Positions 1 to 59,136 of a stretch of 59,136 nucleotides of DNA are shown here, in pieces (the first letter of the stretch is position 1; each line of letters begins with the position of its first letter). The position numbers and the translations under genes were made by a program. The stretch is from Atractiella rhizophila (lineage: Eukaryota), in NCBI GenBank assembly GCA_021432655.1, contig MU271312.1, forward strand, positions 1 through 59,136, written 5' to 3'. The notes beneath the pieces are model-generated. The model saw only the letters and a program-made list of their open reading frames with translations, was not told the DNA's origin and made no database searches.

Positions 1-3000
1 GCGAGAGATACAAGCGGGAAGGTCGAAGGCATCGGGTCGGGAAAGAGAGGGTCGGGGATGGGGAGGGTAAGTAATTTGATGAGTGGAGATACATATTCAG
101 GTTCGTTTCCCTCCTTTACCTTGTGGTTATGCGATTCATGAGGAATAACTTGAAGTGGCACAACGCTTCTGGGACTTTTCGGACGTCTTCACTGCGCCGG
201 TCAAGCTCACAATAGCCCTGATCTTTCTCTATGAGTACCCGCTCTCAATTTCCCTCCGTGCCTACAGTCGCTGAGTCCAACGCTAGAGTTCTTGGCCTTG
301 CAAGCTTCGCAGGTGTCGCAGTCGTTCTCCTGGCTTACCTCCTGAACTACCCACTTGCTCGCTGGAACATCAAGTTGACTAGAGGGATGTGGACGGCACG
401 AGACGAGCGGATGACGCTTGTGAACGAACTTATCACCTCGATTCGATTCCTCAAATACATGGGTTGGTCATCCCATTGGAAGGCGAAGGTCCAATCTGCT
501 CGAGACGACGAGCTCAACTGGAGAATCAAACAGAACGTCCTTGGAAGTGCTATATCTTTCATTTGGCTCTGGTTACCTTCTTGCGTCGTATTAGCCGCCT
601 TTTCCACCTTCACCGTTATCCTCAAACAACCCTTGACCGTCTCTAAGGCGTTTGTGGCTATACAGATATTCAGCCAGCTTCAAGCCCCAATGTCCCAGCT
701 CCCGAACGAAATATTTGCTCTCCTGCAGGCATGGGTATCGATGTCCAGAATTCAAGCATACCTCCAGGAGGAAGAAGTGGAGGATTGGGCTTCCGCTGTC
801 AAAGGGGCAGAAGAGTCCTTGGGCTCCGAGGATGGAACGGTTGGTTTCGAGAACGCAAGCTTTAAGTGGCATATCATGGAAAAGGGGAGGGATAAGTCGG
901 AGGTGGAGGAAAGCTTCACACTTGGACCTCTGGACTTGGATTTCAAAGTTGGTGGATTGAACTTGGTATCCGGACCGATCGGAAGCGGGAAGTCCAGTCT
1001 GCTCAGCGCGCTGTTGGGAGAGATCCCAAGGGTGCAAGGAAGGGTGCTTGTCGACAAGAGGAACCATAATGTTGCATATGCAGGCCAACAACCTTTCCTT
1101 GAGTTTGCCTCCATTCGGGAAAACATTGTCTTCCACTCGAGGTGGGATGAACAGAAATATTGGGCTACAGTCAAGGCATGCGCTTTGCAGCCGGACTTGG
1201 ATATGCTGGAAGATGGAGATATGACTGGTACGCGTTCTCGTTTAAGAGCGCAGGTCGCTAACGAGGACTCTAGAGGTCGGCGAGAAAGGTGTCCAGCTCT
1301 CTGGTGGGCTCAAGTTCAACCTTTACAGAAAGAAACAAAACTGACCGAAGCTTAGGTGGTCAAAGAGCACGCATTAGGTACTTTACCACAAATGCAGTCT
1401 TACAGGTGCTGACGACCCCACAGCCTTGCAAGAGCTATATACTCTCAAGCGTCTGTGAGTTGTCACCCATCCCCCACTGCTTTTGTGATCGTGGTTTCAG
1501 TTGATATTGCTCGATGACCCGTAAGATTTCCAATCACGTCAAACTCATTGTAAGAAACGGTTGTGCGCAGGCTTGCAAGTGTCGACATGCACACAGCCAG
1601 GCACATCTTCGAGCATTGCCTTTCTCCCTCAGCCCCCCTCATTGCCGGTCGCACCGTCATCCTAGTCACTCATCATGTTTCTCTCTGCCTGCCAGCTACC
1701 GAATACTTAGTTGAGATGCGGGATGGAAAGGTGATCCGCAAGGGAGACGTTGAGGAACTCAAAAAGCGAGGATCGCTCATCAAAGTAATAGAAGACGAAG
1801 ATATAAGTGAAGAAGAAAGTGGTACTTCATCCGACAAGGCGACACTCGCTGCGAACGACGCGGACGAAGCTGTCAACAGCAAGCCAACAGTGGCGGCGGA
1901 GAGACGGGAAAGGAAAAAGGTCGAGGACACGGAGACGCAAGCGGAAGGTCGAGTGAATTATAGGACATACCTCCTCTACATGAAGGCAGCCGGTTGGATT
2001 TGGTGGACGTTGACTATTATCCTCCTAGTTCTTATCCGACTAATCAACGTCGGCAACCAATTCTACCTTGCGAAATGGACGGAAGCGTATAATGTTGCTC
2101 TGAGAATTGTAGCTTTCTTCATTACTCCATCTCGACGCGTTTATGTTCTCACTTCGGATACCATCCTCTCGGCCGCCTTACCACCTCCCTCAGAGAATGT
2201 TACTCCGTGGATACTCATATATCTTTCTATCTCGGTTCGATTCCGTTTTTCTTTACACCCCTTCAAGGTTGACATCCGCACATAGATGGCCGGCGCATTT
2301 GCAGCTCTGGCTTATATAGTCATCGGTTATGTCTCGTCCCTTCGAGCATCGCGGGTGCTATTCACCTCTATGCTATCCAGCGTTGTTGGATCCCCGACGC
2401 GTTTCTTTGATATATCTCCCACAGGGAGGCTTCTCAACCGTTTTGTCTCTGACATTCGAGCTTTGGATGATGCACTCAACAACTCCTCACGCACAGCGAT
2501 ATCAGGCACCTTCCAGTTTTTGATCAGCTTCGGCGTGATCGTTTACGTTATCCCCATTTTCACCCCATTTGCTCTCGTTATTGCTTTCATGTATATATAC
2601 ATCGCACCTCCATTCGTCAGGACTGCGAGAGACCTCAGGCGTCTTGAGAGCATATCGTTGTCGCCTGCTTTCAGTGGATTTTCCGAACTTCTTTCAGGCC
2701 TCCCTCATATTCGTGGTTATGGAATGGAGATCAAATATCAAGACAGGTTTTATGACCGCGTGGACCTATTTCAAAGCATGGATCATGCATACTGGTTGGC
2801 CCAGATGTGGCTGAGGTCAGTTATCCCCTTTCTTTACGTAGCAGCTCTGAAAAATGATAGGTATCGGTATGATGTGCTCGGATCGCTTGTCGTCTTCATG
2901 ACAACATTATTTGCTTTATGGAGTGAGTTGGATGCGGGGAGAGCAGCCGTTGTGATTGTCCAGAGTGGAGTATTCGCAGATGCTAGTCGACAGTTGGTTA

Positions 3001-4230
3001 AAGTATTGGCACAAGCGGAACTTGACTTTAATTGTGAGTCGCTATCTTTCGAATCGTTATCCTGAGTGAACAGCCCGATGATAGCAATTGAGAGGATCAA
3101 GGAATATCTAGACTTAGTCCAAGAAGCTCCAGCTCAACGTCCAGAAACACGCCTGCCTGCTCACTGGCCTTCAACTTCTGGCGGGATCGATGTGGAGAAC
3201 CTTTCCGTTCGATATTCCCCTGACCTCCCGATGGTGCTCAAAGGTATCAGCTTCTCTGTCAAACCAGGGGAGAAAGTTGGAGTCGTGGGAAGGTACTTGA
3301 ATTCTGTATTGCATCCCCCCCGACTTACTCATTTTGCTGTAGGACTGGTAGCGGGAAAAGCACACTTGCTATGGCGTTATTGAGGATCGTAGAACCTATG
3401 AGCGGTCGGATTTTGTGAGATTTTTTGCTCATGTCATTCCGACTTCCTCAAGGTTCCTGTGACAGGTTGGATGGAATCGATGTCTCCACAGTCGGTTTGG
3501 ATGACCTTCGGAACGCGATTGTGTGTTGTTGTTGTTGCTTGTCACAATCTGCTGCCAACTGATTGATCGTTTGGCTTAGACCATAATCTCTCAAGATGTA
3601 TCCCTTTTCGCAGGAACTGTTCGCTCCAACCTTGACCCATTTGATGAACATGAAGACAAGGAGATTTGGGATGTTCTCCGCCTTTGCCATCTCGCACCAC
3701 CTCCTTCCTCCAACCCCGCAGCACCAACCACAAAATCGGCGATCATAACCTCTCTTGATCAGCCAGTCTCAGCTGGTGGCGCTTCTTTTTCTGCAGGAGA
3801 ACGCCAGCTTATCGCGTTGTCACGGGCGATGTTGAGAAGAAGCGGTTTTATAATACTTGACGAAGCATCATCGAGCATAGACCTAGACACGGACAACAAG
3901 GTTTCTCTTTCTTCGTCTATCGCTTGTTGTAGCGCGCTAATCGCGTCGCGCAGATCCAAAAAACGATAAGGAACGAGCTGGGAGACACCCTCGTCCTCAC
4001 AATCGCACATCGTCTAATCACAGTAGCTGGTTCGTCTCTACCTTCCCCATGTCGCCTAGGCCTAATGCCTCGATCCAGATTATGACCGTATCCTCGTCCT
4101 GTCGGCAGGGGAGATCCTTGAATTCGACACTCCTCGCAATCTATTCGCGAACAAAAATAGCGTTTTCAGAGAATTGTGCATGCGGTCGGCAGACTGGGAA
4201 GCACTCTCCAAAATACTGAATGGCTCATAA
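1..4230 (+). CDS. ABCC/MRP-type ABC transporter, multi-exon, 5' end outside window
   Basis: TMD1-NBD1-TMD2-NBD2 order across ORFs 231-1355, 1563-2285, 2286-3065, 3066-3383 and later exons. Walker A GPIGSGKSS; second NBD with VGR|TGSGKST, FSAGERQL, LDEASSSID, TIAHRL. Many short GT-AG introns; stop TAA at 4228-4230. Confidence 0.95.
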
Positions 4231-4334
4231 CTTGAACTTCGTGGGCCACAGTGCACAGATAGAGTCTGTAATGGAATAAAAATACAATTTTGCAACATCT
4301 ATGCGTTGGATAAGTTTGAAACAAATGTCCAAGT

Positions 4335-6071
4335 TTACAAATCTCGGTCAACCCTCATTTCCTCCGCCTCCCCTTTGGTGGTCCCGAAGACCCTCTCTTT
4401 TTCGCCTTCTGTCAGGCCATAACCCCTCTCTAATTTTGCCAAACACGGAGCTTGAAACAAGGAGCCTTTCACGAACCCAACAACAGTTGGACCGATGACC
4501 ACAACAAAGAAGAATCCTACGGTAGCCGTCATTATCGTTCCCAAAGCGCTACTTCCAGTCAGCGAGGCTCCGGGGACGGGAGAAGGAAAGAGCTTACTTG
4601 AAAAAAGGGCTTTTGAATGTATCGCCCAATCCGAAAGTGAGGAGAGTCATACTGCCTATGGGAAAGGTGAAGCTCCACCATCCAATGGAGAACTCGATGC
4701 CGCTCCTTCCTCCTTTGCCCTCTGCTCCGCCGACGCACTCTCTACCTTCTCCCTCCGCTCCCCACAAAAACCTGGGAAGCAACGTTGCCGCAGCGAGAGC
4801 AAACCACCACATCCCCAATCCCCAAAATAAGAGGCTTAAAACTGCACCTGCGCCATACATGGCTTTTCCAAGCTCTCGAAGCCCTTCATCACTATTTTCA
4901 GCAAATAGGGAAGCGGCGTCCTTTCCCAGGCGCAGGAGAGAGAAGCCGCCTTGTCCACATGGCCCGAGAGGAAGGAAGACTGTGAGAAGCAACGAAGGTG
5001 CGGGGAGATGATGATGTGCAAGTCGTTGAAAGTAGAGCGTGAGGATGGAATAGGCTAAGAGAAGCCCTATGCCGAGGACGGCGTAAGAGGCGAGGAGGAT
5101 TACAAGGGCATAAGTTGCGTGCCCTTCGGCGTGCAAAGCAGGTATGATGCCTGATCCGGAGGCAGCAATCGTGATCGGTGGGACTGTGATATTACAATGT
5201 TATATGACGCGCCGAACGCTTTTGAGCGAGATCAGAGGGACTGACCGATAGGTAGAAGCCAAAGCGCGGTCATCCCCTCTGGTTTATGCGACTGTCGAGT
5301 ACTCATGAAAAATGGTACGCCAACGACTGTCAGAACAGCTAATGTCCCGGCAATCCACCAGAGTGTTGAGGTGACAATAGTGACATGTGGAAGAGAGTAG
5401 GAGTGGCCAAGCTGATGAATCCCAGTTACTATCGTCCTGTGCTACGGAGTTGAGTGAAACTTGAAATTGGGGAGATGCAAAAGCTTACACTAGACCCATC
5501 TATTTATGCGATGGACTGTCTCTCAGTATGTTTAAGAAGTAGACTAAAGAATAACTTGCTGGTATAGTCTGCCAAATGTCGTTAGGTCCGAATGGGAAAG
5601 AGAGGGGAAACATACACCAAGAAACATGCTATGGACCTCGTTGGAAACTAAAGCTGGTAGCAGCTTGGGAAACATGACGTATCGTGCGATAGTGAAGAAT
5701 GTGAAAAGTGCGGCGAATGCAAGATTGATCACGAAAATGACGGTAGAAATGATCCGTAGAACACCGTGGGTGTCGTATGGTATGTCGACTGTGATTCGAA
5801 CACTTAATACTGCTTGAAAGCATGGAAACAGCAAGGAAGCGACGCACAAATGAGATTTGAAAGTATGCCAGTGCCCATGATTACACTATCAACCCACCAT
5901 CAGTCGCCGATAAGACGAACAAGAAGCTTGTGAAAGCACAGCGGAAATTAAGCTGCTCTGTGTGCTAAAGACGAGAAGACAGAGAAGTTTGAGCTTGTTT
6001 GCACGAGTGTAAAACAAATTACTACTGACTGTGCCCATGCGGAAGCAGCCCTCCTCCATCAAAATCCTCAT
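4335..6071 (-). CDS. TDT/SLAC1-family anion transporter (SSU1 sulfite efflux / Mae1-like), multi-exon; start uncertain
   Basis: Family motifs VIMGTGI, HSMFLG, FLPLGPCGQGGF, FSIGWWSFTFPIG and C-terminal FQAPCL in minus-strand exons. Convergent with the ABC gene. Confidence 0.85.
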
Positions 6072-8505
6072 CTATCCTAACAATTAAGGCTATCTTGGAA
6101 TCATTGAACGATCAGAGTCATTGAGAAACAACTTATAGTAAGACATCACCTGTCATGCAGGTTTGTTTTTGTTGAACTTGGAACGCAGGTGAGAACCAAA
6201 ACAATGTTGAGATCAGTCGGGGACATATTGTCCTTCTCTTACATTTTTTCAGAGCAACTCAATGAAATAAAGAGTTTGACAAACAATAACACAATAAGGA
6301 GTACATCACCGCAGCATTGCTGGTAGCGAAACATAGGAATCAAAGGACCAGCGATTCGGATCGAAGAATGCACTTCTGCCCCGTTTTGCATAATGGCGGA
6401 CCATTCTGATCAAATAGGGCATAAGCATAATCAAATGACAGTTGAAATGACAGGTTGACATTTGCGAAGCTAGAATAGGTCATCCAAACTTCTGCGGGGA
6501 AGCAGACTGGGGCCCCTCAGAGGAGGATGCAAGGAGAGGACATGAGATAGCCACTCGTGAGACAGCTTGGTGATGAAGAGAATCACCGCGCACAGTCTTC
6601 CAGATTCATGAAATGCCCTTAACTATACAAATATGTAAAATTGGACGTGATGTCCAAATAGAAACCCGAGATATTCCACTCAATCCAAGCAAAGAGCTTA
6701 CCTCCACCAGCCAGGCGTAAACCTCAGTATTCGATTCCTAATCCCCCATGCAGGCTGCGAGATATAGTAAGGGTTGGCAGAATCCATCTTTTGTGGTTGC
6801 TCTACGTTGAAATCGATGTGGCAATGGCAATGGCGATAATTTGAGAAACTTCAGAAGAGTGATCGTTTTGTAAACGCGTCGAGGCAGCATGACTCTTGCT
6901 GACGCACACAGTTTTGAGAGACATCGCCGGAAGTGGCTTATAGTAGACGGGGTACAGGCCCTGTACAGGCTATCTTCTTTCCCAGCTTCAGCTTCACTAT
7001 TCTGGGACTGCTGAGTGAGGGAGAGTGTGAGTGTCCTTAGTCAACTACGTGCGTGTGATGCTCCGATCCTGTTGATTGTTAAGGTGTTGGCATAAATGTG
7101 TAGGCCAACCTGAATGAAATATGAAAGATGGTGTCGATGCCCGTCGACATCGATATAATAGTGATCCCTGCTTCTGCGCTTCTCATTTGCATCTGCCGTG
7201 GGCGCCGTGCGTTCACCCAGCTCATTCAAACACACATACACAGGCATGGCTGCCTCCGCGCCTCACTTCGCCAGAAGTCTGGGAGAGGTACTCAGCGCAG
7301 TGCACGTTAAGCACTCTGCGTAGAACACATTCTAAGGGCTACAAGGCAAGGCGTAACCAAAAGACGCTGGAAGGGTATTGGAAAGAAGAGTGAGGAATAC
7401 GAAGTGGCACAATTAGGTGAGCGTATGGCGGTGGCGATGGAGATGGTGACGAATGGGACAATTTGGGGAGGATGAAGACGAGTTCTGGAGGAGGTGTATG
7501 CTGAGACGTGTAAGAGGATCTTGAGCCGTGCCTCCATCTCTGACTATTCGATACGAATATTCTAAGAGACTGTTCGATGGAGGGAAGGGAATGAGGAAGA
7601 AGCCCAAATCTACATATGACGGCGACATTCCCAGCATTCCGCTTTCCATTCTTTCGGCGAACAGCTATGAGGAGAAATGGTGTTCATGGAACTTGACTAA
7701 ATCATGAAGAATGGGGCAGATCCTCCAACTTGCTCCAACTGACTCCAAAGCTAAAGCATAAAGTCATGATATCCATGGATGCATAATGCCGTATCAGGAC
7801 CAGTGCGGATACTACACTACTAGTACTAGTAGCAGCCGTCACTTTTGGCAGATTGTAATATCCTGTCATCCCTGCCATCATTCTAGCAAATGTAAGCCTG
7901 AGCCATGCATTTTCGGAATGTGGGATAGAATATTGAGATTAAATGAATCAGGGTTTCTGGAACCCAGCTCTCTCTGCATCAATCGACAAACACTCTCTGC
8001 ACCTCTCATGCTGTCAGGGAGAGCAAGTTGTTCCTGGATTTCGCGTATCGAGTGTCAAGTGCAAGTGCCAGCAGTTGGTTGTTACGACTACACGATCAGT
8101 AGAAGAAAGTCTCGCCTGTGAGTCTTTATTGACCCTGGCCTTGTCGATGCAGAAATCGTTTGGTTTTGTTCTCTTCGGTTCATCATGCCATCCCTCTTTC
8201 CCATTGCACTCGTTCCTCCGTCTTGCAATTTGATAGACTGTTCAAGTTGCCCTAAGCTTATCTCCTCTCCTTATCCTCGCATCCTCAATTTGGATTTCTT
8301 TCAGGCAATCGTATGTACGGGTCTTTGCTGCTCTGCCGTATTCCTTCTTTCGTCTTCTTCTTCACAGTCAGTTTCAAGTATCCTTTCGCTGCTCTCACTC
8401 CTCGTAGCTCTAGTCCAGATCTGACATGAATTTCCTCAGTTTCGTCTCACGTTTAACAAGGAGTTCTGGATCAATAGTCATCGATTTCATCTCGTGCTCT
8501 GAGCG

Positions 8506-11500
8506 ATGGACGTCTCAGTCATCGGAAAGACGCCTAAGCCTTCTTCATCAAGCCCCAGCGACCATGAAGATCCTGGGAATATGTATGACGACGACAATGC
8601 ATTCAGCACCGATTCACGACAAGTTCCTCCTCCTCATGAAAGCGCTGTAGTTCGAAATTTTTCGGTATTGCAGCTCTACTCTCAACCCTGCCGTTTCTTG
8701 AGCGCCAAACCAACAATTTTTGGTCCACAATTTTGCTTCCTATCGTATACCGCACCACCCGTTGCCTCTACAGCTGCTACTTCTACACCTTTCTCATCCC
8801 CTAGCCCCTCCCCAGTTCAAATTGTCAAGATTTTCAAAGTCCCCGAGAATGTCAAGAAGACAAACGACCAAGGCATCAGAATCCTCGCTGTTGACAACGG
8901 CGGGATCTGTACCTTTTCCACGCTTTACACGCTCGAAGTCGTCATGCTCCAAGTTGGAGAACTCCTCGGAGCTTCCGAAGGAGAGGAAGTACGGCCGTGC
9001 GATGTTTTCGATCTCATCTGCGGCACGTCCACTGGCGGATGGATCGCCCTCACGCTGGGACGATTAGGAATGACTGTTCGACAATCCATCAACGCGTATG
9101 AGCAAATCGTCCAGAATGTCTTTTCCGAAGAAGCTCCACTGTCGACAGAAGGCTACGCCTACTCTGCAGAGAAGCTCGAAGATGTCTTCCGCGAGATCAT
9201 TTCAGGACATGTTCCGTCGTCCGCATCGACCTCTCAACTTCCTATGAAGGACGACGCGATCAAAGATAGATGCAGAACTTTCGTCGTGTCAAGATACGAA
9301 TCAAATGCAGTTGTTTCAACAGAGATGCGCACCTACGACGGCCTCGATGCAGTTCACCGTGCTGCTCGATGTACAGTGTTGGAAGCAGCAAGAGCAACTT
9401 CCTCTGCCCCTAAATTCTTTCCTCCTATCATCATCGACAAAGTGAAATATGTTGCCATTGGGAACAACAACCCAGCGGCAATAGCGATTGACGAGTCCAA
9501 GCGTATTTGGGGAGAAGGAAGCCAAGTCGCCTGTCTCGTCTCTCTGGGGTCAGGGATCGCGCCTGCTGTCAAGTTGGGTTCTGCTAAAGGCGAGATTGAA
9601 GTCGCTGTGAAGACCATTGTCGAAGATTGTTCCCAGGTAGCTGATCAGCTGAAAATGAGGATGCAGGCTAGCAGTCTAGGTCATCGCTACCACCGCTTTT
9701 CAGTACACACGATGGGAGGTATCAAGTGGGAGGAGTGGGAGCGAACGGAGGACGTCGTGGGCCGTACGAAGGCTTATATGGAAGTAATGGGTTACGAAGC
9801 GCGTAATGCTGCTGAATGTCTCGTACAGGGTGTGTTCTCTTCCCTCTTGTGAAGAAACCATGTTTGATGTTCTTTTAGTATGCAGTGAACGGATTACAAT
9901 TCGTCGACGGTTGTCGTTACCACCTCCAGGCTCTTGCTTTGGGCGCGAACCCGAGATCGAACTTGTCAAAAAAGCTATACTTAATGGCTGCCACGTTGCG
10001 ATTGTGGGCGGAGCTGGAAACGGCAAATCCACCGTTGCACTCTACACCGTGCACTGCGATGAGATCGAGCAGTCCTTCACGGATCTGACACGGGGCACTG
10101 GAGAAGATCTCCGCTTCTGGGTTTGCTGCGACAACTTCCACACCTTTTCCAGGCTTTCTGATCACATCTGTAACGACATCTTCGCACTGGCAAAGTCTAG
10201 CAAAACATCGTTAGAGATCGTGGCAGATTTTTTCGGAAGTCGAAGATGCCTTCTGGTTTTGGACAATTTTGAAACTCCCCTTCATGGTGACAAGGACAAC
10301 AAACAAAACTTCTTTCGAACTCTTCTTTCGAAAAACTCAGCTGGGTCAGTGCTTGTGGTAGCTCATCGCGGACATCAAGTGGAATCGTTAGACGTCAAGG
10401 CTGATAGACCTGTCAAGTTTCTCAAGGTCTTAGTTGGAGGTTTGCCGAAAGAAGGTTCCTTTGCACTCTTCGCAAACGCATATCACAGAGAAGACGAGCT
10501 CGTGCGGCCCGTAATCGAACGCGCGATTGAAAAACTAGACTTCCACGCTCTATCAATCAAACTATTCGCTCTACGTGCCCAGGAGGATTTAACCATGACA
10601 CTTGAAGAATTAACGGACGAGTGGGAGGAGAAAAAGACAGAAGTTTTATGGGATGAAGACAGCAAAGAGGTGATCACTCTCAAAACGTCTATATGGTTCT
10701 CTCTCAAATCTCCAGCTCTCAAACAGCAGGGGGAACGAGGTATTTTTGCCCTGGCTCTCCTGTCATGGGCCCCTGATGGTCTTTCCCTTGAAGATTTATC
10801 AGCGCTCATTTCCAACGCTTATGGAGCTCAGGGTATCTACAAGGTTATTGCTGTGATTTCAAAGATCGGGCTTGCCGATGAGCTCAACAGCTCTTTTCGC
10901 CGTCTACGGATGCTCGCTCCCATTCGCGAATACCTCAACAACCTTGTCTCTCTTTGCAAACCACCATTTTCGATGACTGTCACTTTGTCACTCCAGCCTC
11001 TCGCAAACCATCTCATGTGGAAAGCTGAGAAGCTTATTAAAGAGTACGAACATGCCAAGGTTGATAATGCACTGTTTCTCTTCCGCGAACAATATGCAAA
11101 TCTCGAGCATGTCCTGCTAGCAGGTATGGTAAACCTATCAGACCCTATATCATTTGTCCACCGCTTGGATGACATGTCAGAGTTCCTACGCCTGAAACAC
11201 TACCTCTCGACTTCGCTCTTCCAACATGCGGTGTGTGCAGTGGAGACAGCGCTGGGAGTACAGGCTTTTTCTAAGGAGACGCACTGTAACTTGTTAATAC
11301 TGAAGCGTTTGCTAATGGAGTCACTTGGTTATTCTTTTTATAACCAGGGTATCAACAAGGATGCAGTGATAACGTTTGAAAAGGCAAAGTTGCTGTATTG
11401 TGAAGTGCGAGATCAGCATGGCCAGGCTCGCTGCATTTACTGCTTAGGGTTAGTCAATTTTCAATCTGGCCGTAACGAGGATGCATTGAAGGCATTGGAG

Positions 11501-13066
11501 GAGGCGAAGTTGATCTTTCAGGGGGTGGGAGATCGACAGGCACAAGCCAACTGTGTCTTAAATATCGGAAAGATCAATTTCCATTGTGGCCAGAATGAGG
11601 ATGCCCTGAAGGCATTCGAGGAGGCGAAGGTGGTCTATGGGGATGTGGGACATCGGCGAGGTGAAGCCAACTGTATCACAAATGTCGGGAGGATCCATCT
11701 TCGATGCGGCCGGAATGAGGACGCGCTGACGGCGTTTGAGGAGGCGAAGGTGGTCTATAGGGAAATTAGATATAGAATGGGTCAGGCCAACTGCATCTTC
11801 AACATTGGAAAGATCGATTTCATTTGTGGCAGGAACGAGGACGCACTGAAGGCGTTCGAAGAGGCAAAGGTGGTCTATCGGGAAGTGGCTGATAGACGGA
11901 GTCAAGCTAACTGTGTCTCAAATATTGGAAAGATTGATTTCCATTGTGGCCGGAACAATGATGCACAGAAGGCATTTGAGGAGGCAAGGGTGCTCTATAT
12001 GCAAGTAGGAGATCGACAGGGTCAGGCCAATTGTGTCTCAGATATTGGAGACATCAATTTCCGTTGTCACCGGAACAATGACGCGCAGAAGGCATTCGAG
12101 GAGGCAAAGGTGCTCTATATGCAAGTGGGAGATCGACAGGGCCAGGCCAACTGTATCTTCAGGGTTGGGAAGATATATTTCCGATGCAGGCAGAATGGAG
12201 ACGCGCTGACGGCATTTGAGGAGGCAAAGTTGATCTATCAGGAAGTGGGAGATCGGCAGGGTCAAGCCAACTGTATCTTCAATGTTGGACAGATAGACTC
12301 TCAATGTGACAAGAACAATGACGCACTGAAGGCGTTCGAGCAGGCAAAGGTTATCTATCAGGAAGTGGGAGATAGACAAGGTCGAGCCAATTGTGTGTCA
12401 AATATAGGAGAACTTGATTTACGTTGTGGCCAGAACGAGGATGCGCTGAAGGCATATGAGGATGCGAAGGTGATCTATCTGGAAGTGGGGGATCAAGTAG
12501 GCCAAGCCCACTGTATATCTAAAGTCGGAGAGCTCCATTTTCGATGTGGCCGGAATGAGGATGCGCTGAAGGCATTTGAGGATGCGAAGGTGATCTATCA
12601 GGAAGTGGGGGATCGACTCTGTCAAGCTCACTGTATCTTCGACATCGGAAGGATTGATGTTCAATGTGGACGGAATGAGGATGCACTGAAGCTGTTTGAG
12701 GAGGCCAAGTTGGCCTATCAGGAAGTAGGGGATCAATTGGGTCAAGCTCACTGTATCTTCAACATTGGAGAGATCAAAGTTCGATGTGGACAGAATGAGG
12801 ATGCACTGAAGGCATTTGAAGAGGCGAAGGTGGTCTATCAGGAAGTGGGGGATCGACAAAGAAGGGCCAAATGCATATTTAGTGTTGGGAAGATACATTT
12901 CCTGTGCACACGGAATCAAGATGCACTGAGGGCATTGGAGGAGGCGAAGGTCGCCTATCAGGATCTTGGGGATCGACAAGGCGTGGCAGATTGCTGCCGA
13001 TTAATAGGTGGTGTCTATTTCATCATCTCTTACAAACGTGGACAATGTGTTAGTGCAGGTTGGTAA
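8506..13066 (+). CDS. NLR-type STAND protein: patatin-like domain + NB-ARC-like NTPase + 14 TPR repeats (PLP-1-like architecture), ~1500 aa
   Basis: ORF 8506 has a patatin fold (FDLICGTSTGG, EAARATSSAPKFF, VSLGSG). ORF 9806 has Walker A GGAGNGKST, Walker B LLVLDNFET and a TPR array. Intron 9830-9878 (GTGTGT...TTTTAG, phase 1) joins them in frame (G+TA=Val). Confidence 0.88.
11354..13033 (+). repeat. Coding tandem array of 14 x 120-bp (40-aa) TPR-like units
   Basis: Units recur at exact 120-nt spacing with consensus NEDALKAFEEAKVxYQEVGDRQGQANCIFNIGKIxFxCGR; high nucleotide similarity between units. Confidence 0.95.
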
Positions 13067-13221
13067 ATGAGAGCAGTAATTAACCTTGCTGACTTGGGTC
13101 ATAGACCAATCAGCTCCTTCTAATACCTCACTCCCACAACCTCCCAGTTCCTCTTGAACTGCTCTTCTACATCTTTAAGCTTTGGCTCAGCTTTAGTTAC
13201 AGCATGTCTGCTGTGGCTGTG

Positions 13222-14041
13222 TGTTAGGGCTGACATTATGTACAGTCACCGATGGGCGATGGGTTTGTAGTGGAGATAAACCTAAGTGCATGATATGACA
13301 TGAGAAGACTAACCCGTAGTGGAGATAAACCTAAGAGGATACTCTAACGTCACCTCCACTCTCTGATCTACATACAAGCAGAATAATACTGCCACAAAGT
13401 GTCGGGCTAAGTGGATGTCAGGCTTGCCCCTGCGCATTACCGAAATGCACCATTTGAAGTCACGTGACCTACTTTACCACGTCTAGGATCACGTGCCTAC
13501 CCATCGCCGCTTTGCTCACGTTCGCGCTGACCGCCGCCTTCCCCTATCTCACACGAATCGCCGCTCAGCAAACCTTACACACCTCGCCAGTCTGCATCGT
13601 CTCGATTATTGCCTTATTATCCTTTCTCACTTGTACTGCTTAGTATGTCTTATTTCCAAGTATTCCCTTTATTGCTTTCCTAATCTAGCTATCATTACAT
13701 GTTTCAAGAAACGTATGTTACAGTTTATGGCAGTGCCTTTACATATGTATATATACATCGAGATGTAGTGGTAGTGACCTCAGAGTATTCTCTTAGGTTT
13801 ACCTCCACTATAGGTCAGTCTTCTCATGCCATACTATCACTTAGGTTTACCTCCACTGCAGACGCATCGCCTATCGGCGACCACACATAGTGTCAGCCCT
13901 AACAGTGGAGATGTGAGCACAAATGGGCGAACGGGAGACGCAGAGTGGCAACGGGGAGCAGAGTAGCAACGAATGCAAACGGACAATAGGAGACGCAATC
14001 TGGCAAACGGGCACCAATTTACATAAGATACAAACCTAACA
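13222..14041 (+). mobile_element. Solo LTR 1 (~326 bp net), interrupted by solo LTR 2
   Basis: TGTTAGGG...CCTAACA termini; 5-bp TSD CTGTG at 13217-13221 and 14042-14046. Confidence 0.9.
13416..13904 (-). mobile_element. Solo LTR 2 (489 bp), related family, nested in LTR 1 in opposite orientation
   Basis: Minus-strand termini TGTTAGGG...CCTGACA; 5-bp TSD GTGGA at 13411-13415 and 13905-13909; shares about the first 150 bp with LTR 1. Confidence 0.9.
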
Positions 14042-14257
14042 CTGTGCTTTCAGAGGTCTACCACAGATGGTGGTACCTCTCTCACAGCTTGCCATACGAA
14101 TGGGTCCAGTTCAAGAGGCTAACAGATACGTAGCAGTGTTCTTCAACTATACCCTGATTGAGAAACCCAGTCCGATGCTATCTCATCAAATCCTCGTTTT
14201 CTTAGGCGTCTTGCTGTCCAGTGCTCGTGTGAGCGCTCTGTTTCGTAGGTAAGCAGC

Positions 14258-14608
14258 TGTCAGGTTTGCATCTTACGCAAATCGGCGCTCGTTCGCCCAT
14301 TCGGCCATTTGTGCCTGCATCACAACTTAGTCCATTTGTGTCTATTCTCCTCTTGTTAACTCCATGTAGTCCCACTGTTACTTCCCCCTTTTAGTTCTCT
14401 TGTATGTTTCATCTGCTCTCCTCTACGCTCTGTGGCAGTGTTATTCCGCTTGTATATATAGATCGAAGGGTAATGGAGGTGACCTTAGAGTATTCTCTTA
14501 GGTTTATCTCCACTACAGGTTAGTCTTCATGTCATATCATGCTCTTAGGTTTATCTCCACTACAGACGCATCACCTGTCGGCGACCGCACATAGTGTCAG
14601 CCCTAACA
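14258..14608 (-). mobile_element. Solo LTR 3 (351 bp) inserted in the copia integrase
   Basis: Termini TGTTAGGG...CCTGACA; TSD GCAGC at 14253-14257 and 14609-14613. Its removal restores the integrase motif EAVKHAA|YLRNR. Confidence 0.92.
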
Positions 14609-16589
14609 GCAGCATGCTTCACTGCCTCTGCCCAGAGCCGTCCTGATAGCTTTCTAGCAAAAAGCATCGCCCTTGCCAGTTCCACCAGTGTCCTGTTCAT
14701 ACGCTCCGCCATACCCAACTGCTGATGCGAGTACGGCGTGCTCACTTCGAGCTCGATTCCTTTTTCGACCTCCAACCAATCGTGTACCTTCTGCCCAATA
14801 AACTCGCCGCCTTGATCAACACGAATCTTCTTGGGAACATGTCCGTATTTTCTTTCAATGAGATTGACATGCGACTGAATTTTCGACAGCACCTGGTCCT
14901 TTGTCTTCATGAACGAGACTGTGGTCCGACGCATGCAGTCATCGGTGAATGAGATATAGTATCGCGAATTTCCAATCGAAGGGACTTGTGAGGGTCCCAC
15001 ATGTTAGAGTAGGTGAGTTCCCCAGGCTGCTCGGCTAGTGTTGACCCTTTGTGTGGATAGGGGTTATGCGCATGTTTTGGTTGGATGCAGGCGCAAACTG
15101 AAGGTGAGCTGGTTGTATCCACATCCATACCATCGACTAATCCCTTCTTGTGCAGCTCTTCCAGCGTTGATATGCCGACGTGACCGAATGCGCGGTGCCA
15201 CTCGTCCCAAGTCTTTGCTGATTTCTCTGCCACCGCCAAAGTCGTCGCCTTGCTTGCATCCAAGTCCAACTGGTAAAGCCTCCCCCTCTTCGTGCCCTGA
15301 GCAAGCAACTGACGGTTCTTGCTCCAGAGTTTAATCTTGCCATGCCCAAATGTTGCTTCCCCGCCTGTGTCGTCGAGTCGTCCAACGGAAAGGAGCAAAT
15401 TCGGTGCGTCAGGTGCGTAGAACATATCCTTGAGCTTCAGGGTCTTTGACTGACTGTTGACAAGGACGTGGAGCGTGTTTGGTCCTCAGAGCATCGCTGG
15501 AATCAGCTCCTTCGAGAGTCTGTGTATCGAGAAGGTTGAGAGAGGTACGCATGCTTCCTTCGTGAAGCCGTCCATACTGTTGCTGATATGCGAGGTAGTG
15601 CCTGAATCGCCGAGCCATACCTTGCATGAGAGTCTTGCGTTGAAATGCTCAGTTCCGTGGAAGACGGAGTCACCGGCTTCATCTTTCGCTTGGTGAGCCT
15701 TCTCCCCTCTTCCCCTGCCTTTCTGATTCTTGCTAGGCCTTTGGGCTTCCTTGCCACTTCCTGCGGACTAACAGTCCGCCTTGAAGTGGCCCTTCTTGCC
15801 ACAGTTGAAACACTCGACACTGGATTTGTCAGGCTTGCTCCCGCCGCTGTGCTGCCCGGTGAGCCTCTTCCCCTTCCCGTACATCGTGGTTTCTAACTTG
15901 CCAGATTTCTCTTTCTTCCTCCTCTCCTCTTTGGTTAGAAGTGACGAAAGCTCATGCAAAGTGATGGCGAGTTTGTTCGAGTTCACACCGAAGTAGGCTG
16001 ATGTAAAGTTGTCCCAGGAATCAGGGAGCAACGCACTGAACGTGTCGCCCATTACATTAAAGTAAGTTCTTCCTGTATCTGCCTGAAGTTTGAGATGTGC
16101 TCAGCCATCAAGAAGCCTCTTCGGCCTTTGTCTTGTACAGCCGTCTTCGTGTCGCCAGGATCCCTTTGATACCTCTTGCCTCTTTCACTGCGCACAAGTG
16201 TGTCCACATCTGCACTGCCATCTTCGCCCCTGTCATGTGTACAAGCTTGCCGTCCGAAATTGTCAGCTCGAAACGGGTCTGCACCTTCCTATCTTTGACA
16301 TCCCATGCCTTGAGGTCATTGAGGTTCATGACCGTTTCTGCCCCATCAGCATCTCTGACTTTGATAGGAACCGGTCTATCTTTCTTCGATCCCATTACGT
16401 AGTCGAGCAGGTCGAGCTCTCGTAAGACTGCGGTGATGCGCCGTTTGTACGCAACCCAGTTCTTTGCCTTGAGTGGCTCGATCTTGAATGCGCCGAGGTG
16501 GTCTTCTGACATGGTGGCTATTAGCGGTAGATTGGTGAGTTGTTTTCTTCGTGTGTATGAATGGTATTGATCTTGCTGGCCAGGCGTTT

Positions 16590-16601
16590 GGGCTCATAAC
16601 A
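16590..16601 (-). promoter_or_regulatory. Primer binding site, half-tRNA(iMet) type
   Basis: TGTTATGAGCCC immediately follows the LTR end (...ACAACA) and matches the GGTTATGAGCCC PBS of Ty5/copia-type elements at 11 of 12 positions. Confidence 0.75.
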
Positions 16602-16861
16602 TGTTGTAAGACTGTGAATACTGATGCGAGGTTTAAGTTGAGAGGAAACAAGAATATTATTATTATTATTATTACTCTCCCAGACTTCAGCATGGTTTAT
16701 ATATCTGAGAAAAGTGTGGCAAACAAATTCTTGAAAGCACACCAATGCATAAGAAATCAGTAAGCAAGGAGAAGTGAGAAGAAAATAGAATCCTCTCAAA
16801 TATGTGGCATCATGTCATTCTTAGTAAGCCATGAATGGTGGTGGCGGGCTGAACTCCAACA
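16602..16861 (-). repeat. Putative 5' LTR of the copia element (~260 bp)
   Basis: TGTTGG...ACAACA termini, abuts the PBS, internal TATATAAA on the minus strand. No second copy in the window to confirm it. Confidence 0.55.
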
Positions 16862-16870
16862 ATAGGAAAT

Positions 16871-17262
16871 CATATGTTTGACATATCTACATTGCTTATT
16901 TTTCCTTCACTTTTTTTGATATTCGCTCAATCTTATTAGGCATTATGCGTAGTAATATCTAGCCTCCAGGCCCACCACTCACCGCCCTCACATCTAAAAT
17001 ATGGTGTATAATGGCAAAGCAATGGGGAATTGCATTTTTTGATACATATGAGGTCAATATTTTTTGCTTCGCTTTTTTTTACTATTAGCTCATTCCTTTA
17101 TGAATTATATGTTGCTGTAGCTTGATCTCAGGCCTTACGTTCGACATACTCACACCTAAGATACAATAGATAATGGCTGGCAAAGTTATGGGCATATGTT
17201 TGACACACATACATTGTGTATTTTTTGCTCCACATTTTTTTAATGTTCACTCATCGTTATTA
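16871..17262. repeat. AT-rich degenerate region with imperfect ~70-bp direct repeats
   Basis: CATATGTTTGACA...TACATTG...TTATT at 16871 and 17193; probably decayed TE sequence. Confidence 0.4.
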
Positions 17263-18040
17263 CATGTTATACAGGGCACCAACAGCATCACATACCTTAC
17301 GTTCAAGCGACTTAACAGGAAAACACATTGTGTATTGATGTCGGAGGGTGCAACTACCTTTCAAGTTTCCACATACCTATATATTTTATTTCATTTTTTT
17401 TGCTTCAGAGACAGACACATTCCTTTCATAGACACTGGATCAGTCTGGATTATATTCATCATGAATCATTAATCATTACTGCATTTTTCCATTCAAGAAT
17501 ATTCGAGGTCGACCGCTTTGTGTTTGCAGCCCGATGCAGCGCAAATCTCCCCGAAATTGAGCGCAGAGCCCTTTTGAGCGCGCTGTTCCGGCTATGGTAA
17601 TATTGCGGCAATAGTCTGCACATTGCTGACAATTACTTAATTTGTGCAAGCTGAGGATGGCAAACTTTGCTTTGTACTATAGAGCGATGTGTGGGTTGTT
17701 GCACTTTGTAGTCGAAATAGAGGATGAAAGAAATGAATAACTAACTATTGTTTTGTTCGACTACAAAGCGCAAGACCCCGCTGAGAAAGGGCAGAAGCGC
17801 TCACCCTAACCAACGAGGATTTGGATAGTACGCTCTATAGACTTGGAGGAAGCAAGGGGACGGGTGGGTGGGACTTAAAAAGAGAACGCGTATTAAGACT
17901 GCTTGCGAGTGAGGAGCAGCAGACCTGAGCGTGAGGCGATGGTCGACTTTGCTTGCAATCAAAGTAAGCGCCTCACGTGCACAAACGCAACTTTCGCTTC
18001 TTCGTGCCTCATTTTCGAAACTTCACTATCTCAGTGCAGA

Positions 18041-20083
18041 ATGCCTCCTTCCCGCGCACTGCAGCACACGGCGGTCGCAGTGTTCATGTCCATCGCGCTC
18101 TACTTCTACCTCACCACAAACACTTTCGCCCCCGACACTGAACAGCTCTTCGTCCATGAATCCGCTTCACATGTCTCCCAAGTGCCGTTTCGTCCCACCT
18201 CCCCAGAACACATCCCTAAAGTCGCAATCATCGGTGCAGGTGCGGCCGGTTCTTCAGCCGCTTTCTTCCTCTCACATCTCTCCTCCTCCGTCTCCACACT
18301 CCCTCCCGTCGACATAACAGTGTACGAACGCCGTCCCTACGTTGGCGGCAGGTCAACCGTGATCATCCCTTTTATCAACAACGACGAGCTCCCACAAGGC
18401 TTTGAGAGTACCCTCGCGGACGATGTCGAGTTGGTGGAACTTGGGGCGTCGATTTTCGTGGAGGCGAATAGGAACTTGTGGAAGATCTCGGATGTGCTGG
18501 GGTTGGAGAGGATTGAAGGATTGGGTGGTGAGAATGGAGGGAAGACTGCCATTTGGAATGGAAGGGAGGTGCTGTTAATGATGGGTGGGAGTTGGATTGA
18601 TAAAGCAAAGGCTTTATGGGTATGTCCGTCTTCCCAAGAATAATTCAAAACTGAGTATTCGATAATAGAGATACGGCGTGTCGCCCCTGCGCGTTGATTC
18701 CTACACTGCAAAAGCCGTAAACGGCTTCCTCGCTGTATACAAGTCAGCATTTACCTCTCTGGGTCCTTTTCCTTCTATCCCATCCTTTCTTCAACGACCC
18801 CCACTCTCGGATGACTCCCTACCTTTTTCCGACCTCGTCTCCAACACATTCTATCCATGGTTCACGTCGAAGGTCTCTTCCTTTGGCCTGTCCACCTACC
18901 TCAAAGAAATTGGCGGTGTCGCCTGCGGAGTCAACTATGGAACGGGAGTGAACGTCATCTCCGCTTTAGGAGGATTCGTTTCCTTTGCGGCCAACGGAGC
19001 GGTACACATCAAAGGAGGCAACAGACTCATGTTTTCCGGCTTCCTCGAGAAGGCGAACGAGCTGTCCGGAGGTAGAGTCAAGCTCGAGCTGGAGACCGCA
19101 GTCTCGTACGCTAAGCAGTTGAGGGACGAGCGGGGAGATGTGATTGGATGGAACGTGAGCTATACAGATTACGCCACCGGTCGTCTGCGAGGGTACGACA
19201 TCTACGATGCCATAGTGCTTGCTAGTCCAATGCAGCTCCTCGAGCCCATGATCACCTTCGACTTCGGCTCTCCTTCGTCCGCTTCGTCCCCCTCGGAAAA
19301 GCCAAGTTCCGTGCGCACTTATGATGGAGCGCACAAAGGGATAGACCTTGTCCCGAAGATGAATTTCGTCCATCTCCACGTCACCATGGTTGTTACGAAT
19401 GCCACAAGGCCGGATAAACAATATTTCGGATTCAAAGATAACGAAGAGGGACCGGGAGGTGTCTATGGCACTTTCGATGCCCTAGATGGGGAAGATGCCC
19501 GTGAGGTCCTGGACTTTCATTCGTAAGCCTCTCTGCTCGGGTCACAGACGACTCAAGAACTGACTATTTGTTCATTCATTCGTTTCAAAGTCTTAACTAC
19601 CTCAAACGCCTAAATACTACTGGCACAGAAGACCTCTTCGTTGTCAAGTTCTTCTCCCTACGCACGCTATCCAAGGAGAAGTTAGGAGAGGTATTCGGAG
19701 GAGTGGGCAACCTGATCTGGGTACTGAGAAAGGAATGGAACGTATACGCCGAGTACGCCTCCCACGTCGTGCTGTCCTCTCCCGTGACGATCCTCTCATC
19801 TGACAATGATGTTTGTGACTAGATTGACTCCCGTGACAAATTCCAAAGATTTTGCAGACTTCCGACTAGCCGAACGTTTATATTAACCTTCCGCCTTTGA
19901 GGTATGCAATCCCTCCTCTCTTTCCGACTCGCTCATTGCTAAAAGTTTTGACAGCGCATCGTCTCCGCGATGGAAACTGCAACAGTGTCGGCGGAAAACG
20001 CTGTCTCATTGCTCGTCCAAGACCTCTTCGGGTACACCAAACGTCGGAGCTGGGTCGAGTGGGAGGATGGGAGGGCAGAGTAA
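18041..20083 (+). CDS. Prenylcysteine oxidase/lyase (FAD-dependent), multi-exon
   Basis: N-terminal hydrophobic anchor; KVAIIGAGAAGSSAAF, VYERRPYVGGRST, VELGASIFVEANRNL, VNYG, IKGGNRLMF, FVHLHVT and C-terminal VSAMETATVSAENAV; stop 20081-20083. Confidence 0.9.
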
Positions 20084-20854
20084 GGAGGATGTCAGCGAAG
20101 TTGCGGCACAGCTAGGTAGACTTACCCTTGAATGCTGAACGTACGACCCGACCACTTCGAGGCAGCGCAAGAGATTTGAACCGGAACCTTTCCAGGATTG
20201 TAGGTGTTGTACAGTATGTTGGGATTGCAGGATTCAGATACGGAAAAGGATTCTGAAGCTAATAACAGTTCGACCTAATATACAAAAGATTGAAGCTAAA
20301 GTTGGGACATACGACCTTGGTGGTGAAATTGAGAACGAAAGATCAAGACGATCACACAACTTCAGTCACTCATTTATCTTGACACCAACTAAGACCAATC
20401 AATCATACGCAGAGATCAAAGGCGAAGGAAGAATTCTTTTTTTATGGATAAAAGACGAATTATGCAGTCGAAACCTGGAGCCCAAGAGACTTGTGAATGA
20501 GGGGAGTTTTCAACGAGAATCAGACTGAAACGCCACTTTAACCCTATGAGCTGAGAAAAATAAGAGGAGCTAACGTCCATTTACCACGGAAAGAAAGAAA
20601 TGGATAGGGATAAGATAATAAGATAATAAAACAACAATTCTCGGACGAGAAAACAATTCTTAACTGGCTCCTGTAAACTCTTGTCTTCTTGCATTGTTCT
20701 TGTTCTTGTTGGTTGTGATAGAAGTTTGACAATGGACGTATTTCGTCAAACCATTCGAGTTTGTTAAGGATTTTGAGTAAAAAATAAACGTCTGCCTCGT
20801 CAGAGGCTCGAAGATCGTTCCACGGGAGAAAATCCGTTCTCGATAGAGAACCAT

Positions 20855-23800
20855 CTAGGCCGTATAAACGAGATTGGTCGGGTAAATGACGCCATCACTC
20901 CTAACCAATAGAATCGGAAGTCTAATGCTTCCAGGGACACTACCACTGAATATGGGAGGTTCAGCAAGCATCACCTCTTCACTTCGAACATGACATTTGG
21001 TGGCGGGTCGATCTCCAAACCAAATCCTATAAGTAGCGTTGAGGTGCTCGCCGAAGAAGGTCATCGTATTCGTTCCATCTTTGGAGAGGTGATACTTCGT
21101 CAAATAGGGGATGTTCGGTCCAACCGGAGCAGCAGGTACAGGAGTGGAGAGGAGATGCGAAAGGTCATGTTGTGGTCGGTTCTGAGGTGCCGATGCGAGA
21201 ACCGGAGGAATGTAGAAGGTATGTCGAACCATATCTATCGAACAAATGTCAAATCTTTGTCCTTCATGAAATGACAGCAAACAACTTACCGATACCGACC
21301 ATAGTCCAAATGCTTGGCTCGCCAGCGTCCACATCCCCGCTCATCAGTCCGTTTCCTTCCTCCACCACGCTCATGGATGCACCTCTCTTCCTAACAGCTG
21401 ACAGGTTCGACTTGCTGACAATACCAGTGCCGGGAACAAGTAGGGAAGCGCTTCTCCTTCCTCTCGAGCTCTTCACCACACGCCCTCCATCGTTCGATAC
21501 GTCCTCCAGTCCTGCCGAACCGTGGGATCTCTGAGAAACACTGGTCTTGACTGCTGCTGCATTCGCCTTCGTAGTAACATCCACCGGTACTGGAGAATGA
21601 ACCCCAACATTATCTCCCAAACAAGCTAGGAATGTGCCCGTCGGTATACCAGTGTTGGGGTCCGTCATCTCCAGAGCGACTTTCTGCATCTGTGCAACCT
21701 GATCTTCTCCTGTAGCTCCATCACCCTGCGACGCAGAAGCGTTCACCAACGGGCCAATGGATACCGAGCTGCCTTTTTCGACGCGGCGAACGACCATTGG
21801 CGGGGAGACAAGGCCGGTGGCGAGACATTGTAAGACGACGGTCTGGTTATAGAGGATTGGTTGGCCGCCTTGAACTACAGGCAAGGCGCTGGAAGGTGGA
21901 CGAGGATAACCGGCTATGGGGGCCTCGGTTGGCTTAGATTGGTTGTTTCGGGACTGGTCGATGGCGTAGATGACAAAGGGATCCCATGCAGAGGTACGGG
22001 AGATGAAGGAAGCTGACGAATTATTGCCTATTGGTGCGCTTCCTGTCATGTAGGCGTAATCTGTGGCTGGGAAACAGGCAGAAGTAGTGGAGACGCAGAG
22101 ATATTTCGTGCTCACTATTCATCATGCATTACTACCTGCTTTCAAATAAAGGGGAAGGGGACGAACAAGATCGAAGTCTGTTGTAAAGGGCGATCGTGGT
22201 TCCATGATGAATGCCCACTTTATATCGGGACATTAGCAACACATCAACTTCAACTTCAAAGAGTGGAGGGACGTACGTTCACAACCTTTCGAACCTCCTC
22301 TCTTCTTGCTCGGCTTCGAAATAACTTTCATCGGTCTGCTCGGGAACACGCCCACTACTCTCTGCTCTTCGGGCCCGTCTCCTGGCATGACCACCTTGAC
22401 GATAGCTTCCACCTTCCTATTCCTCTCCTCTCCGTCTCCAATGTGCAAATTCTTCCCGACGACGCGTCCAGCGATCGGAATGCTTTCAGGTCCGCTCACC
22501 AGCCTCGTTCCGTTTGCAAAGTTGTTATCCGCTCCCTCCAACCTCCCATCAGAGGTCATCCATTCCGTCCAACTCTCTGGACTCTCCGCTTCCCCCGCGA
22601 TGGAGATTGTGATCTTAGGAGCATGGAGGGCATAATCCATCCCCATCGCTCCGTTAGGATTCGGCGCAGCAGATGGCAGGGCAGAGAACCAGGATGCTCC
22701 AAGGATAAATGCGGATGGGGGAGGACACAGGAAGCGTTTCTCGTTCCCATACGACTTTTGTCCGACCTTGCTCGACAGAACAAGAACAGTTCGTTCGCCA
22801 AGAGAGAGGCGGTTGCGAGTTGAAAGGTATTTCTGTACATGCGGTCTGTTTATAACCGTTTATAGGTCAGCTCATGTTCCACTAGAGATATGAGGAGGAA
22901 AGGGGAGACCCCTACCCTGCAAAGGAGACATTCTCCTCCACAAACCCCATGAGCTTGAACCCCTCCTGCACACCTTCCCATCCCTTCCCAACATTTCCAC
23001 TAGCACTAGCAGGAGCCAATCCCTTCCATCCACCACCAACCACGGTTTTCGTCTTATTCGGACTCATACTCAAAGCCGCAAGGTCGGAATAACTGCTCCT
23101 CTGACTGACGCTCAACAACAGACTAGGCGAGCTCAAAGGCGTATCCAACGTGCTCGTGCTCGCAGTCGCCGAGCTGTCGCTTCTATATCGATTGCCCACC
23201 ATCCCTGCTGGAATCGGGATCGAAGGAGGTACACCTCCCAAACGGGAGGTGGCTGAAGAGGGGGAGGGATAGAGGAACTGGACGTCCGCGTATTGGGTTG
23301 GTTGGTTCGGTGTTGGTTGACGAGTAGAGGTCGAGTGGGCGGTAGCCGTGGGTGAGGGGCATGGGAAGGAAGCGGTGGAAATGATGGGTTGGCTCGGATG
23401 TCGTGAGAGGGTTGGTAGAGAAGGATGTCGATGAATCGTAGGTAGCGAGGGCTGGGAATGCATCCTTGGGAGTCCGGGAGGGGGTACGGAGGGAGGAGAA
23501 TACTGCTGTTTCGCCGACGATGCAGCAGTGGGTTGGAAATCCTGCGATCCGACGGTTGCAATGGTTGACATGGAGTTAGAATGGTGGAGAGCGAGACCGG
23601 AAAACTCTGGCTGGGACGGTTGGTGGAAAGGTGGACTGGGAGTCGTGGCCGCTTGCCGTTCTTGTTGGTAATGAAAAGTTTGAGCCAGTCGTTGTGGATT
23701 GGGGCGGGCGAAACTCGAAGTGAAAGGAGCCTGACCGAGTGATCCGGATTCGCTCTGCTTCGCAATGATTCCTCCCATCGCCATGTCGGACATTGACGAG

Positions 23801-24899
23801 GTTGCAGAGAGGTCTTGAGACTGATGAAAATGAGGGGAGATAGAGGGAACTTCCTGCTGCGGGATGAGGGCTAATTCCTGCATTTCGTGAGGCTGATTTG
23901 GAGGGAGAAGTGCGGAATATTCCGGGACTTGAGCTTGAGCTTGTTGAGAATAGCGGACATATGGGTTGGGAGACAGCCGTGGTTGTGAATGAGGGCCGGG
24001 ATGGGAGGGAATAACTGTATATTCGTGCGCCATGTCCTGTGCGCTGGCAGACACCTGCACTTGGCCTTGAGTTTGGTCGTGCTGCTCTGCTTGGGTTAAA
24101 GCCTGTTGGTGCTGTTGCTGCGAGAGGACGAGAGGTTGGTTCTGCGGGTGATGGGTGAATTGTCCTTGCTGCACGAACTGGTGAAGTTGCGGATGTTGTT
24201 GGTGCTGGTGCTATACATAGTGTCCTCATCAGCAAATGTTTCATGAAAGCAGACGTGACGAGGAAAACGTACGGAAGCCTGCGTGACCGTATAGTCCTGA
24301 TACATCCCGTGGGCTCGCAGCTCTCCCACAGTCATTCCACCCATCTCTCCTCCCAATCTCATATGCTGTCTCTCCATCCCATGCTCCAACGGCGGATGAA
24401 CCTGCTGCACACCTTCCTGCGACTGATGATGAATCTGCATCCTCCGCACCTCCTCAATCTCCACCTCCATCTCCATTGGATGCAAGGACGACATGGACGA
24501 CATCGTGGGGACAATCGTTGGAGGCGGGACCACAACTTCAGGCGGGATGACGACCTCGGGCGGGGCGAGTTGTGGTTGCGCGTGTGAGTGCGGAAGAAAG
24601 CCGAAGGCGTGGACTGGCGGCTGGAGGTCGGATAGCTGGAAGGCGTTCGGATTCGGTTGCTGCTCTTGCTGGGCCAGGAGGAGCGGAGGTGACGGTAGAC
24701 CAAGTTCGGACGGTGGAGGATGCGGTGGTGGGGAGTATTGGACTGGAGGGGTCGGCGGAGAATAGATGTCGGCCAGTGTTGATGACTGCTGTTGTTGGGA
24801 ATGGGATTGAGACAACGGATGGGAGAAAGGAGGAGGGATGGAGTCGTAGTATTCGAATTGCGGAGGTTGTGAGTTCGGGGGGTAGTAGATGGCCTCCAT
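20855..24899 (-). CDS. CSL (RBP-Jk/Su(H)/LAG-1) transcription factor, fungal class F2 (Cbf12-like), multi-exon
   Basis: LSSKVGQKSYGNEKRFLCPPP, KVISKPSKKR, VSTKYL, SAWDPF, PILYNQTVVLQC, WFGD, PILLVRSDGVIYP; very long Q/P/S-rich N-terminus. Confidence 0.92.
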
Positions 24900-25564
24900 T
24901 TTTTAAGTAAATGGAGACGATTTGGGATGGGAAGAGAGAGAAAGAGAGGTTTTAAAAGTGGTAAAGAGAGTGAGACAGAATTCTGTTTCAACCACGGATG
25001 GATTGGTCCCTTTTTTTCACACCGATTGACACACTGCCTCTGTAGCACCACGTTATCCCCATCTCCCGCGTTGACCTCGAAAACGACTCACAAAGAATAA
25101 TTTATGCCCAACACACCAAATGTAAGTCTATTCCACTCGTTGACACCACGACCAGGCACTTCAGTCGTAATTTTGTTGTTGTGAGTCGTCGTTCAGCGCA
25201 GAGATGAGAATCATAGATGCGAGATGAGATCTGGCGCGTCCGACAATTGGCCGGGTCGGATGCATTCATCAACGCTCATTATAAGCTACGTCACGCGTCG
25301 GGCTCCAGGCGTCAACATTATTCCACTGTTTTGGGCTAATACTCTTGTGGATTGCTACATCTCATACAAGCGCTCTCCAGAGCTCTCAGAATAAATAAAC
25401 CAGGCCTCTTGGAAGAATTTTTGCCATAAAGTCAGCCAGCAGACGTGTTGAACTGTGATTCCACTTGAATGCGCCACACCCGCCGTCCGTGCCGTCAACC
25501 TAAGCGGGGGGTTTCCTCGGTTCCGTAAGCACAATGAGGTTGAACCAGCATCAAAGCAGGAGAC

Positions 25565-28489
25565 ATGTCGACGTCTGCGTCTCTCGTTCTGTACAAGAAG
25601 AAGACATACAACCTCCAGCTGAGTCAGGGAGAAAGAAAGCTGAAATGGACCCCCGTTCAAAGCGGAGGTGTTGAGGGGAGCGTGAGCACGGACAATTTGG
25701 TTGGTGAGTTGGTCTTTGTGCTTTTGGAGGGGAGGCGCGTGATGGACGTTTATTCTGTCAACATTGTTGTTTGAAGTGGTTAATTGTGAACTCTTCAGTG
25801 TAGAACCTGCAGAGCGCACGCCATGCTGCTAAGCTTAGATGCGTAACAGACGATCGTTTTTATGACTGAATCTCCATTCTGTACTCCTGTAACTTGTCAT
25901 TGTTCCTTTGGTGTTTTTAATCTAAACATGCGTACATATTTCTTGCTCGACGCCGTGCACCTCACCATTGTCCTTGAGTGTCACCAGACGCGATATTTTC
26001 ACTTGACAAAAGCTCAGACCTAATAAGTTTGATATGGACGCGTTCTTGCTCCTTCCCATGTCTTGCATACGTTGTGAACTGATAACAGAGGAAGCGTATG
26101 TCGTTTGCCTTGCGTGATTTCATGTTACGACATCATCCTAGCTCACCCTGATGCCATTATCACTGCTCTTGTCGCATCCACGTCTACCTATATATAAAAA
26201 GGCCTGTGTCACTTCCATGGTTAATTATTTATCTGACTTTTCCTGTTAAATTTGTCTTACAGAGTGTTTCCGAAAGACGGAGGAACCGTATCCTCCCAGA
26301 TTTGCCCCAACTGTTTCATGAAAAGTTCAGATGTTTGTAGTCATAACCATTTCAGGATATATTCAGATTGTTAGAGATTCTTTTGGCCGATGGTGATCGA
26401 TGTCCTCTAGAGAAATATTTACTACCTTTATTTGCAATGCAGCTTGGTAATTTTTGCACAGCCTCCTTGCATGTCTGTCTCATGTTATGACTGACGAGAT
26501 CATCCCCAGCGCTTTTTGCATCAAAGCCCGATTCTCCCAAGGTCGCTCTACGTATTACGGTCACACAGCCGTCCACTACGACGACAGAAGACCACAACTT
26601 TGTCTTTGTGAATGCCTCCTCAGCACTGTCGGATAGGGAGATATTGAAGAAAGAACTATCAGTCCTCCTAGCCGCGAATAAAGCGCGGAAAGCACAAGGG
26701 CCCGAGGAGGTGGTGAACGATGGCGGTAGGAGTGCGGAAGAAGAGATCAGGGTCAGGAGAGAGCTGTTTAAGAAGGACCCACAGCTTGCTGCCCTCCACA
26801 AGGAACTCGTGAGGGAGAGCAAGGTTATAACAGAGGAGGAATTTTGGGAGGGACGAGAGGTATGTTCTCCACCTGATGGCAGACAGAAGTGTGATTGAGA
26901 CGTTTTGGGAAGGCGTTGTTGGAGACGGAAAGCCTGTTGCTTTCTCAACAATCGGGAAGGATCGCACAAATGGTACAGCCAAAGCTGAAAGCCGCAGACG
27001 CCAATAAAGGCTCGACGTCGTCCTTGACAGTCGGAAGTGGAGGGAATGACGACCTCACAATCACGATCACGGCACAGATGATCCATGACATCTTCGAGAT
27101 GTTCCCTATCGTGGGCAAGATCTATGCTGAACGGGTGCCGAAACAAGTTCGTTTCAAGCGATCTCCATTCAGAGAAAGGGGCTGAACGAGTTGATAGCTC
27201 AGTCAGACCAGCTTTTGGTCGAGGTACTTCCAGTCCAAATTATTTCATCAACTCAATCGAACATACTCTACCGATGTCGCGAGCGCTTCGACGAACTCGA
27301 TAGATAACATTAAACCCGATCCGATCTTTGACTTGTACCTTGGCATGGAAGATGACGGCACGCTTTCTACCAGACCTGAGAGAGGTCATTCACAGTTGCA
27401 GCAGACATCGAACCAAAGAACCTACAAACGGACGAAGTCTATCGGCTGCTCGACCTGAGAGCGACTGAAGAAGATCATGGAGAGGTATACTTTCCTTACA
27501 TCGTGTTGCTCTCATGTCAGCTCACTGTGACATCGCAAACAGACTGGAAACACCAACGATTTCACTATGCAGGCCGGTCGGCAGAAGAACACGCTTCCAC
27601 TCATTAGACGGTTCAACGAACATTCAGAGCGACTGCTAGATGAAGCTTTGTGCGCTTTCATAGCCGATTTTCCATTCCCTAATCAGATAAATCATTAGGG
27701 GAAAGGAAGTTAAGCGCCGGAGGGTTGATCCATCAGTGAGTAGTGCATTAAAATAGATACATCCTGCTGACCAGTCTCTGTTGGAGGATCGAGCGTACTT
27801 CTCTGAGATCTTGTTGGATGATCTGGAAGGTCAGACGGAAGCCGATAGAATAGCAGCTCAAACTGCCTCCGAAGCTACTGCCAATGGAGCCACGGCTGCA
27901 CAGAAGGAAAAGGCAAAGGAAGAAGACGGTAAGGTTGAACAGGTCAGCCTGAACATTTGCCGGCTCGATTTGTAACTCATGCAGCTTTTTGTAGGACACT
28001 ATCCAGAGCTTTCGTGATGCTCGAGAGATGTTTCGAGATCGGGATCCAAATCTGGCGGACGTGGGTCATACAAGCTCTTCAGGGAACAGCTGTGCTGATT
28101 CTGCTGATTAGTTTGAAGTAGATGATAAAGCTATTTCATTGTCCATGCGGCACCTTTCTGCCATTTTGCGCGGTAGACATGATCGATCCTCTCGCGCTCT
28201 TCCAACCCTCCCACCTTCTCTCTTCAGGTCAGTCGTATCTTGCCAGGCGACAACGAATGAGTTCCTGCGTCACTTCTGGACCGCGGTTCTGTCAGTCCCA
28301 ATGGATGAAGCAAAAGCGGAGAAAATGATGGGATATCTTGGTGGAACGGAGGAACGCATTAATGGCATCATCGTGGAAGCACAAAAGCAGGGCGAAGCAG
28401 AGAGAGTTGCTGTCGCGATGCGAGGTGTCCAGGATCAAGTGAAGAAAGCCAGAGAACATTGGACTGAGAAGCGGCGGAAAAAGCCTTGA
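25565..28489 (+). CDS. TFB1: TFIIH p62 subunit (PH + BSD domains), multi-exon
   Basis: PH-like start (YKKK...LKWTP, then LFASKPDSPKV after an intron); BSD motifs LAALHKELV...ITEEEFWEGR, MIHDIFEMFPIV, FWSRYFQSKLF; LIRRFNEHSERLL; TTNEFLRHFW. Confidence 0.88.
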
Positions 28490-28818
28490 TTTTCATCATC
28501 ACGGTAGATAAGCCACTTCGATCCTCCAAATTACTAACGAAAACTGCGTGGGCCAAGCTGTCGTTTATTTCATCTTTGTCAATATCGCATCATCTACCTA
28601 ACTTATTATTCAGACTGTCGTCGTTCCTCACTTTCTCTTAGTGGTGGCGCTGAACTTTGAGTACTGAGTTGAGGCGAAGTAACAGTACATTTCTTACTGG
28701 TGTTCTGCTGTTGTAAAGAGAACGGGAAATTGCATTGTTCATTCGAACTAAACAAAAGATTCCTCCGTGCTTCTGCATCTCGTCCACCCAGGCCTCAGAT
28801 CCTATGTACCTTGCTTGT

Positions 28819-29311
28819 TCAAGCAGGGGTAGCGCCTTGTCAAAGTTAGAATTTGTGACTGCAATCAGAAATCGAAGCGCTTACCCAAGCTATCCGCAAG
28901 CTCAGTCGTGATCGCAACTTCCTTCGCGAACTGTGGGGGATCGTCGATAGGACCCTGGTAGCCCACACAGGCTATTCTGGCTTCCGCTGTTAATCGTTGA
29001 CAGTTAATCAGCACTTGAGACCGTTATTCTGAAAGATGAGCACGCACTGTCAGCATTGTTGCCAGAAAAGTCGCCAGCCTCGAAGGTAGTGCCCAGCGGC
29101 GTCAGACCATCAGCAATAACTGCTGGTGGGCATCCAGCTTCCCAGCTTGGGTATTGCTGTCGTTAGTTCGTGTGTCACTTTGTCAGGAAACGACTCACGC
29201 GGCTTGAAATTCATCCATAGTCAAAGCTGCTGGTTTGTTATAGAGCAGCCTCCAATCTGGAGCATAGAAGCCCGGGATGAGAGCGAGGATGAAAGGGAGG
29301 AATGTTTTCAT
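28819..29311 (-). CDS. Small secreted protein (~110 aa, 2 Cys), 4 predicted exons; paralog of 51105-51659
   Basis: TATAAAA ~50 nt upstream; signal-like MKTFLPFILALIPG; spliced product ...FQAAWEAGCPP...FEAGDFSGNNADTEARIACVGYQGPIDDPPQFAKEV...LGATPA*; intron positions shared with the paralog. Confidence 0.75.
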
Positions 29312-29791
29312 TTTCGTAGCTTGCGAGTTGTGATGAAAGGGAAAGATATTGTGCCTGCTTTTATATCTTTCCTGACTTGCTTCGATCCCGAGTGTTATTT
29401 CGAGATCAGGAATGGTGGTGTCACGAAGTGCAAACGCAGACTGCCAATGGTTCTCGTGTTCTTCTCCGCTTCTGCCACCAATGCGACCTATATTCGCATG
29501 CACCGTGCTCCCGAAGCTGCGACTGGGTGGAGCGAGACAGGGAAAGTCTTCGCGACTGGGAATAGGTCACACCTAGGTAAGTCGGACAGGTGTCCACCCT
29601 CTGTGGAGCGATGGCACGGAAACTACGGAATGTCGTTCCTTGCCGGTTGACCACAACAGCTGCGTTAACGTCACAACATCTGCACGACTGCATTGATTTA
29701 GATGTCGTGTATCGTACATGACCGTATCGTATTTAACCTGTTTGCTCGTGAACCTCGAATCTTCACATTGGAACTGGTAAAGGATCAAACT

Positions 29792-29859
29792 TCTATAGCC
29801 TACATTCTGCCGTCTTCAATAGCGATCTATAGCCTACATTCTGCCGTCTTCAATAGCGA
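29792..29859. repeat. Perfect 34-bp tandem duplication
   Basis: TCTATAGCCTACATTCTGCCGTCTTCAATAGCGA x2. Confidence 0.9.
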
Positions 29860-30086
29860 TCGGCGTGAAGACAGGGTGAACCGCAAACTTCTTGAAACAG
29901 AATGATAGCCTACAGACTCCCCTCTATCGTCCTACATATTTGAAAGTTCTGCAAAAACGAAGTACAAAAGTCCTTATGAAGCAATTAGATATTCTCATTA
30001 GAGGCATGCAATTTACATGAACACGATTTCAATATAAAAGTAAGAGACGAAGAGACCGTAGCGCAAAGATGTTCTGAAACGGCAAG

Positions 30087-32306
30087 CTACCACAGAGGAG
30101 CTCTTACAACTTCGCCCACACATCTCTCAAACGCTTCATCCCACTCTCTGTCGTTCAAATGTCCAAGTCTTAACCCCTTCTTCTTCACTCGTTCTATCAG
30201 TTCTCTCCACGTTTGATCTTCTTCAGACGCATCTCTGCATTCCATGCAGTCCACAGCCTCCATTTTGGGGACGCATGGAAGAAGAGATAAGAGACATTCA
30301 GGGATCTGCAAAAACTCTGTATTGACCAAGGTAAGGATTCGCAATTCAGCCCAGAATCGAGTCTTGGGGGAAACGGCCAAGGGAGCGAAAGGAAAGTAAC
30401 CTGTGAAGACCCTCACTGCGCTTGGTGGAAGGTCGATATCTTCCAGTAGCTGGCCAACTACGTCCTGATGTGCAGGAGACTTGACGTTGAGAGAGAGGCG
30501 GCCCTGGAAGAAGCTGATAAAGCGGACACAATCCTCGAGCCGAGAGGAAAAGATGTCCCAGTCGTAAATCTGCAAATGTATGAGTGAGCGTCTCGAAGAT
30601 TCAAGAAGAGCTTTCGCTGGTTCGTAGCTGATGGTAGAGGGGATAAGAATGAGCTGCTTCAGCTCAAAAATTGAGTTTTGGGTTGGTAAAGAGTGTAAAG
30701 CTGTTTGGCCGCCGAGGCAAAGAATTTCCATGTTCTTGTACAGTGGCAGAAGGGGGCAAATGGTAAGAAGGTCTATGGTGCAGTGTGAAGTCCAAGCCTC
30801 GACCCGAAGTACTTCCAACTTTTCCATCAGTGGGAGGCCTTTCCCTTCCTCTAACCATCCATTGCTGTAATCACGATTTCCCGTGTCCCTGATGACCAGG
30901 AAGAGCTGTACTAGGGACGTTTTGAACATCCCGATGAATTCCGCCAGCTCATTGGTACCGAGAGATCGCAGCTCGTAGCAGAAGGTGAGGACTCGAAGCG
31001 TCGTGGAGGAAGGTTCAAATAGAGTCGTCAGTGTCCGCATGTGGGTGAGGATGACTGACTGTCTATCTGGTTCTGGCGTCTCTGGGCTCCTCTCTATTCG
31101 AAGCTTTTGCAGGTGGAACTTGACAAAGGAGTTCACAAGGGTGCCAGACGGGAACTGCAGAATATTACAACCAACATGGAGGTCGATGAGATCTGGACAG
31201 AATAGTATGGAGTGTAGGAAAGGCGATGACGGCATGCGGGAATTGAAAGAGAAGGCAGGAGAATCGGTATAAGTGGAACCATCAAAGATGAGCTGCTTCA
31301 GAGTCCTGGGAAGCTGAAAATCGGCTCGTGGAAGCGGCGGTACAAGGTTGGATGATCGGATGTTGTTCACTCTCTTCCATGAGATATCGAGAGATTCCAA
31401 AGCAGGTAGACCGTGCAAGATGTCGTATATAAAGGGAAAGAAACCGTTGTAGACGTCCACGAAAGCGAGGGATTTGACGAGATAGCATCTGATTGGGTTC
31501 TCAATTAGAGCATGGTTGAAGAGCACTGCTCCGTATCCATCTGTCCCCTCAAACTCCACTGATCCGTATTGAAAGCCACGGGAGACGTTCCACCATCTGC
31601 GGCAGACCTGCGAAAGTATAGCCACAGTAGACATACGGTAACCGGAGGTAAGAAAAAGTTCGAAGATGTAAACGAGAAGTTCAAGAGGAATGGGAAGGTC
31701 CCGGGAATGAGGTAACAGAGGGAGCTGATTGGTCATTTGTATTTGGAGTGGTCTGATGACATCCAATACTCGATGATCTGGTACGAGAATTGATTGAACT
31801 TGCTTGAAGTCAATCTGTCGTAGCATATGCCGAGGATGAGCAGGAGGGATGATATGGTTCCGAAACAGTTCCCATTCTTTTGGCAGTCCGCTTAATACAG
31901 CCATCGCTATGACATCGTCCGAAACAGGGTATCCCCAGAAGCCAAGTTCTGCTGCATTCTCGCGTACAGAGTCGATGTAAGAAGCTAGGGAGCAGGAGGG
32001 TTCGTATGTGGCGGACCAGAAAGAGCGCAAGGTACTGAGCAGGTTGTTGATGTTCCCTTTAGGGGATGTTCGAGAGCTTGCGGGTTGAGAAGGGGAGAAA
32101 GGCGGAATAATGTCTGTCGAGCTGGATTTGCTAGCAATCGTGAATGTGGGAGATGGCGGTAGAGCCGGGTCATACGACGTTGGCATTCCAGTTGCATAAT
32201 TGGAGTTTGAAGGAATGCTAACAGGGGAAGGTTGAGGAAGTCCAGGAGGATTGTCATCGCTCTCGTTGAGAATGGGAGATGGCGGAAGACGTGGGAGTTG
32301 AGACAT
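30087..32306 (-). CDS. Intronless protein: Pro/Ser-rich N-terminus + copia Gag-like (Retrotran_gag_2/UBN2-type) domain + F-box + LRR-like region, ~739 aa
   Basis: Uninterrupted ORF. Gag-like segment SLASYIDSVRENAAELGFWGYPVSDDVIAMAVLSGLPKEWELF; F-box LPIPLELLVYIFELF...ILSQVCRRWWNVS; repeated LxxLxL motifs (LPALESLDI, LKQLIF, LQKLRI, LRVLTF, LEVLRV, LRILTL). Confidence 0.8.
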   Translation of the reverse strand: MSQLPRLPPSPILNESDDNPPGLPQPSPVSIPSNSNYATGMPTSYDPALPPSPTFTIASKSSSTDIIPPFSPSQPASSRTSPKGNINNLLSTLRSFWSATYEPSCSLASYIDSVRENAAELGFWGYPVSDDVIAMAVLSGLPKEWELFRNHIIPPAHPRHMLRQIDFKQVQSILVPDHRVLDVIRPLQIQMTNQLPLLPHSRDLPIPLELLVYIFELFLTSGYRMSTVAILSQVCRRWWNVSRGFQYGSVEFEGTDGYGAVLFNHALIENPIRCYLVKSLAFVDVYNGFFPFIYDILHGLPALESLDISWKRVNNIRSSNLVPPLPRADFQLPRTLKQLIFDGSTYTDSPAFSFNSRMPSSPFLHSILFCPDLIDLHVGCNILQFPSGTLVNSFVKFHLQKLRIERSPETPEPDRQSVILTHMRTLTTLFEPSSTTLRVLTFCYELRSLGTNELAEFIGMFKTSLVQLFLVIRDTGNRDYSNGWLEEGKGLPLMEKLEVLRVEAWTSHCTIDLLTICPLLPLYKNMEILCLGGQTALHSLPTQNSIFELKQLILIPSTISYEPAKALLESSRRSLIHLQIYDWDIFSSRLEDCVRFISFFQGRLSLNVKSPAHQDVVGQLLEDIDLPPSAVRVFTGYFPFAPLAVSPKTRFWAELRILTLVNTEFLQIPECLLSLLPCVPKMEAVDCMECRDASEEDQTWRELIERVKKKGLRLGHLNDREWDEAFERCVGEVVRAPLW

Positions 32307-35145
32307 TATAACCGAGTCCTGCGTCACAACGGAAAGGGTCTGTATTGGTCATATTTTAATAGACAGCGAAAATATCTCGTACAGATCAGATTAGAATGAG
32401 GTATAGGGATCGACGCAGCTGAGAGTTGTTGAGAGATTTGACGCTAGCTGCTTAATCTCATAGAATTGCCCTGGCACATATCATGCGCCTAAAGTTATGG
32501 ACAGATGTCTAACTAAATTGTGGCGACGTTCCCCCAGCTAAGACCCTAGTGGTAGCTCACGTTGGCCTGAGCTTGGAAGGAAAGCACAACGGTATCTGGT
32601 AACGATTCTAGACACAGTATCACGATAAAATTTTCCCTCGCCCAGCATTTTGCAATCTCTCAAAGTTATAGCCAAAGTCTGATTGTGCCACAGACAAGCA
32701 AAGAGGAAGTGGGAATATACGCTAGTCCTTCTATGCAAATGCAGATCCATCAACTCACTTTTGTTCGTCGATAAAGATATGCCTTTCATCCTGATAAATC
32801 CACTTCACGTCGAGAAAAGGTTCCTTAAAGCGCAAAAACAATTTGTTTTGAGAACAAATAAAGAGCTCAATTCAGCCCTATCTCATGCAGAACGCAATGA
32901 AGAACGTAGTTCGAGAAGTGTCAATATCAACAAATGGTAGTCATGACAATCAGCGGAGAGTGCAGCCTTCTGTTGACTCAAAGGAGGCTTCCTTTCACTC
33001 ACTGCGTACTAGCTTTGTCAAGAGTATCAGAGTATGATGATAGCTGTCGCTGTTCGCGTGTTATCCTCTCGAGGGAGAAACATTCAAAAGGAGTTCAAGT
33101 CATAAGAACCCTTCATATTAAGAACGTACATACTATGTCTTGGGCGGTCTGGTATGAACTTGCCCCAGGGTTTCCACAGAAAGAAAGGCAGAGGATGTAT
33201 GACCTCCAGCGTCTGAAAAAGAAGGAGTAGAAGGTGGAACGTACCTGAGAGCCACTTCAGTTTAGACTGTTTACATTCTCCTGTTCCTGGCTTTCCTTCA
33301 CGTTATACTTGTAACTTTGCGACCGTAACTGATAGCTGTCAATCTGTGCTGCCATGCAGAAGACAACTAGAAAGACGAACAGATGACTTTGCGCCACCCT
33401 CTGATTCGGAGGTTACTCTTGGCTGTTTCTTGACAGAGCAATATCCTGGGCACTGTCAGACGACTCTGTTGAGCTGACTTCTTGCAAGCTGCATGACTCA
33501 CCCCCCATTCCATGATTCACACCATGAACCACAAGGAAGGTAAATTCACAAATATGATGTTCTCTACGTTGGCTAGATGACTAGCTGCACGTTGTATTGC
33601 GCCTCCCTGAGCAGAATATCCCAGCCATGTAACCCGCGAACACTGCCCGTTTGATTCCTGCTTTCTAGTCATGGTCCTGATTCCGCCACTCCAGAGGTGA
33701 CCCGACGATGCCGCACTGGGTCGGAGACAGATGTGGCGTGTGGCTGCTCAGGGCTGCTGGTATAAAAGCTTTTGCGTTAGAATGTACGCCTTCAATAAGC
33801 GATTCAGTATGTCTAATCTCGCTGCCATCATGAGTTTTTCAAACAGCCGTTTATGCATCTCCCGAGTCAAAGGCAAGACAGTGAGCAACGTTCCTCTATA
33901 TCCATATTATACGCCGATAAAGTGTAACAAGTTCTAATACTGGTTTTGGTCTCGCCGCCGCTCAACATGTCCTGAACTTGGGCTGCTCACACCCGATCCT
34001 TGCTGCCCGAAATATCTCGAAGGGGAACATGCGCGCTCTTCGCTACTCTCTAGCACTAGCACGGGACTTCAGAAGCCTACAATATCGGTATGGGAACTCG
34101 ACATGCTCTACTTCGAGAGTGCGATCCGCTTCGTCTCTCGCGTCGAAAACGAGCTCCGGGTGCTAGGCGCCCAATTCTCAACACTAGACTCGCGAACACG
34201 AACTAGACCATCTCACTTGATAGAGGGGAGACCACCTTGTAAGTGAATCGACTGCGCTCCTAGGGATCCATCCAATTCCTTCTTTGCACCGAACTGCAGA
34301 TCAGAGGTGGGAGGCTAATCTCTCGTGCGTCAGTTCGGAGGTTCACATGCACCTTGTCTTCTCTGAAAGGAAGCCACGAATTCTTCGTTTCTTCTCAACG
34401 TCAAATCGAACGGTGGTATAACACGCGAAGGTATTCCGTCTCGAAATTTCTGCTCCAATTTGCATCCAGATGCTTGCTCAAGCAGCGAGGGGCGACGGCG
34501 TAGTGGTCAACGCTGTTCAGCCGGGATTTTGCAAATCCAAGCCTCTGTCGAGGGAAGAAGGAGCTCCTCCGGTGTTCAGGTACATGTAATGGCTGCTAGG
34601 GAGAACTACGGAGGAAGGAGCGAGGGTTTCAGACCCATGCTACACAATCAGGGAAGGAAACGCATGCCAGCTACTTGGAACATCAACTCGTCTATGGTTT
34701 ATCCTTCCCTTCTCGCTGCTCCTCATGATAATCTGTTCAGGAGTTTAGCTGTGTCTAATCAAGGAAATCGACTCGCGGAAATGGGTTGGAACGAGATTCT
34801 TGTCGTCTTAGAAGGAGCTGACCGTGATTTGGCGGCGAAGTTGGACGGAGTCCCTGAATCAGGGCCAGTCGATAAAACTGCCCTCCATATTGTGCGCTGA
34901 GCCTACAACTTATTTTTTCCATTCCTTAGACGCTGATGGACTTTCCCATCTGTGATAACTTGAAGCCACATAACGGGAGTTGTGCAACGTATTATCAACG
35001 TCGAAATGAATGCTGTGCTGTCTAAGCTGCATAAGACAAGGACAACGTTATTCGAAAGGCAGCTGTAGTATGCTAACGACATTGAGCTTTAAGCTTAAGA
35101 CAACAACAACAATAATTGATGTCATTTTTTTCATTTACCTCTCCA

Positions 35146-36385
35146 TTATAGCCCTTTATCATTTTCTGCGGCTTCTGCCTCCTTCCACTTGTCAATGCTG
35201 CCCTCGAAGATCCACCATCCTGGCAATGGAGATACGGTGTCCACGGTGGCTTTCGTGCCCACCAAACCGGAAACCATGGTAGTTTCGATTTCCAATCCGT
35301 TATCCATCAGTTTGACGGGAACGCTTGCATACGACTTTGTAACTGCCGTGCTATCGAGGTAACCGTACCGGACGCCGTCGAGGACGAGGCAAGCGGAATC
35401 CTTTTTGTCAGGGGGACTGTATTGCTTCCTCCCCTTTTTATCCCAGAAGCTGAATGCGGTGATCCATCCTGACCCAGCCATGAGAAGAGAACTGCATGAA
35501 GAAAAGAGACGCATGCCTGAATAACGGGAAGAACCGCTGCCATATCTCTCGTGGGAGTAGATTCTACTCCAGAATTTCCTGTTGTCCTGACCGTCTGGGT
35601 CGTCGAAAGCTGCAACAAAACGATTCAAGATTGGTCGCAGGTTTCTGGCAAACAGGGCTGGCTCTTCCCCGAACTGTTCAAACTTATCCAACTTCTCCAC
35701 CAGCTTGATCCAATCCTGCTTCTCTCCCTCCAAAGTAACCAGGGGAAGCCCGCAAAGCAAAACGCCGGTGTAAGAGAAGTAAGATTGCAGTGTGGCCATC
35801 ATGAGCACAGCGGAAACGACTGTATCAATTTCCGTTGTCGTAGTGAACGAGGGCAGGATCCAGTCAGTTAGGGTTTTGTCGACCACGTTTTTGGAAATTT
35901 CTTCAGAGAAAAGTCGAGCCATGAAGCCAAAGTCGACGGTATATCGATTTCCTTGCAAAAAGACGATCAACTCTTTTTTGCCTTCATGTGCAACGAAATG
36001 TTGACGGAGTTCTTCAGAGTGGGCATTGACGTATACATTGAATTGTGATAGGATGGCGATCCTGAGTCGAATCAGAGATTACATCTTTACAGGAAAGGAA
36101 GGCATACCAAACGTCGTCTGGTCTAATGATGACCTTATGGTGATGATTGTACGCCATTACCAGCGTGTCAACTAACCCATTCGTTTGAGGAATGATGCTT
36201 GACTGCCTGTATTCCTTCGGAGAGATGGAGCTTTGAAAAATCTCTGGATTTGGTTTAACCCGATAGAAATCAGATAATTCTGTCTTCATGAGATGGGCCA
36301 ATGGGTTGGAAACTGCTGTTGTATCATGACAATCGACGTTTTTTATACCAACTGGCTTCTTTGAAGGGCGGAAAGTAACTGGCAT
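35146..36385 (-). CDS. DUF4419-domain protein, multi-exon
   Basis: MPVTF start; NGLVDTLVMAYNHHHKVIIRPDDVW|IAILSQF, FVAHEGKKELIV, WILPSFTTTT, LMMATLQSYFSY, CGLPLVTLEGEKQDW, GWITAF. Confidence 0.88.
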
Positions 36386-37016
36386 GGTTTGAGTCTGAGA
36401 TAGATAAGTCGATCGAGGATTTCTCCTGTTGAATGTCGATTGTCGAACGTTACACCCAGGACGCCGTCTCCAACTTATAATCCCTGGAACTGAGTCAGCG
36501 GTGAAAGGAAGCAAAAATGTGTTGTCATACTATCGAGCCTCGAGCTACCTGAGAGCAACTATATCTCGACATCTCATGTCGACTCATGAGCTATACATGC
36601 GTCGGCTGAGGGCTCAGGCGCTCTTCATCCGTTTAATGATCCAACCTGAGGGTCCAGGCCAGCGACTCAGATGGAGCATAAAACCTTCACGCGATCATGA
36701 TATCATGATGGGAGTTACGACCGCCACGTCATCACCTCAGTTGATTTGGAAGAGAGAACACGATCGTGAGCACTGGAAGTTGTGATTGTAGAAATGAAGT
36801 GAATGAAGGTGAACACTGGAGGTGGAGTTAAAGCACATATGGGAGAGTGCATTCCGAATGAGAAACACTTTTTCTCATTGATTACATGTATTAACTTACA
36901 CCTAAAATCCAACACACAGATCCAACAAGAGGGCGAGAGAAAAACGAAAACATATTGAGGAATGCAACCAAGCATAGATAAACAAGTAGCATATCACGAG
37001 AAACATTCATCAGTTC

Positions 37017-40000
37017 TTAAGCCATGACAACGTCCCTCTTCGACTCCGCCTCCTTCGCTTCCCTTTCCTTCTGCTTCATCTGCTCTTCCCTCAACTGCGC
37101 CCATTGATCCGTCCTGGTTGTCAAAATCTGCTCATCGATTGTGTCCTTTGTGTAAAGCCGATGGACATGCACTTTCTTCCTCTGTCCATATCTTCTCACT
37201 CGACCGATAGCTTGCGTCTCAATCGCTATGTAGTCTCGGAGGGTCTGAGTGAAAAGAGGGTTGAGGAAGATCGCATGATTTGCGACCGTGAGATTAGCAC
37301 CTATTTCCCACAGCAGAGTGAGACGGATGAGGCTGGGTTATGTTGGAGACAGACCTGAAGCTGAGGAATCTCCAACATTCAAGAGCAGCACTCGTCGGGG
37401 TATCTCCCACTCCTTTTTCCCCACCTGCTCTTTCTTCGTCATGAGGGGTTTTTGAAAGGCGTTTAATATTTGGGACATCTTTGTTGCTCCGCCCTTGAGA
37501 GTGGTGCTGATTGATTTTACGCTTAACACAAGTAGGGAGGTAAGAAAGAAGACGAACAAGTCAATTCCATTCGACTCCATCGCTTCCTTCGCCTTATCCA
37601 AGAGATCTGCAAACTGTACAAAAACGAGAATCCGCTCATCCTCTGGAATTTGTTCCTTGATCAACTTCACCATCTCTTGCAGCTTGACCCCGAACTTCCC
37701 GCTGGCATCGTCTCCGACAAGACTGCTGGCTTTCACAACCTGTTCCTTTCGTGCAATAACTCGACATCCGTCAGCTCTCTGAGTACAATATCCCAGCCTA
37801 GCCTCTCTCATAACCTCAGCGTACACTCCGTGATGTCCACACGTCCCAAGAATGGCTATTTCGTTGTCTTCCGGAGAAAAAGGAAGGTTGGGAAAGTCAC
37901 CAACTGAAGATTCGGACGGAACTGGAGAAGAGTTGCCGCTGGATTGTGGACGCAGAGTCGTCGTCTTTCCTGACTTTTGTATCTCTCTGATAATGGCAAA
38001 ATATCTATTAGACCGGAACCGGCTGACAAGTTCTACAAAAACCGTGTCATGAAGCTGAAAGAGTTTATGGAGAAAAACGGACCTTTGAGAAGCCTCCTTA
38101 ATATATGGGTTCGTTCACGCAGATCGAATCTCTTGGCTAGCATTTCTGCATCTTTCTGCATTCCCTGTCGAGGCTTCAACCACTTCTCCAGAACGAAAAC
38201 CTCCTTCTTTTTCTTGTCCTTCGAATCCTCTTCTTTCGTTTTCTTTCCTTTCGTCTCCCCATCCGACTCTGACGCAAACTCTTCCTCCTCTGCCTCCGAC
38301 TGAGAATTAGAATGATTGATTTTCTTGCCTTTTTTCCTTTGAGCGGTGGATTTCTTCGATTTTTTGGGCTTTGTGGCATTTTCCTCTTGTTCTTCGGAAT
38401 CAGAGTGCATCTGTGGATTTTTCTTCAACTTCTTGGTTACCTTCGAGTCCTCTTCTGATTCCTCTTCTTCGCACTCTCGCTTGCGTTTCTTCTCTGACCT
38501 GAGAGAAGGCAAATATTTCCCCGCGATCTTTGAGAAATCGATTGACTTCGTGGAAATACCTTCTTTGCTGCACCCTAGGTTTGTTAGGAGATCCTGGAGC
38601 TCCTTATTCGCCTCCGGGTCCCCCGTACCATTTTTGAACACGTCTTTTACCCAATCCTCAAGATGCCTATTCTCATCTGCAGCGTAACTAGAGGCAACGT
38701 GACGGTGCATTTGGACAGCTTCGATAAGACTCGTGGTCAATTCGCGTTTGCAATCGTCGCGCTGATCCGTTCGACTGCTGAGAATAAGGTCGCAAGTCTT
38801 CTTTGCGTTGCCCGCCATACTAGCTCCTTCCACCGTAACACCAAGCGTGAAATGAGAGCAGCGCTTGAGTAACGCCTCCTCTGGTGTTTTTGACTCGCCG
38901 ATTGCTTGTGCCAAACGTCGGTCGCGGTCAGAGGTAGCATCTTTGCTCTTCGACTTCATGATTCTCGCACTAATAACAAACTCAGCTTGGTGTCTTCAAT
39001 TTACAACCAAACACCTACGCGTTGAGTTCAAGAGATGCTATGTGATGATCTAATTCCAGATAGATGGCCCGCTCAGCGGCAGGCAGCTTGATATATTCGG
39101 GATCTCGATCCTCGAAGGGGATCTCGTCGATTTCGGCGAGGTTTTGGCGAACAAATTGATTAAGGAATTTCTGTCCAATCTGATTGCGATGATTGTGCCA
39201 GGCTGTCGTATGAACCTCTCGGAAGGCATGGAACTGCTCGGCGCTCGTTTTGTCCTTCTTTCGTCTTTTCATCGTCTCCTTCGCACCTTCAAAGTCATCG
39301 TCGACTCCAAGGTGTAATTTTAGAAAAGCAGCGATGCTACAATACAGTTAGTTTATACAAAGAAGATAGGAACTCCTACCTTTTGACAGAAGCGAAGTCT
39401 CCTAAAGGAGGTGTCCCAGAAAGGACCCAACGGGACTCAGCTTCCAGGTTGACAATACCTTCGTATTGGCGGCCTTGAAGGTATGTGAATTCGTCCACGA
39501 CGAGACGTGCGAAGCTAGAGGGCTCACATCAGTAACAAGGGATGATTGAAATGACTTGGGACGTTTGAGGATGGGAGCTTGAGAAGGGGTACGCACTGAA
39601 ACATTTGGAGAGGAGGACATGACATATTCTTCCACTTCTCAATGTTCCGCAAGCCCCAAGGATCCGCCTTCAGTCGGTCGTTACCGCCTGGATTACCTTT
39701 CGACTTCTTCTTTGGTCGTTCCTCTTCTTCGGAATCCTGAAAAGTGACTCAGTGATGATGGACAGAAACACAAGGGTCACAAACCTCGCCTGTGTTGTGT
39801 GCATTCGCGTAAGCTTTGCCCTTTTTGCGACGGCCTTGAGCTTTCAGCGTCTGCTCTTCCGCCATTTCCGCTTCTTTCGCAAGGCGATCTTTAGCTTCCT
39901 TCAAGACTATCCCAGGTCCCTTCTTGCCCTCGCTCACAAGAGTCTCTGTCTGAGACTTGAGGAGCTCATTACATTTTCGAAGCTGATCCCTGAAATGTCT

Positions 40001-43000
40001 ACCACCATTCGCGTCGTCAGGAAGATTGGCCATCCCTGCGAGAGCGGCTAAATTATCCCAGTAAAGAGGCGTCTTGAAGAGCGTGGCCGAGATAATGATA
40101 AGATCCGCTTTCACAAAGTCGCGAATGTCGAATTTATTGAGGTGGGCAACATTTTCGATGGTAATGACGTTCCAGTCATGTTTGGTTCCCAGAAACTTCA
40201 TCACTTCATCCCGCCATTGCAGTGTAAGATGAGGAGGTGCGACGACCAGTGTAGCGTCTAGGGAAATTCGTCCTTCGACGAGTAGATCTTCGGTTCCATC
40301 CTGGACCAAAGATGCTTTTTTCTCCTTCATAACTGATATCAAGCCAAGAGTGATGGCAGTTTTGCCATACCCGACCTCATCGGCGAGAACGCCGCCTTTT
40401 ACAGTCGCTTCCCGGAACGCTTTCCCTTCAACCCTCCACCCAAGAGGGCCTAACAAAGCCTCCGATATTTCTTCCTCCTGGAACGTTTCGGGGCTCTCCT
40501 CTTGTTTGACCATCCACGTCAGAGAGCGAAGTTGTTCGCGACGGAGGGGAGTTTCGAACTCGGATGGTTGATCATGCTCTTCGTCATCCTTGTTGCTCTC
40601 AAGCCTAAACTTAAAAGCTTTGGCGTTGAAAACCTTCTCCGCTTCAGCAACATGACCAGTTGTAAGCTTCCAGGCAAAGTTCATCGCGCCGGTTGCAGGT
40701 TTTGGAGGAGGCAAGAGGGACATAGCGCGATGGATGAGGGAGGTAATGTTGATGCCCACTCGAATATAGCCTTTCTGGCTGCGAATCATGGCCTGAGCGA
40801 CGAAAGGTGGCGGACGGTGTTTGAGCGCCTGTAAGACAACATTGAGAGCAATTAAACCTGCCGAAATGGCAACGAACCTGTTCATACTTTCCCGCTTTTC
40901 GATTGTCTTCGACCGGAATGAACTTCTTTCCAATATTCTTCCCGGTCGCATTTGGATCTGGAACCCAAACGACATTTGGTGCATTCGGGGCACAGCGATC
41001 ACAAGAATGCTTCCTCTGTAGACAATATCATTTAATAGCTGAGCGATCGGTAAGAAAACATACTTCTTTGCCACTTCGATTGTCCTCGACAGCAATCCAC
41101 TTATTAAATATCTTCATCTGTGGGAGTCGATGCGTAATCCACGACCAATCCTGAAACACTTCCTTCCCCTCTTTTCCAACGTCGACGTTATACCACTCTC
41201 CTCTTCCCCACTTCTCAGAAGCCTGAGTTTCCGACAGAGGGACTTCACACGTCAGGAAAGCTTGTGAACACTTGCACGATGTCTCATCAAGCTTGACAAT
41301 GGTGGTTTCCTCTTTGGGGATGCTGTAGACAGACGACGAAACGGAAACAGCAGTTACAAGCTTGATTGATGGAACGTTAATGTATTGACCGGAGAGATGG
41401 CAGTTGACTGCACTAGAGGGATTGCGAGTACTTTCGGTGGGTTGGAGCTTCAGAGGTCTCCAAAGGGGATCTAGAACAGCGGTGATGGGTCGGAAATCGC
41501 CAAAGTCCTTCCGTTCGATATCAGTGCTGAAGACAATACCGTCCTTGTCGTAAGGCTTTGAGCGCGTAGGATCGAGAAAAAAGAACATGGCGCGAGGATC
41601 GTTGTCGCTTTCGATAGATTTCCGTTTATGCAAGATCCCAGTGGCTGTCCCACAATGTGGGAGAAGCTCATACTTACCGCTGATAGGCCGTTCGAGAATA
41701 GTATCGAGATCGGGGGGATAAGAAACGTCGATTACGCCAAAAACCTTCTCTTCCTTAAAATTCTCCAATCCCAGCATGGATCTCCAACTTGGGACACGTT
41801 CGCCTTCGCCTTTCAGTGTCATTTGAAAAGACTTGTTGATGGGGAGTCGGAAATCCCAGGTTCCATCCAAGAGAGAGCTAGCCTCCTTGGCCACCTTCAT
41901 TCGCGCAACAGGGGACTGAAAGAGTGCACGGATGGGAGAGTTCATGGCGAGCTTCTGGGACGGTTTGACTATGAGTCGCCACTCGACCTGTTGAGGATGC
42001 AGGTGAAGCTCGAGCATGGCTTTCGGCGCGTCGTATTTCGCAATCCAGTGCGCTTGTCGAAGAAGCGTCTCGAACCGGAACTCAACAGTCTGATCCATCG
42101 CCTCCTTGACATTAGAATGGTACTCCGTCCACTTGACTTCATCGAGAATTGCTCCAACCTTTTCCTTCATAGCCTCCAAAACTGCAGTGTCCACACCGTC
42201 GAATGAAAGGCGCATGGGGAGCACGTCTTTGATTTCCTTGTCAAAATCGTGGGGGTGAATCCTAGTATGATCCAAGTCGACATAACTATGCTCTGGTTTC
42301 CCACCGCATTTTTTGCAGCTGGTGGCACCACACTTCTCGCATTTTTGGACGTCATTGGAAGTAATGTCGTTCCTCCCCTCACAAGTGCAGAGCCTCGCGC
42401 TGACCGTAGCCTTCTGCAGGATATCGTCGACTGACATTGGAGCGCAGTGGTCAATATCGAGTGTAGTTGACTCCAGCAGCTCTTCTCCAACGATCAGGTC
42501 ACCAACTGGTATCGTCTCTTCCGGCCCCTGCACCTCAATAGTATCCACATCCATCTCTTCCAACTCCTTCAACTTTTTCTTTGCAGCCTTCTTCAAGACA
42601 TCCTTGTTAAAATGGACAATAAGAGCTGCGACCATTGCTGCTCCAACAACGGTAGAAGACATAGCGTTCCCGGCGAGATCGGACAGTTGAGCTTCGGTTT
42701 CTTTCGTGAGAAGGAGTTGATCGACTGGGATGCCTTGGAGTGCGAGTGCTTCGACACCGATTAGAGGGCCGCCCCGATTGGTTGGGAAGGGGACGCCAGT
42801 GGGAGTAAGGCAACCACAGACGCCCATGATCCCTGAGGTGATGTTTCTGTCTACATTCTGGGAAAGGTTGGCGACTACAGTCTTGAAACCGACGTCGCGT
42901 CCATGAACTGCTTCGCGAAGGTAGAATATGTCGACTAGATCTAGGACGCGTTCGACTTGGACACTCGCCCAGTCAATCCAGATGAAGTCCATTGGCGTCC

Positions 43001-45338
43001 CCCCTCCTCCTTCGATCCAACCTGTGATTGGCCGTTTATCCCCCAACATTTCCTCGATCCTCGCTCGTCTATCCCGAGTACCAAACTCAGCTCAAGGTGA
43101 GCAGAAAAGTAACCACGCACGCATGTCGTCCCTCGCATCTCCCCCAATCGACAACTTGCCTCCCTGTTCCATCGATCATCTGGCCTAATAACGCCTCCTG
43201 GCGAACCCTAAGGATCCTTGGATCGTCGACTGGGAGGAGAAAAGCTTCAAGCGGAGCTGACGCCGGTCTCTGCAGCTCTTTGACGAGAGCGTGCCACTTG
43301 CCAGGGACGCTATCGGGACGTATGGGCTGAGGGATATTGACAATATCCTTCCCCTTCTTCTTCGTCGCTCCTTCCTCGTCTTCATCATCTCCTCCATCCA
43401 CTCCTGCATTATCCTCTGCCTTCGCAGCGCCAGCCTTCTTTTTGCTGCTCTTTGAGTATAACAGATCTTTCATCTGCTTTGACAGTGGTTTGGTATCCGG
43501 ATCTCGGAGGGTGGCCATAAGATACCCACGCGTGCGGGTATGAGGAATGTAGTATTGTTTGGTGTCCAGCCTGGCACCAGAAAAATTAGCTGTTATGGCA
43601 TATTGGATAAGCGGAAGTAACCAGAGAGAAATGCCTACCGAATGGGCTCTGCAACGTAGCCAATGTTATCGAACTCAGCCACGACCGCATGCCATGGCGC
43701 CGAACAAACGTTTTCAAGAATGACGATTGGAGGTTTATTCTTGTCTACCCATGCCAACATGCCTCCAAAAGTATTTCCAGATTCTCCACCATCCTTGATT
43801 CCTTTCTTCTTGTTGTTCAAATTGGAGTAGTCGACGCAGGACGTCCCGGCAACTAGGAGGTCCACGTGCCCTGGCACTTCCACTTCAGCCCCATATGCGG
43901 TCGTAGCGTAGTCATTCCCCAACTCGAGAACGTCACGAAAGAGGATGGGGGGAGAGAAGTTGCGCTCGATGTCTGTCCATTTTACAGTTAGACGTGAACT
44001 TAAGCATGAGACAATAAAGCTCACAAGCCTGTTTGAAGGGTTCGATTTCGCAGGAAAACACATGCTCGATGGGCAGCTCCACCCCCTTCTTCTCCTTCAA
44101 AGCCTTTGATATCATCCCTAGAGCCAGGAGGGGAGATTCTGTCCCGCTAATCCAACAATGGCATCAGGCGTCATCTTAAAGAAAGCTAAAGAGAAGGCAA
44201 AGGGACGAAACTGCCCACCTGCACATAGTAGCGACCCTCAACCTCTTCCCACTGCCAACCATCCATTTCGCAATCTGAAACAGCGGCTCGAGCACGAGAG
44301 GATTGGATACGAGATCGACAAACATGTCGTAGTGGTTCGTGATTGGTGGTAAGGGTGATTCTTCCATCGATACCCAAGAAGTGCGTTCGCCCGCAGGGCC
44401 CTTCTTCTTCGCTGCAGAACCCTTCTTCGCAGCTCCAAAAGCGCTGGCTTTGACAGGGCGTTTCTTGGGTTGAGGTTCCTCCCTGAACAGGTTCACAGCG
44501 AGAAAGACCATTCATTACCACCTCATCCCATGCACCCATAAAAGAGGAAAGATGAAGAAAAGACGCACTCCTCACTCGGCTCCACCTCTGCTGCAGAGGA
44601 AGACTCGACCTCTTCCTCCAACACCTCCTCCTCCTCCTCCTCCTCTGCTGCGTCTTCTACTATAAAATCATCATCATCACTCTTTTCTGCCTTCTTCGCA
44701 CCCTTCGCGGATAGATGTCCTCCTTTGCCCTTCTTCACCATCGTATCCTCCGCTTCGGAATCAGTTCCAGACTCGGCATAGCTGAATTTCTTTCCCACCG
44801 GCCTCTTTCGCTTCAGTCCCTTTTTGTCTTCCTCACTCGTAGGTGTTCGGGTGGAGGTGGTGTTGGATTTTGGAAGAACTTTGCTGATCTTCGGCTGAGA
44901 CTTGGCTTCCTCCCTATTCTTCGCAACTTTCACAGAATCCTTCCCTTTTGTAGCCCCATTCGCTTTCGTCTTTGTCGTCACGGCAGTCTGCTTCTTCGGC
45001 GCGTCGCTTTCGGATTCTGATGAGGAACCGACGTGTTTCTTCCGCTTCACGCTCTTCTTCTTCACCGTCACCTCTTCATCACTGTTCTCGCTCACAGTCA
45101 CGTCCTTCCTGCCCTTCTTCCGCGTTTCAACTCTTTCTTCGTCCGAATCGGACAGCACGACCCTCTTCTTCTTAATTTTACCACTTACATTGTCGCTCCC
45201 ACTGTCCTCCTCGCCGTCCTCCCTCCGACCCTTCCCAGAGCTGACCTTATCCGGGCGTTTCTTGGGGATGCTGGAGGGATGAGGGACATTGATTGTGAAG
45301 TGTTTTGTAGATGTCGTTCCTTTGGATTTCGACGACAT
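37017..45338 (-). CDS. DNMT5: DNMT5 C5-cytosine DNA methyltransferase with SNF2 ATPase and RING-like region, multi-exon
   Basis: MTase motifs VATMC|SGTESP, HVFSCEIEPFKQ, LLVAGTSCVDYS (catalytic Cys), VILENV, IPHTRTRGY, DLAGNAMS. SNF2 motifs GGVLADEVGYGKT, QWRDEV, VVDEFTY, WVLSGTPP; helicase-C GANLTVANHAIFL and QAIGRVRRYGQ. Confidence 0.95.
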
Positions 45339-46316
45339 TTTGGAGGTTGTGAAGGATGTTTACGCTGACATTAACGCGTCGCGTGTTTTATGCCGGCGGT
45401 CGGAAAAGGAAGCCAACCACACCCCTTCAACCTTCCACTTTGCTGCCCACTTGTTTTTCCTTTCGAGTGTGCACGCGGGAGCTTGACCGATGGGAGGCCA
45501 TATAGGAGTATTATATGTCTGGAGTAACTTGTGACTTCGCTGGCAGAAACAAGAACAAGTTGATGTGGTCTGGTCAGGCTCCAGTGGAGATACCTTTGTT
45601 CTGAGCTTCAAGTTCTCAGAGTAGGGCGGGAAGAGGTATCCTTCATCATTTCTGTGAGTGATACGTGGGACGATGGAGAGCCGGTTATCGGCTTTTTGAA
45701 CGCAGACTTTGAAGGGAGACACTCATTATCCTTCATTATCCTGACCTCCATTATTGCTAGAGACGTGAGATGATGTCTTCTGTTATACCTGACAATGAGA
45801 GTTAGGTGCTCGAAAGATTATATCTTTTAAGGTGTCTAGACTTGAACCAAATTTGATCAATCACTTTTTTGCCAATATTTGCACTGCTGCGGAGTATGTG
45901 ACTGAACCGGCATAATCATGAATGTCAACTCTTCCCTACGGCGATTAGAGATTTCAGCTTGATTTGTCAAAGAAAGGGTGGGTGATGAATCATAATCCGT
46001 GATGACCATACTGCAAGGATATCACGATGTTGCAGAGAATATTGCTAGAGCAAATATCCAAGTCTGCAGGTAGATCATGAATGAGCCAGTATCTATGCCC
46101 ACAAGCCCACAAGCCCACAGTTAACGCCTTTGTTCCTTTATATTATTCATATGACAACTACAAATCTGGTGAAGCAACAAAGAGTAAAGACTGATATGGC
46201 CATGTTCCTTTGTCCCCTTCACGACCGCGACCCTGATTTCCGTACCCATCAATATGTCGAAACACATCCACAATATATAATACCTCCTTCATCTCTACTT
46301 TCCGTCCATCAAAAAC

Positions 46317-49300
46317 ATGAGTTACACATCCCAAGAGAAGCATTCAGACAAAGAAGCCGAGCTTCACCTCTCCGTCACTACTTTTCCAATGAACACCACC
46401 TCCGCGTCCTTGAACGACAACTCAGATGCCCATACAATAACTCCAACCACACCACTGTTCCCATCGGACGAACCTACCGAATCGAAATGTCCCGTTCGCG
46501 AAATCGCTAACCGTCTCCAACAAGTCGAAGTGACAGACAACGGAGCGAAGGGGAACGAGATCATCGAATCGTCGAAAGGTTGCAAACATCTTGAATCTAG
46601 GAAGGTCACTGGAAAGGATGGGTGTTTCAAGGCTGAGGTTTGGGACGGTAAACTTCTCATTCACTGTATATTCTAATCTCAAAGGTGTTGCTGACTTCAT
46701 CGAAACAGAGGCAGCTCACGGACCTTTGCTATGGGTGACCATGGTCTGCCAATGCCTCCGGAAAGAACTAAAGCCTTTGCTGCCGGACACGATCCATTTA
46801 CTCACTTCAAATGGAAAGGTACGAATAGTGTTATCGTTCTTCTGTCCATGTTGATCTTGAGCAGATCGAAGGAGAGAAATTGTTCCTGAAGCTAGAAAAG
46901 CTGGAGAGTCTGTGCGTACAGGTGACGCTTCGGTCCTTTGTAGCTGCTGACCCTTTTCAGCAGCGTAAGAGAGAGTACGGACTCTAAATCATGCACGCGG
47001 GATCACCTTACAGCACTGGTGGAATTTTTGAAGAAGGAGTTTGCGGATACGTGAGTAACCGTTTCCATCTTATCTCACGGTGCTCAACGACGTTTTACAG
47101 GATTGAAGCATTAGACAACTTGAAAGAGCAGCCTCTTAATGGTACCCTATATCCATTTGACCTGCTGTGGACGCAATTTCGAGTAGGGGATATTCTCTCC
47201 CTTGAAACGGCTCTGCTGGGTGATTTGGTATGTCTCCATACTCTCCTCTGCTGCTGCTCCTTCTGATGGTTGTGTCAACCAGATGGCGTTCAAAGTTGAT
47301 GAGGTGTCTTATCGCAACGTCACTAGAGGTGCCTCAGGTCGACATCTTGTTGTAACTGGTGCATCCATCGAATGGACTGGAAGGGCCTTCGTCAGACATC
47401 ACATGTCGAAAACTATTGCGCCTTACAGTGTGAGCTCACGAAACCTGTGTTTATGTTTACTCCGACTCGTCTGACTTGAGCTGGCGTAGGATTTGGCCGC
47501 GCTGAATAGCGGATCTGTAGCCCCCTTGACGGCGGATATGAGGAGCAAGCTTCTTCGCCGAGGCAAACGCTATGTCGAGGTGCGATCCAATATTATTTTT
47601 CCTGATGAGAAATTTGACAGACAGCACAAAGTTTGCAAAAAAGATGTTGATCGACTATGATGGTGGGTTGTCAACGTTAAACCGTGCTTTAGCTGAGCCA
47701 GTACGATACAGGTCCTGCTCACTTTTTCCGTGAAGGGGACGGCCCCATGTTCAAAGCCATGCCATTCAAAGGGAGAATCATGCTCGATGCCGAAACTTCG
47801 CGGGTTACGCGATTGAACGATGTTTGCCATTCTGCTTTGCATTACACTTCAATGTCACTCACTCTTTTTGAAGGACTGGTCAATGGAATCAAAGCCGTGC
47901 CCCTACACGGGGCGGAGCCAAAAGGTTCGCGTTGAAGATTTCACGGAGGAGGATTTCTTGGTCCTGCCAGTTCATCACATCGGATTCTGTTTCGAGTTAG
48001 ACGTGAGCTCGCTTGATTTCCCAATGTTCTCGAGATCTAATAGCCAGTAGCAATGGGTCCTTGTAAATGTCGACTACATGAAGCCGGCCGTATGGGAGGA
48101 TCAACACAAGGGGCAACTCATACTGGACAGTGCCACGAAGGTCAGCTTCTCCTTCTAGGTCTCAAGGCTCAACGTCATCATAACATTTCTATAGGATCTC
48201 TTGTGGACGATGTCAAAAAATACTCCGCCAGTCTCCGATACACAACCTATTGGCGCCTGCATTTTGTTGCATGGGGTGTGTTCGTTCCTCTTTCCCATTA
48301 CATATTGTTCAGGCGTTTCTGCAGCCTCCAGGAACTGGTAAGACGGCAACGGTGGAAGCAGTATGTTTATCCAATCCCTCGATAGTCAGAGATGCTCACG
48401 GGTGTTACAGTTGGCTGAAGATTTGAGACGCCCGCTGCACCGGTTTTCGTTCCCCAACCTGCGCGAACAAGATATCTCAGAGTCCTTCAAACTCGCTAAA
48501 TTTTGGAACTCAGTCTTGGTCTTTGATAACGCCGACCGTTTGTTTGTTTGGGCTCGAGGAGAGAAGTTTACAGAACCGAGAGGCAAGCTTAGATTCATCC
48601 CATCACCTACACGGAGCAGCTCACACTGTTTGCAGTTGCCACCCTGATGGAAGAGCTGGATCGTTTTGATGGCACAGTGGTACGTCGCCTGCCAGCATCT
48701 AGACATTTGAATTCTTACAACGAGGCCAGATCATTATTTCTCAAACTCTTCAAGAGTTCGTTCACTCTCTTCAATCATATTCCTTTCTAACTCCAAGAAA
48801 AGATTCGACGAAAGGCTCCTCTCCCGCGCATCCTTGATCATCAAGTACAACCAACTCTCGCGCGCCAAACGTGCAAAGGTGTTTCGAAACGTAAGAGGAG
48901 CCCTTTCTTACTGTCACTGCAATGTTATGTTGACCGGACACGTCAGCTTCTTCTAAAACGCGGCGCAGAAGTGGAACCCGAAGACGATGCTGAAAAGGGC
49001 GAGCGGCATCTGACGCCTCGATCTATCACGTCGAAGGATCTGCTGCGTTGGTCGAAGCTGTCTTTCGACGGTCGGAAAATCGAAGAGGTGGTCAAGAGCT
49101 CGCATCGTCTGGCTATGTGTAAGGGAGAAGCACTCAGCTCGACGCACGTTCAGACCATCATGGATTCTGGTTAGTCCTCACCAATTGTGGAAGAGGCAAG
49201 GATTGACCTTCTTCACCTCAGTGACGCAGAGCGAAAGGGATTATCACGATTCAGATGAAAAAGGTGAGAGCATTGGCTTTTTGCTATCAAATGGTATTGA

Positions 49301-49408
49301 TGATGTGTCAGGAGCCTACATCGACGAAGAGGAGAGACATTGGGTAGGTTTTGTTGGCATCAATTCCTGCAGGACTGACAAGCAAATCAGGTCCCTATCT
49401 ACAACTAG
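46317..49408 (+). CDS. Fungal AAA+ ATPase (DUF7025/AAA-type family), many short exons
   Basis: YPFDLLWTQFRVGD, KGRIMLDAE, IGFCFE; Walker A ILLHG|PPGTGKTATVEA; FKLAKFWNSVLVFDNAD; FDERLLSRASLIIKY; FDGRKIEEVVKS. Start and end are approximate. Confidence 0.75.
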
Positions 49409-50081
49409 GTGTCGCTACCGCCGCAACTTCATAGCACGCTGCATGTGATATCTCATTGACATATCGCGTTTGATAATGAACATTTCATCAATACTGCCCT
49501 CTCTCTTGATGGAGGGGATTGATTGATACTGAAAGTGTATATATCCTTGCCGTATATATCCTTGACTAGTGAATCATGTCAGCAACAGCATCTACATTGT
49601 AACGTCAAGAACTAGTGCTGCAGGATCTGGGCATGAAATAGACCCAAGGAAGAATACGAGGCAGGTCGTCGTCAAAACACAACTAACACCATTGAAAACA
49701 ACCACGCAGGAACGGAGAAGACCTGGATTGCAAACGGTAATCATGACGCATGGATTTGTCATAGAAGGCAAAACTGACGTTTACACTTGGCGACTTGAGC
49801 TATAAAACAGTTGAATCCCCGAGACTTGTTAACTCCTACAAGAATGGGAGAGTTGCAGACCCACACGCTCATGAGCAGCAGCAACACAGACAGGAAGAAA
49901 GGAAGTGGGTTTCATAATCCATCCCTCCGTCTAGCCAATCACAACACAAGGGAAGGGGGCGGTCGCTTATGACAGAAGAGAGAGAAAGAGTGAGCAGTTG
50001 TTTCAGAAAGAAGAGAAATAAAGGACGGTAGTGATTCCGGCCTGTTTCTACGTCGGGTGTACAACGAGATCTAGATTGCAT

Positions 50082-50794
50082 CTACGTGAAGTTATCCTAC
50101 ACATCATCCTATCAGCGTCTTTTCTTCCTTAAAGCACAGCGGAGAGGAAGAGGGAGGAAGGAGAGGGATGCTCACAATCTCGAAATCCGGCCTGGTCCTC
50201 GGCAACGCATCTGCTCCGAGCTTCGTGAACTTGTACTTCCTTCCCGGAGGCACTGGGGGGAGGAAAGCCTTCGTGGTGGCCGATTCTGTCGACGCTGGGG
50301 TTGCGGTGGAAGCGTAGAGTGCAGCGAGGGAAGGAGACGAGGTTTCTTTCACGAGACCTGTTTCTGTTTCCTTCGCCTCCGGCAGAGCAGGAGGCGGAAC
50401 ACTACCCGACAGACAGATACTCATAAACCTCTGGAATAACTGAAATAAGAAAAGAAACGTACGACTCGACGGTCCCCCTGAACAATCAACTTTGCGAGTT
50501 CTTCTTGCTCCACCCCTCTCACGGGCACATAAGCCCTCCTATAGTCCCTCGCATAGTAAGGGTTGACAGCCGGATCGCTGGAAAGGGTACCAGCCGGCGT
50601 GTAATGCTCCTCCCGAGAGGCAGGAGGGGGATTTCGATTGGCGATGGGGAGGGGCATGCCTGTGGTGCTGTTTGGGTTGACGACGACGAGCTTCCTGAAG
50701 GTGTCCCATAGCTTGGAGGGAGAGCCGTAGTGGTACAAGAAGGGGTTGGACGACTTTGCGCCGGAGGGACCACGATTTTGCTGGCGCTGGCCAT
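50082..50794 (-). CDS. Mitochondrial complex I 21.3 kDa accessory subunit (NUZM/NDUFA7-like); apparent 1-nt frameshift near the start
   Basis: LWDTFRKLVVVNPNSTTGMPL...RNPPP...SDPAVNPYYARDYRRAY, C-terminal LPPVPPG. The only nearby ATG (50794) is out of frame. Confidence 0.8.
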
Positions 50795-51104
50795 GGTTGC
50801 TTTGTTTTGAGGGAGAGAGGATTAACGGATGGGACTAGAATGGATTGACTGTAGTGAGGCGGGCGGATATGACGCCAATCACGAGGAATATTGACCGATG
50901 TGGATCGACATTTCGCATCGTGTTTCGTGTCAATCAATGCAACAGCTAACGCGTCCTATGCAGCTGGGGTGTGACCCTCTTACTCTCACCCCTTTTACCA
51001 AAGATATAAGAATCTCCTTCTGTCGCTAACTACCTCATACTCCCTACATCACACTCATTCACCCTTACATTCTTTACTCCACCTCAACCAACTCAAAGCC
51101 CAAC

Positions 51105-51659
51105 ATGAAGCCCACCACGGTCGTTCTCCCCATCCTAGCTCTCGTGCCCGGCTTCTTCGCACCCGACTACCGCGTCCTCTACTCCCGTCCAAGCTGGACG
51201 ACGATGAGCGTCTTCCAAGCGACGTGAGCCTCCATTCCTTCTCCTCCGCTCCGAGAACCATTCTGACGAGCGAAACCGCGAGGCAGCTGGGAATCGTTCT
51301 GTCCCCTCTACGCCACCACCCACGGCGCGACCTGGCTCTCGAACAAATTCGAGCCCGGAGACTGGGCCAACAAGAACGACACCGGTGCGTGCACCCCCAT
51401 CCATCCATCCATCCTTTCCTTCCTTTGCTTTCCCTTCCTTTCCTTTTGTTCGTTTCGGCTGATGAATGAATGAATGGGGACAGAGGTCGCCCGCATCGCG
51501 TGCATCGGATATGACGGTCCTCTCGACGATCCACCGCAATTCGCGAAACAGATCGTCCTCACGGAGGGCCTCGCTGAACAGGTCGGAGCGGACAAGGTCC
51601 CCAATGGAGATTTCAGGGTCGCGAACGGCGCGAAACATAAGAAGGAGAGGAAGTTCTGA
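51105..51659 (+). CDS. Small secreted protein, paralog of 28819-29311
   Basis: MKPTTVVLPILALVPGFFAPDYRVLY...FQAT|WESFCP...FEPGDWANKNDT|EVARIACIGYDGPLDDPPQFAKQI; upstream TATAA at ~51005. Confidence 0.75.
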
Positions 51660-53443
51660 TTCCTCAGACTATAGATGAAATATGGACTCTCGTCCTTCGA
51701 AATCTTGTGACAAAGCAGGGATAGTATCTGAGAACAGGTCAGAATAAATGATGCCTGCAGAATATTGAGTGAAGTGGGATGACTATGACTGCATGTTGGT
51801 CATCACGTCCGTTGAAATTTGAGCCTGCAATAGCTAGCAGCTACGTAGGCGGTAACATGATTGGTTGACGACCCGTCTGGCGAACGGTGTCTTACACAAA
51901 CTGCTTCCCGTATTAAACCACCATAAGGGAAATCATATCCACAGCCTGTGGTTGAAAGCTATGAAACTATCGATATAGTCGATACGAGTTGCACTGTTGA
52001 TTGTCTTTTGTTTTACCATTGAAATTAGAATCTAACCACTTTGAACGACCACCACCTCTATCTGCACTTTATTCTGAATGTTAAACAATGAACTCGATGA
52101 TGGTATCAAGTTCCATCATGCTGGAGTACAGTCGAACCTACTTCGTATGTTGAGCTCGATTTTAGAAACGACTAAGGTATTGACAACGGACACGACGCAA
52201 GTGAATATTCAATGACCTTATCAATTAATTTACAGAAATTAGAGTAACTTTCTCTTGCAGAATCACAAAGAATCGGGCTCGAAACACGAATGGTACTGGC
52301 GACAGTAAATGGATGACAGGTTGGATGAAAAGAGCTCTTTTTGCCTTCCCTTACAGCGATCGCAGGCCTCGGCATCACTTCTGTAAGATATAATCAGGAC
52401 TTTTCAACCCTGCCTACTTTTCTCGCGACTCTTTGTAAGAGATTGAAACTGTGGAGCTGAGTGCACAGATTCCGGAATCAGGCCATAACAGTAGTGTAAG
52501 TTGCAATCACAAAATCTCGTGGAAATTCCGTCCTTTCATTCAACTTTCTCATTTAGATGTCCGAGAGAGTGAATCAAATCAATTTAATTTCTCGTATTTC
52601 AGGCTGGAAATATAAGTACATTCCGCAAGATCTTTCTGGTTGGGACATTATATATCATCATGACCATGACCTACAAACGGCGACGGCGAACAGAACCGCA
52701 AATACTGTCCACCAAGGCTTTGTACGTATTCTTTGTGCGGTCGACCCAATGTTTCCCTGCCAATGTGGCCGACTGAACTGCAGTGGGACCTAGGTCGTAA
52801 GTCCTATGGAGTAATAGGATTCAAGGTTAGCTCATCAACTAACAAGTCGATCAACGCACCAGAGCCCGTTCACTTTCAACCAAAACGGCGCGGTTTGCCT
52901 GGTTCTAAGCATATTGTTGCCATTCGAGCTTGAAGCATATCCTAGAACGGTCAACACGACTGATGTGGCCGCAGAAGCTTCGAACGCAATGCCGTCGTCG
53001 CAGATATCATCCTCACCCGGCGTTGTTGCATTGGAGCTGCCGATGTGGGAGGTTTCTGCACCGATGAAACCAATGGAATACTCGGCCAGTAGAGAGGCTC
53101 GCAGGCTTAAATAGATCCCTTGGCCGGCTGTTAATGTATTCATTAGCAACCGGCGGTAGAAAGGAGGAGTTGAACTACGTCTGAGAACAAAGGATGCTTT
53201 AAGGAATAACGAGACATCATCCGTGCCTTGCGTCGATCTCGAGCTATCACTGCTGTTGCAAGGTGAGGTAGAATTTCCCAACCTGGAGACCAAGTGATAA
53301 AACTTTGGTCGTCCAAAGAGGCCCATTGAATAGCTGAGTACGGAACACTTGGAGGAGTTGGAGTAATAGTAGCAACTTATACGGATATCAGTGGCTTTGT
53401 TTATGGGACAAATAGACGCACGGAGACTCGAAGTAGAGAATGA

Positions 53444-53468
53444 NNNNNNNNNNNNNNNNNNNNNNNNN
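53444..53468. other. Assembly gap (25 N)
   Basis: Run of N. Confidence 1.
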
Positions 53469-54513
53469 AAAATCGAGGAGGTGGTCAAGAGCTCGCATCG
53501 TCTGGCTATGTGTAAGGGAGAAGCACTCAGCTCGACGCACGTTCAGACCATCATGGATTCTGGTTAGTTCTCACCAATTGTGGAAGAGGCAAGGATTGAC
53601 CTTCTTCACCTCAGTGACGCAGAGCGAAAGGGATTATCACGATTCAGATGAAAAAGGTGAGAGCATTGCCTTTTTGCTATCAAACCTGTTGATGATGTGT
53701 CAGGAGCCTACATCGATGAAGAGGAGAGACACTGGGTAGGTTTTATGGACATCATTTCTTGCCTGACTGACTGGCAACTAAATCAGGTCCCTATCTACAA
53801 CTAGGTGTCGCTACCGTCGCAATTTCATGGCACGCTGCATATGATATCTCATTGACATATCAGGTTTGATAATGAGCATTTCATCAATACTTTCCTCTCT
53901 CTTAATTAATTGAGAGGATTGATTGATAATGAAAGTGTATATTTTTCCTTCGACTTGTGCATGTCTGCAACAGCATCTACATTGTAACGTCAAGAACTAG
54001 TGCTGCAGGATCTCGGCGAAATAGACCCAAAAAAAGCAGGAGAAACCCGAGAACGTCGTCGTCAAACACAACCTAACACCATCGAGAAACAACCATGCAG
54101 GAACGGAGAAGGCCTGGATAGCAAACGGTAATCATGACGCATGGATTTGTCATGGAAGCGAAACTGTGTATACACGCGGCGACTTCAGCTATAAAACAGC
54201 TGAATCCCTGAGACGTCTTAGCTCCTAAAGAATGGCAGTGCTACAAACCACAAATTAACGAGGAGCAGCAACGCACAGGATACCCCTGGCCAATCACAAC
54301 AGAAAAGGGAGGGGGCAGTTGCTTATGATAAGAGATAGAAAGAACAGTTCTTTCTGAAGAAGAGAAACAAAGGACGGCGGTGATTCGGGTATGCTTCCTA
54401 CGTTGAGCGTACAATGAAATCTAGATTGCATCTACGTGAAGTTATCCTACACATCATCCTATCAGCGTCTTCTCTTCCTTAAAGCAAGCGGAGAGGAAGA
54501 GGGAGGAAGGAGA
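53469..54513 (+). repeat. Diverged direct duplicate of ~49076-50164 (AAA 3' exons, intergenic, last exon of the NUZM-like gene)
   Basis: Collinear match from AAAATCGARGAGGTGGTCAAG to GAGGGAGGAAGGAGA; begins right at an N gap. Confidence 0.9.
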
Positions 54514-56121
54514 AACTAATAGTTTCGATAACAAATTTCTCCGACGAAACGATGTTCTTAATCTGCCAACAGTCTAGCTTCCCGCTCTCAGGTATTGAGG
54601 AGGGGAGGAGGTATAACTAGACTCCTTAGTCTTGAAGGAGAGGAAGAATACAAAGCGCGGCAAGCGCTGGGACTTTAGAGGTAACCCCTGGAACAGGCGA
54701 GGCTGGACAAGTCGCTCCGGGAGGCACTCCTGCTAGACAAAGCGCTTAACGCCACCTAGCAGCTCTCCTGGCAGTATAGGCTACGTGCGCTACGCTCGCT
54801 GGAGACAGGAGTAAGTAAGTAAGTAGTCGGCTGAGCTTGCCTTTCCTTGCCTTACCTTTCCTTCCTTTCCTACCTACCTACCTACCTCCACGTGCGTGGC
54901 CACAGCAAGAACAAGCGGGTCAGAGGCCCGAGCTTAAACAAGCTCTCGGTCCAGCGTGGCACCCACCACCGCATCTCCCCTGTCTTGCTAAGGGTCGACG
55001 GAGCGCCAAAGCGAGCAGTCTACAAAGAGCCTCGCCTCCTCTTCCTTACCTCCGAGTGCAGCGAACCTTCTGCGAGTAGCAGCAGGTCGAACCTGCCCTC
55101 ATCTCCTGCGCCCATCAGCCCACGCTTCTTCGGCCCGTGCTCCCGATTCTACCCCTCTTGCTGGCACCACCCGAAGTACAACCCTAAACTCAACCAACTC
55201 CACCTCATTTCTTACATTCCCACTTACTCACACTACAACCCTCATACTTCAGTCGCTGTCTTCCTCATGAGTAAGAATATAGAAACCATTTTCCCCACTC
55301 TCATTCTCCCAGGTGTGGGGTCGACGTATCCTGCGCAATCGACAACGTAACTAACTGTGCTTTGTGCTACGCTTTACAGCTAGGTGTAGCCAGTTATAAG
55401 GAGCACTAACCGCAGTATAGGCGGGCGGAGTGATGTCAGGTAGGAGAGATTAGGATAGGCATTAGGAGAGGGGGAGTTTTGTTTAGTTGGTACCGGTCGC
55501 GGTCGTTTTAACAGCCAGGGAGGCCGCGTTTCAGCAGGTTGGGGAAGAACATGGTGATGCCGAGAGGGAGGTTCGATACCCTGTGGAAGTCCTTCGAGCA
55601 GCAGCAGTTGGGTTTTGTCGTGTTGTCCGTACGGGGAGGGGTAGCGGTTAGCTTTAGGGGGAGGACGGAGAGCCCTCCTCGTAATGTGCGGACGACCATG
55701 GGAAAGGTCGCTAGGCCGACAGGGGGAATGATACGGTCCCTGATATCCTCCCGAATACACGGGCACTCTCCCCACCTCGTTCTTCTTGAGCGTTTCAACT
55801 AACAAGTCCCTTGGCACCTCAGCATGCAAAGAAAAGAATAAAGTCAATAAGGTCTCCAAATACTCATAGACACACAGCCCATCACAAGGCGGAGGACGAG
55901 ACGGCCTCCGCTTCCTTTGTCTTTGTCCAGACCACTTTCTTTGGAGCAGAGGAAGAGAGCGACGGGAGATGCGAAGGTGGCGTTGGAGACGAAGCTGCCT
56001 TAGCCGTTTGGTGCTTCCGAAAGGAGGGGGGTCACGGAGGCCCTTCCTTCATGTTCAAGTGCTTCGAGCCTCGTCTACGCAACGGCTCCTGGTCCGGCCT
56101 AAAGCTCTAACACTCGTAGGG

Positions 56122-56146
56122 NNNNNNNNNNNNNNNNNNNNNNNNN
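56122..56146. other. Assembly gap (25 N)
   Basis: Run of N. Confidence 1.
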
Positions 56147-59136
56147 GAGAAGAGGACGTGGTTGTCGTGCTTCATTGGATTGCGTAGGACACCACTACTA
56201 AAGTCCTGGGGGATGTAGGAGGCGTTGGTGGAACCCCCTGAGCTTACGGCAGAGACAGAGTGGGACGTGTGGTTGCTTCCCAGGATGGAGCGTGTGTGAG
56301 TCCCATTTTTCGTGGTCTGCTTGGAGCGTGCTGCTCGCCGCTTTCTACGCTTCCTGAGCAGGGAAATGGTCCGAGTCGACCGCCCGCGTGGTCCGCCGGC
56401 AACATGTCCGATTGTTCTGCGGAAACTTCTCGAAATAGTTCTAACCTTCGGGACCTATAGCCCACGCAAGGACAGGTTTGGAGTCAGTGGAGAGCTACTA
56501 CATACTGCACACCAACTGCCAAAGCCAACTACATATCCAGTGTTTCCAATCTCTAGGGGTAGTGACCTGTCAATCCCGAGAACAAAGTCCAGGTGATAGG
56601 GGTTTAGTTCCTTCCGCACTTTGGCGCTGTGGCAAAGTACAGAAGAAAGCTCGTTGTACAGCTCCGTGGATTATTCCTGACCGTTATGCAAGGAACATGC
56701 AGCAATAAGGTAGAATGGAAGGAATTTGGTCATTCGATGTCGACTTCACCACTACTATAAAACCCCTTGTCTAACGTCGACTTGGGATGGTTTGCTATAG
56801 AAAGTCCTATGTCCGCTTTCTCTAGCTACGATGTCTTCCTTCTCAACCTCAGTAACCCTAAACCTATGCTTCTGGATATCCAAGCAGTAAAGAGAACAGC
56901 ACTCTTCCTCCTACCTTTACGACTAACCAATCATGTCAAAAGTTAAACAAATACGAATTATACTACAGCAAGTGAGAGTTAGCAACGAACTGAGAAGCTG
57001 CGGGGAAACGCGGAGAGAGTGTAGTGTTGCGAAAATGGAATGTAAGGACAAGTGTCAACGAATACGCGAAAGGTGCTTGAGTCGAAGAGGGTTATTGGCA
57101 TAGCTACACCCCGTTCCATCGTTGGCAGGTGGTTAGCGCGATCTATGTAGGGACTTTGACCTTTTACCTTTACGATTAGCAAGCATGCAAACTCTCCAAG
57201 GTTCCTTCTCCCGTCTCTGGTCCTAGTGTCTAAATGCGAGTCACCGCCGCGTAACCGTCTATGTCTCCACATAAAGCTCTGCCTCTAAGCGCTTGTAGTC
57301 AGCTCCTTGCTCCTGCTCCTCAGAAACACGCGAAGGACGGACACAGTCAAACAGCTAGGTAAGAATAATGTAGAACACTAAATCCACGTGCCCATAAGAG
57401 AACCACAAGAGCACGGGGGAAAGACACTGTAGGCGAGATACCTAGATACAAGGAGAAAAGAGGGAGGAGAAACCGTACCCGAAAATCATCGCTAAGTAGG
57501 TAGCGGACTTCGTTCGCTGCGTTAAGAGACACCTTAAGGTCGTGGAATGTCCCCCACGTAGACGTAACCCGTGGCTAGTACCTACGTATCTGCAGAACTC
57601 TTAACGCTCTCAAGGTGAAGGTCAAAGGACTACAAGCATGACCAAGGACAACGACTTGGGCAAGATTAAATGACATCTTGCTTTCAGAAGTTCAACTATC
57701 GGACAAGACACTAGCGAACCGCAATAACGCCCAGCGTTCCTGCAGAAATTTGGTCGAGTTTACAGAGGGAACGAGGAGGAAAGGACGGACTTTGGCTAAG
57801 TCAATGGTTTCTAGCGCAAGCTTTCGAAGTCGCTCCCGACGGTCTACGTTCGTTTCTGATGCTCCTGCCACACCTCCACCACCAAATTTCGACCCGACAC
57901 GGTTCTAATTTTCGTTCGTCCAGTCGCGAATGAGCTTCACGCAGAGTGCACTAAGAGACTGGATAAGCCACGCACCTGAAAATCTATTTGCATTTCACGG
58001 CGCTCAGCAGAAATTGATAGCGGAGAGGGAGAACGTACCCATAGTACGATATCGTCACAGCTTGGGCTCTCTCAAAGGCAAAACAGAGGGCAATGTCCGT
58101 CGGGTCTGTCTAACACGAGGTAGTTTTCAAGGCAGTCACATTAAGTATCTTCCTCTGGCAATGTAGTACGACGACTGACCCTGATATTGTATGGAACAAC
58201 TCAGTGCTCGAATTCGATGGCGTTAATGGCGGTCGCCTCTGAACCTGAAGTGCCGGAACCGATGCAAACAAGACAAGGAACTTTGCAAACCTTATTCGCC
58301 ACCCCTTGAATACGACACCTTGAAGGACGTTTAGGCTACAATGGGGAAGCTTTGGTGGGAGTGAGGTAGAATGTGTAGAGTTTGTGATGGAATATAATCG
58401 AATTTTTACTGATTAGGAGGTGCGTGGTACTCATTCCACAATTGCTGCTGCAAATGTAGAGACTGTTGGATCGCGATACCCGCTCGCTTGTTTCTCAGCA
58501 TATATGCGGGAACAGTCTGCTTATTATTATGATTTTATAAGATACACATACTTTCTCTGTCATGTGCTACCAAACAAAATGAGTCCGTATCCTGCGGTTT
58601 CATGCGAAGCTCAATGTCTTCTTCAAGGCAGCTGCAGAGAACATAAGATGTTCCTCTTCTAGCTTGCCTCTATTTGCAGGCGAAAAAGGAGTGAGGCGAC
58701 TGGCGCAACGCATCATTACATGAGGGACAACGGCTGCCTCAGTGGCCCTTGCAAATTCACTCAGCACATCAGGTCTCAGTTGCTGCCGAATGTCTTCATC
58801 TTCTTTCTTGTTATATGATATCTCTATCTTTACTATTAGGAAAGTCATGGAAGGTTGTATTAGCCAGATTAGACGAAGAAAATGTAGCCTTGCTGGAATC
58901 CTTTCTCCCGTTCTTCACTCGAGGATTGATGAATAAGTTGCCTTTCCTTCTTGGCAGCACGCATTTCATGCTGAAGCAGCAAATGAAGTTCAGTTTGACT
59001 GAAGGATATGTCTCCTAAGCTGGTACGGAAAGGGCCACGGAAACTTCCTGATTTCCCGGGAGTATTCCCAAAAACCGTCCTCCCTCTTGCATCTCATGGT
59101 GCGATGTTCTAGTTTTTTCTTACCCATCCTGTGCCT

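Follow-up and report, generated by a model that had tools for sequence, protein, structure and literature searches.

Organization of the locus and gene structure

The window analysed here is a 59,136-nucleotide stretch of the Atractiella rhizophila genome (contig MU271312.1). On the predicted coding sequence, our analysis confirms that positions 8506-13066 of the plus strand form a single gene, in which two open reading frames (ORF1 and ORF2) would be joined in frame to encode 1503 aa. The features of the locus are as follows.

8500-8502, plus strand: in-frame TGA two codons 5' of the first ATG, closing the frame upstream of the start
8503-9852, plus strand: ORF1, stop-to-stop, frame 1 (first ATG at 8506)
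8506-9829, plus strand: exon 1, low-complexity N-terminal extension (114 aa) and patatin domain
8893-8913, plus strand: degenerate oxyanion-hole motif DNGGICT (consensus DGGGxRG; Cys at the Arg position)
8917-9489, plus strand: Pfam Patatin match, aa 138-328 (E 1.4e-14; 55.1 bits versus a cut-off of 27.7)
9022-9036, plus strand: nucleophile elbow GTSTG (GxSxG) with Ser175 kept, aligning to GTSVG of CapV
9448-9462, plus strand: YVAIG, catalytic Asp replaced by Ala317 (HMMER alignment to YVDGG of CapV)
9788-13066, plus strand: ORF2, stop-to-stop, frame 2
9830-9878, plus strand: predicted 49-nt GT..AG intron (GTGTGT...TTGAT...TTTTAG), placed by paralogue junction peptides
9879-13066, plus strand: exon 2, encoding the NB-ARC-type NTPase, a helical linker and the TPR array, with the stop at 13064-13066
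9920-10882, plus strand: NB-ARC-like nucleotide-binding oligomerisation domain (NOD), aa 456-776 (hhalign, profile, Foldseek)
10007-10033, plus strand: Walker A GGAGNGKST (G43, G46, G48 and K49 invariant in 18 sequences)
10250-10273, plus strand: Walker B region LLVLDNFE (invariant D, N and E across the family)
11411-12970, plus strand: thirteen exact 40-aa TPR units, aa 953-1472 (TRF, unit alignment, Pfam)
13059-13104, plus strand: candidate second intron of 46 nt (GTTGGT...CTGAC...CATAG) holding the stop codon, proposed from sequence only

The initial annotation had proposed that a 49-nt GT-AG intron fuses the two frames, and coordinates, frame and paralogue junction peptides all agree with it. 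The intron opens with GT at 9830-9831, closes with AG at 9877-9878 and takes the reading from frame 1 to frame 2; position 9829, the end of exon 1, is the first base of a split Val codon. Removal of 9830-9878 restores this codon as GTA and eliminates the TGA that ends ORF1, leaving a CDS of 4512 nt (1503 codons plus stop). A script enumerated the frame-restoring, stop-free GT..AG pairs that span 40 nt or more (n = 11), among which only 9830-9878 yields the junction peptide LVQ-V-CSER. Paralogue models P0172 and P0035 of A. rhizophila carry this peptide exactly, at the corresponding position. It is one residue off in P0026 (A for V), P0008 (H for C) and P0025 (G for S), and diverges more in P0006 (LVQ-C-CAYR). 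Residue 1 of models P0026, P0033 and P0037 coincides with residue 1 of the query (an equivalent Met). Splicing at 9829/9879 is thus predicted from paralogue gene models, which are themselves predictions and mostly truncated (79-731 aa), and from consensus signals.

One could also expect the intron to be kept, in which case the locus would comprise two independent genes, a 448-aa patatin ending at 9850-9852 and an NTPase-TPR protein starting from the ATG at 9860. Both this stop and this ATG, which is in the ORF2 frame, do lie inside 9830-9878, and paralogue model P0025 (432 aa) is patatin only. However, five paralogue models, P0025 included, cross the junction with at most one substitution (the others are P0172, P0035, P0026 and P0008), and so does the more divergent P0006. 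In tblastn comparisons with P0006, P0007 and P0008 the alignment stops at 9828 and restarts at 9869-9890; hence, the intervening 49 nt show no conservation as coding sequence. In length and splice signals, 9830-9878 is typical of introns in this genome, and the second cistron would start 8 nt past a stop, an arrangement that normally leaves it untranslated in eukaryotes. We therefore regard two separate genes as highly improbable and retain the single spliced gene.

The same annotation held that this intron is the only one required. The claim stands for the ORF, since the paralogues are collinear over 8425-9828 and 9881-12586 without other breaks (tblastn), but a second intron at 13059-13104 is possible. 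Splicing of this candidate would exchange the last two residues (Gly-Trp) for an 18-aa tail.

Among sequencing runs that share this DNA, none is on record as RNA; one run of contigs of unspecified kind (X1; 0.44 of the words) was compared over 4000-18000. X1 record 1 joins three exons of a neighbouring gene, which suggests that X1 behaves like cDNA. X1 contigs skip 4030-4078, 4549-4597, 5184-5245 and 5886-6701 (GT..AG or CT..AC), as expected if the neighbouring genes are intron-rich, as had been claimed. The length of 49 nt recurs in four of the nine canonical GT..AG gaps that X1 skips outside the gene; this comparison excluded four of 14 X1 joints (5786/5848, 8867/8992 and 14251/14608, all with non-canonical ends, and one joining opposite strands). 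Within the gene, contigs match 10094-11211, 11527-11837 and 11837-12163 without differences among the pieces listed, and this cover hints at expression. Statements on X1 draw on eight of 153 pieces and six of 36 loose ends listed, with 12873-13339 outside the listed cover. Within that listing no joint falls at 9829/9879 and no contig spans it, which weighs neither for nor against splicing. One variant contig among those listed (differences at 9785 and 9790) stops some 40-45 letters past these differences, close to 9830, which is at most suggestive.

The patatin-fold head

In the predicted structure, the folded patatin domain comprises aa 115-441 (pLDDT 89.6). Foldseek matches this patatin alpha/beta fold to CapV, CapE and patatin (E 2.5e-15 to 1e-12, TM 0.65-0.77). 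Among the features that mark catalytic competence in Patatin (PF01734), the fold and the Ser are present, and the Asp of the DG[GA] motif and the oxyanion GGGxR/KG motif are absent. The nucleophile column holds Ser in 116 of 156 aligned sequences; at the catalytic Asp column the counts are D 120, A 10, G 11, L 2, R 1 and gap 12 (n = 156). The closest paralogues likewise have A in this column; Asp loss and the degenerate oxyanion motif are common to the whole clade. The best PDB sequence match of the head is a chain with YVAGG where other CapV entries have YVDGG. We read this chain as an engineered Asp-to-Ala variant, which its title does not state.

With Ala317 in place of the Asp of the Ser-Asp dyad and with a degenerate oxyanion motif, the head more probably serves as an adaptor or as a module that binds membranes or lipids, without canonical phospholipase A activity, than as a standard lipase. 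To judge from these motifs, the putative receptor is unusual mainly through a lipase-like head that misses a catalytic residue. Ser, Asp or both are absent in 40 of the 140 patatin relatives with residues at both columns (156 aligned). On a tentative reading that we hold to be rather improbable, non-catalytic patatin heads could make up a common and overlooked NLR effector class.

A divergent NB-ARC-type NTPase

The initial annotation had suggested a profile check for Patatin, NB-ARC/nSTAND and TPR. Patatin and TPR pass, but the NOD lies under every Pfam threshold, and NB-ARC is absent from this protein at E ≤ 0.001. The best single Pfam model on the NOD is NACHT (25.7 bits versus a cut-off of 26.7), with AAA_22 and nSTAND1 also seen; Pfam NB-ARC matches eight of the 18 family members at E ≤ 0.001. 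Comparison of profiles gave a clearer picture: hhalign against NB-ARC NODs reached a probability of 99.1 (E 5e-19, 290 columns), versus 50.8 over 45 columns for NACHT/NPHP3_N-type NODs. Searched against PDB, the family profile found the ZAR1 NB-ARC (E 6.7e-12). A single-sequence search of PDB with the NOD returned MsbA and Lon at E > 0.2, which we dismissed as P-loop noise.

The predicted NOD model (pLDDT 84) has the layout of nucleotide-binding, helical and winged-helix domains. Its leading Foldseek matches are NRC2, ZAR1, CED-4, the NRC1 NB-ARC (TMt 0.71) and Apaf-1; the best 29 listed are all NB-ARC or STAND proteins, with no NACHT protein among the matches listed. The Arg of VVAHRG falls on an invariant column of the 18-sequence alignment. 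We interpret it as the NB-ARC sensor-1 position, a naming that is a matter of reading. Overall, sequence profiles and structure models identify the NTPase as a predicted divergent NB-ARC-type STAND, of the NB-ARC rather than the NACHT kind.

The TPR array

TRF detects the array with a period of 120 (12.7 copies, 75% matches), and Pfam TPR_12 matches it in 10 stretches (E 2.2e-53). Beyond the thirteen exact units there is a partial fourteenth that runs up to the stop and a degenerate unit upstream. Amino acid identity between units averages 60% (range 42.5-80%, 78 unit pairs; dS about 1), and nucleotide identity is 60-84%. Between units, dN/dS reaches 0.62 at the 12 columns with the most variation, against 0.14 at the others, and the variation appears concentrated in the first helix of each unit, the helix assignment being our reading. 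Positive selection on the units was considered and rejected (dN/dS < 1 even at high-entropy columns, for units of one gene). In the portion of Dyrka 2014 (PMC4986451) available to us, repeat identity above 85% marks rapidly reshuffling NLR repeats. The units fall below this mark at the amino acid level (moderate conservation); the criterion marks a subset of fungal NLRs, not the whole family.

An expanded paralogue family

The closest relatives are all from Atractiella rhizophila, a member of Pucciniomycotina, which bears out the earlier description of the gene as basidiomycete. The paralogue family comprises about 21 loci in this species, and all 23 A. rhizophila relatives examined are shorter than 1503 aa, most of them fragments. 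The gene is a member of a large, expanded, mostly fragmentary, Atractiella-specific family. Length-restricted protein searches found neither the fused 1503-aa protein nor an identity to either half. As far as its available text goes, a 2014 census of fungal NLRs (PMC4986451) found none in Pucciniomycotina and suggested domain divergence as a possible cause; a limited full-text literature search for NLRs in Pucciniomycotina matched this paper alone.

Such a family raises the question of whether the present copy is decaying or non-enzymatic, that is, whether the frame merely looks intact, the patatin is a dead enzyme and the product no longer signals. The shorter, mostly fragmentary relatives would fit this, as would the clade-wide loss of Asp with a degenerate oxyanion motif and the retroelement remnants found 1.5 kb downstream of the gene. 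However, all 1503 codons are open, and Walker A, Walker B, the Arg at the putative sensor-1 position and Ser175 are intact. The low dN/dS between repeat units outside the most variable columns (0.14) shows purifying selection, and X1 contigs cover the gene. In addition, diverged paralogues share the same Ala or Leu substitution, which speaks for a state that has been kept and against random decay. Hence, decay appears unlikely, though less so than two separate genes, and a maintained receptor gene is the preferred reading.

Functional interpretation

Pfam, fold models and hhalign together support the tripartite patatin, STAND NTPase and TPR architecture put forward at the outset. Features of a fungal NOD-like receptor are found in the P-loop STAND NTPase (Walker A, Walker B and the Arg assigned to sensor-1) and the C-terminal TPR repeats. 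We suggest that the locus is probably a two-exon gene for a 1503-aa fungal NOD-like receptor in which a disordered N-terminal extension is followed by a patatin-fold head, then by an NB-ARC-type STAND NTPase and finally by a TPR array. If PLP-1 and other STAND receptors are a guide, an array of 13 to 15 TPR units of 40 aa would act as the sensor and bind a ligand. Ligand binding would free the NTPase for nucleotide exchange and oligomerisation, which would gather the patatin heads at the membrane and lead to a cell-death or defence response. We give this course of events an even chance.

A further and more tentative possibility, which we hold to be rather improbable, is that the Atractiella clade (about 20 loci, in Pucciniomycotina) consists of NLRs with a pseudo-enzyme patatin head that signal or kill without phospholipase A activity. 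Such a head might work, for instance, by lipid binding, by membrane insertion on oligomerisation, or in a decoy or adaptor role. If this is true, the lineage would have been thought NLR-free because its NB-ARC domain escapes standard models.

The architecture itself is already known, as patatin-NB-ARC-TPR is an established fungal NLR class. What the analysis contributes is a corrected gene model, with two ORFs merged into one predicted 1503-aa protein, and a putative full-length NLR with a family of about 21 loci in Pucciniomycotina, where the 2014 census (PMC4986451), in its accessible part, had none. A NOD under every Pfam threshold accords with the idea, voiced there, that divergence hides NLRs.

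Comparison with known systems

The nearest relatives of the NOD-TPR part outside Atractiella are TPR-STAND proteins of bacteria, metagenomes, Mycena and Exidia (24-28% identity), which match Pfam nSTAND1, AAA_16 or AAA_22 and share the motifs GxxGxGKS, LVLDNxET and LAPIRE-type with the NOD. Their N-termini are DUF4062, TIR_2, SIR2_2, metallophosphatase or oxidoreductase domains, and no patatin is found among them. The closest solved folds of the head are the CBASS phospholipases CapV and CapE and the potato patatin Pat17, in which the GxSxG elbow aligns. CapV and CapE are stand-alone, cyclic-nucleotide-activated enzymes and Pat17 is a storage protein, all with an intact Ser-Asp dyad, whereas here the Asp is replaced by Ala. 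The initial annotation had also suggested assembly by domain shuffling. This fits the differing partners of patatin relatives and NOD relatives but is not demonstrated by them.

According to the parts of Dyrka 2014 (PMC4986451) at hand, patatin is almost invariably paired with NB-ARC in fungal NLRs, and patatin NLRs number about 1.7 per species. Patatin domains of this generic patatin-NB-ARC-TPR class are 30-38% identical to the present head, and kinship of the NOD with the class is visible at the profile level only (hhalign). BLASTP found no significant similarity between ORF2 and a Ceratobasidium patatin-NB-ARC-TPR protein (E 0.1). Of the long patatin relatives examined for partners (n = 40), Pfam NB-ARC occurs in 17 and TPR_12 or TPR_10 in 22.

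The PLP-1 gene is reportedly linked genetically to the sec-9 SNARE gene. One could ask whether the Atractiella gene is orthologous to PLP-1 in the strict sense, with SEC-9 as the SNARE it guards and allorecognition as its role, and the three-domain order does match the description of PLP-1. However, nothing in the analysis ties the gene to SEC-9, and the earlier suggestion of SEC-9 guarding finds no support. SNARE families were absent from 98 ORFs of at least 110 aa in the window outside the gene (E ≤ 1e-4; the nine ORFs inside the gene were left out and short exons may escape) and from 68 flank ORFs of at least 35 aa in 5892-8446 and 13004-14520 (E ≤ 0.01). The best ascomycete patatin-NB-ARC-TPR match is 34% identical over 77% of the exon-1 query, and none of the other 42 long patatin proteins in the sample was matched by phmmer with the NOD. 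Each TPR unit has 40 aa, whereas the TPR_10 type (42-position Pfam model) dominates in long patatin relatives, and A. rhizophila has about 21 loci rather than one or two. Taken as an orthology claim, this is very doubtful, and we prefer a shared architecture in an Atractiella-specific family.

The likeness to PLP-1 is thus one of architecture, as taken from descriptions of PLP-1. As far as the consulted portions of two reports go (PMC12881547; bioRxiv 10.1101/2022.04.03.486892), PLP-1 consists of patatin, NB-ARC and TPR, and the death that depends on it requires patatin activity. The equivalence of architecture asserted by the initial annotation is borne out in the order patatin, NB-ARC, TPR (PMC12881547, in the part available): a patatin-like domain at the N-terminus, an NB-ARC-type NTPase whose P-loop is intact, and TPR repeats at the C-terminus. 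In contrast to PLP-1, the Atractiella protein lacks the catalytic Asp, has 40-aa TPR units, comes from a family with about 21 loci, has no adjoining SNARE gene, and carries a NOD too divergent for Pfam NB-ARC. The analogy is weak at the effector step, since the head has no catalytic Asp and carries Cys for the oxyanion Arg, while PLP-1-mediated death reportedly requires patatin activity. Since the head is without Asp although PLP-1 reportedly needs patatin activity, the need for an active lipase in NLR patatins becomes directly testable.

Gene structure and the intron junction

The initial annotation had joined a patatin ORF and an NTPase-TPR ORF at 8506..13066 (+) into one NOD-like receptor (NLR) gene through a 49-nt intron. 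We found that the first frame is open from stop to stop over 8503-9852 (+, frame 1; in-frame TGA at 8500-8502, first ATG at 8506) and the second over 9788-13066 (+, frame 2). Direct reading of the sequence places GT at 9830-9831 and AG at 9877-9878, 49 nt inclusive. Removal of 9830-9878 carries frame 1 into frame 2, eliminates the TGA at 9850-9852 and forms a split GTA codon; the CDS, joined by script, comprises 4512 nt (1503 codons plus stop). Since 11 GT..AG pairs, each 40 nt or longer, restore an open frame at the ORF boundary, an in-frame pair is by itself weak proof. Only 9830-9878 among these 11 gives the junction peptide LVQ-V-CSER, which is found exactly, at the equivalent place, in the A. 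rhizophila gene models P0172 and P0035, with one residue changed in P0026, P0008 and P0025, and in a more diverged form in P0006 (LVQ-C-CAYR). In tblastn searches of the window with the paralogues P0006, P0007 and P0008, the gene is present as a single copy and the alignments end at 9828 and restart at 9869-9890. The two ORFs are best read as a single gene spliced across this intron, as had been proposed.

The intron signals (donor GTGTGT, branch-like TTGAT, acceptor TTTTAG) are like those of introns skipped elsewhere by contigs of X1, a sequencing run whose kind is not on record, and 49 nt is the length of four of the nine canonical gaps that these contigs skip outside the gene. X1 behaves like cDNA; its record 1 connects three exons of a neighbouring gene exactly. 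Within the gene, X1 contigs over 10094-11211, 11527-11837 and 11837-12163 show zero differences. The contigs listed include none that spans the junction, and splicing at 9830-9878 is therefore probable from comparison, not from reads. Inside the TPR array, 56 nt bounded by GT and AG on the minus strand (12271-12326) are missing from an X1 contig (depth 3.6, shorter side 135 letters); the contig may stem from a paralogue or from a spliced antisense transcript.

Paralogue alignments are collinear across 8425-9828 and 9881-12586, so further introns are not required, and the view that the ORF needs a single intron holds. One more candidate contains the stop codon:

13059-13104, +, candidate second intron of 46 nt (GTTGGT...CTGAC...CATAG)

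It looks like an intron by sequence and, if spliced out, would replace the final two residues by an 18-residue tail.

Genomic neighbourhood

The gene lies among the following features.

222-3966, +, ABC transporter, flanking gene
4078-5885, -, SLAC1/TDT-type transporter, flanking gene
6185-7752, transcribed stretch without annotation (X1 records 2 and 3; 195-nt GT..AG gap at 7049-7243)
14563-16593, -, copia-type remnant, 1.5 kb downstream, with Retrotran_gag_2, zf-CCHC, gag_pre-integrase and rve (integrase) in separate broken frames

The neighbours are intron-rich, as the initial annotation had noted; in the gene of the SLAC1/TDT-type transporter alone, three gaps occur (4549-4597, 5184-5245 and 5886-6701). 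Between this transporter and the NLR gene, Pfam gave zero matches to the ORFs in 6185-7752, down to a length of 35 aa. No SNARE domain was found in the window among 98 ORFs of 110 aa or more (the 9 ORFs inside the gene excluded) and 68 flank ORFs of 35 aa or more. High X1 depth over 14563-16593 suggests many copies of the copia-type element. In the 5' flank, translations of 7906-8026 and 8425-8505 resemble N-terminal parts of the paralogues P0008 and P0172, so the duplicated unit takes in upstream DNA; the upstream frame (8425-8505) is shut in the window by the TGA at 8500-8502.

Farther along, successive exons in 20858-22859 (-) encode the LAG1 DNA-binding, beta-trefoil and TIG domains of a transcription factor of the CSL type, and 30090-32348 (-) is a 753-aa open frame whose sole annotation is a weak copia gag match (E 9e-5). 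A DUF4419 ORF at 35149-36078 (-) has 94% identity to one A. rhizophila protein and 54-60% to three more paralogues of that species. By this identity, set beside the lower values for the NLR gene given below, the window comes from a close relative of A. rhizophila and not from the annotated assembly. Neighbouring ORFs at 39752-44096 (-) match SNF2-related and C-5 cytosine DNA methylase, and may be a single SNF2-methyltransferase fusion gene.

The patatin head

Residues 1-114 are of low complexity yet conserved with paralogues sharing the start Met. HMMER analysis of the spliced protein, suggested earlier for Patatin, NB-ARC/nSTAND and TPR, recovered Patatin (~residues 115-441; 55.1 bits, E 1.4e-14) and gave no NB-ARC match at E 0.001 or better. 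An AlphaFold model of the patatin domain with 49 input sequences (pLDDT 89.6) has the CBASS phospholipases CapV and CapE and potato patatin as Foldseek neighbours (TM 0.65-0.77). The nucleophile Ser is retained in GTSTG, the YVAIG of the head aligns with YVDGG of CapV, placing Ala at the catalytic Asp position, and the oxyanion motif reads DNGGICT versus the consensus DGGGxRG. The head is therefore a patatin by fold that departs from two of the three catalytic signatures. The top-scoring PDB sequence is a chain reading YVAGG at the Asp site, which we read as an engineered change of Asp to Ala.

We aligned the domain with 155 relatives, these being the matching members of a set of 171 proteins and drawn for the most part from the top 150 among 4213 representatives. 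Of these 156 sequences, 120 have Asp at the Asp column; the others have Ala (10), Gly (11), Leu (2), Arg (1) or a gap (12). Where both catalytic columns are filled (140 sequences), 100 have Ser and Asp and 40 miss one or both; the head and its nearest paralogues have Ser and Ala. Among the relatives, long NB-ARC-TPR proteins included, Ser is frequently replaced by Gly (GTGTG). Loss of catalytic residues seems recurrent across this branch, as judged from the alignment.

The NOD is of a diverged NB-ARC type

The NOD, a P-loop NTPase, follows the junction. It reached no Pfam threshold: NACHT scored 25.7 versus 26.7, and nSTAND1 and AAA_22 lower. An alignment of 18 NOD sequences has GxxGxGK, LDNxE and an Arg as invariant columns, and its profile matches the ZAR1 NB-ARC in PDB (E 6.7e-12). 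Foldseek best matches of a model of residues 443-948 (pLDDT 84) are NRC2, ZAR1, CED-4, the NRC1 NB-ARC domain (TMt 0.71) and Apaf-1, with no NACHT protein among the matches listed. By hhalign, the NOD family aligns with NB-ARC NODs of 17 other patatin NLRs over 290 columns (probability 99.1, E 5e-19), whereas with 7 NACHT/NPHP3_N-type NODs the alignment spans 45 columns (probability 50.8). From the profile match, the structural matches and this contrast we conclude that the NOD is a diverged NB-ARC-type domain.

The TPR array

The array comprises 13 exact 40-residue units (residues 953-1472), preceded by a degenerate unit and followed by a partial one (TRF: period 120, 12.7 copies, 75% matches). 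Amino acid identity between units is 42.5-80% (mean 60%) and nucleotide identity 60-84% (dS ~1); the units are old repeats and fall short of the 85% by which Dyrka et al. 2014 (PMC4986451) recognise NLR repeats that reshuffle rapidly. The 12 most variable columns are 3, 4, 10, 11, 14, 16-18, 20, 35, 37 and 38, seven of which, as read here, lie within the first helix. Between units, dN/dS is 0.62 at these columns and 0.14 at the others.

Relatives and domain partners

Close relatives of the product are all A. rhizophila proteins (best identities 77% for the patatin and 61% for the NOD match), and no near-identical counterpart was found in the protein sets searched. The 23 checked by name lie on ~21 distinct contigs; none reaches 1503 aa, fragments being common among them. 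P0054 (166 aa, front of the patatin domain) and P0006 (635 aa, from mid-patatin into the NOD) have consecutive locus numbers on the same 166,347-bp contig, and look like one locus divided by annotation. Much of the family may likewise consist of fragmentary gene models and not of pseudogenes.

Using the NOD as phmmer query, we matched only paralogues and bacterial, metagenomic, Mycena and Exidia TPR-STAND proteins, the non-Atractiella ones bearing other heads (DUF4062, TIR, SIR2 and others), and none of 42 other long patatin proteins. Pfam searches of 40 of these 42 gave NB-ARC in 17, NPHP3_N or NACHT in 7, TPR in 22 and ANK in 4. Judged on domain content, this partner pattern would fit domain shuffling, which is typical of fungal NLRs.

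Comparison with known receptors

The gene is intact and encodes three folds in NLR order with an intact nucleotide-binding site, which bears out the tripartite patatin/STAND NTPase/TPR arrangement proposed initially. By analogy with PLP-1, the Neurospora patatin-NB-ARC-TPR receptor, and other STAND receptors, the TPR array would bind a ligand, the receptor would oligomerise in a nucleotide-dependent manner and the head would act through proximity; for this analogy as a whole we see about an even chance. Cell death by PLP-1 is reported to require patatin activity and the P-loop (PMC12881547; bioRxiv 10.1101/2022.04.03.486892), whereas here the catalytic dyad is incomplete. A non-canonical, possibly non-enzymatic head is therefore more likely than a standard lipase; that it marks a clade of patatin NLRs with pseudo-enzyme heads is a tentative and rather unlikely reading.

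According to the main text of Dyrka et al. 2014 (PMC4986451), patatin is almost invariably paired with NB-ARC, patatin-NB-ARC genes number ~1.7 per species, and the survey detected no NLR in Pucciniomycotina, with domain divergence proposed as a possible cause. Atractiella belongs to this subphylum. For Pucciniomycotina NLRs with NACHT/NB-ARC, a full-text literature search over main texts gave that paper alone. The patatin-NB-ARC-TPR architecture is already known, and the present gene departs from it modestly on three counts: its lineage, the absent Asp, and a NOD that scores under the Pfam thresholds and belongs to an expanded family.
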